Source: Ranitomeya imitator
Taxonomy: Eukaryota
Length of the DNA: 64,000 bases
Direction of reading: 5' to 3'
NCBI RefSeq assembly: GCF_032444005.1
Contig: NC_091289.1
Span: forward strand, 7,192,001-7,256,000
Shown here: piece after piece, positions 1 to 64,000 of the stretch
Numbering within the stretch: the first letter of the stretch is position 1
Layout of the letters: each line of letters begins with the position of its first letter
Position numbers and translations under genes: made by a program
The notes under the pieces: generated by a model
Told to the model about the DNA's origin: nothing
Database searches by the model: none
What the model saw: the letters and a program-made list of their open reading frames with translations, nothing else

Positions 1-180
1 TGTATACTGTCTGCTGAGCCGTGTATCTAATCCTCTCCTGTGTGATACTGTCTGCTGAGCCGTGTATCTAATCCTATCCTGTGTGATACTGTCTGCTGAG
101 CCGTGTATCTAATCCTCTCCTGTGTGATACTGTCTGCTGAGCCATGTATCTAATCCTCTCCTGTGTGATACTGTCTCAGC
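1..180. repeat. 41-bp tandem repeat, about 4 copies, cut by the window edge
   Basis: Unit tgtgatactgtctgctgagccgtgtatctaatcctctcctg recurs at about 41-bp spacing. Confidence 0.9.
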
Positions 181-694
181 ACAGCCTGTAGTGATACTGA
201 AGATGTTTCTGAGCCAGTGTCTCCTCCCGGCGCTCGCTGCGGTGTCGTTCCCGTGTCTCGGGGCGGCAGGCGATCGATACTCTGTAATGGACGCGCTCGG
301 CTGCACGATACGTCTTTGTTTCTCTCCGGTTATTGCGCCTCTGAGCCGCTTATCTCCCCGGCGCTTAGATACCCTGATGCCGGACTATAAAGCAGCGTCC
401 GCCATCCATCACTGCGAGAGGAAAATGACGCGGGAGGTTGGGGGATCAATCACATATTGAGGAATGTACCCACAGACATGAGAGGAGGGGAAGGGCAAAG
501 ACTCTCGTGTAAGAACAGCGCCACACGTGTCCACAGGTTGACTCTGGTACTACAGCTGCACCAAGTCAACTCACCCTATGGTGCAATACCAGACAGCGCC
601 TGGAGACAGGGGTGGCGCTGTTCTCTCAGGATATCAGACGTGATTTTCAATCCTGGACCTAATCTCTAGTCTAGAGTCTGACAGGCCACAATTA

Positions 695-970
695 TTATTA
701 TTATTATTATTATTTATTATTATAGCGCCATTTATTCCATGGCGCTTTACATGTGAGGAGGGGTATACATAATAAAACAAGTACAATAATCTTGAAAAAT
801 ACAAGTCACAACTGGTACAGGAGGAGAGAGGACCCTGCCCGCGAGGGCTCACAATCTACAAGGGATGGGTGAGGATACAGTAGGTGAGGGTAGAGCTGGC
901 CGTGCAGCGGTTTGGTCAATCGGTGGTTACTGCAGGTTGTAGGCTTGTCGGAAGAGGTGGGTCTTCAGGT
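695..970 (-). mobile_element. 5'-truncated L2/CR1-type LINE 3' end
   Basis: The minus strand reads LKTHLFRQAYNLQ* (typical L2-clade ORF2 C-terminus), then a 3'UTR ending in (AAT)n. Flanked by acaatta at 688-694 and 971-977 (candidate TSD). Confidence 0.75.
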
Positions 971-1579
971 ACAATTAACATGATAAGTAATACACGGAGA
1001 AACTCGAGTAACGAGCACACTCGCTCATCACTGATGATAACCCCACAAGTGCGTCACACTCCTCTCCTGAAATACTCTGTGCTGCTGGGGACCCTGCACT
1101 TGTCACTATATAACTCAGTGACCTCCCACAGGATAAGTACTCTGCTGAAGTACTCTGTGCTGCTCTGTCAGGATGGCAGGGGCTCGTGGGTGCCATCGCA
1201 TTGGAGGCACGGGGAGAGAAGACGTTTTGCAGATGTGTGGTGGCAGACGGCGGTGTCAGCATCTTATGAGAGATGTCCCAGAGATGCGCTGAGCACAGCG
1301 ACAATAAACCGAGGATGGCAGAGCCCAGCGAGCGGGCACCAAGCCTGGCACTGCCTCCAGGACCCCTGCGGGCACAGCGAGAGGCCGGTGCCCCATCCAC
1401 AGCCTGCAAGTGTGACAGATCAGATGAGACTGCGGGAGAGCGAAACGCAGCAAATGTCGCCCTACAACGTCTTAATATAACTTGTGTCCAAGATCTCTGC
1501 TCACTGCCAATGAAAGAACAGAGGCTGAAATTCTGCATCAACCTAGTCCTTCTCACCACTGAGACATTTCACCTGCACT

Positions 1580-3562
1580 GATACATTGTAACAAACCACC
1601 AGGACAGGAGAGATTTGTGCTGCTGAGTGCTTAGCTCACAGAGGATTGTCTGGACTGGATACATTGTAACAAACCACCAGGACAGGAGAGATTTGTGCTG
1701 CTGAGTGCTTAGCTCACAGAGGATTGTCTGGACTTGATACAATGTAATAAACCACCAGGACAGGAGAGATTTGTGCTGCTGAGTGCTTAGCTCACAGAGG
1801 ATTGTCTGGACTTGATACAATGTAACAAACCACCAGGACAGGAGAGATTTGTGCTGCTGAGTGCTTAGCTCACAGAGGATTGTCTGGACTTGATACAATG
1901 TAATAAACCACCAGGACAGGAGAGATTTGTGCTGCTGAGTGCTTAGCTCACAGAGGATTGTCTGGACTTGATACAATGTAATAAACCACCAGGACAGGAG
2001 AGATTTGTGCTGCTGAGCGCTTAGCTCACAGAGGATTGTCTGGACTGGATACAATGTAACAAACCACCAGGACAGAAGAGATTTGTGCTGCTGAGTGCTT
2101 AGCTCACAGAGGATTGTCTGGACTTGATAAAATGTAACAAACCACCAGGACAGGAGAGATTTGTGCTGCTAAGTGCTTAGCTCACAGAGGATTGTCTGGA
2201 CTTGATACAATGTAACAAACCACCAGGACAGGAGAGATTTGTGCTGCTGAGCGCTTAGCTCACAGAGGATTGTCTGGACTGGATACATTGTAACAAACCA
2301 CCAGGACAGGAGTGATTTGTGCTGCTGAGTGCTTAGCTCACAGAGGATTGTCTGGACTGGATACATTGTAACAAACCACCAGGACAGGAGAGATTTGTGC
2401 TGCTGAGTGCTTAGCTCACAGAGGATTGTCTGGACTTGATACAATGTAACAAACCACCAGGACAGGAGAGATTTGTGCTGCTGAGTGCTTAGCTCACAGA
2501 GGATTGTCTGGACTTGATACAATGTAACAAACCACCAGGACAGGAGAGATTTGTGCTTCTGAGTGCTTAGCTCACAGAGGAGGTCTAGACTGGATACATT
2601 GTAACAAACCACCAGGACAGGAGAGATTTGTGCTACTGAGTGCTTAGCTCACAGAGGATTGTCTGGACTTGATACAATGTAACAAACCACCAGGACAGGA
2701 GAGATTTGTGCTGCTAAGTGCTTAGCTCACAGAGGATTGTCTGGACTTGATACAATGTAACAAACCACCAGGACAGGAGAGATTTGTGCTGCTGAGCGCT
2801 TAGCTCACAGAGGATTGTCTGGACTTGATACAATGTAACAAACCACCAGGACAGGAGAGATTTGTGCTGCTGAGCGCTTAGCTCACAGAGGATTGTCTGG
2901 ACTTGATACAATTTAACAAACCACCAGGACAGGAGAGATTTGTGCTGCTAAGTGCTTAGCTCACAGAGGATTGTCTGGACTTGATACAATGTAACAAACC
3001 ACCAGGACAGGAGAGATTTGTGCTGCTGAGCGCTTAGCTCACAGAGGATTGTCTGGACTGGATACATTGTAACAAACCACCAGGACAGGAGTGATTTGTG
3101 CTGCTGAGTGCTTAGCTCACAGAGGAGGTCTAGACTGGATACATTGTAACAAACCACCAGGACAGGAGAGATTTGTGCTGCTGAGCGCTTAGCTCACAGA
3201 GGATTGTCTGGACTGGATACATTGTAACAAACCACCAGGACAGGAGTGATTTGTGCTGCTAAGTGCTTAGCTCACAGAGGATTGTCTGGACTTGATACAA
3301 TGTAACAAACCACCAGGACAGGAGAGATTTGTGCTGCTGAGCGCTTAGCTCACAGAGGATTGTCTGGACTTGATACAATGTAACAAACCACCAGGACAGG
3401 AGAGATTTGTGCTGCTGAGCGCTTAGCTCACAGAGGATTGTCTGGACTGGATACATTGTAACAAACCACCAGGACAGGAGAGATTTGTGCTACTGAGTGC
3501 TTAGCTCACAGAGGATTGTCTGGACTGGATACATTGTAACAAACCACCAGGACAGGAGAGAT
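1580..3562. repeat. 78-bp minisatellite, about 25 copies
   Basis: Unit gatacattgtaacaaaccaccaggacaggagagatttgtgctgctgagtgcttagctcacagaggattgtctggactg; 26-aa periodicity in the ORF track. Confidence 0.97.
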
Positions 3563-4594
3563 CGGAGCAGCCCCTGATACAGGTGTATCAGTCTGTGAGG
3601 AGTGCAAGCTCTGCACCTCCTCTGATCCCCAATGACGCCATTCACAAGCATTGTTGTGGATTGTTTGCAGCAATGGACATAAATATTTGCAACAATGTAA
3701 CCAATGTCCAATTCGTTATTGAGGCGGTGACATCTTCCCTGCAGTAGTTCCTCCTGTCACCTAAACTTTTATAATTATAATGTTCCGTGCGGATATAAAT
3801 GGCGCAGCCGGTTAATGAAGGCGCGTCGTACAGGGAGACCCCCCTTTCTCGTCTCCCCCTCGCTGCGCGCCATCATTAATCATCAGACATGGCTTTACTC
3901 TCTCAGCCAAATTCTGTAATTAGACAAACGAGGTCTCAATGGTGAAATTTCTCAGCAGTTTATTAATCCTAAACTGAATGTGAATTGTGGAAATCTCCAG
4001 GCGCGGATTGTGCGGGGTGTTGGGGTCTCTTCATCTCATCGTGTTGCCTGGAAACGGATTTTATAAAATGGTATTAAATCAATGTTTACATAGTAAAGTG
4101 ATATGAAGATAAGCGAGCGCTCTGCACACAGCGCAAGCTGCAAGGCTCCGCACCTGTGCCCAGACAAGCAGGGGTGAACATAGCATCGGTGTAAGCTGGG
4201 CAGCGACATAGGGGCTCAAGAGGTCTGGGGGCCACTACCACCTCCACTACAGCTGTAATTGTGCATTATGAGGCACTATTGGACTGCAAAGGGCCCATAC
4301 ATTGTTCCTGCACAGGGGCCTCTTCTGTCTGTGTCCACCAGTGCAGACAATAATTTACCCCCTCTAGAGATGCCAAAATCTGATGAGGAAGAAAAGACTC
4401 AGTTTATATTGTGTCCTGGAGAATCTATGGACTTTACTGACCCAGAGAGACTTGTCTCATCTTCTACTCCAGTCACATCCAGAGCTGCATTCACAATTCT
4501 ACTGCCTGCTGTGACAGATACACATAAGCTCCTGCACCGATTGTGGGAAACTTCTACATGTCCCACAGCAGATTGCAAGATGCATTGCCCTTAA

Positions 4595-5200
4595 TGATGG
4601 CGATAACGAGGATGATGAGAGTGATGGTAGTAATGGTGATATGAATGATAATGATGTGATGATAATGGAAGTTATAATGTTACAGCAGTGATGGCGGTGG
4701 TTATAGTAATAAGAATGGTGGTGGTAGTGATGCTGAAGATGATGGTGACGATAGCAGTAATGATGGTGGTTGTGCTACTGATAGTGATAATTATAATAGT
4801 GATACTGATGATGGTGGTGATAGTAGTGGTTATGGTACTGATGATGATAATGATAGTAGTGATGATGGTGATAGTGATACTGATGATAGTAGTGATGATG
4901 ATGGTGATAGTAGTGATGATGGTACTGATGATGGTGATAGTAGTGATACTGATGATGACGATGAACGATGATGGTGATAGTAGTGATGCCGATGATGGTG
5001 CTGATCATGATGGTGATAGTAGTGATACTGATGATGATGATGGTGATACTAGTGATGCTGATGATGGTATTGATAGTAGTGATACTGATGATGGTGATAC
5101 TAGTGATGCTGATGATGGTGATAGTAGTGATGATGGTGAGAAGTGGTGCTGATGATGGTGATAGTAGTGGTGCTGCTGATGATGGTGATCACACTGTTGC
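4595..5200. repeat. Degenerate (GAT/GGT/AGT)n trinucleotide low-complexity tract
   Basis: Direct reading; it produces the poly-M/V/D/H pseudo-ORFs. Confidence 0.92.
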
Positions 5201-5444
5201 TGATGGCGCTCATCTTCCCAGTAACCGGCGGTATTTTTAGCTGCGGGATATTGATGCCGGGCTATTAGCCACATTAGGAATGCAATTAAAATGAAAACAA
5301 ATAATGAGCGGAGTAATTACCCTGGAAGCTGCAGCCAGAATGTGCTGTAACATTCAGCCGACTTTCATCTCTGCTGGAAGCTGCAGCATGAGAGCCCGAA
5401 ATGCTCCCAACATTAGCGCCAAGTACATGTACCGCACCACTGTC

Positions 5445-8400
5445 GCCCAGCGCCAACTGCGGCACGAGCACAGAGCGACTCCCAACGTCAACCGCGGCAC
5501 AAACACAGAGCGACTCCCAGCGCCAACCAAGGTATGAGCACAGAGCAGACCCAAGCGGCAACCGAGGTACGAGCACAGAGCAACTCCCAGCGCCAACCGA
5601 GGTACGAGCACAGAGCAACTCCCAGCACCAACCGAGGCACGAGCACAGAGCGACTCCCAGCACCAACCGAGGCACGAGCACAGAGCGACTCCCAGCGCCA
5701 ACCGAGGTACGAGCACAGAGCAGACCCCAGCGACAACCGAGGTACGAGCACAGAGCAACTCCCAGCGCCAACCGAGGTACGAGCACAGAGCAACTCCCAG
5801 CACCAACCGAGGCAGGAGCACAGAGCAACTCCCAGCGCCAACCAAGGTATGAGCACAGAGCAGACCCCAGCGACAACCGAGGTACGAGCACAGAGCAACT
5901 CCAGCGACAACCGAGGCACGAGCACAGAGCAACTCCCAGCACCAACCGAGGCAGGAGCACAGAGCGACTCCCAGCACCAACCGAGGCACGAGCACAGAGC
6001 AACTCCCAACACCAACCGAGGCACGAGCACAGAGCGACTCCCAGCGCCAACCGAGGTATGAGCACAGAGCAACTCCCAACACCAACCAAGGCACGAGCAC
6101 AGAGCGACTCCCAGCGCCAACCGAGGTATGAGCACAGAGCGACTCCCAACACCAACCGAGGCACGAGCACAGAGCGACTCCCAGCGCCAACCGAGGTACG
6201 AGCACAGAGCGACTCCCAACACCAACCGCGGCACAAACACAGAGCTACTCCCAGCGCCAACCGAGGCACGAGCACAGAGCAACTCCGAGCACCAACCGAG
6301 GCACGAGCAGAGCAACTCCCAGCGCCAACCAAGGTACGAGCACAGAGCAACTCCCAGCGCCAACTGCGGCACAAACACAGAGCGACTCCCAGCGCTAACC
6401 AAGGTATGAGCACAGAGCAACTCCCAGCGCCAACTGCGGCACAAACACAGAGCGACTCCCAGCGACAACCGAGGTACGAGCACAGAGCAACTCCCAATGC
6501 CAACCGCAGCACAAACACAGAGTGACTCCCAGCGCCAACCGAGGTACGAGCACAGAGCAACTCCAGCGGCAACCGAGGTACGAGCACAGAGCAACTCCCA
6601 GCGCCAACCGAGGTACGAGCACAGAGCAACTCCCAGCACCAACCGAGGCACGAGCACAGAGCGACTCCCAGCACCAACCGAGGCACGAGCACAGAGCAAC
6701 TCCCAACACCAACCGAGGCACGAGCACAGAGCGACTCCCAGCGCCAACCGAGGTACGAGCACAGAGCAACTCCCAACACCAACCGAGGCACGAGCACAGA
6801 GCGACTCCCAGCGCCAACCGAGGCACGAGCACAGAGCGACTCCCAGCGCCAACCGAGGTACGAGCACAGAGCGACTCCCAACACCAACCGCGGCACAAAC
6901 ACAGAGCTACTCCCAGCGCCAACCGAGGCACGAGCACAGAGCAACTCCGAGCACCAACCGAGGCACGAGCAGAGCAACTCCCAGCGCCAACCAAGGTACG
7001 AGCACAGAGCAACTCCCAGCGCCAACTGCGGCACAAACACAGAGCGACTCCCAGCGCTAACCAAGGTATGAGCACAGAGCAACTCCCAGCGCCAACTGCG
7101 GCACAAACACAGAGCGACTCCCAGCGACAACCGAGGTACGAGCACAGAGCAACTCCCAATGCCAACCGCAGCACAAACACAGAGTGACTCCCAGCGCCAA
7201 CCGAGGTACGAGCACAGAGCAACTCCTAGTGCCAACTTCGGCAAGAGCACAGAGCGACTCCCTATGACAACCGAGGCACGAGCACAGGGCAACTCCCAGC
7301 GCCAACCAAGGCACGAGCACAGAGCAACTCCGAGCACCTCCGAGCACCAACCGAGGCACGAGCACAGAGCAACTCCCAGCGCCAACCAAGGTACGAGCAC
7401 AGAGCAACTCCCAGTGCCAACCGCGGCACAAACACAGAGCGACTCCCAGCGCCAACCAAGGTATGAGCACAGAGCAAACCCCAGCGATAACCGAGGTACG
7501 AGCACAGAGCAACTCCCAGCGCCAACCGCGGCACAAACACAGAGTGACTCCCAGCGCCAACCGAGGTACGAGCACAGAGCAACTCCGAGCACCAACCGAG
7601 GCACGAGCACAGAGCAACTCCTAGCGCCAACTTCGGCAAGAGCACAGAGCGACTCCCAATGACAACCGAGGCACGAGCACAGAGCAACTCCCAGCGCCAA
7701 CCGCGGCACAAACACAGAGCGACTCCCAGCGCCAACCGAGGCACGAGCACAGAGCAACTCCGAGCACCTCCGAGCACCAACCGAGGCACGAGCACAGAGC
7801 AACTCCCAGCGCCAACCAAGGTACAAGCACAGAGCAACTCCCAGTGCCAACCGCGGCACAAACACAGGGCGACTCCCAGCGCCAACCAAGGTATGAGCAC
7901 AGAGCAAACCCCAGCGATAACCGAGGTACGAGCACAGAGTGACTCCCAGCGCCAACCGAGGTACGAGCACAGAGCAACTCCAAGCACCAACCGAGGCACG
8001 AGCACAAAGCAACTCCTATCGCCAACTTCGGCAAGAGCACAGAGCGACTCCCAATGACAACCGAGGCACGAGCACAGAGCGACTCCCAGCGCCAACCGAG
8101 GCACGAGCACAGAGCGACTCCCAGCGCCAACCGAGGCACGAGCACAGAGCGACTCCCAGCGCCAACCGAGGCACGAGCACAGAGCGACTCCCAGCGCCAA
8201 CCGAGGCACGAGCACAGAGCGACTCCCAGCACCAACCGAGGCACGAGCACAGAGCGACTCCCAGCGCCAACCGAGGCACGAGCACAGAGCGACTCCCAGC
8301 GCCAACCGAGGCACGAACACAGAGCGACTCCCAGCGCCAACCGAAGCACGAGCACAGAGCGACTCCCAGCGCCAACCGAGGCACGAGCACAGAGCGACTC

Positions 8401-10921
8401 CCAGCGCCAACCGAGGCACGAGCACAGAGCGACTCCCAGCGCCAACAGAGGCACGAGCACAGAGCGACTCACAGCGCCAACCGAGGCACGAGCACAGAGC
8501 GACTCACAGCGCCAACCGAGGCACGAGCACAGAGCGACTCCCAGCACCAACTGCGGCACGAGCACAGAGCGACTCCCAGCGCCAACCGAGGCACGAGCAC
8601 AGAGCGACTCCCAGCGCCAACCGAGGCACGAGCACAGAGCGACTCCCAGCGCCAACCGAGGCACGAGCACAGAGCGACTCCCAGCGCCAACCGAGGCACG
8701 AGCACAGAGCGACTCCCAGCGCCAACCGAGGCACGAGCACAGAGCGACTCCCAGCGCCAACCGAGGCACAAACACAGAGCGACTCCCAGCGCCAACCGAG
8801 GCACGAGCACAGAGCAACTCCGAGCACCTCCGAGCACCAACCGAGGCACGAGCACAGAGCAACTCCCAGCGCCAACCAAGGTACAAGCACAGAGCAACTC
8901 CCAGTGCCAACCACGGCACAAACACAGGGCGACTCCCAGCGCCAACCAAGGTATGAGCACAGAGCAAACCCCAGCGATAACCGAGGTACGAGCACAGAAC
9001 AACTCCCAGTGCCAACCGCGGCACAAACACAGAGTGACTCCCAGCGCCAACCGAGGTACGAGCACAGAGCAACTCCAAGCACCAACCGAGGCACGAGCAC
9101 AAAGCAACTCCTATCGCCAACTTCGGCAAGAGCACAGAGCGACTCCCAATGACAACCGAGGCACGAGCACAGAGCGACTCCCAGCGCCAACCGAGGCACA
9201 AACACAAAGCGACTCCCAGCGCCAACCGAGGCACAAACACAAAGCGACTCCCAGCGCCAACCGAGGCACGAGCACAGAGCGACTCCCAGAGCCAACCAAA
9301 GCACGAGCACAGAGCGACTCCCAGCGCCAACCGAAGCACGAGCACAGAGCGACTCCCAGGGCCAACTGCGGCACGAGCACAGAGCGACTCCCAGCGCCAA
9401 CCGAGGCACGAGCACAGAGCGACTCCCAGCGCCAACCGAGGCACGAGCACAGAGCGACTCCCAGCGCCAACCGAGGCACGAGCACAGAGCGACTCCCAGC
9501 GCCAACCGAGGCACGAGCACAGAGCGACTCCCAGCGCCAACCGAGGCATGAGCACAGAGCGACTCCCAGCGCCAACCGAGGCACGAGCACAGAGCGACTC
9601 CCAGCTCCAACCGAGGCACGAGCACAGAGCGACTCCCAGCGCCAACCGAGGCACGAGCACAGAGCGACTCCCAGCGCCAACCGAGGCACGAGCACAGAGC
9701 GACTCCCAGCGCCAACCGAGGCACGAGCACAGAGCGACTCCCAGCGCCAACCGAGGCACGAGCACAGAGCGACTCCCAGCGCCAACCGAGGCACGAGCAC
9801 AGAGCGACTCCCAGCGCCAACCGAGGCACGAACACAGAGCGACTCCCAGCGCCAACCGAGGCACGAGCACAGAGCGACTCCCAGCGCCAACCGAGGCACG
9901 AGCACAGAGCGACTCCCAGCGCCAACCGAGGCACGAGCACAGAGCGACTCACAGCGCCAACCGAGGCACGAGCACAGAGCGACTCACAGCGCCAACCGAG
10001 GCACGAGCACAGAGCGACTCCCAGCGCCAACTGCGGCACGAGCACAGAGCGACTCCCAGCGCCAACCGAGGCACGAGCAGAGCGACTCCCAGCGCCAACC
10101 GAGGCACGAGCACAGAGCGACTCCGAGCACCAACCGAGGCACGAGCACAGAGCGACTCCCAGCGCCAACCGAGGCACGAGCACAGAGCGACTCCCAGCGC
10201 CAACCGAGGCACGAGCACAGAGCGACTCCCAGCGCCAACCGAGGCACGAGCACAGAGCGACTCCCAGCGCCAACCGAGGCACGAGCACAGAGCCACTCCC
10301 AGCGCCAACCGAGGCACGAGCACAGAGCGACTCCCAGCGCCAACCGAGGCACGAGCACAGAGCGACTCCCAGCGCCAACCGAGGCACGAGCACAGAGCGA
10401 CTCCCAGCGCCAACCGAGGTACGAGCACAGAGCAACTCCCAACACCAACCGAGGTACGAGCACAGAGCGACTCCCAACACCAACCGAGGCACGAGCACAG
10501 AGCGACTCCCAGCGCCAACCGAGGCACGAGCACAGAGCGACTCCCAGCGCCAACCGAGGCACGAGCACAGAGCGACTCCCAGCGCCAACTGCGGCACGAG
10601 CACAGAGCGACTCCCAGCGCCAACCGAGGCACGAGCAGAGCGACTCCCAGCGCCAACCGAGGCACGAGGACAGAGCGACTCCGAGCGCCAACCGAGGCAC
10701 GAGCACAGAGCGACTCCCAGCGCCAACCGAGGCACGAGCACAGAGCGACTCCCAGCGCCAACCGAGGCACGAGCACAGAGCGACTCCCAGCGCCAACCGA
10801 TGCATGAGCACAGAGCGACTCCCAGCGCCAACCGAGGCACGAGCACAGAGCGACTCCCAGCGCCAACCGAGGCACGAGCACAGAGCGACTCCCAGCGCCA
10901 ACCGAGGCACGAGCACAGAGC
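5445..10921. repeat. 35-bp GC-rich minisatellite, about 155 copies, with higher-order blocks
   Basis: Unit gcacgagcacagagcgactcccagcgccaaccgag; 35-aa (3-unit) periodicity in ORFs of all six frames. Confidence 0.97.
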
Positions 10922-11207
10922 GTACACCACAGCCCCAATTCATCATCTGTGTTTTTAAGGAACCTTTCAGTTTGTCTTGTGGTATTATTCGTCATCGGGG
11001 AGGGGGGGGGGGGGGGGGCTGCTCCACCAAGTTCTATCAAATGTCTCACGAAACTGAAAGAACATTACGCAAGATCAATGAAGGTCACTAATTCTATAAC
11101 CGATTCAGAGTCACATGATCAGTTATGATGGCGCATGTCTACAACTGCGCAGGGATAAAGTTACCAGACGCCGTGGGAAAAGTGCAGAATAATGTCATAT
11201 TTACAAA

Positions 11208-11795
11208 CATGTTATCACTGTATTGTTACATGGGACTGCAGGTGACATCTACTACATTATATGTACGCAAAGAGTTATCACTTATCTGTGGTGTTACATG
11301 GGACTGCAGGTGACATCTACTACATCATATATGCGCAAAGAGTTATCACTGTGTTATCTGTGGTGTTACATGGGACTGCAGGTGACATCTACTACATTAT
11401 CTATACTCAGAGAGTTATCACTGTGTTATCTGTGGTGTTACATAGGACTGCAGGTGACATCTACATTATCTGTACTCAGTTATCACTGTGTTATTTGTGG
11501 TGTTACATGGGACTGCAGGTGAAATCTACATTATCTGAGCTCAGAGAGTGATCACTGTGTTATATGTGGTGTTACATAGGACTGCAGGTGACATCTACAT
11601 TATCTGTACTCAGTTATCACTGTTATCTGTGGTGTTACATGGGACTGCAGGAGACATCTACTACATTATCTGTATTGAGAGAGTTATCACTGTGTTATCT
11701 GTGGTGTTACATGGGACTGCAGGAGACATCTACTACATTATCTGTATTGAGAGAGTTATCACTGTGTTATCTGTGGTGTTACATAGGACTGCAGC
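11208..11795. repeat. 63-72-bp tandem repeat, about 9 copies
   Basis: Unit core ttatcactgtgttatctgtggtgttacatgggactgcaggtgacatctac. Confidence 0.9.
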
Positions 11796-13944
11796 AGGGG
11801 GATGAGACACCTGTCGCTGAGGGCTGCGTTATCTCTGCACGTTATATATTTGTGGATGTCACTTACCGGTTTTCTCTTTATCCTGGAGCAGAGAATGAAG
11901 TCTGGGATGAGGTGATAACATTGTATCTGTGGGGGACAATGTGTAGAATTGTGAGTTGGGGGCTCCGCCGTCTTATGTACATGCCCGGTCACGTGTCGTG
12001 TGATGGAGGAACCTTCCCTCATCTGTGAGGACTGTGGGTGTAGATGATGGGGCTCCGCCGGCCGCCTCATCCATAGAAGCTACTACTACAACCCCCATCA
12101 TATCATGGGTAGAACCTGGGCAGCCGCACATGGACCCCAGATGGGAGGGGGGCATTTTAACCTGCATAACAGCTGGAATTGTGCATTATGAGGAGCTATT
12201 AGACTGCAGCGGGCCCATAGATTGCTCGGGCACCGGGGCCCCTCCTGTCTGTGTCCGCCAGTATTAGACTTTGGCTGCGACCCGGGCCCTGTGTGTAAAA
12301 CTCATCTGCATCACAGCAGGACCAGGGTGAACGGCGTCACATTGAAGACCCGAGGCCACAGCGACAAGGAGTCACAACATGGAGGAATAAACTCAATTTT
12401 TATTGTGGTAGAAGCACCTCGAAAATCGCACGACCCCATTCACTGGCATCGTGCTGCGATTTTTGGGTTGAGTGGCCCAAATTTCAGCACCTGGACAGCC
12501 GCAGGTCACTGACTGCAGGATCACTGCATTGTCTGCTGGTGTCCGCGGTGGTCTCATGTTTGGCCCCACTCACACTGATGGTCCTCCCCGCACATCAGGA
12601 CCGGGTGACCTGGAAGAGTCAGGTGTCATCTGCCCATAATGAGCCGCCCCGGCGCGGAATGTAGCTGGAGGGATTGTCCGCTGCAGATAGTTTATTGATC
12701 GTAAGGGTTTGACTACTGGGATCCCCATCCATCAGCAAGATGTTAGAATGGACCGGGGGCGCACCTCCATCATCACCTCTTCATTCTCTGCCTGTGGGGC
12801 TGACCCAGCTTTTTCCAGCAGCACCCTAGAAAATAGATGGAGCATGCAAAGCCAGTCCATTCTAAGGAGGGTCAAAGGCCCGGTTCTGCAAATTGGTGCG
12901 GACGCCAGAGCGGAGGCCGCCACAAATCATCACTTATCCTGTGAATAGGTGATAACTTGCTCTCGCTGGACAACCCCTTTAAGGGATGAATTCCAATCTC
13001 CCGAGTCTCAATGTTCACTCCCCTCACCGGCACTGGGAGGGTTAATCCTGGTCAATGGCTCCGTGCGCGGTCCAGCAGTGATGTGTTGCTGGCAGAGACG
13101 AGGATGGGCGCTGCCCGCTGACACAGAGCTCCGCACTGCAGCGCCGCAGGAACCACTCTGCTGCAGCAGCACTGGAGCCGTGAACTCTGCTGCGCCATAA
13201 ACTTTTCATAGGCACTAAGCAGAGAGGAGAGCGCTGTGCGGGGTCAACGCCGGCTCATCGAGCTCTGTGGCGGCTGCCAGGCACATTACTGCACTCTGCC
13301 CACTGGTGTGAACACAATCCACCCGGCCACATAGTACAGGCAATCGCTCAAATAGCAATCCCCTCATACAATGAACTGGCTGATAACAGGGAGCAAGAGA
13401 CTGCATCCACCTGTGCGGACAATAGAGAGATCCACAGAGAACGCATTCCCATCTTATAAAATTATAATAATCTTTATTTTTATATAGCGCCAATATATTC
13501 CGCAACGCTTGGTATTTTGCTGTGAAATCTGACCACATAATGATTGGTCGGGGTCAAACTCCGGGACCCCCGCAACCGGAAGAATGCAGGGGGGACAGCA
13601 ATGGCGCAGCACAGTCCTGCACCCTAGACAGCAGGCATTTCCATACACCTCCGCCATACACATGCACGCTCGGTTCGGCAGAGCATGCGCGTATCTTTGA
13701 GGGGAATAAGTTTCTGTCTGATCCCTCCAGACTCGTCCAACAGGAACTTGGGGACACGAGCACGAGACCGGATCCTTCCCCAAGCCGATATCACGTCCAG
13801 GGATCCACCGTCCTCGGTTAGTCGACTTTAATCAAATGTGTATGGGGAGGTTGGTGACTCCGCTGTGCAGGGGGCAAGAAAGGGCACACAATGCGGAACT
13901 AGCGCTGCCGTCCTTCCTTCTCAGGATCACTGATGACATATCAT

Positions 13945-13991
13945 AAGCGCTGCGGAATATGTTGGCGCTATAGAAATAGCGATCATTATTA
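13945..13991 (+). mobile_element. Very short L2-type 3' tail (a similar minus-strand tail lies at about 13462-13510)
   Basis: gcgctgcggaatatgttggcgctata...attatta is the reverse complement of the terminal motif at 20838-20885. Confidence 0.5.
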
Positions 13992-14315
13992 CAACCCCTA
14001 GCAAAAATTATGGAATCACCGGCCTTGGAGGATGTCCATTCAGTGGTTTATTTTTGTAGAAAAAAAGCCGATCACAGACCTGGGACAAAACTAAAGTCAT
14101 TTCAAATGGCAACTTTCTGGCTTTAAGAAACACTAAAAGGAATCAAGAACAAAAAATGTTGGTAGTCAGTAATGGTTACTTTTTTAACCAAGCATAGGGG
14201 AAAAATTATGGAGTCACTCAATTCTGAGGAAAAAATTATGGAATAATCCTGTAAATTTTCATACCCAAAAATAACACCTGCATCAAATTAGATCTGCTCG
14301 TTAGTCTGCATCTAA

Positions 14316-15251
14316 GGCCGGTTTCACACGTCCAGATAATTCCAGTACTGGAAAAAATCGGTACCGGAATTATCCGTGTCCGTGTGCCCCTACGTTTCTG
14401 TGGCACATGTGTGCCGCCCGTGTGCCCACTGGGTACCACACGCACCGTGCTGGGCACCACACGTACCAGCATCTGGTACTGAAGCCGCGATTCATATCTT
14501 CCCTGCAGCAGCGTTTGCTGTAGAGAAGATATGAATAATAGTGTTTAAAATAAAGATCTATGCGCCCCCCCCCCCTCCCCCGAAAATACTCACCCGGCTC
14601 GCTCCCTCGCTGTCGCTGCTTCCTGTCCTGGCCGCATCTTCTCCTGTATGCGGTCACGTGGCGCCGCTCATTTACAGTAATGAATATGCGGCTCCACCCC
14701 TATGGGAGATGGAGCCGCATATTCATGACTGTAATCGGCGACACCACGTGATCGCTGATACAGTAGAAGATGCGGCCAGGACAGGAAGCAGCGACAGCGA
14801 GGGAGCGAGCCGGGTGAGTATTTTCAGAACAGCGGGGGGGGGCGCACAGGGGGTGGGAGGGCGGGGGGCACATAGATATTTATTTTAAACACAATTATTC
14901 ATATCTTCTCTGCAGCAAACGCTGCTGCAGGGAAGATATGAATCGCGGCTTCAGCACCAGTGGGGGGGACAGCGCTTAATGTAGCGCTGTCTCCTGCACG
15001 GCACACAGACAACGTCCGTGTGTGGTACGTGTTTTACACGGACCCATTGACTTTAATGGGTCCATGTAATCCGTGTGCTCCCACGAACACTGACATGTCT
15101 CTGTGTTTGGCACACGGAGACACGGTCTGCAAAAAATCACTGACATCTGAACAGATGCAGTGATTTTTATGTGTCTACGTGTGTCAGTGTCTCCGGTACG
15201 TGAGGAAACTGTCACCTCACGTACCGGAGCTACTGACGTGTGAAACCGGCC
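14316..15251. mobile_element. PIF/Harbinger-type MITE inserted upstream of the Tc1 transposase
   Basis: TIR ggccggtttcacacg / cgtgtgaaaccggcc; TAA TSD at 14313-15 and 15252-54; long internal palindrome at about 14478-14955. Confidence 0.9.
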
Positions 15252-15308
15252 TAAAGCGGAGTGATCACACCTTGGAGAGCTACTGCACCAAGTGGACTGA
15301 CATGAATC

Positions 15309-16019
15309 ATGGCTCCAACACGAGGGATGTCAGTTGAAACAAAGGAGATGATTATCAAACTCTAAAAAGAGGGTAAATCATCACGCAATGTTGCAAAAGA
15401 TGTTGGTTGCTCACAGTCAGCTGTGTCTAAAATCTGGACCAAATACAAACAACATGGGAAGGTTGTTAAAGGCAAACATACTGGTCGACCAAGGAAGACA
15501 TCAAAGTGTCAAGACCGGAAACTTAAAGCAATATGTCTCCAAAACAGGAAATGCAGAACAAAACAAATGAGGAACGAATGGGAGGAAACTGGAGTCAACG
15601 TTTGTGACCGAACTGTAAGAAACAGACTAAAGGAAATGGGATTTACATACAGAAAAGCTAAACGACAGCCATCATTAACCCCTAAACAGAAAAAAACAAG
15701 GTTACAATGGGCTAAGGAAAAGCAATCGTGGACTGTGGATGACTGGATGAAAGTCATATTCAGTGATGAATCGCGAATCTGCATTGGGCAAGGTGATGAT
15801 GATGGAACTTCTGTTTGGTTCCGTCCCTATGAGATTTATAATGATGACTGCCTGAAGAGAACATGCAAATTTCCAGAGTCATTGATGATATGGGACTGCA
15901 TGTCAGGTAAAGGCACTGGGGAGACGGCTGTCATTACATCTTCAATAAATGCACAAGTTTATGTTGATATTTTAGACACTTTTCTTATCCCATCAATTGA
16001 AAGGATGTTTGGGGGATGA
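15309..16019 (+). pseudogene. Tc1 transposase pseudogene, N-terminal part (paired-like HTH, GRPR motif, first catalytic D in FSDESR)
   Basis: MAPTRGMSVETKEMIIKL*KEGKSSRNVAK...GRPRKT...VIFSDESR. Premature TAA at 15363-65, one extra G at 16011-15, then the TTAA insertion. Confidence 0.93.
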
Positions 16020-16659
16020 TTAACCCCTTAGTGACAGAGCCAATTTGGTACTTAATGACCAGGCCAATTTTTGCAATTCTGACCACTGTCACTTTATGAG
16101 GTTATAACTCTGGAACGCTTCAACGGATCCCGCTGATTCTGAGATTGTTTTTTCGTGACATATTGTACTTCATGTTAGTGGTAACATTTCTTCGATATTA
16201 CTTGCGATTATTTATGAAAAAAACGGAAATATGGCGAAAATTTTTAAAATTTTGCAGTTTTCAAACTTTGTATTTTTATGCCCTTAAATCAGAGAGATAT
16301 GTCATAAAAAATAGTTAATAAATAACATTTCCCACATGTCTACTTTACATCAGCACAATTTTGGAAACAAAATTTTTTTTTGTTAGGGAGTTATAAGGGT
16401 TAAAAGTTGACCAGCAATTTCTCATTTTTACAACACTATTTTTTTTTAGGGACCACATCACATTTGAAGTCATTTTGAGGGGTCTATATGATAGAAAATA
16501 ATGAAGTGTGACACCATTCTAAAAACTACACCCATCAAGGTTCTCAAAACCACATTCAAGAAGTTTATTAACCCTTTACGTGCTTCACAGGAACTGAAAC
16601 AATGTGGAAGGAAAAAATGAACATTTAACTTTTTTTTGCAAACATCTTAATTCAGAACC

Positions 16660-18445
16660 ATTTTTTTTATTTTCACAAGTGTAAAAACAGAAATGTAACC
16701 ATAAATTTTGTTATGCAATTTCTCCTGAATACGCCAATACCCCATATGTGGGGGTAAACCACTGTTAGGGCGCACCGCAGAACTTAGAAGTGAAGGAGCG
16801 CCGTTTGACTTTTTCAATGCAGAATTGGCTGGAATTGAGATCGGACGCCATGTCACGTTTAGAGAGCCCCTGATGTGCCTAAACAGTGGAAACTCCCCAG
16901 AAGTGACACCATTTTGGAAACTAGACCCCTTAAGGAACTTATCTAGATGTGTGGTGAGCACTTTGAACCCCCAAGTGCTTCACAGAAGTTTATAACGTAG
17001 AGCCGTGAAAATAAAAAATCGCTTTTGTTTACACAAAAATGATCTTTTTGCCCACAAATTCTTATTTTCACAAGGGTAACAGGAGAAATTAGACCACAAA
17101 AGTTGTTGTGCAATTTCTCCTGAGTACGCTGATACCCAATATGTGGGGGTAAACCACTGTTAGGGCGCACCGCAGAGCTTGGAAGTGAAGGAGCGCCGTT
17201 TTACTTTTTCAATGTAGAATTGGCTGGAATTGAGATTGGACGCCATGTCGCGTTTGGAGAGCCCCTGATGTGCCTAAACAGTGGAAACCCCCCACAAGTG
17301 ACACCATTTTGGAAACTAGACCCCTTAAGGAACTTATCTAGATGTGTGGCGAGCACTTTGAACCCCCATGTGCTTCACAGAAGTTTATAATGCAGAGCCG
17401 TGAAAATAAAAAATATTTTTTTTTTCCACAAAAAAGATTTTTTAGCCACCAAATTTTTATTTTCACAAGGGTAACAAGAGAAACTGGACCCCAAAAGTTG
17501 TTGTCCAATTTGTCCTGAGTATGCTGGTACCCCATATGTGGGGGTAAACCACTGTTTGGGCGCACGGCAGAGCTCGGAAGGAAGGAGCGCCGTTTTGGAA
17601 TGCAGACTTTGATAGAATGGTCTGCGGGTATTATGTTGCATTTGCAGAGCCCCTGATGTACCTAACCAGTAGAAACCCTCCACAAGTGACCCCATTTTGG
17701 AAACTAGACCCCCCAAGGAACTTATCTAGATGTGTGGTGAGAACTTTGAATGCCCAAGTGCTTCACAGATGTTTAGAATGCAGAGTCGTGAAAATAAAAA
17801 ATATTTTTTTTTCCACAAAAAAGATATTGTAGCCCCCAAGTTTTTATTTTCACAAGGGTAACAGGAGAAATTGGACTGCAATAGTTGTTGTCCAATTTAT
17901 CCCGAGTACGCTGATGCGCCATATGTGGCGGTAAACCACTGTTTGGGCGCACGGCAGAGCTCGGAAGGGAAGGAGCGCCTTTTTGGAATGCAGACTTTGA
18001 TAGAATGGTCTGTGGGCATTATGTTGCGATTGCAGAGCCCCTGATGTACCTAAACTGTAGTAACCCCCCACAAGTGACCCCATTTTGGAAACTAGACCCC
18101 CCAAGGAACTTATCTAGATGTGTGGTGAGAACTTTGAATGCCCAAGTGCTTCACAGAAGTTTAGAATGCAGAGTCGTGAAAATAAAAAATATTTTTTTTT
18201 CACAAAAAAGATTTTGTAGCCCCCAAGTTTTTATTTTCACAAGGGTAACAAGAGAAATTGGACCCCAGAAGTTGTTGTCCAATTTATCCCGAGTACGCTG
18301 ATGCCCCATATGTGGGGGTAACCCACTGTTTGGGCGCACGGCAGAGCTCAGAAGGGAGGGAGCACCATTTGACTTTTTGAGCGCAAAATTGGCTGTCGTG
18401 TTTGGAGACCCCCTGATGTACCTAAACAGTGGAAACCCCCCAATT
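16660..18445. repeat. About 390-bp tandem repeat, 4-5 copies, inside the piggyBac-like element
   Basis: Landmark tttcacaag..gtaa recurs near 16671, 17066, 17460, 17848 and 18236; ggaaactagacccc..aaggaacttatctagatgtgtgg recurs with the same spacing. Confidence 0.9.
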
Positions 18446-19425
18446 CTAGCTCCAACCCTAACCCCAACACACCCCTAACCCTAATCCCAACCTCATCCAT
18501 AATCCTAATCACTAACCCTAACCATAATCACAACCCTTACCCCAAGTCAACCCTAACCATAACCCTAATCAAAACCCTAAATCCAACACACCCCTAATCC
18601 TAATCTCAACCCTAACCTCAAACCTAACCCTAATCCCAATACACCCCTAATCACAACCCTAACCTTAACCCTAATCCCAAACCTAACCCTAATCCCAAGC
18701 GTAACCCTAATGCCAACCCTAACCCTAATACGAACCCTAATCCAAACCCTAACCCTAATCCCAGCTCTAACCCTAACTTTAGCCCCAACCCTAACCCTAG
18801 CCCTAGGGCTACTTTCACACTTGCGTCGTTTGGCATTCCGTCGCAATCCGTCGTTTTGGACAAGAAACGGATCCTGCAAATGTGCCCGCAGGATGCGTTT
18901 TTTGCCCATAGACTTGTATTGCCGACGGATCGTGACGGATGGCCACACGTCGCGTCCGTCGTGCACTGGATCAGTTGTGTTTTGGCGGAGCGTCGGCACA
19001 AAAAACGTTCAATGAAACGTTTCTTTGTACGTCGCATCCGCCATTTCTGACCGCGCATGCGTGGCCGTAACTCCGCCCCCTCCTCCCCAGGACATAGATT
19101 GGGCAGCGGATGTGTTGAAAAACTACAGCTGCTGCCCACGTTGTGCACAATTTTCACAACGTGCGTCGGTATGTCGGGCCGACGCATTGCGACGGCCCCG
19201 TACCGACGTAAGTGTGAAAGAAGCCTAACCCTAAGTTTAGCCCCAACCCTAACCCTAAATTTAGCCCCAACCCTAGCCCTAACCCTAACCTAACCCTACC
19301 CCTAACCTAACCCTACCCCTAACCTAACCCTACCCCTAACCTAACCCTACCCCTAACCCTACCCCTAACCTAACCCTACCCCTAACCCTACCCCTAACCT
19401 AACCCTACCCCTAATTTTAGCCCCA
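18446..19425. repeat. Degenerate telomere-like (CCCTAA)n tract split by a MITE
   Basis: ccctaa/cctaaccc variants at 18446-18806 and 19226-19425. Confidence 0.9.
18807..19225. mobile_element. Harbinger-type MITE inserted in the CCCTAA tract
   Basis: TIR ggctactttcacacttgcgtcg / cgacgtaagtgtgaaagaagcc; flanks tag / taa (imperfect TSD). Confidence 0.8.
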
Positions 19426-19439
19426 ACTGCTGTTCTCCT

Positions 19440-20070
19440 GCCGGCCGGCAGATGGAGACAGATGGCGGGCGCACTGGGCATGCGTCCGCCATGTTCTGCT
19501 GCCGGCGGCCAGGAGGAGCAGCAAGAGGATCCAGGGACCTAGGTGAGTATGCTAGGGTCCCCGAATCCCCCTATTTCTCTGTCCTCTGATGTGCGATCAC
19601 ATCAGAGGACAGAGAATTACACTTTACTTTTTTTTTTTTTGCGGTCGCCGGTAAACAGTTAATTACCGGCGATCGCAAAACAGGGGTCGGTAATACCGAC
19701 CCCGATCGTGCTCTTTGGGGTCTCGGCTACCCCCGGCAGCCGAGACCCCAAAGATTCTCCCGGTGCCGGCCGGCGGGCGCACTGCGCATGCGCCCGCCAT
19801 TTTGAAGATGGTGGCGCCCACCGGGAGACATGAGGAGCATCGGGGGAGCTAGGTGAGTATTGGGGGGCCACCTGGGACCCCTTTTCTCTGTCCTCCGATG
19901 TGCGATCACATCGGAGGACAGAGAAATTAAAAAGAGATCGCTTTTTTTTTTTTTTTGCGATCGCCGGTAAACGGTTAATTACCGGCGATCGCAAATGCGG
20001 GGTGGGTTAAAAACCCCCCGAATCATGTTCTCTGGGGTCTCGGCTACCCTCGGCAGCCGAGACCCCGGAG
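19440..20070. repeat. Diverged tandem duplication of about 305 bp containing several hairpins
   Basis: ctctgtcctc(t/c)gatgtgcgatcacatc(a/g)gaggacagag, gccggtaaac.gttaattaccggcgatcgc and gggtctcggctacc..cggcagccgagacccc each occur twice. Confidence 0.8.
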
Positions 20071-20192
20071 AAAATCGGCCTCTGGGGGGCGCTATGGACT
20101 TTTTCCACAGCGCCGTTAATTAACGGCGCTGTGGTTTAAGTACCCTTAGCGGCCGCCGTTAAAAGGCGTATCGGCGGTCGCTAAGGGGTTAA

Positions 20193-20501
20193 ATCATTTT
20201 TCAAGATGATAATGCATCCTGCCATAGAGCAAAAATTGTGCAAACATTCCTGGAAAAAAGACACATAAGGTCAATGTCATGGGCTGCAAATAGTCCGGAT
20301 CTCAATCTGATTGAAAATCTTTGGTGGAAGTTGAAGAAAATGTTCGATGACAAGAAACCAACCTGCAAAGCTGATCTGGGGACAGCAATCAGAGAAAGAT
20401 GGAGGCAGAGTGATGAAGAGTCCTGTGTGACCCTCAGTAAGTCCAGGCCTCAGAGACCGCAAGCTGTTAGAAAAGCCAGAGGTGGTGCAACAAAATACTA
20501 G
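20193..20501 (+). pseudogene. Tc1 transposase pseudogene, C-terminal part (DD34E)
   Basis: IIFQDDNASCHRAKIVQTFLEKRHIRSMSWAANSPDLNLIENLWWKLKK...KARGGATKY*; 34 residues between D and E. Confidence 0.93.
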
Positions 20502-20837
20502 TGATGTGTTGGAGGCTTTGTTTGTTTGTTTGTTTGTTTTTCATGATTCCATAATTTTTTCCTCCAGAATTGAGTGACTCCATAATTTTTTCCCCATGGT
20601 TGCTTAAAAAAAGTAACCATTACTGACTACCACATTTTTTGTTCTTGATTTCTTTTAGTGTTTCTTAAAGCCAGAAAGTTGCAATTTGAAATGACTTTAG
20701 TTTTGTAGAGGAAAAGCAGATCGCAGGCATGGCACAAACTAAACAACTGAATGAACATCCTCCAAGGCCGGTGATTCCATAGTTTTTGCCAGGGGTTGTA
20801 TATCCTATAATGTAACATCAGTTTATAAGAGCAGAGT

Positions 20838-21070
20838 AATAATAATCTTTATTTATATAGCGCCAACATATTCCGCAGCACTTTACAGTTTAACAGCTTC
20901 AAACACAACAGTCATAGGTAACAACGTTAACAATACAATAATTAAAGCCCAATAAGCCGCCCCTGCTCGTGAGAGCTTACAATCTACAATGAGGTGGGGG
21001 AGATACAAAGTACAGGTGTGTATCTACAATGATGTATTTACAATGAGGGTCCGGCCATCTTCAGGGGGTG
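20838..21070 (-). mobile_element. L2-type LINE 3' end
   Basis: aataataatctttatttatatagcgccaacatattccgc; shares ccctgc.cg.gag.gct.acaatctaca with the element at 695-970. Confidence 0.65.
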
Positions 21071-21696
21071 GGGGGTAGATAGAAGTAGTGAATGGGCTAC
21101 ACACAGACAGAGTACCCCTTTAAGCATTATTTAAAGACTGGAAAATCCCTTTAACAAAGTGTAATATTGACATTGTGAAAAGCGAAACAATCTGTTACAA
21201 TGTATCAGAGGAGGAATTGTACAGTTACCATGGAGACCGAAGCTGCAAAGCACAAATGCTGCAATCACAAGTCACAGCACGGTCCACACTGAGCTTTGCT
21301 GCCATCTTCTGGCAACTCTGTAGTATTACAGCGGAATTTCCTAAATGTTCTTTCTTCACTTACATCACGGGGTTTTATTTATATCAGTTTTTAATATTTC
21401 TAATGTGACCGTCCCAGAGACAAAGAAGCATTACCTCATTTCTGTGTCACCTGTGCAATCTGTCATTTCATTATTACGTAAAACTTTTAAGGGCGACAAA
21501 CCTAGACGCTTATTACAGAGGAAAAGTTAGAGATCAGCCATTCTGTAAGGATGTGAATGTATCTGGAGGATCTAGGAACAGATGACAAAGTAGTGATTAT
21601 GGGGGAGGTTTCTGCACTCAGCCTGGACAAAGGCCGCAATGGCTGATAACAGAGAGCGATATGGTATTTACCAGGGACAGGAATGCGGATCCTTTA

Positions 21697-22675
21697 GGGT
21701 ATGTTCACACGTTCCTGATTTCCATCCTTTTTTTTTTCAGGACTGTTTTTTAAAAAACTGCAGCTCTTGGCAGAAAACGCAGGTCCTTTTTTTGGTCCTT
21801 TTTTGATGCGTTTTTTGATCCTTTTTTTTATGCAGTTTTCTATGCAGAGTCTGTGTGTTTTCTAGGAAGTTTTTTAGGGTTAAAATGGCTGAAAATACCC
21901 TACCCCTACCCCTAACCCTATTCTAACCTTAGTGGAAAAAAAAAAAAAATTCTTAATTTTTTTTTATTGTCCCTATCTATGGGGGTGACAAAGGGGGGGC
22001 GGGGGTGTCATTTACTATTTTTTTTTATTTTGATCACTGAGATAGATTATATCTCAGTGATCAAAATGCACTTTGGAACGAATCTGCCGGCCGGCAGATT
22101 CGGCGGGCGCACTGCGCATGCGCCCGCCATTTTGCAAGATGGCGGCGCCCAGGGAGAAGACGGACGGACGGACACCGGGACGCCGGGTAAGTATAAGGGG
22201 GGGAGATTAGGGCACGGGGGGGCATCGGAGCACTGGGGGGGGGGGCATCGGAGCATGGGGCGGTGGGATTGGAGCACGGGGGGGCGGGATCGGAGCACGG
22301 GGGGGCAGCCACACTCCGCCCACGCACTTCCGCCCGCTTCCCCGCACTTCCTGCTGCAGCGGTTCTGCACCACAAACCGCAGTAAAACCCGCAGATATTT
22401 TTTTCATCTGCGGGTTTTACTGCGGGTTTGACCTCACAATGGAGGTCTATGGGTGCAGAACCGCTGCGGCTCCGAAAAAAGAAGTGACATGGTACTTCTT
22501 TTTTCCCGCAGCTATTCAGCGCGGCTTTTTTTTTGATTTTCCGCATTGTGGGCACAGCAGTTCCTGTTTTCAATAGGGTACAATGTAATGTACCCTGCAT
22601 GGAAAACAGCTGCGGACCCGCAGCGGGAAAATCGCGGCAATTCCGCATGAAAAAAAGGATCGTGTTAACATTGCC
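21697..22675. mobile_element. Harbinger-type MITE with a captured internal segment
   Basis: TIR gggtatgttcacacgttcc / ggatcgtgttaacattgcc; TTA TSD at 21694-96 and 22676-78. Confidence 0.85.
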
Positions 22676-23224
22676 TTATACTTTTTCTTATCTTTCTGCG
22701 ACCATAGACAAGCTGCTGTTGACGGATCTCCTATTCGGTGTCTGATCGTTATAAGACACATGCTGCCCGCGCGGAGGAGTCCGATCGGCTCATGAGTTAC
22801 CGGAGCATATGATGCACATGTGCATAGGTGGATCTGCCGCGCTCGCCTGCTTACTGACAGTTTCTATGGAGCAAAATATTTTTGATAACGAGTCAAAACC
22901 AGGAAAATACGTAATGAAGATGTCAGTGAGGAGGTGGCGGGAGCCGCCATTACGAGAGATAAAGGCTATAATCAGATTTTTGTCTTATTCCTTCTATTTT
23001 CAGGTGTTTTCCGCGCTTTGGACTCGGATGAGGAATATTCCACATTATGGAGGATGATGATGATGATGATACGGCGCAGTCGTTGCTCCGAGGTCTCGGA
23101 CTTGCGGGAAACAGAGGAAGCTCGGAAAGAATAGTAACAACTCCGCAGAAAAGCCACAGAGAAGACAAAAAAGGGAGAGAAGGAAGGAAGACATCGCCCT
23201 AAACGAGGCTGCAGGAAGACACAA

Positions 23225-23910
23225 GCCGCCGCCGCGGCACAGACTCTGCGGCACAGACACCGAAGCACAGACACACGCCGCGGCACAGGCTGCGCGGCAC
23301 AGACACCGCGGCACAGGCAACCGCAGCACAGACACCGCAGCACAGACACCGCAGCACAGGCTCCGCAACACAGACTCCGCGGCACAGACACCGCGGCACA
23401 GGCTCCGCAACACAGACTCCGCAGCACAGACACCGAAGCACAGGCTCCGCGGCACAGACACCGCAGCACAGACACTGCAGCACAGACACCGCGGCACAGG
23501 CTCCGCGGCACAGACACCGCAGCACAGGCTCCCCAGCACAGACACCGCGGCACAGACAACCGCAGCACAGACAACCCGGCACAGACACCGCAGCACAGAC
23601 ACCGCAGCACAGGCTCCGCGGCACAGACACCGCAGCACAGGCTCCGCAACACAGGCTCCGCAGAACAGGCTCCGCGGCACAGACACCGCAGCACAGACTC
23701 CGCGGCACAGGCTCCGCAGCACAGACTCCGCGGCACAGACACCGCGGCACAGGCTCCGCGGCACAGGCTCCGCGGCACAGACTCTGCAGCACAGACTCCG
23801 CAGCACAGGCTCCGTGGCACAGACTCTGCGGCACAGACTCCGCAGCACACACACCGCAGCACAGGCTCCGCGGCACAGGCTCCGCAGCACAGACTCCGCA
23901 GCACACACAC
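23225..23910. repeat. About 14-bp GC-rich minisatellite (gcacagacaccgcg / gcacaggctccgc variants)
   Basis: Direct reading; source of the Cys/Arg-rich pseudo-ORFs. Confidence 0.92.
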
Positions 23911-24559
23911 CATGTCCACCATTGTCGGGGTGTCACTCGTTAGTGTTCGCTACCATTTCTTTACTGTTTTAGCGGCAGATTTCTCAATATGTCGCCCACA
24001 CGTCCAAACAAAACTAACGCCCCTGATTATCTTCACAGCTGTTCTGTGTTTTTCGTCAGATCCATAAACTATCACAGACATTTCAGAAAAAATGACGCCT
24101 TTTTATCCTATGTGTCACTCAGGGGCGCCACTATAGAGGGGAGCGGCCTCACAAGACCCCACTGAGAATGAGGAGACGAACCTGCCGCCCACTGCAGAAA
24201 GCTGCAGCCGGCAGGATCACTGGGGGTCCCGAAGCCCGTACCACCCATCATAAAGTGATCCCTGCCCCACCATCGCCTTATACAGGCGAAATACCCCTTT
24301 AATTCTTAGGCCTAGCACCCTGTCCTCCTGAAATCCTCTGCTCTGCTGTCACCATTCTCTAAGTATGACCTAATCTTCAGTCTGGGCGCTCAGCTCGCTC
24401 CTACTGAAATCCTCTGTGCTGCATCGCTTTGTAGCGGTCTGTTCTGTGTAGAGACTTTGCATTACTTTATTTCCAGGACCATTTATGTAACAAGAGGTAA
24501 AGTCAATGTCCCCTGTTGATGCCAAGATGCTGGGACTTGTGGTCCCTCGCACTGGCAGA

Positions 24560-24880
24560 TAACTGCCCTGTAATTCCGCTCCCTGCCAGCAGATGGCGAC
24601 AGAGACCAGCACGAGCCGGAAGCTGCAAGTCTCCGCCCGGAGGAGGTCGGTCCCGGCCGTGGGAGGAGCGATGGAGGCGCGGGACGTGTGCGGGGGGCAG
24701 GAGGCGCTGCCGGTGCCGGTGTGCGGGGGGCAGGAGGCGCTGCTGCCGAGCTTCCAGGTGAGAGGGAGCAGGCTGCACCTAAAGCACAGCATGCCGGGAA
24801 CTATGGGTCACGTGTGCAAGCACTACATGAAAGCCAATCACAGCTGAGAACACAGTGACGTCACAACTATTACAAGGCCT
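24560..24880 (+). promoter_or_regulatory. CpG-rich SETMAR promoter/first-exon region
   Basis: CTCF-like CCAGCAGATGGCGAC at 24586-24600, ETS-like CCGGAAG near 24615, GTGACGTCAC near 24855; high CpG density. Confidence 0.6.
24671..24757 (+). CDS. SETMAR: SETMAR (SET-only) coding exon 1
   Basis: MEARDVCGGQEALPVPVCGGQEALLPSFQ resembles the vertebrate SETMAR N-terminus (D-V-x-C-G-Q-E-x-L-P...P-F-Q). Strong Kozak gcgATGG; donor CAG|GTGAGA, phase 0. An in-frame upstream ATG at 24593 is also possible. Confidence 0.85.
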
Positions 24881-24884
24881 CACT

Positions 24885-27800
24885 GGGCCCCCCCATAACA
24901 ACACAGCGCCAACCATAGACCTCCCCCAATAACAGCGCCAACCATAGACCTCCCCCAATAACAGCGCCAACCATAGACCTCCCCCAATAACAGCGCCAAC
25001 CATAGACCTCCCCCAATAACAGCGCCAACCATAGACCTCCCCCAATAACAGCGCCAACCATAGACCTCCCCCAATAACAGCGCCAACCATAGACCTCCCC
25101 CAATAACAGCGCCAACCATAGACCTCCCCCAATAACAGCGCCAACCATAGACCTCCCCCAATAACAGCGCCAACCATAGACCTCCCCCAATAACAGCGCC
25201 AACCATAGACCTCCCCCAATAACAGCGCCAACCATAGACCTCCCCCAATAACAGCGCCAACCATAGACCTCCCCCAATAACAGCGCCAACCATAGACCTC
25301 CCCCAATAACAGTGCCAGCCATAGACCTCCCCCAATAACTGCCATTCATAGACCTCCCCCAATAACAGCGCCAACCATAGACCTCCCCCAATAACAGCGC
25401 CAACCATAGACCTCCCCCAATAACAGCGCCAACCATAGACCTCCCCCAATAACAGCGCCAACCATAGACCTCCCCCAATAACAGCGCCAACCATAGACCT
25501 CCCCCAATAACAGCGCCAACCATAGACCTCCCCCAATAACAGCGCCATCCATAGACCTCCCCCAATAACAGCGCCAACCATAGACCTCCCCCAATAACAG
25601 CGCCATCCATAGACCTCCCCCAATAACAGTGCCAACCATAGACCTCCCCCAATAACAGCGCCATCCATAGACCTCCCCCAATAACAGTGCCAGCCATAGA
25701 CCTCCCCCAATAACTGCCATTCATAGACCTCCCCCAATGATAGTGCCATCCATAAAGCCCCCAATAACAGTGCCATCCGTAGACCTCCCCCAATAACAGC
25801 GCCAACCACAGAGCCCCCAATAACAGTGCCAGCCATAGACCTCCCCCAATGACAGCGCCATCGATAGAGCCCCCAATAACAGCGCCATCCATAGACCTCC
25901 CCCAATAACAGTGCCATCCATAGACCTCCCCCCAACAACAGCGCCATCCATAGACCTCCCCCAATAACAGTGCCATCCGTAGACCTCCAATAACAGTGCC
26001 ATCCGTAGACCTCCCCCAATAACAGTGCCATTCATAGACCTCCCCCAATAACAGCGCCAACCATAGAGCCCTCAATAACAGCGCCATCCATAGACCTCCC
26101 CCAATAACAGCGCCATCCATAGACCTCCCCCAATAACAGTGCCATCCATAGACCTCCCCCAATGACAGCGTCATCCATAGAGCCCCCAATAACAGCGCCA
26201 TCCATAGACCTCCCCCAATAACAGCGCCATCCATAGACCTCCCCCAATAACAGCGCCAACCATAGACCTCCCCCAATGACAGTGCCATCCATAGACCTCC
26301 CCCAATAACAGTGCCATCCATAGACCTCCCCAATAACAGCGCCATCCATAGACCTCCCCCAATAACAGTGCCAACCATAGACCTCCCCCAATAACAGTGC
26401 CAACCATAGACCTCCCCCAATGACAGCGCCAACCATAGACCTCCCCCAATAACAGCGCCATCCGTAGACCTCCCCCAATAAGAGTGCCATCCATAGACCT
26501 CCCCCAATAACAGCGCCATCCATAGAGCCCCCAATAACAGTGCCAACCATAGACCTCCCCCAATAACAGTGCCAACCATAGAGCCCCCCAATAACAGTGC
26601 CAGCCATAGACCTCCCCCAATAACTGCCATTCATAGACCTCCCCCAATGATATTGGGGGCTTTATGGATGGCACTATCATTGGGGGAGGTCTATGAATGG
26701 CAGTTATTGGGGGAGGTCTATGGCTGGCACTGTTATTGGGGGGCTCTATGGTTGGCACTGTTATTGGGGGAGGTCTATGGTTGGCACTGTTATTGGGGGA
26801 GGTCTACGGATGGCACTGTTATTGGGGGCTTTATGGATGGCACTAACAGTGCCATCCGTAGACCTCCCCCAATAACAGCGCCATCCATAGACCTCCCCCA
26901 ATAACAGCGCCAACCATAGACCTCCCCCAACAACAGCGCCATCCATAGACCTCCCCCAATAACAGTGCCAACCATAGAGCCCCCAATAACAGTGCCAGCC
27001 ATAGACCTCCCCCAATGACAGCGCCATCGATAGAGCCCCCAATAACAGCGCCATCCATAGACCTCCCCCAATAACAGTGCCATCCATAGACCTCCCCCCA
27101 ACAACAGCGCCATCCATAGACCTCCCCCAATAACAGTGCCATCCGTAGACCTCCAATAACAGTGCCATCCGTAGACCTCCCCAATAACAGTGCCATTCGT
27201 AGACCTCCCCCAATAACAGCGCCAACCATAGAGCCCCCAATAACAGCGCCATCCATAGACCTCCCCCAATAACAGCGCCATCCATAGACCTCCCCCAATA
27301 ACAGTGCCATCCATAGACCTCCCCCAATGACAGCGCCATCCATAGAGCCCCCAATAACAGCGCCATCCATAGACCTCCCCCAATAACAGCGCCATCCATA
27401 GACCTCCCCCAATAACAGCGCCAACCATAGACCTCCCCCAATGACAGTGCCATCCATAGACCTCCCCCAATAACAGTGCCATCCATACACCTCCCCAATA
27501 ACAGCGCCATCCATAGACCTCCCCCAATAACAGTGCCATCCGTAGACCTCCCCCAATAACAGTGCCATCCATAGACCTCCCCCAATAAGAGTGCCATCCA
27601 TAGACCTCCCCCAATAACAGCGCCATCCGTAGACCTCCCCCAATAACAGCGCCATCCGTAGACCTCCCCCAATAACAGCGCCATCCGTAGACCTCCCCCA
27701 ATAACAGTGCCAACCATAGAGCCCCCAATAACAGTGCCAGCCATAGACCTCCCCCAATGACAGCGCCATCCATAGACCTCCCCCAATAACAGCGCCATCC

Positions 27801-28600
27801 GTAGACCTCCCCCAATAACAGCGCCATCCGTAGACCTCCCCCAATAACAGTGCCATCCATAGACCTCCCCCAATAACAGCGCCATCCGTAGACCTCCCCC
27901 AATAACAGCGCCATCCGTAGACCTCCCCCAATAACAGCGCCATCCGTAGACCTCCCCCAATAACAGTGCCAACCATAGAGCCCCCAATAACAGTGCCAGC
28001 CATAGACCTCCCCCAATGACAGCGCCATCCATAGACCTCCCCCAATAACAGCGCCATCCGTAGACCTCCCCCAATAACAGCGCCATCCGTAGACCTCCCC
28101 CAATAACAGTGCCAACCATAGAGCCCCCAATAACAGTGCCAGCCATAGACCTCCCCCAATGACAGCGCCATCCATAGACCTCCCCCAATAACAGCGCCAT
28201 CCGTAGACCTCCCCCAATAACAGCGCCATCCGTAGACCTCCCCCAATAACAGTGCCAACCATAGAGCCCCCAATAACAGTGCCATCCATAGACCTCCCCC
28301 AATAAGAGTGCCATCCGTAGACCTCCCCCAATAACAGCGCCATCCGTAGACCTCCCCCAATAACAGCGCCATCCGTAGACCTCCCCCAATAACAGTGCCA
28401 ACCATAGAGCCCCCAATAACAGTGCCATCCATAGACCTCCCCCAATAAGAGTGCCATCCATAGACCTCCCCCAATAACAGCGCCATCCGTAGACCTCCCC
28501 CAATAACAGCGCCATCCGTAGACCTCCCCCAATAACAGCGCCATCCATAGACCTCCCCCAATAACAGCGCCATCCGTAGACCTCCCCCAATAACAGTGCC
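24885..28600. repeat. 29-bp minisatellite, about 125 copies, filling SETMAR intron 1, with an internal inverted block
   Basis: Unit aataacagcgccaaccatagacctccccc; 29-aa periodicity; inverted segment at 26651-26845. Confidence 0.97.
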
Positions 28601-29040
28601 AGATATTTTAGTGTTTTTTCATCTTCCTGTTGAATACTGGACCCTATGCCCTGATCTCAGCATGTGAATACGACCCATCACCGTCCTCACACAGGAGGCT
28701 CCTCCCACTGAGGGGTAATCAGAAGGATTAGTTTTAATAGGAGTGGACAATCCCACTGTAAGTATGGGGGATATGGGGGTCATGGGGGTCTCTGGCTGGA
28801 AGCAGGCTGGACCATGGGGGGGGACGACGTGAACGGATCTGTACAAGAAACCATTGTCTTACACGACCCAAAACATTACTGCGCCAACACTACTGCTGCC
28901 TGCAATGGAGAAAGCAAAAACCCGGCCCCGGAGCAATATAACAGGACTGCACTGATAGAACCCGTCTCTGCATTTTCTAGATCTCTGCTGCTGTCAGTGA
29001 ATAGAAGTATTCCTATTTGTATCCCACAGACCTAAACTTC

Positions 29041-29167
29041 TCACAGCTGAGGGTTTGTTACAGGTCAATCATCAGCAGCGCATGTCTCTTGTTTGTTACA
29101 TTGTATCAGTCCGCAGTACAGGATTGTCTATAGACTGGATACAATTGTCACAAATCCTCAGCTGTGA
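29041..29167. mobile_element. 127-bp palindromic mini-element (MITE-like)
   Basis: tcacagctgagggtttgttaca ... tgtcacaaatcctcagctgtga; no clear TSD. Confidence 0.55.
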
Positions 29168-29482
29168 TCCACATGAGGTCGGGGCAGGTCTTCACTGACA
29201 GCGAGGAGGAATCTTGGAATTAGTGAGGAATGGAAACACCCAGGAATGAATTCGTGATTCCATTTGCGTCATTATTTGGTGGATTTTTTCGCTTTTGCGC
29301 TGTTGACAGTTGGTAAAATCCTGCCCAGCGTTAATGATGACTCATCACATCGTGTAAGAGTTTTATAAATCTGATGCAAGGGGCGGGGCCATGACAGCAG
29401 GGCGGAGCTACGATAGCGGGGGCGGGGAAAGGATGGTGATGGCAGCTGGGCTTTGTAGTGTCTCATGTCTCTTCTTGCACAG

Positions 29483-30250
29483 TACTCCGCAGAGCTGGTT
29501 GCCGGTCCCGGCGCAGAGTTGGACCCGAGTGAAGTCACCGTCCAGGGCTGTGAGTGTCAGGAGCCGCACTGCACGCCGGGGAAGTGCGCCTGCCTCCCTC
29601 ATGGCGAGAATTACCGCCACCGCCGGCTGCTCAGTGCCCAGAAGCCCGTCCTGGAATGTAACGTCTTGTGCCGCTGCGGTGACTCCTGTGCCAACCGAGA
29701 AACGCAGCGAGGACTGCAGTACCAGCTCCATGTGCGCCCGGTACCAGGGAAGGGCTGGGGCCTCTGCACCCAGGAGAGCGTGCCCAGCGGGCGCTTTGTC
29801 TGTGAGTATGCGGGCGAGGTCCTGGGGCCAGAGGAGGCGCGGCGCAGGATAAGGGTGCAGGACCCCAAATCCAATAACTACATCATTGCTGTACGAGAGC
29901 ACCTGCACAGCGGGCACGTCCTGGAGACATTCGTGGACCCCACCTATGTGGGCAACATTGGGAGGTTTCTGAATCATTCGTGCCAGCCTAACCTGGTTAT
30001 GGTGCCGGTCCGTACCCACTCCATGGTGCCCAGGCTGGCGCTGTTCGCTGCCCGGGACATACAGGCCGGGGAGGAGTTGTGCTACGATTATTCAGGAATG
30101 GCGTTTAATTTTACTCCGGACAGTGAGAGGCAAAGCGGGCACCGGCACGGCACAGAAAGCAGAAGCCAACGCAAGAAGTGTCTGTGCGGCACTGCCCCCT
30201 GCTCGGGGTATCTGCCCTATGATGCCACGCTCTATAAAACGGTGACATGA
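29483..30250 (+). CDS. SETMAR: SETMAR coding exon 2: pre-SET, SET and post-SET domains, ending in TGA
   Basis: Acceptor cttcttgcacAG|TAC. GCECQEPHC..C.C pre-SET, ECNVLCRCGDSCANR, GWGL, FVCEYAGE, NYIIAVREH, RFLNHSCQPN, ELCYDY, post-SET CLCGTAPC. Confidence 0.96.
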   Translation, partial: YSAELVAGPGAELDPSEVTVQGCECQEPHCTPGKCACLPHGENYRHRRLLSAQKPVLECNVLCRCGDSCANRETQRGLQYQLHVRPVPGKGWGLCTQESVPSGRFVCEYAGEVLGPEEARRRIRVQDPKSNNYIIAVREHLHSGHVLETFVDPTYVGNIGRFLNHSCQPNLVMVPVRTHSMVPRLALFAARDIQAGEELCYDYSGMAFNFTPDSERQSGHRHGTESRSQRKKCLCGTAPCSGYLPYDATLYKTVT

Positions 30251-30254
30251 GTAG

Positions 30255-30940
30255 ACTGGTGCCCGCTGCACCGACTGTGCCCCGGTACGTCTGCCTGCTG
30301 CATCAACTGTGCCCCGGTACGCACACACGCTGCACCAACTGTGCCCCGATACGTCTGCTGCATCAACTGTGCCCCGGTACGCACACACGCTGCACCGACT
30401 GTGCCCCGGTACGTCTGCCCGCTGCACCGACTGTGCCCCGATACGTCTGCCCGCTGCACCGACTGTGCCCCGATACGTCTGCCCGCTGCACCGACTGTGC
30501 CCCGATACGTCTGCCCGCTGCACCGACTGTGCCCCGATACGTCTGCCCGCTGCACCGACTGTCCCCCGATACGTCTGCCCGCTGCACCGACTGTGCCCCG
30601 ATACGTCTGCCCGCTGCACCGACTGTCCCCCGATACGTCTGCCCGCTGCACCGACTGTGCCCCGATACGTCTGCCCGCTGCACCGACTGTGCCCCGATAC
30701 GTCTGCCCGCTGCACCGACTGTGCCCCGATACGTCTGCCCGCTGCACCGACTGTCCCCCGATACGTCTGCCCGCTGCACCGACTGTGCCCCGATACGTCT
30801 GCCCGCTGCACCGACTGTCCCCCGATACGTCTGCCCGCTGCACCGACTGTGCCCCGATACGTCTGCCCGCTGCACCGACTGTGCCCCGATACGTCTGCCC
30901 GCTGCACCGACTGTGCCCCGATACGTCTGCCCGCTGCACC
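30255..30940. repeat. 32-bp minisatellite, about 21 copies, directly after the SETMAR stop
   Basis: Unit ccgctgcaccgactgtgccccgatacgtctgc. Confidence 0.96.
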
Positions 30941-31364
30941 CTGGACCAGAATCTGAGATTTTGTGGGTGATGGATACAATCTCAGGAACTGACAGATGTT
31001 GCATCTGTTCACAATCCTGTGGAAGATCTGAGGTCATCCGTCACTTGTATTTTGTACAATTAAAATCTGTGAGAAATTTGGTGCGATTTTTTTTTTTCTC
31101 TGCAGTTCTATCCTATTCCGGGACAGTCCCTGCAGAGGAGGATGTGGGGCTCATCCTCTCCTCCTCCCCGGCTGCGCAGTGAATGCCTCGTCCTCGCGTC
31201 TTTGTTCCCGCATACAATGTGTGTCTCGTCCTGCAGTGGGCAGATCCCGCAGCTGCAGCTCTTCTTCCGAGTTTATTATAGCACCGCAGGCGGGAACATT
31301 TCCGCCCCCAGAAGTCGCTTTATCTCGTCCCCCTCCCCCGCCACAAATACAGCCAGATAGAGAA

Positions 31365-31377
31365 AATAAAGTTTATT
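31365..31377. terminator. Back-to-back polyadenylation signals: AATAAA (+, 31365-70) and AATAAA (-, 31377-72)
   Basis: Sequence AATAAAgTTTATT between the convergent SETMAR and SUMF1 stops; GU-rich tract downstream on the minus strand. Confidence 0.6.
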
Positions 31378-31471
31378 CACCGTTCTGTACAGAAATGAGA
31401 GATTTTCATTGGTCCGCAGAGGGAGCCCCGGATCGGTCCGTGCAGAGCCCTGGTTATCAGCGGTCCCTGCG

Positions 31472-31570
31472 TTACCTGCCGCTCGCAGCGCAGCGGAAGC
31501 CGAGGTTGGAGGAGGCGCTGTCGGGGGTGTTCTGACTGCGAGCGGCGCAGCGATATCTGTAGCAGTAAGA
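31472..31570 (-). CDS. SUMF1: SUMF1 exon 9 (last coding)
   Basis: Acceptor ttctccacAG; [32 protein letters not shown]. Confidence 0.96.
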
Positions 31571-32125
31571 CTGTGGAGAAAGGAAATCATATATAAACCA
31601 TGGCGGCGCGTCCATCATAACAAGCAATCAGCGCCGTCAGGGTGGGATCCCCTCCTCCCTCGCGCACTTTCATTGCTTTGTCGCCTTTTTCACCATCTCT
31701 GCCTCCTGCCAGTGAATGTGCACTCATTTTCAGCCAGAGGATGGAACACCATCCTGACTTAATATGAAGGATTTGTTACAGTGTGTCGGTGAAGGGAAAA
31801 GCTCTGGAGTTCAGGAGAGATTTTCGTTCTTCGGCCGAGTGCTCACATCTCCGCACACTGTAACAAAGCTTCTGCTGCGAGAGCAGGACTGGGCTTTACG
31901 AAAAGACTGTGGGCCAACATGGAAAGGCAGACCCTGCTCCTATCCTGCACGGCGCATGCTATGGAAGGGTGGCGCCTCCTGTTCGGGTTCCACTGTATTC
32001 TAGGACCCATCATCGGCCGCGGAGCAGAAAAAGCCGCGTCTGTGACGCCCAGCACAAGATCGGTGCAGCACGGATTTATAAGGGGACGGTCGTGTGATCT
32101 TGGGTCTCACCATGCAGAGGTCTAT

Positions 32126-32368
32126 GGCGGAGGCCATCAGTATAGAGGGCGGAGGCCATCAGTATGGAGGGCGGAGGCCATCAGTATGGAGGGCGGAGGC
32201 CATCAGTATGGAGGGCGGAGGCCATCAGTATGGAGGGCGGAGGTCATCAGTATGGAGGGCGGAGGCCATCAGTATGGAGGGCGGAGGCCATCAGTATGGA
32301 GGGCGGAGGTCATCAGTATGGAGAACGGAGGTTATAAGTATGGAGGACGGAGGCCATCAGTATGGAGG
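32126..32368. repeat. 22-bp minisatellite, about 11 copies (SUMF1 intron 8)
   Basis: Unit ggagggcggaggccatcagtat. Confidence 0.93.
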
Positions 32369-32394
32369 GTGCCAACCCCCCCCCCCACAGATAT

Positions 32395-32803
32395 ACTGTA
32401 TATCACAAAAGTGAGTACACCCCTGACATTTTGTAGATATTTTATTCTCTTTTCCTGGGACAACGCTGCAGATCTGACTGTGATACAATGTGCAGTATTT
32501 AGTGTGCGGCTCGTATCACAGTGTAAATAACTAATCACCGCCATTAATATGTACAACGCTGACAGCAAAAGTGAGTACACCCCTAAGGGAAAATGGCCAA
32601 ACTGCCCCCATAGTGTGAATATTTTGTGTGGCCACCATTGTTTTCTGCCTTGGTTTAGCCATTAATGGCGGTGATTAGTTATTTACACTGTGATACGAGC
32701 CGCACACTGAATACTGCACATTGTATCACAGTCAGATCTGCAGCGCTGTCCCAGGAACAGATATAATAAAATATCTACTAAATGTCAGGGGTGTACTCAC
32801 TTT
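32395..32803. mobile_element. Internally deleted Tc1 IR/DR derivative (TIRs only)
   Basis: About 145-bp inverted arms (32407-32550 vs 32661-32803); direct repeat caaaagtgagtacacccct at the outer end and again near 32566. Confidence 0.75.
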
Positions 32804-32823
32804 ACATACATCCGATGTCTCAC

Positions 32824-32883
32824 CTTGTGGCACATGTAGGACCCTCCTTTCTTCACTTTGTCCTTTCCTGAGCTCGGACCCTT
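32824..32883 (-). CDS. SUMF1: SUMF1 exon 8
   Basis: AG|KGPSSGKDKVKKGGSYMCHK|GTGAGA; 60 nt; contains the catalytic SYMC motif. Confidence 0.96.
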
Positions 32884-33338
32884 CTGTACAAGAAACACAG
32901 TGAGTTACAGACCCCCGAGGAAGCGGCAAGAACTAAACAGTAAATTCCTTGGAAAAGGAGGAAATGCATGAGATGATGCATGATCCATCGTCAGGGCAGA
33001 TTTCTACATAGATCTGAGCTCTAAGAGCAGAGCTGCGGTGTAAAGCATGGGGAACAAGCAGCTCCAGCTTCTGATGGGAAAGGAGATGGATTGTAAACTA
33101 ACCAGACGACATCTTCAGTGCGGCTGTACAGTGTAATTCTAACTGAACTATTAGAGCGGCGCTGCACTGTAAAGCATGGACGGCCGCAGATAAGACAGGA
33201 GATAACTAGTCACAGATCAGGGCCAGGATGTAATAAAGCAAAGATGCAGTGTAAAGCAGGGAGGCTCAGCTGAGCAGAGACGGAGCAGCTCTGCTGGAGA
33301 CACAGATCTTACAGCAGGTAGAGAAGGATCCTGCTCAC

Positions 33339-33452
33339 CGGGTCGTGCGCCTCGTCGGCCGCGTGCTGCGTGCCCCACCAGTCCGATGTCCATTCCCAGG
33401 CGTTTCCCACCATATTGTGGAGGCCATAACTGTTCGGAGGAAACGCGGTCAC
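33339..33452 (-). CDS. SUMF1: SUMF1 exon 7
   Basis: [38 protein letters not shown]; AG/GT flanks; 114 nt. Confidence 0.96.
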
Positions 33453-33527
33453 CTGGAGGAAAGAAGACGCAGAAATGACGCAGCTACCGAGATCAGAGGA
33501 AAAGTGATAGCGAGCGCGGAGACTCAC

Positions 33528-33642
33528 CGGACACGTCTGCACGTAGCCGTCCGCACCAGTGTTCCTATCGGGGAAGTCTCCCTGCCAGACATTGGCATAA
33601 TGTTCTCCCTTTGGCTCCAACTTGTTTCCCCAAGGGAAAAGT
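33528..33642 (-). CDS. SUMF1: SUMF1 exon 6
   Basis: (R)[38 protein letters not shown]|GTGAGT; 115 nt. Confidence 0.96.
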
Positions 33643-34106
33643 CTGATGAAAAAATACAATCAATGCCCAATACAAAGTAACTAGGAAGGGGTAAAGCCTC
33701 CAAATACAACAGCGAATACAATCCACAGAGGTGCAAACATAGGAGGAGACCCCCGAGGAAACATGCGTCACCGAGTGTCCCACCGGCCAGCACCCCCACT
33801 AAATCATATATCAGGATATCACTGAGAACGATCAATCAGGAGCTGATACATCATAGATACACGAATAAATGAAATCAGTAACAAGGATAATTAGGCGGAT
33901 CAATGCTCGGACGACAGCATCCTGCGCTACATGGGAAATGGGATCCTATTTATAGACTTAACACATTCACAGATCTGGAGATAAAGAGGAAAATCTTGTA
34001 AAAGAAAAATAAGATCCATTATTAACCCACAAATTGTGTAGACTCCGGCACCAAGAACATTGTCACCCATCCTGGGACTCCTCAATTATCGAATGGATCA
34101 TAAACT

Positions 34107-37100
34107 ATAATACTGCCTCTGTGTATAGGAATATAACTACTATAATACTGCTCCTATGTACAAGAACATAACTATTATAATACTGCCCCATGTACAAGAA
34201 TATAACTACTATAATACTGCTCCTATGTACAAGAATATAACTACTATAATACTGCCCCATGTACAAGAATATAGCTACTATAATACTGCCCCTATGTACA
34301 AGAATATAACTACTATAATACTGCCCCTATGTACAAGAATATAACTACTATAATACTGCCCCATGTACAAGAATATAACTACTATAATACTGCTCCTATG
34401 TACAAGAACATAACTATTATAATACTGCCCCATGTACAAGAATATAACTACTATAATACTGCCCCATGTACAAGAATATAACTACTATAATACTGCTCCT
34501 ATGTACAAGAACATAACTATTATAATACTGCCCCATGTACAAGAATATAACTACTATAATACTGCCCCATGTACAAGAATATAGCTACTATAATACTGCC
34601 CCTATGTACAAGAATATAACTACTATAATACTGCCCCTATGTACAAGAATATAACTACTATAATACTGCCCGATGTACAAGAATATAGCTACTATAATAC
34701 TGCTCCTATGTACAAGAATATAACTACTATAATACTGCCCCTATGTACAAGAACATAACTATTATAATACTGCCCCATGTACAAGAATATAACTACTATA
34801 ATACTGCTCCTATGTACAAGAATATAACTACTATAATACTGCCCCTATGTACAAGAATATAACTACTATAATACTGCTCCTATGTACAAGAACATAACTA
34901 TTATAATACTGCCCCATGTACAAGAATATAACTACTATAATACTGCCCCTATGTACAAGAATATAACTACTATAATACTGCTCCTATGTACAAGAACATA
35001 ACTATTATAATACTGCCCCATGTACAAGAATATAACTACTATAATACTGCTCCTATGTACAAGAACATAACTATTATAATACTGCCCCATGTACAAGAAT
35101 ATAGCTACTATAATACTGCCCCTATGTACAAGAATATAACTACTATAATACTGCCCCTATGTACAAGAATATAACTACTATAATACTGCTCCTATGTACA
35201 AGAATATAACTACTATAATACTGCTCCTATATACAAGAATATAACTACTATAATACTGCTCCTATGTACAAGAATATAACTACTATAATACTGCCCCTAT
35301 GTACAAGAATATAACTACTATAATACTGCTCCTATGTACAAGAATATAACTACTATAATACTGGACCTATGTACAAGAATATAACTACTATAATACTGCT
35401 CCTATGTACAAGAAGATAACTACTATAATACTGCTCCTATGTACAAGAATATAACTACTATAATACTGCTCCTATATACAAGAATATAACTACTATAATA
35501 CTGCTCCTATGTACAAGAATATAACTACTATAATACTGCTCCTATGTACAAGAATATAACTACTATAATACTGCCCCTATGTACAAGAATATAACTACTA
35601 TAATACTGCTCCTATGTACAAGAATATACTAGCATACTGCCCCTATGTACAAGAATATAACCTATAATACTGCCCCCTATATACAAGAATATAACTACTA
35701 TAATAGTGCCCCTATGTACAAGAATATAACTACTATAATACTGCTCCTATGTACAAGAATATAACTACTATAATACTGCCCCCTATGTACAAGAATATAA
35801 CTACTATAATACTGCCCCTATGTACAAGAATATAACTACTATAATACTGCCCCTATGTACAAGAATATAACTACTATAATACTGCCCCTATGTACAAGAA
35901 TATAACTACTATAATACTGCCCCTATGTACAAGAATATAACTACTATAATGCTGCCCCCTATGTACAAGAATATAACTTCTATAATACTGCCCCTATGTA
36001 TAAGAATATAACTACTATAATGCTGCCCCCTATGTACAAGAATATAACTACTGTAATACTGCCCTTATGTATAAGAATATAACTACTATAATACTGCTCA
36101 TCTGTACAAGAATATAACTACTATAATACTGCTCCTATGTACAAGAATATAACTACTAGAATACTGCCCCTATGTACAATAATATAACTACTATAATACT
36201 GCCCCTATGTACAAGAATATAACTACTGTAATACTGCCCCTATGTATAAGAATATAACTACTATAATACTGCTCATCTGTACAAGAATATAACTACTATA
36301 ATACTGCTCCTATGTACAAGAATATAACTACTATAATACTGCCCATGTGTACAAGAATATAACTACTATAATACTGCTCCTATGTACAAGAATACAACTA
36401 CTATAATACTGTCCCTATATACAAGAATATCACTACTATAATATTGCCCCTATGTACAAGAATATAACTACTATAATACTGCTCCTATGTACAAGAATAT
36501 CACTACTATAATACTGCTCCTATGTACAAGAATATAACTACTATAATACTGCTCCTATGTACAAGAATATAACTACTATAATACTGCTCCTATGTACAAG
36601 AATATAACTACTATAATACTGCCCCTATGTACAAGAATATAACTACTATAATCCTGCTCCTATGTACAAGAATATAACTACTATAATACTGCTCCTATGT
36701 ACAAGAATATAACTACTATAATACTGCTCCTATGTACAAGAATATAACTACTATAATACTGCCCCATGTACAAGAATATAGCTACTATAATACTGCCCCT
36801 ATGTACAAGAATATAACTACTATAATACTGCTCCTATGTACAAGAATATTACTACTATAATGCTGCTCCTATGTACAAGAATATAACTACTATAATACTG
36901 CTCCTATGTACAAGAATATTACTACTATAATACTGCTCCTATGTACAAGAATATTACTACTATAATGCTGCTCCTATGTACAAGAATATAACTACTATAA
37001 TACTGCTCCTATGTACAAGAATATAACTACTATAATGCTGCTCCTATGTACAAGAATATAACTACTATAATGCTGCTCCTATGTACAAGAATATCACTAC

Positions 37101-37356
37101 TATAATACTGCTCCTATGTACAAGAATATTACTACTATAATGCTGCTCCTATGTACAAGAATATTACTACTATAATACTTTTCCTATGTACAAGAATATC
37201 ACTACTATAATACTGCTCCTATGAACAAGAATATAACTACTATAATACTGCTCCTATGAACAAGAATATAACTACTATAATACTGCTCCTATGTACAAGA
37301 ATATAACTACTATAATACTGCCCCTATGTACAAGAATATAACTACTATAATACTGT
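34107..37356. repeat. 35-bp AT-rich minisatellite, about 93 copies, filling most of SUMF1 intron 5
   Basis: Unit tatgtacaagaatataactactataatactgcccc. Confidence 0.97.
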
Positions 37357-37358
37357 AC

Positions 37359-37481
37359 CTGTTCTCTAGACCACCTCGACATGCATACTCCCATTCCCCC
37401 TCGGTTGGGAGCCGTTTCCCGGCCCAACTACAGAAGGCGGAGGCGTCGTTCCAGGACACGTGCAGAACAGGATGATCCATT
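37359..37481 (-). CDS. SUMF1: SUMF1 exon 5
   Basis: (R)[40 protein letters not shown](R)|GTACAG; 123 nt. Confidence 0.96.
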
Positions 37482-37993
37482 CTGAGTTGAACAAGAGGCG
37501 ACATCACCCATAAGATAAAAGTGAGGTGAGAGTGGATTATCTCCTCCAGAGCATGGAGTATTCAGACCTATAGCACAGCATACATTTCCTGCACATCAGC
37601 ACAGAGGAGCCTGTAGCCATGAGGGTTGTCAGCAGTTATTTTTACCTCTTCTTGCAGAGCTTTATACATTCACCAGGAGCAGCGCTCACCTACAATTTTA
37701 CTGTTTTAAGAATTTCACTTTGTGACTGCTGCAAATCTGGGAACTGGCGTGATGTTAGCAGCATGAGGCCGGTCATCACTGCAGCACTGGCTTCTATTTG
37801 TAGGAAAGGGTTATTCCCAAAATCACAGTTTTCACAAAGCAGAATAAATGCGCAGCGACTGTTCATAGACAGACTAAGCCCAACATAAAGTGTCTGTCTT
37901 ATCTGCTCAAACTATATTTCCCAGTAACACCTGCTTCTCCGGAGTGCTGCAGACCCCGTCCCCCAACTCTGAGTTATCATCAAAATAATCTAA

Positions 37994-38698
37994 AGGTACC
38001 GTCACACTAAGCGACGCTGCAGCGATACCGACAACGATCCGGATCGCTGCAGCGTCGCTGTTTGGTCGCTGGAGAGCTGTCACACAGACAGCTCTCCAGC
38101 GACCAACGATGCCGGTAACCAGGGTAAACATCGGGTTACTAAGCGCAGGGCCGCGCTTAGTAACCCGATGTTTACCCTGGTTACCATGCTAAAAGTAAAA
38201 AAAACAAACACTACATACTTACCTTCCGCTGTCTGTCCTCGACGCTCTGCTTCTCTGGTCTGGCTGTGAGCACAGCGGCCGGAAAGCAGAGCGGTGACGT
38301 CATCGCTGTGCTTTCCGGCTGCCCGCCGCTCACAGCCAGAGCAGAGAAGCACAGCGCCGGGGACAGACAGCGGAAGGTAAGTATGTAGTGTTTGTTTTTT
38401 TTACTTTAACGATGGTAACCAGGGTAAACATCGGGTTACTAAGCGCGGCCCTGCGCTTAGTTACCCGATGTTTACCCTGGTTACCAGCGAAGACATCGCT
38501 GAATCGGCGTCACACACGCCGATTCAGCGATGTCAGCGGGAGATCCAGCGACAAAATAAAGTCCTGGCCTTTCTGCCCCGACCAGCGATATCACAGCAGG
38601 GGCCTGATCGCTGCTGTGTGTCACACTGGACGATATCGCTAGCGAGGACGCTGCAACGTCACGGATCGCTAGCGATATCGTCCAGTGTGACGGTACCT
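37994..38698. mobile_element. Palindromic Harbinger-type MITE (SUMF1 intron 4)
   Basis: TIR aggtaccgtcacact / agtgtgacggtacct; TAA TSD at 37991-93 and 38699-701; two about 72-nt internal hairpins (ggtaaccagggtaaacatcgggttactaagcgc...). Confidence 0.88.
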
Positions 38699-39034
38699 TA
38701 AGTGTAGGATTCACCTTCTGCCTCTGCGCACTGCCTGCTCCTGCACATGACCCTGCCTGATTGATTCTACATCAGTATAGCCACTTGTGTGGTTTTACAT
38801 CATCATTAGCTGGTTCTAGCAGAGCACAATTCTTCTGCCATCTTCTACAATGGCAGTGTAGAGCTGTATTTGTTGATTGCTGTGCACAGGTCAGTGTTAC
38901 AAAACCACAAATGTTGCTCTGTTGATGCATATGACAGAAGATAATCCTCTGCAATAAGCATCAGTAGAAAGGCATTTGCAGTTTCACATCAATGTTGTCT
39001 CAGGCCACTAGCACAGCTCAACTAGTCTTAGCCC

Positions 39035-41135
39035 CCGTATATACAACCCATCCTGTAGTATATAGCTTTCTGTCCTATGTATGTACACCCCATCCTGCAG
39101 TATTTCTCTCCTTTCTATCCCCTGTGTGTGCAGCAAATCTTACACTATAATTCTTGTTTCTATCACCTGTATACACAGCCATATTTTGCAGTATATACTC
39201 TCAGCTTCCTTTATACAGCCCATACTGTAGTATATTTCTCCTCAGTCTCATGTATACAGCCCCACCCTGCAGTACATATCTCCTCTCAACCACCTGTATA
39301 AAGCCCTATCCTGCAGTACATCTCTCCTCTCAGCCGCAGGTATACAGCCCCATCCTGCAGAACATCTCTCCTCTCGGCCGCATGTATACAGCCCCATCCT
39401 GCAGTACATCTCTCCTCTCAGCTGCCTGTATATAGCCCTATCCTGCAGTACATCTCTCCTCTCGGCCGCCTGTATACAGCCCTATCCTGCAGTACATCTC
39501 TCCTCTCGGCCGCCTGTATACAGCCCCATCCTGCAGTACATCTCTCTTCTCGGCCGCCTGTATACAGCCCCATCCTGCAGTACATCTCTCCTCTCGGCCG
39601 CCTGTATACAGCCCAATCCTGCAGTACATCTCTCCTCTCAGCCACCTGCATACAGCCCCATCCTGCAGTACATCTCTCCTCTCAGCTGCCTGTATATAGC
39701 CCTATCCTGCAGTACATCTCTCCTCTCGGCCGCCTGTATACAGCCCCATCCTGCAGTACATCTCTCCTCTCGGCCGCCTGCATACAGCCCCATCCTGCAG
39801 TACATCTCTCCTCTCGGCCGCCTGTATACTGCCCTATCCTGCAGTACATCTATCCTCTCGGCCGCCTGTATACAGCCCCATCCTGCAGTACATCTCTCCT
39901 CTCGGCCGCCTGTATACAGCCCAATCCTGCAGTACATCTCTCCTCTCAGCCGCCTGCTTACAGCCCCATCCTGCAGTACATCTCTCCTCTCGGCTGCCTG
40001 TATATAGCCCTATCCTGCAGTACATCTCTCCTCTCGGCCGCCTGTATACAGCCCCATCCTGCAATACATCTCTCCTCTCAGCCACCTGTATACAGCCCTA
40101 TCCTGCAGTACATCTGACCTCTCAGCCGCCAGTATATAGCCCTATCCTGCAATACATCTCTCCTCTCAGCCGCCTGTATACAGCCCAATGCTGCAGTACA
40201 TCTCTCCTCTCAGCCGCCTGTATATAGCCCTATCCTGCAGTACATCTCTCCTCTCAGCCGCCTGTATATAGCCCTATCCTGCAATACATCTCCCCTCTCA
40301 GCCACCTGTATATAGCCCTATCCTGCAGTACATCTGTCCTCTCAGCCACCTGTATATAGCCCTATTCTGCAGTACATCTGTCCTCTCAGCCACCTGTATA
40401 CAGCCCTATCCTGCAGTACATCTCTCCTCTCAGCCGCCTGTATATAGCCCTATCCTGCAATACATCTCCCCTCTCAGCCACCTGTATATAGCCCCATCCT
40501 GCAATACATCTCCTCTCAGCCGCCTGTATATAGCCCCATCCTGCAGTACATCTCTCCTCTCAGCTGCCTGTATATAGCCCCATCCTGCAGTACATCTCTC
40601 CTCTCAGCCGCCTGTATATAGCCCTATCCTGCAATACATCTCCCCGCTCAGCCACCTGTATATAGCCCTATCCTGCAGTACATCTGTCCTCAGCCACCTG
40701 TATATAGCCTTATCCTGCAGTACATCTGTCCTCTCAGCCACCTGTATACAGCCCTATCCTGCAGTACATCTCCCCTCTCAGCCGCCTGCATATAGCCCCA
40801 TCCTGCAGTACATCTGTCCTCTCAGCTGCCTGTATATAGCCCCATCCTGCAGTACATCTCTCTTCTTAGCCGCCTGTATATAGCCCCATCTTGCAGTACA
40901 TCTCCCCTCTCAGCCACCTGTATATAGCCCCATCCTGCAGTACATCTCTCCTCTCAGCCACCTGTATATAGCCATATCCTGCAGTACATCCCTTCTCTCA
41001 GCCACCTGTATATAGCCCTATCCTGCAATACATCCCTCCTCTCAGCCACCTGTATATAGCCCTATCCTGCAGTACATCCCTCCTCTCAGCCACCTGTATA
41101 TAGCCCTTTCCTGCAGTACATCTCTCCTCTTGGCC
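39035..41135. repeat. 44-bp minisatellite (about 42 clear copies from 39290, degenerate lead-in from about 39035)
   Basis: Unit ctgtatacagccccatcctgcagtacatctctcctctcggccgc; 44-aa periodicity. Confidence 0.95.
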
Positions 41136-41850
41136 ACCTGTAATATTATAGGAGCACATTGCGATTTTGAGAATAACCCTTTAAAGTGGATACAATGTTT
41201 CACAATGGATACAATGTATGCATCAACTTATGTGACTACCAGCAGGAGTGCAGCAAAACATGCCCTAAATCAGCAGATATTGCGGGGGGGGGGGGATATG
41301 TTCATTTTCGCACCTTTGTAATAAAAACAGAAGACCGGCTCCTACAGATATAATTTTGCACTGGATCCAGCACCGTGCTAAACATTGGTTGAGAAAAAAA
41401 AATACCCTGGTCTAGAGTCCACATTGGTCATCTGTGGCCACCGGACCAGCGTCCTGTGCTCCTCATCCTACCGTCGCCTGTCATCAACTGAGCGTATTAA
41501 TCAGAGGTGTTGGGGATGGCAGCGGCGGCAGGTAGGACGAGGTTTGCAGGGCTGTGGGCCGACAGCAAATGACTACTGATGTGGCCACTGCTCTGGGGTC
41601 TTTTTCTGCACTCTGACGACATGGACTACTGATGTGGCCACTGGTCCGGGGTCCTGCGAGCCATTTTGCTCAGGTCTAACCACTTAATTCGGTCCTCATC
41701 TTGCTACATCATGTTTTATGCTTCAATCACAAATTTTCAGATTTCCACTCTGGTAATGGCTTGAACCAGGACCCCGCAGAATTCTGAGTGCAGCTTTGGA
41801 TGTGACTGGAGAACGTTTAGTTACACACGCAGATGTCAGCTGTCGGATAC

Positions 41851-41933
41851 CTTTCCTGGATATCGGAGTCGGGTCCTTCCGGATGCCTCCAATCTGCTCC
41901 TTTCACCGGGAGCCACCAGGGAGCAGCTGCAAC
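41851..41933 (-). CDS. SUMF1: SUMF1 exon 4
   Basis: CCCAG|[27 protein letters not shown](R)|GTATCC; 83 nt. Confidence 0.96.
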
Positions 41934-43205
41934 CTGGGCAAAGGACGACACTAAGATGAGCACAAAGCCGTGTCGCCGCACATCCCATCACATCATCAGT
42001 CAGACGCCGCTCATCCCAGGCGTGAACGGGGCGCGCGTCACAAGCATTCTCCGTCTAGATGTGGAGCTGCACAGCGGCGCCCGCAGCGATCACTGTCCGT
42101 TCCATGTAAGGTGGGGGCGGCCATACAATAAGTCGCATTATAGACACCGGTCACGTGACGCTGAAATCTGCTCCAGATTTTAACACTTGACTGGCGCCAC
42201 ATTCTAGAGCAGAATTAACCCCTGCAGTGCTGCCTGGGGTACGCAGAGAGCGGCGCTCCACGTCCCGGCAGGAGATCAGGATTATAATTGCGTTTCATCT
42301 AATTAGCACAAATGATAATTAGTTTAGAGATGTTCGGGTCCCCTGTGAGCACGGCTGCTAATCCGAGCCGGAGCGAAGCGTGGCCGGCCACGATCACAAT
42401 GGAGGACGGAATCCTTCACCAGAAGAGCTGGGCAACGGCTCGGCTGTGGAACTAAAGATCCCAGCAATCTGTTCTCAGCCAGTGCTGTATGTAGTGCAAT
42501 GCTCGGTTCTACATGTTCAAAAGTGGCGTAAATTATAACAAAATGAGCTTTAGTCCCCGGTTGGAGAACCGGTGGAGATTCCACGGAAGCAGAACAACGC
42601 GGCACATTCATTATTCGGTGCACACGTCCGGTGAAGGTGCGTCATACTCCGGCGCAAACTTCATCAAGGCGAACGTAAAAAAAAACTTCAGTCATGAAGA
42701 ATCGGGGGCGAAGCGCTAATTAGAGACCTCCATATGCGCGTGGCAGTCACCAAACACGAAGATGGCGCCACTGATTACTCGCTGGCAGCGGGCGACTCCT
42801 CGTGGTGCGAAATGTTTCTTACAGGAAATCTGTTTATGCTTACTAGCTACAATGTATATAACATAAATAAATAATCATCAACTATTGCCTGAAAAACCGC
42901 ACTGCAGCTCCCATATCTAACACTATGTTGTCATGGCTACAGACTACAAACCCTTCGTAGTCTGATCCTGGAGTCTTGTTAATCTACACAGAGTAGAAGA
43001 AAGTATCAAAAAAAGGGGGAAAGAAGCAACACAGAATTGTACACAAAGTTTATTCTATAGTCTGTAACCATGGAGACCCATAGCTCTGCATAGGAGCTGC
43101 ATATGCAAAATGGAAGGAGATTTCTAATCAATACTTTTTGCCAAATTGCATCATTTTCCATTTCAGAAGCATCAGGGCAATATCAACTGGACGTGCCCTC
43201 TAAAT

Positions 43206-43366
43206 CAGGGGTCCCCAACTCCAGGTTTTCAGGATTTCCTTAGTATTGCACAGGGGTTGGAATCATCACCTGTGCAGATGATCACATTACCACCGATGCA
43301 ATACTAAAGAAATCCTGAAAACCTGCACTGTTGGCGGCCCTCGAGGGCTGGAGTTGGGGACCACTG
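43206..43366. mobile_element. hAT (Charlie-like) MITE, 161 bp
   Basis: TIR caggggtccccaactcc / ggagttggggaccactg; perfect 8-bp TSD ctctaaat at 43198-205 and 43367-374. Confidence 0.92.
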
Positions 43367-43411
43367 CTCTAAATACACACATGCAGCGCATCAGTCATGG
43401 ATCGCACTCAC

Positions 43412-43486
43412 CGCCTTGTCAATGCCACTTTTTACATCTTCACTTATAAAACCTTCAAATACAAACGAGTCCCCGAATGTCTCAGC
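43412..43486 (-). CDS. SUMF1: SUMF1 exon 3
   Basis: AETFGDSFVFEGFISEDVKSGIDKA|GTGAGT; 75 nt. Confidence 0.96.
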
Positions 43487-43752
43487 CTGGAAATACAGAT
43501 GGGAAGACGTGACAATCAGCAGCATGGAAAAACAACACGGTGGCCAACAGTGGAAAAACGCAACAGCCATCCTGTCCCCCTCATGCAAATCGTGACGAGT
43601 GCAAGGTTACTGGCCCTTTAAGAGCATAATAACAATGTAACAGGATTAGAGTCCTGATGAGAATATGTAGGAAATACGGGCTGCAGATAATGAGGGTAGT
43701 AGTACCTCACAGGTGTGCTGCAGTATCAGGACGCACGGTCCGCAGTTCTCAC

Positions 43753-43926
43753 CTCGGTCACGTAATCAGTTGCTGCCACAAACTTTTCAAACTCCGAGTT
43801 GCTGACTTCATATTTGTCCATGTAGAAGGAGTCAATATGGACTCTGCGGGCCGGACTCTCACCATCCGGGGGGATCGCGGGCTCATCCGTTCCCATAGTA
43901 AATACCCCCGAGGGCAGCAGGACCAT
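43753..43926 (-). CDS. SUMF1: SUMF1 exon 2
   Basis: [58 protein letters not shown]|GTGAGA; 174 nt. Confidence 0.96.
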
Positions 43927-44334
43927 CTGTGGGGAGGAAAGTGTTAATTACCAGGATTCTGTATGACTGACACGGCTGCTTCTGTCACCAAAATTCTCCA
44001 CTAAACCAGGAGGATCAGAACCAATATGTTCCCCTTCTGAAGAGTCCGAAAAGAAATTCCCTGCTGCTCCGAGACCCCCAAACTTTCTAGTCAAATCCCT
44101 CACCTGCCCCCTCCACCATCTCCAGGTCCCTCTCCTGTCCCATCCTTCACACCCAGCTCCATCTCCTGCCTCACAGGTCCCTCCGCCACCCCAACTCCCT
44201 CTCCTGCCCCCATCACCCCCCAACTCTTTCTCCTGCCCTGCCACCAGCTCCTTATCATATCCCCCAGCTCCTTTCTGAACCCCATCCGCCGCCCACCTCC
44301 ATCTTCCTGCCCCCACACGCTCAGCTCCCTAACC

Positions 44335-45200
44335 TGATCCTTGCAAAGCCCCCCAACTCCCTCTCCTGCACCGCTCCCTAGCCCACCCAGCACCTTCCTT
44401 CCACCCCCAGCACCCTCTCCTGCCCCTGCACCCCCAGCACCTTCCTGCCACCCCCAGCACCCTCTCCTGCCCCTGCACCCCCAGCACCTTCCTGCCACCC
44501 CCAGCACCCTCTCCTGCCCCTGCACCCTCTCTTGCCCCTGCACCCCCAGCACCTTCCTGCCACCCCCAGCACCCTCTCCTGCCCCCCAACTCCCTCTCCT
44601 GCACCGCTCCCCAGCCCACCCAGCACCTTCCTTCCACCCCCAGCACCCTCTCCTGCCCCTGCACCCCCAGCACCTTCCTGCCACCCCCAGCACCCTCTCC
44701 TGCCCCTGCACCCCCAGCACCTTCCTGCCACCCCCAGCACCTTCTCCTGCCCCTGCACCCCCAGCACCTTCCTGCCCCCCCCCAGCACCCTCTCCTGCCC
44801 CCCCCAGCACCCTCTCCTGCCCCCCCCCCAGCACCCTCTCCTGCCCCTGCACCCCCCTGCCCCCCCCCAGCACCCTCTCCTGCCCCCCCCCAGCACCCTC
44901 TCCTGCCCCCCCCCCCCAGCACCCTCTCCTGCCCCTGCACCCCCAGCACCTTCCTGCCACCCCCAACTCCCTCTCCTGCCCCTGCACCCTCTCCTGCCCC
45001 CCCCAGCACCCTCTCCTGCCCCCCCCAGCACCCTCTCCTGCCCCTGCACCCCCAACTCCCTCTCCTGCCCCTGCACCCCCAGCACCTTCCTGCCCCCCCA
45101 GCACCCTCTCCTGCCCCTGCACCCCCAGCACCTTCCTGCCACCCCCAGTTCCCTTTCCTGACCCCCAACTCCCTCTCCTGCCCCGACCCCCCAGCTCCTT
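44335..45200. repeat. C-rich (G-rich on the SUMF1 sense strand) minisatellite in SUMF1 intron 1
   Basis: Units such as cccccagcaccctctcctgcccctgca and cccccagcaccttcctgcca. Confidence 0.93.
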
Positions 45201-45272
45201 CCCCTGCTCCGCCTCTTGCCCCCGGGTCCCTCTCCTGCCCCAGTCCCCCAGCTCCCCCTTCTCCTCCGGTAC

Positions 45273-45473
45273 CTTGTCCCGGTGCTCGGCTTCGGTCCCC
45301 GCTGCTGGCGGCTCATTGGCTCCCCGCGAGTACCTGTAGGCCGCCCCCTGCTGGTGCCCGTGCGCACTGCCCGCTCTCTGCGCAGAGTTACAGCCGCAGT
45401 CTCCGAGCAGCGGGACCGGGCAGAGCAGCACCGAGCACAGCAGCGCCCAGAGCCCGGGGTTCAGCGCCGCCAT
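45273..45473 (-). CDS. SUMF1: SUMF1 exon 1 coding part (signal peptide, CGC motif, RYSR site)
   Basis: MAALNPGLWALLCSVLLCPVPLLGDCGCNSAQRAG...AAYRYSRGANEPP...EHRDK|GTACCG; Kozak gccATGG. Confidence 0.94.
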
Positions 45474-45620
45474 GGCCGGTCATGTGACTGCAGTCAGGTG
45501 ACCTGTGGTACCGGCTGCGCTACATCCGGAGCTGGAGACATCGTACAGGCGGGTACCGGGGCGCAGTGCTGGACGTCACGCGTCTGAGCTGCTGCAGAAC
45601 TTCTTTAGTCCAGACTTCTG
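45474..45620 (-). promoter_or_regulatory. SUMF1 CpG-island 5'UTR/promoter with CLEAR-like E-boxes
   Basis: GTCATGTGAC at 45479-88, GTCAGGTGAC at 45493-502, GACGTCAC near 45572. Confidence 0.55.
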
Positions 45621-45857
45621 TTTTTCCAGTGCTGCTCGCCATTCACATAAAGTCAGTATCAGATTGTGCCGGCAGATCAGAGGAACATGCCGAGATGGCC
45701 GGCAGATCCCCCACAGGTCACATTTTGTTCTGCCATTGGTCGTCCCAGGGATCCAGTGGATCCCACCGCTGCCATTATCCCCACAGTGTAACTACAACAC
45801 CACTAATATAACAAGAGGTTTCCCCACATTCAGCAGAAATTGCCCCTTTTGCAGTCG

Positions 45858-48010
45858 GCTTGGATCATTCAGCCCCAATGACCAGTGTCTATCACTTAGT
45901 GCAGCCCCCCGTGACCAGTGTCTATCACTTAGTGTAGCCCCCCGTGACCAGTGTCTATCACTTAGTGCAGCCCCCCATGACCAGTGTCTATCACTTAGTG
46001 CAGCCCCCCGTGACCAGTGTCTATCACTTAGTGTAGCCCCCCGTGACCAGTGTCTATCACTTAGTGCAGCCCCCCGTGACCAGTGTCTATCACTTAGTGC
46101 TGCCCCCCCATGACCAGTGTCTATCACTTAGTGTAGCCCCCCATGACCAGTGTCTATCACTTAGTGTAGCCCCCCGTGACCAGTGTCTATCACTTAGTGT
46201 AGCCCCCCATGACCAGTGTCTATCACTTAGTGTAGCCCCCCATGATCAGTGTCTATCACTTAGTGCAGCCCCCCATGACCAGTGTCTATCACTTAGTGCA
46301 GCCCCCCATGATCAGTGTCTATCACTTAGTGTAGCCCCCCATGACCAGTGTCTATCACTTAGTGTAGCCCCCCATGACCAGTGTCTATCACTTAGTGTAG
46401 CCCCCCATGATCAGTGTCTATCACTTAGTGCAGCCCCCCATGACCAGTGTCTATCACTTAGTGTAGCCCCCCATGACCAGTGTCTATCACTTAGTGTAGC
46501 CCCCCATGACCAGTGTCTATCACTTAGTGTAGCCCCCCATGACCAGTGTCTATCACTTAGTGCAGCCCCCATGACCAGTGTCTATCACTTAGTGCAGCCC
46601 CCCATGACCAGTGTCTATCACTTAGTGCAGCCCCCCATGACCAGTGTCTATCACTTAGTGTAGCCCCCCATGACCAGTGTCTATCACTTAGTGTAGCCCC
46701 CCATGATCAGTGTCTATCACTTACTGTAGCCCCTCATGACCAGTGTCTATCACTTAGTGTAGCCCCCCATGACCAGTGTCTATCACTTAGTGCAGCCCCC
46801 CATGACCAGTGTCTATCACTTAGTGTAGCCCCCCATGACCAGTGTCTATCACTTAGTGCAGCCCCCCATGACCAGTGTCTATCACTTAGTGCAGCCCCCC
46901 ATGACCAGTGTCTATCACTTAGTGCAGACCCCCATGATCAGTGTCTATCACTTAGTGCAGCCCCCCATGACCAGTGTCTATCACTTAGTGCAGCCCCCCA
47001 TGATCAGTGTCTGTCACTTAGTGCAGCCCCCCATGACCAGTGTCTATCACTTAGTGCAGCCCCCCATGACCAGTGTCTATCACTTAGTGCAGCCCCCCGT
47101 GACCAGTGTCTATCACTTAGTGTAGCCCCCCGTGACCAGTGTCTATCACTTAGTGCAGCCCCCCATGACCAGTGTCTATCACTTAGTGCAGCCCCCCATG
47201 ACCAGTGTCTATCACTTAGTGCAGCCCCCCATGACCAGTGTCTATCACTTAGTGCTGCCCCCCCCATGACCAGTGTCTATCACTTAGTGCAGCCCCCCAT
47301 GACCAGTGTCTATCACTTAGTGTAGCCCCCCATGACCAGTGTCTATCACTTAGTGTAGCCCCCCCATGACCAGTGTCTATCACTTAGTGCAGCCCCCATG
47401 ACCAGTGTCTATCACTTAGTGTAGCCCCCCATGACCAGTGTCTATCACTTAGTGCAGCCCCCCATGGCCAGTGTCTATCACTTAGTGTAGCCCCCCATGA
47501 CCAGTGTCTATCACTTAGTGCAGCCCCCCATGACCAGTGTCTATCACTTAGTGCAGCCCCCCATGACCAGTGTCTATCACTTAGTGCAGCCCCCCATGAC
47601 CAGTGTCTATCACTTAGTGCAGCCCCCCATGACCAGTGTCTATCACTTAGTGCAGCCCCCCATGGCCAGTGTCTATCACTTAGTGTAGCCCCCCATGACC
47701 AGTGTCTATCACTTAGTGCAGCCCCCCATGACCAGTGTCTATCACTTAGTGTAGCCCCCCATGACCAGTGTCTATCACTTAGTGCAGCCCCCCATGACCA
47801 GTGTCTATCACTTAGTGCTGCCCCCCCCATGACCAGTGTCTATCACTTAGTGCAGCCCCCCATGACCAGTGTCTATCACTTAGTGTAGCCCCCCATGACC
47901 AGTGTCTATCACTTAGTGTAGCCCCCCATGACCAGTGTCTATCACTTAGTGTAGCCCCCCATGACCAGTGTCTATCACTTAGTGCAGCCCCCCATGACCA
48001 GTGTCTATCA
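45858..48010. repeat. 33-bp minisatellite, about 65 copies
   Basis: Unit tgaccagtgtctatcacttagtgcagcccccca; 11-aa periodicity (MTSVYHLVQPP). Confidence 0.97.
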
Positions 48011-50197
48011 CTGACGGGATCGTCTCTGATGTCTGATGATGGGATCGTCTCTGATGTCTGATGAAGGATTGTCTCTATAATGAAGGGATCGTCCCTGATT
48101 TCTGATGATGGGATCGTCTCTGATGTCTGATGATGGGATCGTCCCTGATGTCTCATGATGGGATCGTCTCTGATGACTGGATCGTCCCTGATGTCTGATG
48201 ATTGGATCGTCTCTGATGTCTGATGATGGAATCGGCTCTGATTTCTGATGAAGCATTGTCTCTGATGAAGGGATCGGCCCTGATGTCTGATGACTGGATC
48301 GTCCCTGATTTCTGATGATGGGATCATCTCTGATGTCTGATGATGGGATCGTCCCTGATGTCTGACGATGGGATTGTCTCTGATTTCTGACGATGGGATC
48401 ATCTCTGATGTCTGATGATGGGATCGTCCCTGATGTCTGATGATGGGATTGTCTCTGATTTCTGACGATGGGATCATCTCTGATGTCTGACAATGGGATC
48501 ATCTCTGATGTGTGATGATGTGATTGTCTCTGATGTCTGATGATGTGATTGTCTCTGATGTCTGATGATGGGATCGTCTCTGATTTCTGATGACTGGATC
48601 GTCTCTGATGTCTGATGATGGGATTGTCTCTGATGTCTGATGATGGGATCGTCCCTGATGTCTGATGATGGGATCGTCTCTGATGTCTGATGATGGGATT
48701 GTCTCTGATGTCTGATGATGGGATCATCCCTGATGTCTGATGATTGGATCGTCTCTGATGTCTGATGATGGAATCGGCTCTGATTTCTGATGAAGCATTG
48801 TCTCTGATGAAGGGATCGGCCCTGATGTCTGATGACTGGATCGTCCCTGATTTCTGATGATGGGATCATCTCTGATGTCTGATGATGGGATCGTCCCTGA
48901 TGTCTGATGATGGGATTGTCTCTGATTTCTGATGATGGGATCATCTCTGATGTCTGATGATGGGATCGTCCCTGATGTCTGATGATGGGATTGTCTCTGA
49001 TTTCTGACGATGGGATCATCTCTGATGTCTGATGATGGGATCGTCCCTGATGTCTGATGATGGGATTGTCTCTGATTTCTGACGATGGGATCATCTCTGA
49101 TGTCTGATGATGGGATCGTCCCTGATGTCTGATGATGGGATTGTCTCTGATTTCTGACGATGGGATCATCTCTGATGTCTGATGATGGGATCGTCTCTGA
49201 TATCTCATGATGGGATCGTCCCTGATGTCTGACGATGGGATCATCTCTGATGTCTGATGATGGGATCGTCTCTGATATCTCATGATGGGATCGTCTCTGA
49301 TGTCTGACGATGGGATCATCTCTGATGTGTGATGATGTGATTGTCTCTGATGTCTGATGATGTGATTGTCTCTGATGTCTGATGATGGGATCGTCTCTGA
49401 TTTCTGATGATTGGATTGTCTCTGATGTCTGATGATGGGATTGTCTCTGATGTCTGATGATGGGATCGTCCCTGATGTCTGATGATGGGATCGTCTCTGA
49501 TGTATGATGATGGAATCGGCTCTGATTTCTGATGAAGCATTGTCTCTGATGAAGGGATCGGCCCTGATGTCTGATGACTGGATCGTCCCTGATTTCTGAT
49601 GACGGGATCATCTCTGATGTCTGATGATGGGATTGTCTCTGATTTCTGATGATGGGATCATCTCTGATGTCTGATGATGGGATCCTCCCTGATGTCTGAT
49701 GATGGGATCGTCCCTGATGTCTGATGATGGGATCGGCTCTGATTTCTGATGAAGGATTGTCTCTGATGAAGGGATCGGCCCTAATGTCTGATGACTGGAT
49801 CGTCCCTGATTTCTGATGATGGGATCATCTCTGATGTCTGATGATGGGATCGTCTCTGATTTCTGATGATTGGATCGTCTCTGATGATGGGATCGTCTCT
49901 GATGTCTGACGATGGGATCGTCTCTGATTTCTGATGATTGGATTGTCTCTGATGTCTGACGATGGGATCGTCTCTGATTTCTGATGATTGGATCGTCTCT
50001 GATGTCTGATGATTGGATCGTCTCTGATGTCTGATGATGGGATCGTCTCTGATTTCTGATGATTGGATTGTCTCTGATGATGGGATCGTCTCTGATGTCT
50101 GACGATGGGATCGTCTCTGATTTCTGATGATTGGATCGTCTCTGATGTCTGACGATGGGATCGTCTCTGATGTCTGATGATGGGATCGTCTCTGATG
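48011..50197. repeat. 25-bp GAT-rich minisatellite, about 87 copies, abutting the 33-bp array
   Basis: Unit tgatgatgggatcgtctctgatgtc and variants. Confidence 0.95.
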
Positions 50198-50290
50198 AAC
50201 ACCAGACTTTACATCCGGCAACTCTCTCTCCAACTGGGAACCAGCCACCTCTAGACCTTGGATCTGGTCACACACCTCAGTTATATTACA

Positions 50291-51199
50291 CTAGATGGTG
50301 GCCCGATTCTAACGCATTGGGTATTCTAGAATATGTATGTAGTTTGTTTATGAAGATTTTCGAACAATACATTGAATACACAGGATTCGGCCGGCCGCGA
50401 CCAATTAGTGAAGTGCGGTTCAAATCCCGCAGCAATTCGCGGCCGGACTGCGCCCGTCGCTGATTGTTCGCGGCCGGACACGTAGTATATAGCACAGCCA
50501 CGTAGTATATAACAGCCCACGTAGTATATAGCAATGTGGCCATCATATCCCTGTTTAAAAAAAGAATTAAAATAAAAAATTGTTATATACTCACCTTCCG
50601 ACGGCCCCCGGATCCAGCCCAGGCGTTTACCGATGCTCTTCACGACGCTCCAGTCCCAAGAGTGCATTGCGGTCTCGCGAGATGATGACATAGCGGTCTC
50701 ACGAGACCGCACGTCATCATCTCATGAGATCGCAATGCATGGAGCGGTCACCAGGGCGTCCCGAGGAGCGGGAAAGGCCTGTTCTAGATCCGAGGGGCCG
50801 ACGGATGGTGAGTATATAACTATTTTTTATTTTTTTTATTATTTTTAACATTAGATCTTGATGCATACACAGCATCAATAGTAAAACGTTGGTCACACAG
50901 GGTTAATAGCAGCATTAACGGACTGCGTTACACTGCGGCATAACGTGGTGTAACGCAGCCATTAACCCTGTGTGAGTGCTGACTGGAGGGGATTATGGCG
51001 CGGGCACTGACTGCAGGGGAGTAGGGAGCGGGCACTGACTGCAGGGGAGTAGGGAGCGGGCACTGACTGCAGGGGAGTAGGGAGGGACTAATTCTCGGCC
51101 GGACTGTGCTCGTCGCGGCCTGGCGGCCGCGACCAATCAGCGACGCGGGATTTCCAAGACAGACAGACGGACGTGACCCTTAGACAATTATATAGTAGA
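50291..51199 (-). mobile_element. Non-autonomous Helitron, 909 bp
   Basis: The minus strand begins A|TCTACTATA and ends with the hairpin CCCAATGCGTTAGAATCGGG, then CCACCAT-CTAG|T. Inserted in AT without a TSD; internal 28-bp x3 repeat at about 51000-51085. Confidence 0.85.
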
Positions 51200-51444
51200 T
51201 TTACTTGCTGTGATTTCATAAACATCACAGTTTCATTGTAATCTTGGGAAGGAAAAAAAAACAATTTGCCTGTGACACGTGCGGACCCCCAGGCAGATGC
51301 GGACCCCCTGGCACTGGGTCTGCAGATTTACACAATCAGCATTTCAGATTGGTGCTGAACCAAACATTTTGTGGTGAATCAAATATAAATTCATGGCGAT
51401 TCCTCTCCGTCATGTTGTAAATAAATAGAGACAGAAGGAAGGTG

Positions 51445-52650
51445 ACGGGGGAACATGGAGGAGAACACGGAGGGCAACATGGAGGAGAACACGGAGGGCA
51501 ACATGAAGGAGGAGAACATGGAGGGAAACACGTAGGGGAACACGGAGGGGAACATGGAGGAGAACACGGAGGGCAACATGAAGGAGGAGAACATGGAGGG
51601 AAACACGTAGGGGAACACGGAGGGGAACATGGAGGAGAACACGGAGGGCAACATGAAGGAGGAGAACATGGAGGGGAACATGGAGGAGAACACGGAGGGC
51701 AACATGAAGGAGAACATGGAGGGAAACACGTAGGGAAACACGGAGGGGAACATGGAGGAGAACACGGAGGGCAACATGGAGGAGGAGAACATGGAGGGAA
51801 ACACGGAGGGGAACACAGAGGGGAACATGGAGGAGAATATGGAGGGGAACATGGAGGGGAACATGGAGGGAAACACGTAGGGGAACATGGAGGAGAACAC
51901 GGAGGGCAACATGGAGGAGGAGAACATGGAGGGAAATACAGAGGGGAACATGGAGGGAAACACGTAGGGAAACATGGAGGGGAACACGGAGGGGAACATG
52001 GAGGAGGACACGGAGGGCAACATGGAGGGGGAACATGGAGGAGGACACAAAAGGGAACACGGAGGGGAACATGGAGGGGAACATGTAAGGAGGAACATGG
52101 AGGAGAACACGGAGGGCAACATAGAGGGAGGACATGGAGAGGAACATGGAGGGGGGAACATGTAGGAGGGGAATATGGAGGGGGAACATGGAGGAGGGGA
52201 ATATGGAGGGGGAACATGGAGGAGGGGAATATGGAGGGGAACATGTAGGGGGGAACACGGAGGGCAACATAGAGGGGGGACATGGAGAGGAACATGGAGG
52301 GGGGAACATGTAGGAGGGGAACATGGAGGGGGAACATGGAGGAGGGGAATATGGAGGGGGGAACACGGAGGGCAACATAGAGGGGGGGACATGGAGAGGA
52401 ACATGGAGGAGGGAACATGGAGGGGGGAACATGTAGGAGGGGAACACGGAGGGGAACAAGGATGTGGGAACATGGAGGGGAACATAGAGGGGGGACATTG
52501 GGGGAACACAGAGGGAAACATGGAGGAGGGGAAAACTAGGAGGAATATGGAAGGGGGGACATGGATGGGAACACTGGGGGGAATATGGAGTGGAATATGG
52601 AGGGGAACATGGATGGAAACACGGAGGGGAACACTAGGGGGAATATGGAG
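51445..52650. repeat. Purine-rich minisatellite, about 12-bp unit (ggagggRaacaY / ggaggagaacaY)
   Basis: Direct reading. Confidence 0.92.
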
Positions 52651-52821
52651 GGGATCATAGAGGGTATCTGGTGCCGTATAAAAAACGGATGACAGTAAAT
52701 GTAACATCTCCCTGTTTGTGACACTTCCACATCTGCATCACGTGTGAGAATCACAGGGAATGTGAGAGCAGCGACAGCTTAATGCCTAATGTAAAGACTT
52801 GTTATTTCTATTAATATGTCA

Positions 52822-53748
52822 GTGCAGGATGCAAGTGAGGAGCAGAGCGCAGGTATAGGACACCAGTGAGGAGCAGAGCACGGAATACAAGTGAGGAGCA
52901 GAGCTCAGGATACAAGCGAGGAGCAGAGCGCAGGATGGAAGCGAAGACCAGAGCACAGGATGCAAGTGAAGAGCAGAGCGCAGGATGCAAGTGAAGAGCA
53001 GAGCGCAGGATGGAAGTGAAGAGCAGAGCGCAGGACGGAAGTGAAGAGCAGAGCGTAGGACGGAAGCGAAGAGCAGAGCGCAGGATGGAAGTGAAGAGCA
53101 GAGCGCAGGATGGAAGTGAAGAGCAGAGCGCAGGATGGATGAGAAGAGCAGAGCGCAGGATGGAAGCGAAGAGCAAAGCGCAGGATGGAAGCGAAGAGCA
53201 GAGCGCAGGACGGAAGCGAAGAGCAGAGCGCAGGATGGAAGTGAAGAGCAAAGCGCAGGACGGAAGTGAAGAGCAGGACGGAAGCGAAGAGCAGAGCGCA
53301 GGATGGAAGTGAAGAGCAGAGCGCAGGATGGAAGAGAAGAGCAGAGTGCAGGATGGAAGCGAAGAGCAAAACGCAGGATGGAAGCGAAGAGCAGAGCGCA
53401 GGACGGAAGCGAAGAGCAGAGCGCAGGATGGATGAGAAGAGCAGAGCGCAGGATGGAAGTGAAGAGCAAAGCGCAGGACGGAAGTGAAGAGCAGGACGGA
53501 AGCGAAGAGCAGAGCGCAGGATGGAAGTGAAGAGCAGAGCGCAGGATGGAAGAGAAGAGCAGAGCGCAGGATGGAAGCAAAGGGCAGAGCGCAGGATGTA
53601 AGTGAAGAGCAGAGCGCAGGACGGAAGCGAAGAGCAGAGTGCAGGATGGAAGTGAAGAGCAAAGCGCAGGATGGAAGCGAAGACCAGAGAACAGGATGGA
53701 AGTGAAGAGCAGAGCGCAGGATGGAAGCGAAGAGCAGAGAGCAGAATT
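52822..53748. repeat. 25-bp purine-rich minisatellite, about 37 copies
   Basis: Unit ggatggaagtgaagagcagagcgca. Confidence 0.95.
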
Positions 53749-53757
53749 CAAGCGACG

Positions 53758-54487
53758 GAAGTTCTGTACGACCATTACACAACACTAATACTGGGGGAAG
53801 CTGTGTACGACCATTACACGACACTAATACTGGGGGAAGCTCTGTACGACCATTACACGACACTAATACTGGGGGAAGCTGTGTACGACCATTACACGAC
53901 ACTAATACTGGGGGAAGCTCTATACGACCATTACACGACACTTATACTGGGGGAAGCTCTGTACGACCATTACACGACACTAATACTGGGGGAAGCTCTG
54001 TACGACCATTACACGACACTAATACTGGGGGAAGCTCTGTACGACCATTACACAATACTAATACTGGGGGAAGCTCTGTACGACCATTACACGACACTAA
54101 TACTGGGGGAAGCTCTGTACGACCATTACACGACACTAATACTGGGGGAAGCTCTGTACGACCATTACACAACACTAATACTGGGGGAAGCTCTGTACGA
54201 CCATTACACGACACTAATACTGGGGGAAGCTCTGTACGACCATTACACAACACTAATAGTGGGGGAAGCTCTGTACGACCATTACACAACACTAATACTG
54301 GGGGACGCTCTGTACGACCATTACACGACACTAATACTGGGGGAAGCTCTGTACGACCATTACACGACACTAATACTGGGGGACGCTCTGTACGACCATT
54401 ACACGACACTGATACTGGGGGAAGCTCTGTACGACCATTACACAACACTAATACTGGGGGACGCTCTGTACGACCATTACACGACAG
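53758..54487. repeat. 39-bp minisatellite, about 19 copies
   Basis: Unit gaagctctgtacgaccattacacgacactaatactgggg; 13-aa periodicity. Confidence 0.96.
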
Positions 54488-54712
54488 TAAAGGTGACGTG
54501 GTTGCTTTGCATTCATCGCAGCGGACGTTGGTTATTGACCACGTGGTTTTTACACTTTTTTTTACCTATTTCACCTGTAATAACTCCACAACTAGTAAGC
54601 GCATTGCAAAACTGGGGGAATTTATGTGCTGTTTTTATATGTGACGCTTCTATGGTTAATGCAATTAGTGGTAAAACCTCTGCCTTTTTTGTATTTGATG
54701 CTTGATATCTAA

Positions 54713-54938
54713 GACCACGTGCCCACATTGCGGATTTTTCCGGACTAATTTTGGTAAATCTGCAGGTAAACTGCTACGGAATCCGCACAAAGAGTTGACA
54801 TGCTGCGGAATAAACAACGCTGCGTTTCCGCACTTTTTTCCCCGCTGCATGTGCACTGCGGATTTTGTTTTCCATAGGTTTAAATGGTACTGTAAACTCA
54901 TGGAAAACTGCTGCGAATCCGCACGTGTGCACATAGCC
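54713..54938. mobile_element. Degraded Harbinger-type MITE, related to 61953-62352
   Basis: Right end cgtgtgcacatagcc intact; left end only partly matching; flanks taa / tta. Confidence 0.5.
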
Positions 54939-55185
54939 TTAATGACTCGTGTGTATATACCCTGAGAGCTCAGTAGAGGTCACCCAGATTTTTTGTATGA
55001 AATACCTGCCTGCTCCTATCAGGGCAGCTGATCACCTGCTCAGGGGTGTGGTGGTTGTCAGGCCTCCAGAGTGGAGCATTATAGTGAGGTCCCCACCCAG
55101 CCCCCCATCATGTCCATTCTGACTGCTTGAGAAACTATGTGCACCCCCTGTGCTGAGCCCAGAAGTTTTCTCTAAACTTCATCCA

Positions 55186-55394
55186 TGACGTCACCAGGCA
55201 GCAGCCAATCAGCGCTGGAGGAAAGTTGTCCCATCCTTCAAGTAACGGATCTGCCGCAGAGCATGCCGGGACGTGTAGTCAGCAGCGGAGGATGCAGGAC
55301 TACAATCCCCGCAGCCCATATAAAGAGACGGCGCTGGGAGGCGGAGGACAGAGCCGGGGAGCGGAGCGCGGATGGAGCCGGAGCGGCTGCAGGT
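55186..55394 (+). promoter_or_regulatory. Pol II promoter and probable non-coding first exon, putatively ITPR1
   Basis: CRE TGACGTCA at 55186-93, CCAAT at 55205-09, TATAAAG at 55319-25, GC-rich leader, donor CAG|GTACCG at 55393. Gene identity rests only on the SETMAR-SUMF1-ITPR1 order known in mammals; I found no ITPR1 coding exon in the window. Confidence 0.45.
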
Positions 55395-56686
55395 ACCGGC
55401 GCCCCTGTGCATCGCATCCCCCGCAGAGCGCAGCCCCCCGGTGTGTGCGGTGTCTGCGCTCCTCCGCCGCTACATTGTATCATTCCTGCGGCTTCTCTGC
55501 CTCCCCGAGCTCCTCCACTACAGCAGATTGGGATGCTGTAACCTAGGACATGGCTGGGGGGCTGACTGCTGGGGGGCTGACTGCTGGGGGTCCTGTGAAG
55601 TTGTGGCTGCAGTCCTGTGAAGGGTTAACGTCTGCGGGCAGGTAGCAGGGGCTCCGGTGGGCCCTGTGTCTGCACGGTCTGGGGGTCTCGGCTCCTTTCT
55701 CAGGTGTTTTCTCTTCTCCCGGTTTCAGACTTTTTGTTTATTCTTCAGAGATTTGTTTATTTTAGTGACATTAATGTTTCCCGAGGATCCGTCCGCTGTA
55801 GAATCCCCTCTGCTGATCGGGTTTCCCAGAACCTTCAGGTTCTAATCCACCATAGAGATCCAGGGCCTGACACTGTATAACACAGGCCGTCTGCTGCGGG
55901 GACTACAACTCCCAGCATTCACTGATGGCCGGGAGCTGCTGGTGTAGATCTGATGTTGGAGTGTGTAATACTGGGACTACAAGTGTCAGCATGCACTGAC
56001 AACCTGGATTCTTACCTGGTATGCTGCATTAAGGTCTAAGACGTCCGCACTATCAGCATGTACAGGATCCCCCCCCATATCCAGCATTGTAAGGGGTCTC
56101 CACAGGAGATGCCCAGGTTATACCGGCTGTACGTATATAATCATATACAGGAGATGCCCAGGTTATACCGGCTGTATGTATATAATTATATACAGGAGAT
56201 GCCCAGGTTATACCGGCTGTACGTATATAATTATATACAGGAGATGCCCAGGTTATACCGGCTGTACGTATATAATTATATACAGGAGATGCCCAGGTTA
56301 TACCGGCTGTATGTATATAATTATATACAGGAGATGCCCAGGTTATACCGGCTGTACATGTATAATTATATACAGGAGATGCCCAGGTTATACCGGCTGT
56401 ACGTATATAATTATATACAGGAGATGCCCAGGTTATACCGGCTGTATGTATATAATTATATACAGGAGATGCCCAGGTTATACCGGCTGTACATATATAA
56501 TTATATACAGGAGATGCCCAGGTTATACCGGCTGTATGTATATAATCATATACAGGAGATGCCCAGGTTATACCGGCTGTATGTATATAATCATATACAG
56601 GAGATGCCCAGGTTATACCGGCTGTACGTATATAATCATATACAGGAGATGCCCAGGTTATACCGGCTGTACATATATAATTATAT

Positions 56687-57483
56687 CCAAAACCAAAAAC
56701 GAAAACAGAAGCAGCAATCAGTCCAAAATAATGCAAAAATTACAACAAACTTTATTGATCATAAGGACAGGTAAAAAATAACGGAGAGATAAAACAATCC
56801 CCGTACTACACGTAGCATGCACACATACTATGGGCAGGTGATAGGTGCCAGTAATATTGTACAAACTACCCTGTGGATACAGTACACTAAACGTTATAAG
56901 CTATGCACAAGTCACCGCATATGATTACATGTATAGCGACCCCTATAGGGTACCCCTTGAGAAAGTCAGTAGCCGAAACGCGCGTCGGGGGGGTCAGGTG
57001 TGCGGTGCCTTTGGACACGTGTTATCTGTGTACTCTGCCCGGTATGTATACATGATACTATGCATTGTCGCCATTTCCTGTACCTTATGGGTCGCTATAC
57101 ATGTAATCATATGCGGTGACTTGTGCATAGCTTATAACGTTTAGTGTACTGTATCCACAGGGTAGTTTGTACAATATTACTGGCACCTATCACCTGCCCA
57201 TAGTATGTGTGCATGCTACGTGTAGTACGGGGATTGTTTCATCTCTCCGTTATTTTTTACCTGTCCTTATGATCAATAAAGTTTGTTGTAATTTTTGCAT
57301 TATTTTGGACTGATTGCTGCTTCTGTTTTCGTTTTTGGTTTTGGTTATTAATATGGAGTGTGTCCACTATGGTCCGATTTAGGGTCCCACTATAATATAT
57401 TATATTATATTATATATAGATATACCCTATATGGGTTTTTGAAATAATGTTGGTGACCTTTCGCTTATCCACTTTGTATATTT
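56687..57483 (+). mobile_element. Penelope-like element remnant: inverted pLTR configuration, 797 bp
   Basis: 256-bp inverted arms (56687-56942 / 57089-57344), hammerhead core in the spacer, AATAAA in the right arm, 14-bp TSD atatataattatat at 56673-86 and 57484-97. Confidence 0.75.
56953..56990 (+). ncRNA. Minimal type I hammerhead ribozyme motif
   Basis: CCCC-UUGAGAA-A-GUCAGUAGCC-GAAA-CGCGCG-UC-GGGG: stem I CCCC/GGGG, U3-A8 variant core, short stem II, GAAA, palindromic stem III, GUC cleavage triplet. Confidence 0.7.
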
Positions 57484-58484
57484 ATATATAATTATATACA
57501 GGAGATGCCCAGGTTATACCAGCTGTACATATATAATTACATACAGGAGATGCCCAGGTTATACCAGCTGTACGTATATAATTATATACAGGAGATGCCC
57601 AGGTTATACCAGCTGTACATATATAATTATATACAGGAGATGCCCAGGTTATACCGGCTGTACGTATATAATTATATACAGGAGATGCCCAGGTTATACC
57701 GGCTGTACGTATATAATTATATACAGGAGATGCCCAGGTTATACCGGCTGTACGTATATAATTATATACAGGAGATGCCCAGGTTATACCGGCTGTACGT
57801 ATATAATCATATACAGGAGATGCCCAGGTTATACCGGCTGTACGTATATAATCATATACAGGAGACGCCCAGGTTATACCGGCTGTACGTATATAATCAT
57901 ATACAGGAGATGCCCAGGTTATACCGGCTGTACATATATTATTACATACAGGAGATGCCCATGTTATACCGGCTGTACATGTATAATTATATACAGGAGA
58001 TGCCCAGGTTATACCGGCTGTACATATATAATTATATACAGGGGATGCCCAGGTTATACCGGCTGTACATATATAATTATATACAGGAGATGCCCAGGTT
58101 ATACCGGCTGTACATATATAATTATATACAGGAGATGCCCAGGTTATACAAGCTGTACATATATAATTATATACAGAGGATGCCCAGGTTATACCGGCTG
58201 TACATATATAATTATATACAGGAGATGCCCAGATTATACTGGCTGTACACATATAATTATATACAGGAGATACCCAGGTTATACCAGCTTGCTTTACATG
58301 AATGGTGCAAGTGAACGTGATCAGTTTCAGATGGTGTTAGAGAATTGTACTTTCTGACAGTTTTCAATGACCAAGGTCCTGTGTGTATTTTTTCTTTTTT
58401 TTTTCTTTTTGGCCATAATGTGGGGAAGGAAAAGGTTAATAAATTTTCCAGCATAGCCCGAAGATCTGAAATTTATCTCTGATG

Positions 58485-59772
58485 CCGCAGTGAGTGCAGC
58501 TCTGCAATATAATACAAGATGTAACACAGGATCAGTAATGTAATGTATGTACACAGTGACTGCACCAGCAGAATAGTGAGTGCAGCTCTGGAGTATAATA
58601 CAGGATGTAACTCAGGATCAGTAATGTAATGTATGTACACAGTGATCGCACCAGCAGAATAGTGAGTGCAGCTCTGGGGTATAATACAGGATGTAACTCA
58701 GGATCAGTAATGTATGTACACAGTGATCGCACCAGCAGAATAGTGAGTGCAGCTCTGGGGTATAATACAGGAGGTAACTCAGGATCAGTAATGTAATGTA
58801 TGTACACAGTGACTGCACCAGCAGAATAGTGAGTGCAGCTCTGGGGTATAATACAGGATGTAACTCAGGATCAGTAATGTAATGTATGTACACAGTGACT
58901 GCACCAGCAGAATAGTGAGTGCAGCTCTGGGGTATAATACAGGATGTAACTCAGGATCAGTAATGTAATGTATGTACACAGTGACTGCACCAGCAGAATA
59001 GTGAGTGCAGCTCTGGGGTATAATACAGGATGTAACTCAGGATCAGTAATGTAATGTATGTACACAGTGACTGCACCAGCAGAATAGTGAGTGCAGCTCT
59101 GGGGTATAATACAGGATGTAACTCAGGATCAGTAATGTAATGTATGTACACAGTGACTGCACCAGCAGAATAGTGAGTGCAGCTCTGGGGTATAATACAG
59201 GATGTAACTCAGGATCAGTAATGTAATGTATGTACACAGTGACTGCACCAGCAGAATAGTGAGTGCAGCTCTGGGGTATAATACAGGATGTAACTCAGGA
59301 TCAGTAATGTAATGTATGTACACAGTGACTGCACCAGCAGAATAGCGAGTGCATCTCTGGAGTATAATACAGGATGTAACTCAGGATCAGTAATGTAAGG
59401 CTAGGTTCCCATTGCGTTAATGGGAACGCGCTAACGGACAGCGTTGCACGGCGAAATTAACGCCGTGCAACGCGTCCGTTAGCGCGCCCATTCACGGCAA
59501 TGGGAACGCGCAGCACTAGCGCGTGCCATGTTTGGCACGCGCTAGCGACGCGCCGGTGTTTTGTGGCACGCCGCGGACGCGCCCGCGGTCCGTTTCCCGC
59601 TCTCGCAGATTGGGGATCTGCGAGAGCGGGGACGTTACCGCGGCCCCGGTAAAAACATTGCGTTAGCGCAATCTGCTAGTGCTAAACGGATTGCACTAAC
59701 TCAATGTGACCCTATGTATGTATGTATGTATACAGTGACTGCACCAGCAGAATAGTGAGTGCAGCTCTGGGG
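58485..59772. repeat. 86-bp minisatellite, about 11 copies, last unit interrupted by a MITE
   Basis: Identical 64-aa ORFs at exact 86-bp offsets; unit gtgagtgcagctctggggtataatacaggatgtaactcaggatcagtaatgtaatgtatgtacacagtgactgcaccagcagaata. Confidence 0.96.
59399..59714. mobile_element. Harbinger-type MITE with an eroded right end
   Basis: Begins after TAA with ggctaggttcccattgcgtta; right end taactcaatgtgacccta is an imperfect match; the 86-bp unit resumes afterwards. Confidence 0.7.
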
Positions 59773-61952
59773 TACTATATAGTAGTAGGTTATTGATCGT
59801 TGCTGAACTTGCTACAGAGTCTCCTTTGCTTGGGACTTTGTAAACGAGTGTTCTATGGATATCTGCAGGACTACAAGGCTCAACATGCTGTTGCTTGGAC
59901 TTGTTTGTTCTTGTGGTACTCCTGACTGTTTCCCAGTGCCGGTCTCCGCCGCCTGCCTCCTTTCTCCACCGCCTGCCTCCTTTCTCCGCACTCCTCCTGA
60001 TTTTTCTATTTATAGGCTCACAAGACATTATTGTAACCACGTTGAGTATATTTTCTCTCAATCACCTTCCTCCTCTGCGTTCTGCACCATCTGGAAGCTG
60101 CACACACCACTGGTTCGGATAATGCTGCTCTGTGGAGGTGAAGAGTAACCTTTGCTCGTGCTGGGGGCGCTCCTTTGGCTTTGTTGGAGGTGTTCTCTGT
60201 CCAGCGACTCCTCGGGTCTATAGAAACTGATTTTTCGTTCTCTTAAAGTTGTGAGTGGGTTATAACAGTGCTGGAGCGTTATAAGAGGCGCTGGAGAAAT
60301 GTGACCTAGTGCAGATTATGGGGCCCTGAGGTTTACACCTCCTGTCACCTACCTTCTTTATAGATTACTGCAGGCAGGGGAGCAGCTACAATAAGTGCAG
60401 GGGTTGCTATCGCATCTGGAGCCTAAGGGGGCCAGAAGGTGTCTCTGGCCTGTATGAAAAGACCACTACTATTAAAGACTTGTAATAGTTGGGGGGCCCT
60501 GTTGGCCCTTTTGAAATGAGGCTGACAAATCATCCTCCATTAAAGTAGGACCTCCAGCCGTGAACAGGTATTTACAACAAGAGATCTGATGAGAAGCGGC
60601 CACCAAGTCTAGGATTGGTCTATTCAGAGGCAGAGAAGTGTAAGGGTTTCCTCAGTTCAAATGGTTGATCTCAGATACTCTAGATCCAGCGCTCAGTGAT
60701 AAATATTGAGGATGTGAATCAATGAGATACTTATGGGAGATATATTTTCGGCTTTTGTAGTGAAGGCATGAACATAACTCGTTCACTCACATCATTGTAA
60801 GGCTATTGTAATCCCTTCAACTTGATATCCTTTTGATGGATGATGCTATCCATGCCATATTTCATCTCTATAGAAAGTTAATATCGTGATGGAAATATGA
60901 TAACCATATCTACCGCCTGGGACCTCCAGGGGTGACAATGTCCTGAAAGTTTGAGCTCTCAAACTTTTAAAAGCCCTAGCACATCCCACGACCAGCCCCC
61001 ATAGAAGCTCACCAATAGGTGGTATGTGTGGATAATCTTTAATGAAAATCAGAGTGTTAGTTTCTATCATTTGTCAGTCCTGGAAGACACAGTTCTCTGG
61101 TCTTTTTGTTTCCTAACATTAGGAGTACCTCCCTCCGCTAAGCTCTGAGCCATTTCTGAGACCTCGGATTTAGTAAGCCCCTTTTTATTTTGTGGTTGTG
61201 TATACTGTATTGTTTTGTATCCTCTTTGTATATCTGTATAAACACTGCCTACCTTTCCAGATTAAATATATATAAAATGTAATAGCGCTGTTCCTCTTGT
61301 TCTGTAAACCGCACCCTGTAGCCATATGTTACCTGTAATGGGTGTCCAATCGGCCTGTATAAATGATTGGTGGTGGCAGCTTGCAGTGACTGTACCGAGA
61401 TATATGGTATATATACTATTCCATGAGTTGGAATCAGCGGTGTATATACCAGATGCTCACTGTGAGTTCCCCAATAACGGCCTAGTGGTGGAAGCGGCTT
61501 CAACCATCACTCGTCTATTGTGTAATTATCCTGACGCTTTGAGGTAGCGGAGCTTTGCCCCTGACAAATTGGTGGATGTGCGTGATCTCTGCGATGTTCT
61601 TCCTGACATCTGATGACGGGGATCAGTAGTCTGCAGCAGAGTAGAGATTTGCAGGACCCTGGTAAGGCATGAACACTGTTTTTCTTTGGCGGCCAAACCA
61701 GAGCCGTGTCCACTCACTTGACCGGCAATGGAATATCGGCGTCCTGGGTGCCTTTTGTGGTACCTGAGGCTCAGGATGACCCTGGAGGTTGTCTGTGCCC
61801 CGGTCCAGCTGCCACCTGTGCACACGGGGACGTGTGACCAGAGTCCGGCAAGTCTTTCTGCTTAACCCGTAATGTGCAGAAAAGGGCACCGACAGTCTGG
61901 CTGATTTCCTGAGTTGTCACATCTGTTTGCTGTCAATGAGGGGAAATGTTAA

Positions 61953-62111
61953 GGGTATGTGCACACGTTGCAGATTTCCTGCAGAACTGCAGCTTTTTTC
62001 CGCGCAGAAACGCTGCAGATCTGCAAGTGATTTACAGTATAATGTAAATCAATGGCAAAAAAAAATGCTGTGCTGATGGTGCGGAAAAATCCGCACAGAA
62101 AACGCAGCAGA

Positions 62112-62142
<31 letters not shown>

Positions 62143-62352
62143 TGTCACTTCTTTTGTGCAGTTCTGCTGCTTTTCTGCACCCATTCCATAATAGAAATCT
62201 GCAGGGGTAAAAAAAAGGATGAAATCTGCACACATTGCAGATTTTTGTGCGAAGACCAAAAACAGGAGCAGATTCTGACCTGCGTTTTCTGCCAAGAAAT
62301 GCAGAATCTGCACAGAAAATTCCAGTCAAATCTGCAACGTGTGCACATAGCC
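61953..62352. mobile_element. Harbinger-type MITE, 400 bp
   Basis: TIR gggtatgtgcacacgttgcagattt / aaatctgcaacgtgtgcacatagcc; TAA TSD at 61950-52 and 62353-55. Confidence 0.9.
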
Positions 62353-63856
62353 TAAAGGTGATATTTTTGAGAATAACCATTATGGATCAGAGACAATTTG
62401 CTGATTGCTGGGACCCCCCGGTTATCTGGAGTGTGGGGCTGGGACCCCTGATGATCTGATCTGGAGTGTGGGGCTGTATCCTGCTAATCGCTGGGACCCC
62501 CGGTGATCTGGAGCGTGGGGCTGTGTCCTGCATGGATCAGAGTTTCGGCTTTCACACCATTCATTGTCTATGAGACTGCCAGGTTCAGCGCTCAGCTGTT
62601 CCCAGTAGTGTCGTAGACGATGAATGAGTTGTTTTTTTTTCCCCTCATGCACATGAATGGGCAAAAAAAAAACCACTGAAATTTCCTTGCTGCAGATCTG
62701 AGAAAACACTTTAACTAAAATCCGCAAAGAAAAATCAGCCGTGTGTGAGTTTAGAAATGTACCGTAATCCACCGCTGATGCTGTGTGAACACGTCCGCAC
62801 TTGTTTTACTACTTTGGAAGCTGAGTGATGACTGCCGTACCATCATTTGTCACAAAGAGGTGATCAACTATATTAATATGAATTCTCTCCTCCAACTTAA
62901 TATAAACTGACACATTGGAGTCCAGGGAGCAGATTATAGCTATAAATGGCTGTCCGGGTTGCGAGTCAAGTGGGCGGTCCTTATCAGTGTCTGAATGACA
63001 GCTTTCCTTGTACAAGTGTTTAGTCATAGCTGTCAATAACCACAGCAGCCTGGACCGCCCGATTGGCTTTATATCCTGTGATGAGCAGAGGGTTAAATTA
63101 ATATTTTTGCACAGAGCTATAGATCAGTGTGCTCCGCTGAGCAGACTGGAAATGCACTGCAATGTGACAGGTTCCCCTTCAAATACATTTAATTGTGGTT
63201 ACAACTATTTGCAACAATGTTTCATTTAAGTGTTTCAGCTTTTGCGTTCTGTAGCCTCTGTGATGCGCTGTCACTTGCTGGCTACAGAAGGAGTTGACTG
63301 AGAACCTGGCAGTGAGCTCCTTCTATAGGGAACTTGTCAATGAATGCTGCCAAACCCCGCTCGGCACAACTGCAGCCGTGCACAGTGTAATTTCTTTGCA
63401 GCTCTCATTTATTGTAAATGATCTGCGCTTTCCCAACGCTGCTCCAGGTGATTGACAGGTCTCTAGCAGCGCTGGGAAGAGAGCGGAGGGGAGCGACGAC
63501 GGACTAATCTGGGCTCCGCTATAGTAGCCATATTGTCCCGAACACCTGCCTGTGACTGGTGCAGCAGGAATTGTGACCGCTTCAAATTTGATTTGAGGGG
63601 GAACAAAAAGCAAACAGAAGCCAATAGGTCCCCCTGCTTGACTCACCCTCCCCTGGTCCAGCAATCAGTGTGGTGATGATGCAGAGCAGTGAATAGAGCT
63701 GGAGTGACAGAGGCTTCAGATCTACCATAGCTCTTCGGCCCCCTTTCGTATATAAACTCAAACTCTGACTTGTCAGTAACGGATGAGCGGACTCTGAGAT
63801 ATATAGATTTATTTTAGTTCATGGGTTGCATGTGTGGTTTCTTTTCAGCCACATGC

Positions 63857-63918
63857 TGGATTATTGGTCGTTCTGGATTATTGGTCGTTCTGGATTATTG
63901 GTCGTTCTGGATTATCGG
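63857..63918. repeat. 17-bp tandem repeat, about 3.5 copies
   Basis: Unit ggattattggtcgttct. Confidence 0.85.
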
Positions 63919-64000
63919 CCTCCTGGTCCCATCTGACGCTGGCTGCTCCGTACTCTTCCCAGAATCTGCTCCTCTGGAGTTCTGCGGAGTAACAATTAAT

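What the first reader, a model, noticed from the sequence alone, without database searches (positions are those of the whole stretch)
56687..57483. Hammerhead ribozyme in the loop of a 256-bp near-perfect hairpin (Penelope-like insertion)
Seen: two 256-bp inverted arms (I noticed one mismatch) around a 146-nt spacer, the whole 797 bp flanked by a 14-bp TSD inside a 45-bp minisatellite. The spacer holds CCCC-UUGAGAA-A-GUCAGUAGCC-GAAA-CGCGCG-UC-GGGG. The core positions are present with a compensated U3-A8 pair in place of C3-G8. Stem II has 3 positions with one U-C mismatch, stem III has the self-complementary CGCGCG, and the predicted cut is after C56986. Known: minimal hammerheads with palindromic stem III occur in pLTRs of Penelope-like elements and cleave mainly as dimers. 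Inference: the motif is on the same strand as the promoter at 55.3 kb, about 1.6 kb downstream, and is followed by an AATAAA. A self-cleaving site, a long dsRNA stem and a cryptic poly(A) signal could therefore sit in the first intron(s) of the putative ITPR1 pre-mRNA.
Basis: partly seen in the sequence, partly recalled or inferred. Interest (0 to 1): 0.8.

Follow-up and report, generated by a model that had tools for sequence, protein, structure and literature searches.

The report
Truncated Penelope-type retroelement with hammerhead relic
A young 797-bp retrotransposon insertion of the Penelope-like kind, laid down head-to-head so that it forms a 256-bp hairpin, carries one weak-looking copy of the minimal hammerhead ribozyme typical of these elements; in a frog genome this is ordinary.

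Summary
A 797-bp insertion (56687-57483) interrupts a 45-bp minisatellite and has a 14-bp target-site duplication. It holds two 256-bp inverted arms with one mismatch and a 146-nt spacer. The spacer carries a type-I hammerhead-like motif (56953-56990) with every core position present and a U3-A8 pair.

The motif is not a chance match: my relaxed descriptor hit once in the window and never in 40 Mb of simulated sequence. It is, however, a poor hammerhead. It scores 16.1 bits against Rfam RF00163 (gathering score 34). Helix II has only three positions, one a U-C mismatch. The catalytic fold lies 10-18 kcal/mol above competing folds, and there is no second copy nearby to form a dimer.

An inverted truncated copy, a one-sided tail, an AT-rich target and a minimal hammerhead with a bulged base, G10.1-C11.1 and a palindromic helix III are together the published signature of Penelope-like element insertions. 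The host is a dendrobatid frog, and amphibians carry thousands of such motifs.

I found no other copy, so covariation and linkage to RT/GIY-YIG ORFs remain untested. A location in an ITPR1 intron is plausible from synteny but not shown. This is a known kind of element and of low interest.

The parts
56102..56686 (.). Left part of the host 45-bp minisatellite (13 units)
   Evidence: TRF period 45, 96% matches; register
56673..56686 (.). Left copy of the 14-bp target-site duplication ATATATAATTATAT (the AT-rich part of the minisatellite unit)
   Evidence: Sequence read
56687..56942 (-). Left arm: inverted, 5'-truncated copy of the element's 3' region. Its 3' end is at 56687 and it has no tail.
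   Evidence: Global alignment to the reverse complement of 57089-57344: 255/256 identical; I1
56943..57088 (+). Unique 146-nt segment, forming the loop of the hairpin. Read as the 5' continuation of the longer, + sense copy. 56945-56952 still resembles the reverse complement of 57081-57088 (7 of 8), so the junction is fuzzy over about 10 nt.
56953..56990 (+). Minimal type-I hammerhead-like motif. Helix I: 56953-56956 with 56987-56990. Core U3 U4 G5 A6 G7 A8 A9: 56957-56963. Extra A: 56964. Helix II plus loop: 56965-56974 (G-C, U.C, C-G, loop AGUA). G12 A13 A14: 56975-56977. Self-complementary ACGCGCGU: 56978-56985. C17: 56986, with the predicted scissile bond at 56986/56987.
   Evidence: Rfam RF00163 16.1 bits, E 0.15 in 101 nt; descriptor test; energies
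57089..57344 (+). Right arm: the same 256 bp in + orientation, contiguous with the spacer upstream and the tail downstream
57275..57280 (+). AATAAA hexamer inside the right arm (its mirror TTTATT is in the left arm)
   Evidence: no evidence of use
57345..57483 (+). 139-nt extension present at the right end only. I read it as a PLE-type 'tail', meaning reverse transcription started further downstream on this side.
   Evidence: 797 - 658 = 139; no significant similarity to the arms; concept from PMC8557442 and PMC11167929
57484..57497 (.). Right copy of the 14-bp target-site duplication
57484..58289 (.). Right part of the host 45-bp minisatellite (about 18 units)

Best explanation
This is one recent retrotransposition event of a Penelope-like element (PLE), or of a non-autonomous element moved by PLE machinery, into the AT-rich part of a minisatellite unit in a dendrobatid frog. 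I infer the mechanism from published PLE biochemistry. The GIY-YIG endonuclease made staggered nicks 14 bp apart, and both nicked strands primed reverse transcription on element RNA. One cDNA started at the site equivalent to 57483 and ran 541 nt (tail, arm, spacer). The other started 139 nt further in, at the site equivalent to 57344, and stopped after about 256-266 nt. Joining the two head-to-head gave [inverted 256 bp]-[146 nt]-[256 bp]-[139-nt tail] between 14-bp duplications. The longer copy reaches just far enough 5' to include the element's minimal type-I hammerhead, in its U3-A8 form. This hammerhead is a passenger from the parent element. In this copy it has a very short, mismatched helix II and no partner for dimer formation, so it most likely does not cleave at an appreciable rate. 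Shown here: the anatomy, the duplication, and the non-random hammerhead-like motif. Inferred: PLE parentage, two-strand priming, and inactivity. If the locus is transcribed, the main consequence would be a 256-bp near-perfect dsRNA stem, as with any inverted-repeat transposon pair.
For: The anatomy and TSD are exact. One mismatch in 256 bp between the arms indicates a single recent event. PMC8557442 describes PLE insertions as highly 5'-truncated, often with an inverted 5'-truncated copy adjacent at the 5' end forming inverted repeats, a tail often at one end only, and hammerheads in the pLTRs. PMC11167929 shows that purified Anolis PLE protein cleaves and extends both strands, prefers AT-rich DNA, and starts reverse transcription at two internal RNA sites whose interval is the tail. 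[quoted passage not shown] PMC4209133 lists the PLE min-HHR traits: helix I of 4-5 bp, a nucleotide between 9 and 10.1, G10.1-C11.1, palindromic 15.2-16.2, and a U3-A8 covariant with about 1,300 hits in Schistosoma. It also reports about 9,000 min-HHRs in Xenopus tropicalis. All these traits except a long helix II are present at 56953-56990. The motif is the only descriptor hit in the window and none occurred in 40 Mb of simulated sequence. GAAACGCGCGUC equals the RF00163 consensus. The host is a dendrobatid frog: the SETMAR exon is 96% identical to Ranitomeya variabilis. Against catalytic competence.
Against: No other copy of the element and no PLE consensus could be compared, so homology to a PLE is not shown. 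The insertion has no RT or GIY-YIG coding sequence. The tail is 139 nt, against 30-40 bp reported for PLEs. The hammerhead lies 358 and 497 nt from the two 3' ends, further than the roughly 90 nt in the Anolis element. Which arm the spacer continues is symmetric by structure alone; the + sense assignment rests on the hammerhead itself. The descriptor was written after seeing the motif. The Rfam score alone would not be significant at window scale. Nearest-neighbour energies do not capture tertiary contacts or protein assistance, so inactivity is a prediction.
Confidence: 0.7

Rival explanations
1. A working intronic ribozyme. The U3-A8 hammerhead, presented in the loop of the long hairpin, cleaves the host (putative ITPR1) pre-mRNA, alone or by pairing with a second transcript. 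Together with the dsRNA stem and the AATAAA it would modulate expression.
For: All core positions are present with a compensated 3-8 pair, helix I has four G-C pairs, and helix III is a perfect 8-nt palindrome. The motif is on the same strand as, and 1.6 kb downstream of, a promoter-like block. Synteny with SETMAR and SUMF1 fits ITPR1.
Against: 16.1 bits against a gathering score of 34. Helix II contributes nothing favourable: the catalytic fold is -1.4 to -2.6 kcal/mol against an MFE of -12.4, giving a population of about 1e-8, and the MFE fold sequesters U3-A6. There is a single copy, so no dimer partner in cis. Published PLE hammerheads are slow even as dimers or need PLE protein. The insertion is young, so there has been no time for selection. 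Exon structure is unknown, and no ITPR1 exon was found in the window.
Confidence: 0.04
2. A retroelement that is not a PLE, for example a 5'-inverted LINE/SINE insertion made by twin priming, or a monomer of an amphibian non-LTR retrozyme. The hammerhead would come from a retrozyme or satellite lineage.
For: A 14-bp TSD and 5' inversion also occur with LINE twin priming (own knowledge). Amphibian retrozyme families of 51-972 bp leave dispersed monomers, about 44% of them in introns in Xenopus (preprint 10.64898/2026.07.22.740005). The tail length and the hammerhead-to-3'-end distance do not match the one PLE studied biochemically.
Against: Twin priming normally inverts one part of a single copy and does not duplicate 256 bp. 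There are no tandem units and no second hammerhead. The same preprint derives retrozymes from PLE pLTRs, so this rival largely merges with the main explanation. There is no poly(A) or microsatellite 3' tail.
Confidence: 0.15
3. A foldback or MITE-type DNA transposon with 256-bp terminal inverted repeats that landed beside, or picked up, an unrelated 139-bp segment. The hammerhead-like string would be incidental.
For: Long, nearly perfect inverted repeats around a short loop are the hallmark of foldback elements and long-TIR MITEs (own knowledge).
Against: The right arm is not terminal. The 14-bp duplication and the minisatellite register bracket all 797 bp, not 56687-57344. The flanks of 56687-57344 (…TTATAT / TTATTAAT…) show no TA, TTA, TTAA or 8-bp duplication. 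The hammerhead motif is far from chance.
Confidence: 0.04
4. The hammerhead resemblance is chance, or partly an artefact of the junction. The 5' strand of helix I (56953-56956) lies within about 10 nt of where the inverted copy ends, so it may not be ancestral.
For: The Rfam hit is sub-threshold and appears only in a 101-nt search. Similarity between the arms trails on to about 56952, abutting CCCC.
Against: Even without helix I, the UUGAGAA core, bulge, G...C and GAAACGCGCGUC at correct spacing are very improbable. The 12-mer alone has 0.03 expected per window, and the pattern scans of viral and metagenome collections returned only hits lacking both helices. The PLE-type architecture independently predicts a hammerhead here.
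Confidence: 0.07

Closest known systems
Penelope-like element (PLE) insertions of the Penelope/Poseidon and Neptune clades, in the head-to-head 'inverted 5'-truncated copy plus tail' arrangement (Evgen'ev & Arkhipova 2005; Craig et al. 2021, PMC8557442; Frangieh et al. 2024, PMC11167929)
   Same: An inverted truncated copy abuts a longer copy. An extension is present at one end only. The target is AT-rich. The TSD comes from staggered nicks. A minimal hammerhead lies on the sense strand of the longer copy. The host taxon (amphibian) is rich in PLEs.
   Different: There is no RT/GIY-YIG ORF and no direct pLTR pair. The tail is 139 nt rather than 30-40 bp. The hammerhead lies 358-497 nt from the 3' ends rather than about 90 nt. 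Sequence homology to a named PLE is untested.
Minimal type-I hammerheads of metazoan PLEs (min-HHR; Cervera & de la Pena 2014, PMC4209133), including the U3-A8 covariant of Schistosoma Cercyon; Rfam RF00163
   Same: Helix I is 4 bp. There is an extra nucleotide between A9 and 10.1. G10.1-C11.1 is present. GAAA is followed by a self-complementary helix III (ACGCGCGU), as needed for dimer formation. C17 is present. U3-A8 replaces C3-G8.
   Different: Helix II has 3 positions with a U.C mismatch and a 4-nt loop, instead of 6-8 bp. The motif scores 16.1 bits, below the gathering score of 34. U3-A8 is documented in that paper for a flatworm PLE; I found no report for a vertebrate.
Animal non-LTR retrozymes and newt/Xenopus hammerhead satellites
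   Same: They carry type-I hammerheads with a weak helix III, occur in amphibians, derive from PLE pLTRs, and leave dispersed monomers that are common in introns.
   Different: Those are head-to-tail tandem units, each with a canonical hammerhead and loop-loop contacts, and they yield circular RNAs. Here there is a single motif, no tandem repeat, and an inverted arrangement.
Inverted-repeat transposon pairs in introns (for example inverted Alu pairs) as sources of long dsRNA
   Same: A 256-bp near-perfect intramolecular duplex would form if the locus is transcribed. It would be a candidate ADAR or Dicer substrate (own knowledge).
   Different: It was made in one insertion event rather than by two independent insertions. 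Transcription is not shown.

Membership tests
Hammerhead ribozyme, type I (Rfam RF00163) | Invariant core nucleotides U4 G5 A6 A9 G12 A13 A14 A15.1 U16.1 and H17 at the correct spacing | tested here: met
   56958-56960, 56963, 56975-56978, 56985, C56986. One extra A (56964) follows A9, as is usual in PLE min-HHRs.
Hammerhead ribozyme, type I (Rfam RF00163) | Watson-Crick pair between positions 3 and 8 (normally C-G) | tested here: met
   U56957 and A56962 form a U-A pair. This covariant is reported for PLE hammerheads (PMC4209133). Its effect on rate is not known for this context.
Hammerhead ribozyme, type I (Rfam RF00163) | Three helices: I closing the motif, a stable II, and III (or a palindrome allowing a dimer) | tested here: not met
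   Helix I is CCCC/GGGG and helix III is the palindrome ACGCGCGU, so both are met. Helix II is G-C, U.C, C-G with loop AGUA and is energetically unfavourable: the whole catalytic fold is -1.4 to -2.6 against an MFE of -12.4 kcal/mol. The motif fails the descriptor that requires 3 contiguous helix II pairs.
Hammerhead ribozyme, type I (Rfam RF00163) | Score at or above Rfam's gathering score | tested here: not met
   16.1 bits against 34. No hit in the whole-window or 1-kb searches.
Hammerhead ribozyme, type I (Rfam RF00163) | Covariation of the helices among homologous copies | not testable with these tools
   No second copy was found in the window. No relatives were retrieved from protein, metagenome or viral collections. 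No eukaryotic genome collection is on hand.
Hammerhead ribozyme, type I (Rfam RF00163) | Site-specific self-cleavage after position 17 | not testable with these tools
   This needs a transcription/cleavage assay.
Penelope-like element (PLE) insertion | ORF encoding a telomerase-like RT plus a GIY-YIG endonuclease | tested here: not met
   The longest ORF in the insertion is 99 aa and has no Pfam hit. No GIY...YIG or RT motif was seen in the window. The copy is therefore at most a truncated or non-autonomous derivative.
Penelope-like element (PLE) insertion | Complex arrangement: pLTR or an adjacent inverted 5'-truncated copy | tested here: met
   A 256-bp inverted copy abuts a 541-nt direct copy. 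Definition in PMC8557442.
Penelope-like element (PLE) insertion | Tail extension at one end only, reflecting two reverse-transcription start sites | tested here: inconclusive
   The one-sided extension 57345-57483 is present, but it is 139 nt against the reported 30-40 bp.
Penelope-like element (PLE) insertion | Minimal hammerhead motif on the sense strand | tested here: inconclusive
   The motif is present with four of the five family-specific traits, but helix II is too short and the Rfam score is sub-threshold.
Penelope-like element (PLE) insertion | AT-rich target with a duplication from staggered nicks | tested here: met
   The 14-bp TSD ATATATAATTATAT. AT-rich preference is reported in PMC11167929.
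Penelope-like element (PLE) insertion | Sequence homology to the pLTR or 3' region of an autonomous PLE in the same genome | not testable with these tools
   No frog genome or Repbase/Dfam library is available here.
Non-LTR retrozyme | Head-to-tail tandem units, each with a hammerhead | tested here: not met
   There is one motif only and no direct repeat of the unit.
Foldback / long-TIR DNA transposon | Inverted repeats at both termini, flanked by a short fixed-length TSD | tested here: not met
   The right arm ends 139 bp inside the insertion, and the TSD brackets all 797 bp.

The most novel reading that the evidence does not exclude
The family to which this copy belongs may be a currently active, non-autonomous PLE derivative in poison frogs. 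Its hammerhead would then be a genuine ultra-minimal U3-A8 variant (3-position helix II) that cleaves only as a dimer or with PLE protein, and its two reverse-transcription start sites would lie 139 nt apart. That would be the first vertebrate U3-A8 PLE hammerhead and an unusually clean natural record of two-strand priming.
Probability: 0.1. Interest if true: 0.45.

Novelty: new member of a known kind. Interest (0 to 1): 0.2.

Why it matters
The finding matters little on its own. Amphibian genomes hold thousands of PLE-derived hammerhead motifs, many of them in introns, and their weak activity is already documented.

The locus has modest value as a specimen. It sits in a perfectly periodic minisatellite, so the empty site, the 14-bp staggered cut and both cDNA start points can be read without ambiguity. 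This natural insertion shows the head-to-head, one-tailed product that the two-strand priming seen in vitro for an Anolis PLE would be expected to give.

It also suggests recent PLE-type retrotransposition in a dendrobatid frog. If the ITPR1 assignment holds, it places a 256-bp perfect dsRNA-forming repeat near that gene's 5' end. That could be checked in RNA-seq data for A-to-I editing or small RNAs.

Tried and rejected
1. Other copies in the window: blastn of the 797 bp against the window found only itself and its own arms.

2. Other copies through predicted proteins: the 99-aa ORF across the loop had no homologue among 5.8 billion proteins. Exact look-ups of the 48-aa and 35-aa arm ORFs found no encoding contig.

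3. Pattern scans: the generic PLE-type hammerhead pattern gave 35 hits in viral contigs, and a CCCC-anchored version gave 6 hits in metagenome contigs. All lacked helix I and II pairing and sat in what looked like prokaryotic sequence, so they are chance matches. An arm 23-mer gave 0 hits in viral contigs. A 19-mer from the hammerhead's 3' half gave one chance hit with no core.

4. Text search for the 12-mer in papers returned only unrelated primer and plasmid strings. The supplement of PMC4209133 with Xenopus hammerhead families is not held, and Lunse et al. 2017 is not held.

5. The idea that the tail is a diverged second hammerhead or the start of a next tandem unit: local alignment of the tail to the spacer on the + strand was at chance level (p about 0.4). 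Only a 13/14 match of a palindromic CCCTATA(G/T)GGG-type string stood out, so I dropped the idea.

6. DNA-transposon reading: rejected on the TSD and termini (see rivals).

7. ITPR1 coding exon: regexes for N-terminal motifs recalled from memory found nothing in the window. This is uninformative, because the first exons may be non-coding or lie beyond 64 kb.

Full report
**1. What is in the sequence**

A 45-bp minisatellite (unit ACAGGAGATGCCCAGGTTATACCGGCTGTACGTATATAATTATAT) runs from 56102 to 58289. It is interrupted by 797 bp at 56687-57483. The 14 bp ATATATAATTATAT occur on both sides, at 56673-56686 and 57484-57497. The next unit would be expected to start at 56687 and actually starts at 57498, which is 797 + 14 bp later. 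So this is a single insertion with a 14-bp target-site duplication.

A global alignment gives arms 56687-56942 and 57089-57344. They are 256 bp long, with one mismatch (A56791 opposite C57240), and enclose a 146-nt spacer at 56943-57088. Weak similarity continues for about 10 nt more (56945-56952 against 57081-57088, 7 of 8 after a 2-nt indel), so the inner junction is slightly fuzzy.

The remaining 139 bp (57345-57483) sit at the right end only and pair with nothing. As RNA the insertion folds at -543 kcal/mol, against -208 +/- 5.6 for shuffles. The window has no N and no second copy of the element.

**2. The hammerhead-like motif**

The + strand at 56953-56990 reads as follows:
- CCCC (helix I, 5' strand)
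- UUGAGAA (positions 3-9)
- A (extra nucleotide)
- GUC-AGUA-GCC (helix II and loop)
- GAA (positions 12-14)
- ACGCGCGU (15.1-16.1, self-complementary)
- C17
- GGGG (helix I, 3' strand)

All invariant positions are present. Positions 3 and 8 are U and A instead of C and G.

Rfam is unenthusiastic. There is no hit at gathering score in the window and none at E<=10 in a 1-kb search. When 101 nt are searched alone, RF00163 scores 16.1 bits against a gathering score of 34, E = 0.15. In that alignment GAAACGCGCGUC is identical to the model consensus, and the score is lost at positions 3 and 8 and in helix II.

The motif is still not a chance string. I wrote a relaxed min-HHR descriptor requiring:
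- helix I of 4 pairs;
- a CUGANGA or UUGANAA core;
- an optional bulge;
- G...C closing helix II, with at least 2 of its first 3 positions paired;
- GAAA;
- an A...U palindrome of 4-10 nt;
- H17.

It hits only this site in the window and never in 40 Mb of first-order Markov sequence. The descriptor was written after the fact, which is a caveat. The same core-plus-12-mer pattern scanned against viral and metagenome collections returned only hits with no helix I or II. That is what chance matches look like.

**3. Is it likely to cleave?**

Probably not at a useful rate.
- Helix II has three positions with a U.C mismatch. With either possible register, the catalytic secondary structure evaluates at -1.4 to -2.6 kcal/mol. 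The monomer MFE is -12.4 kcal/mol and pairs U3-A6 with the 3' side, giving an equilibrium population of about 1e-8 to 1e-9.
- The 8-bp intermolecular helix III of a dimer is worth about -13 to -15 kcal/mol. Even so, the hammerhead-compatible dimer (-17.8) lies 18 kcal/mol above the dimer MFE (-35.7).
- The insertion contains only one motif, because the inverted copy ends about 100 nt short of where its own would be. No partner exists in cis.
- Published PLE hammerheads show no activity as monomers and low activity as dimers (PMC4209133). The Anolis one cleaves only with PLE protein (PMC11167929).

These energy models ignore tertiary structure and proteins, so inactivity is a prediction and not a measurement.

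**4. What the whole thing is**

The architecture matches published descriptions of Penelope-like element insertions.
- Craig et al. (PMC8557442) describe high 5' truncation. [quoted passage not shown]
- Frangieh et al. (PMC11167929) show that purified PLE protein nicks and extends both DNA strands and prefers AT-rich DNA. It starts reverse transcription at two internal sites of the RNA, and the interval between those sites is the tail. Hammerhead cleavage is not needed for insertion.
- Cervera and de la Pena (PMC4209133) list the family-specific hammerhead traits. These are a helix I of 4-5 bp, a conserved extra nucleotide between 9 and 10.1, G10.1-C11.1, palindromic 15.2-16.2, a long helix II, and a U3-A8 covariant with about 1,300 hits in Schistosoma.

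Four of those five structural traits, plus U3-A8, are present here. Only the long helix II is missing.

My reading is therefore as follows. Staggered nicks 14 bp apart were made in the AT-rich part of a minisatellite unit. Both 3' ends primed cDNA synthesis on element RNA. One cDNA started at the equivalent of 57483 and ran 541 nt. The other started at the equivalent of 57344 and ran about 256-266 nt. The two were joined head-to-head. The hammerhead was carried along uncut.

One mismatch in 256 bp between arms that were identical at birth argues for a recent event. My rough estimate is a few million years at most.

**5. Host and context**

A pre-SET/SET exon at 29459-30247 (+) is 96% identical to SETMAR of Ranitomeya variabilis and 90% identical to that of Phyllobates terribilis. 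The window therefore comes from a dendrobatid frog. Amphibians are rich in PLEs and in hammerhead-bearing derivatives. X. tropicalis has about 9,000 min-HHRs, and about 44% of retrozyme-related sequences in Xenopus overlap introns.

FGE-sulfatase (SUMF1) exons lie on the minus strand at about 33.3-33.7, 37.4, 41.9 and 43.9 kb, so that gene's 5' end is near 44-46 kb. The order SETMAR-SUMF1-ITPR1 is known from human 3p26 (my own knowledge, not tested here). That order makes the promoter-like block at 55187-55326 (TGACGTCA, CCAAT, TATAAAG) a reasonable candidate for ITPR1. No ITPR1 exon was identified in 55-64 kb and there is no transcript evidence. 'First intron of ITPR1' thus remains plausible but unshown. 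The AATAAA at 57275-57280 is one hexamer in AT-rich DNA.

**6. What could not be done**

These were covariation among copies and linkage of copies to RT/GIY-YIG ORFs. No eukaryotic genome collection is available, and every indirect route failed. Membership of a named PLE family is therefore inferred from architecture and motif type. It is not shown by homology. The insertion itself encodes no RT or endonuclease. The 139-nt tail and the 358-497-nt distance from the hammerhead to the 3' ends differ from the single PLE studied biochemically.

**7. Verdict**

The insertion is Penelope-type and the motif is hammerhead-derived. There is no support for a functioning ribozyme or for any effect on ITPR1. 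It is a new member of a known, very abundant kind.

Interest is 0.2. That score is mostly for the unusually clean record of a head-to-head, one-tailed PLE insertion and for the U3-A8 core in a vertebrate.

Noticed in passing
window 29459-30247 (+); 33312-33659, ~37.35-37.47 kb, ~41.85-41.92 kb, ~43.7-43.87 kb (-): A SETMAR-like pre-SET/SET exon (96% identical to Ranitomeya variabilis SETMAR) is followed by SUMF1/FGE-sulfatase exons on the opposite strand. This is the SETMAR-SUMF1-(ITPR1) synteny, and it identifies the source as a dendrobatid frog.
   Followed up: partly
window 55187-55326 and 55893-55915: A promoter-like block on the + strand: TGACGTCA (55187), CCAAT (55205) and TATAAAG (55320). 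In addition, two GGACTACAA(T/C)(T/C)CCC strings resemble ZNF143/Staf sites (resemblance recalled from memory). This is the candidate ITPR1 promoter, but there is no transcript evidence.
   Followed up: partly
window, whole: About half of the 64 kb (roughly 31 kb) consists of some 20 different minisatellite arrays with periods of 12-395 bp. Examples are 5446-10938 (35 bp x 156), 24903-28601 (29 bp x 129) and 34104-37355 (35 bp x 93). Several lie inside SUMF1 introns.
   Followed up: no
window 19224-19414: An interstitial block of degenerate vertebrate telomere repeat (CCCTAA)n, about 190 bp.
   Followed up: no
window 15366-16016 (+) and 20193-20498 (+): Tc1/mariner-type transposase fragments (Pfam HTH_Tnp_Tc3_2 at 4e-17, DDE_3 at 8e-9). 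They are separated by about 4 kb that includes a 395-bp tandem array (16664-18392) and the telomere-like block.
   Followed up: no
window 57424-57437 versus 56939-56952: The tail contains TACCCTATATGGGT, a 13/14 match to the reverse complement of the string at the arm/spacer junction (ACCCCTATAGGGTA). Both are near-palindromes of the CCCTATAGGG type. The match exceeded all 200 shuffles but is short and unexplained.
   Followed up: partly
window 56687-56715 / 57316-57344: The tail-less 3' end of the element reads ...GCTGCTTCTGTTTTCGTTTTTGGTTTTGG in the sense orientation. This T/G-rich run marks the inner of the two putative reverse-transcription start sites. In the Anolis PLE the start sites lie in an AC-rich stem-loop of the RNA, so this looks different.
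   Followed up: no
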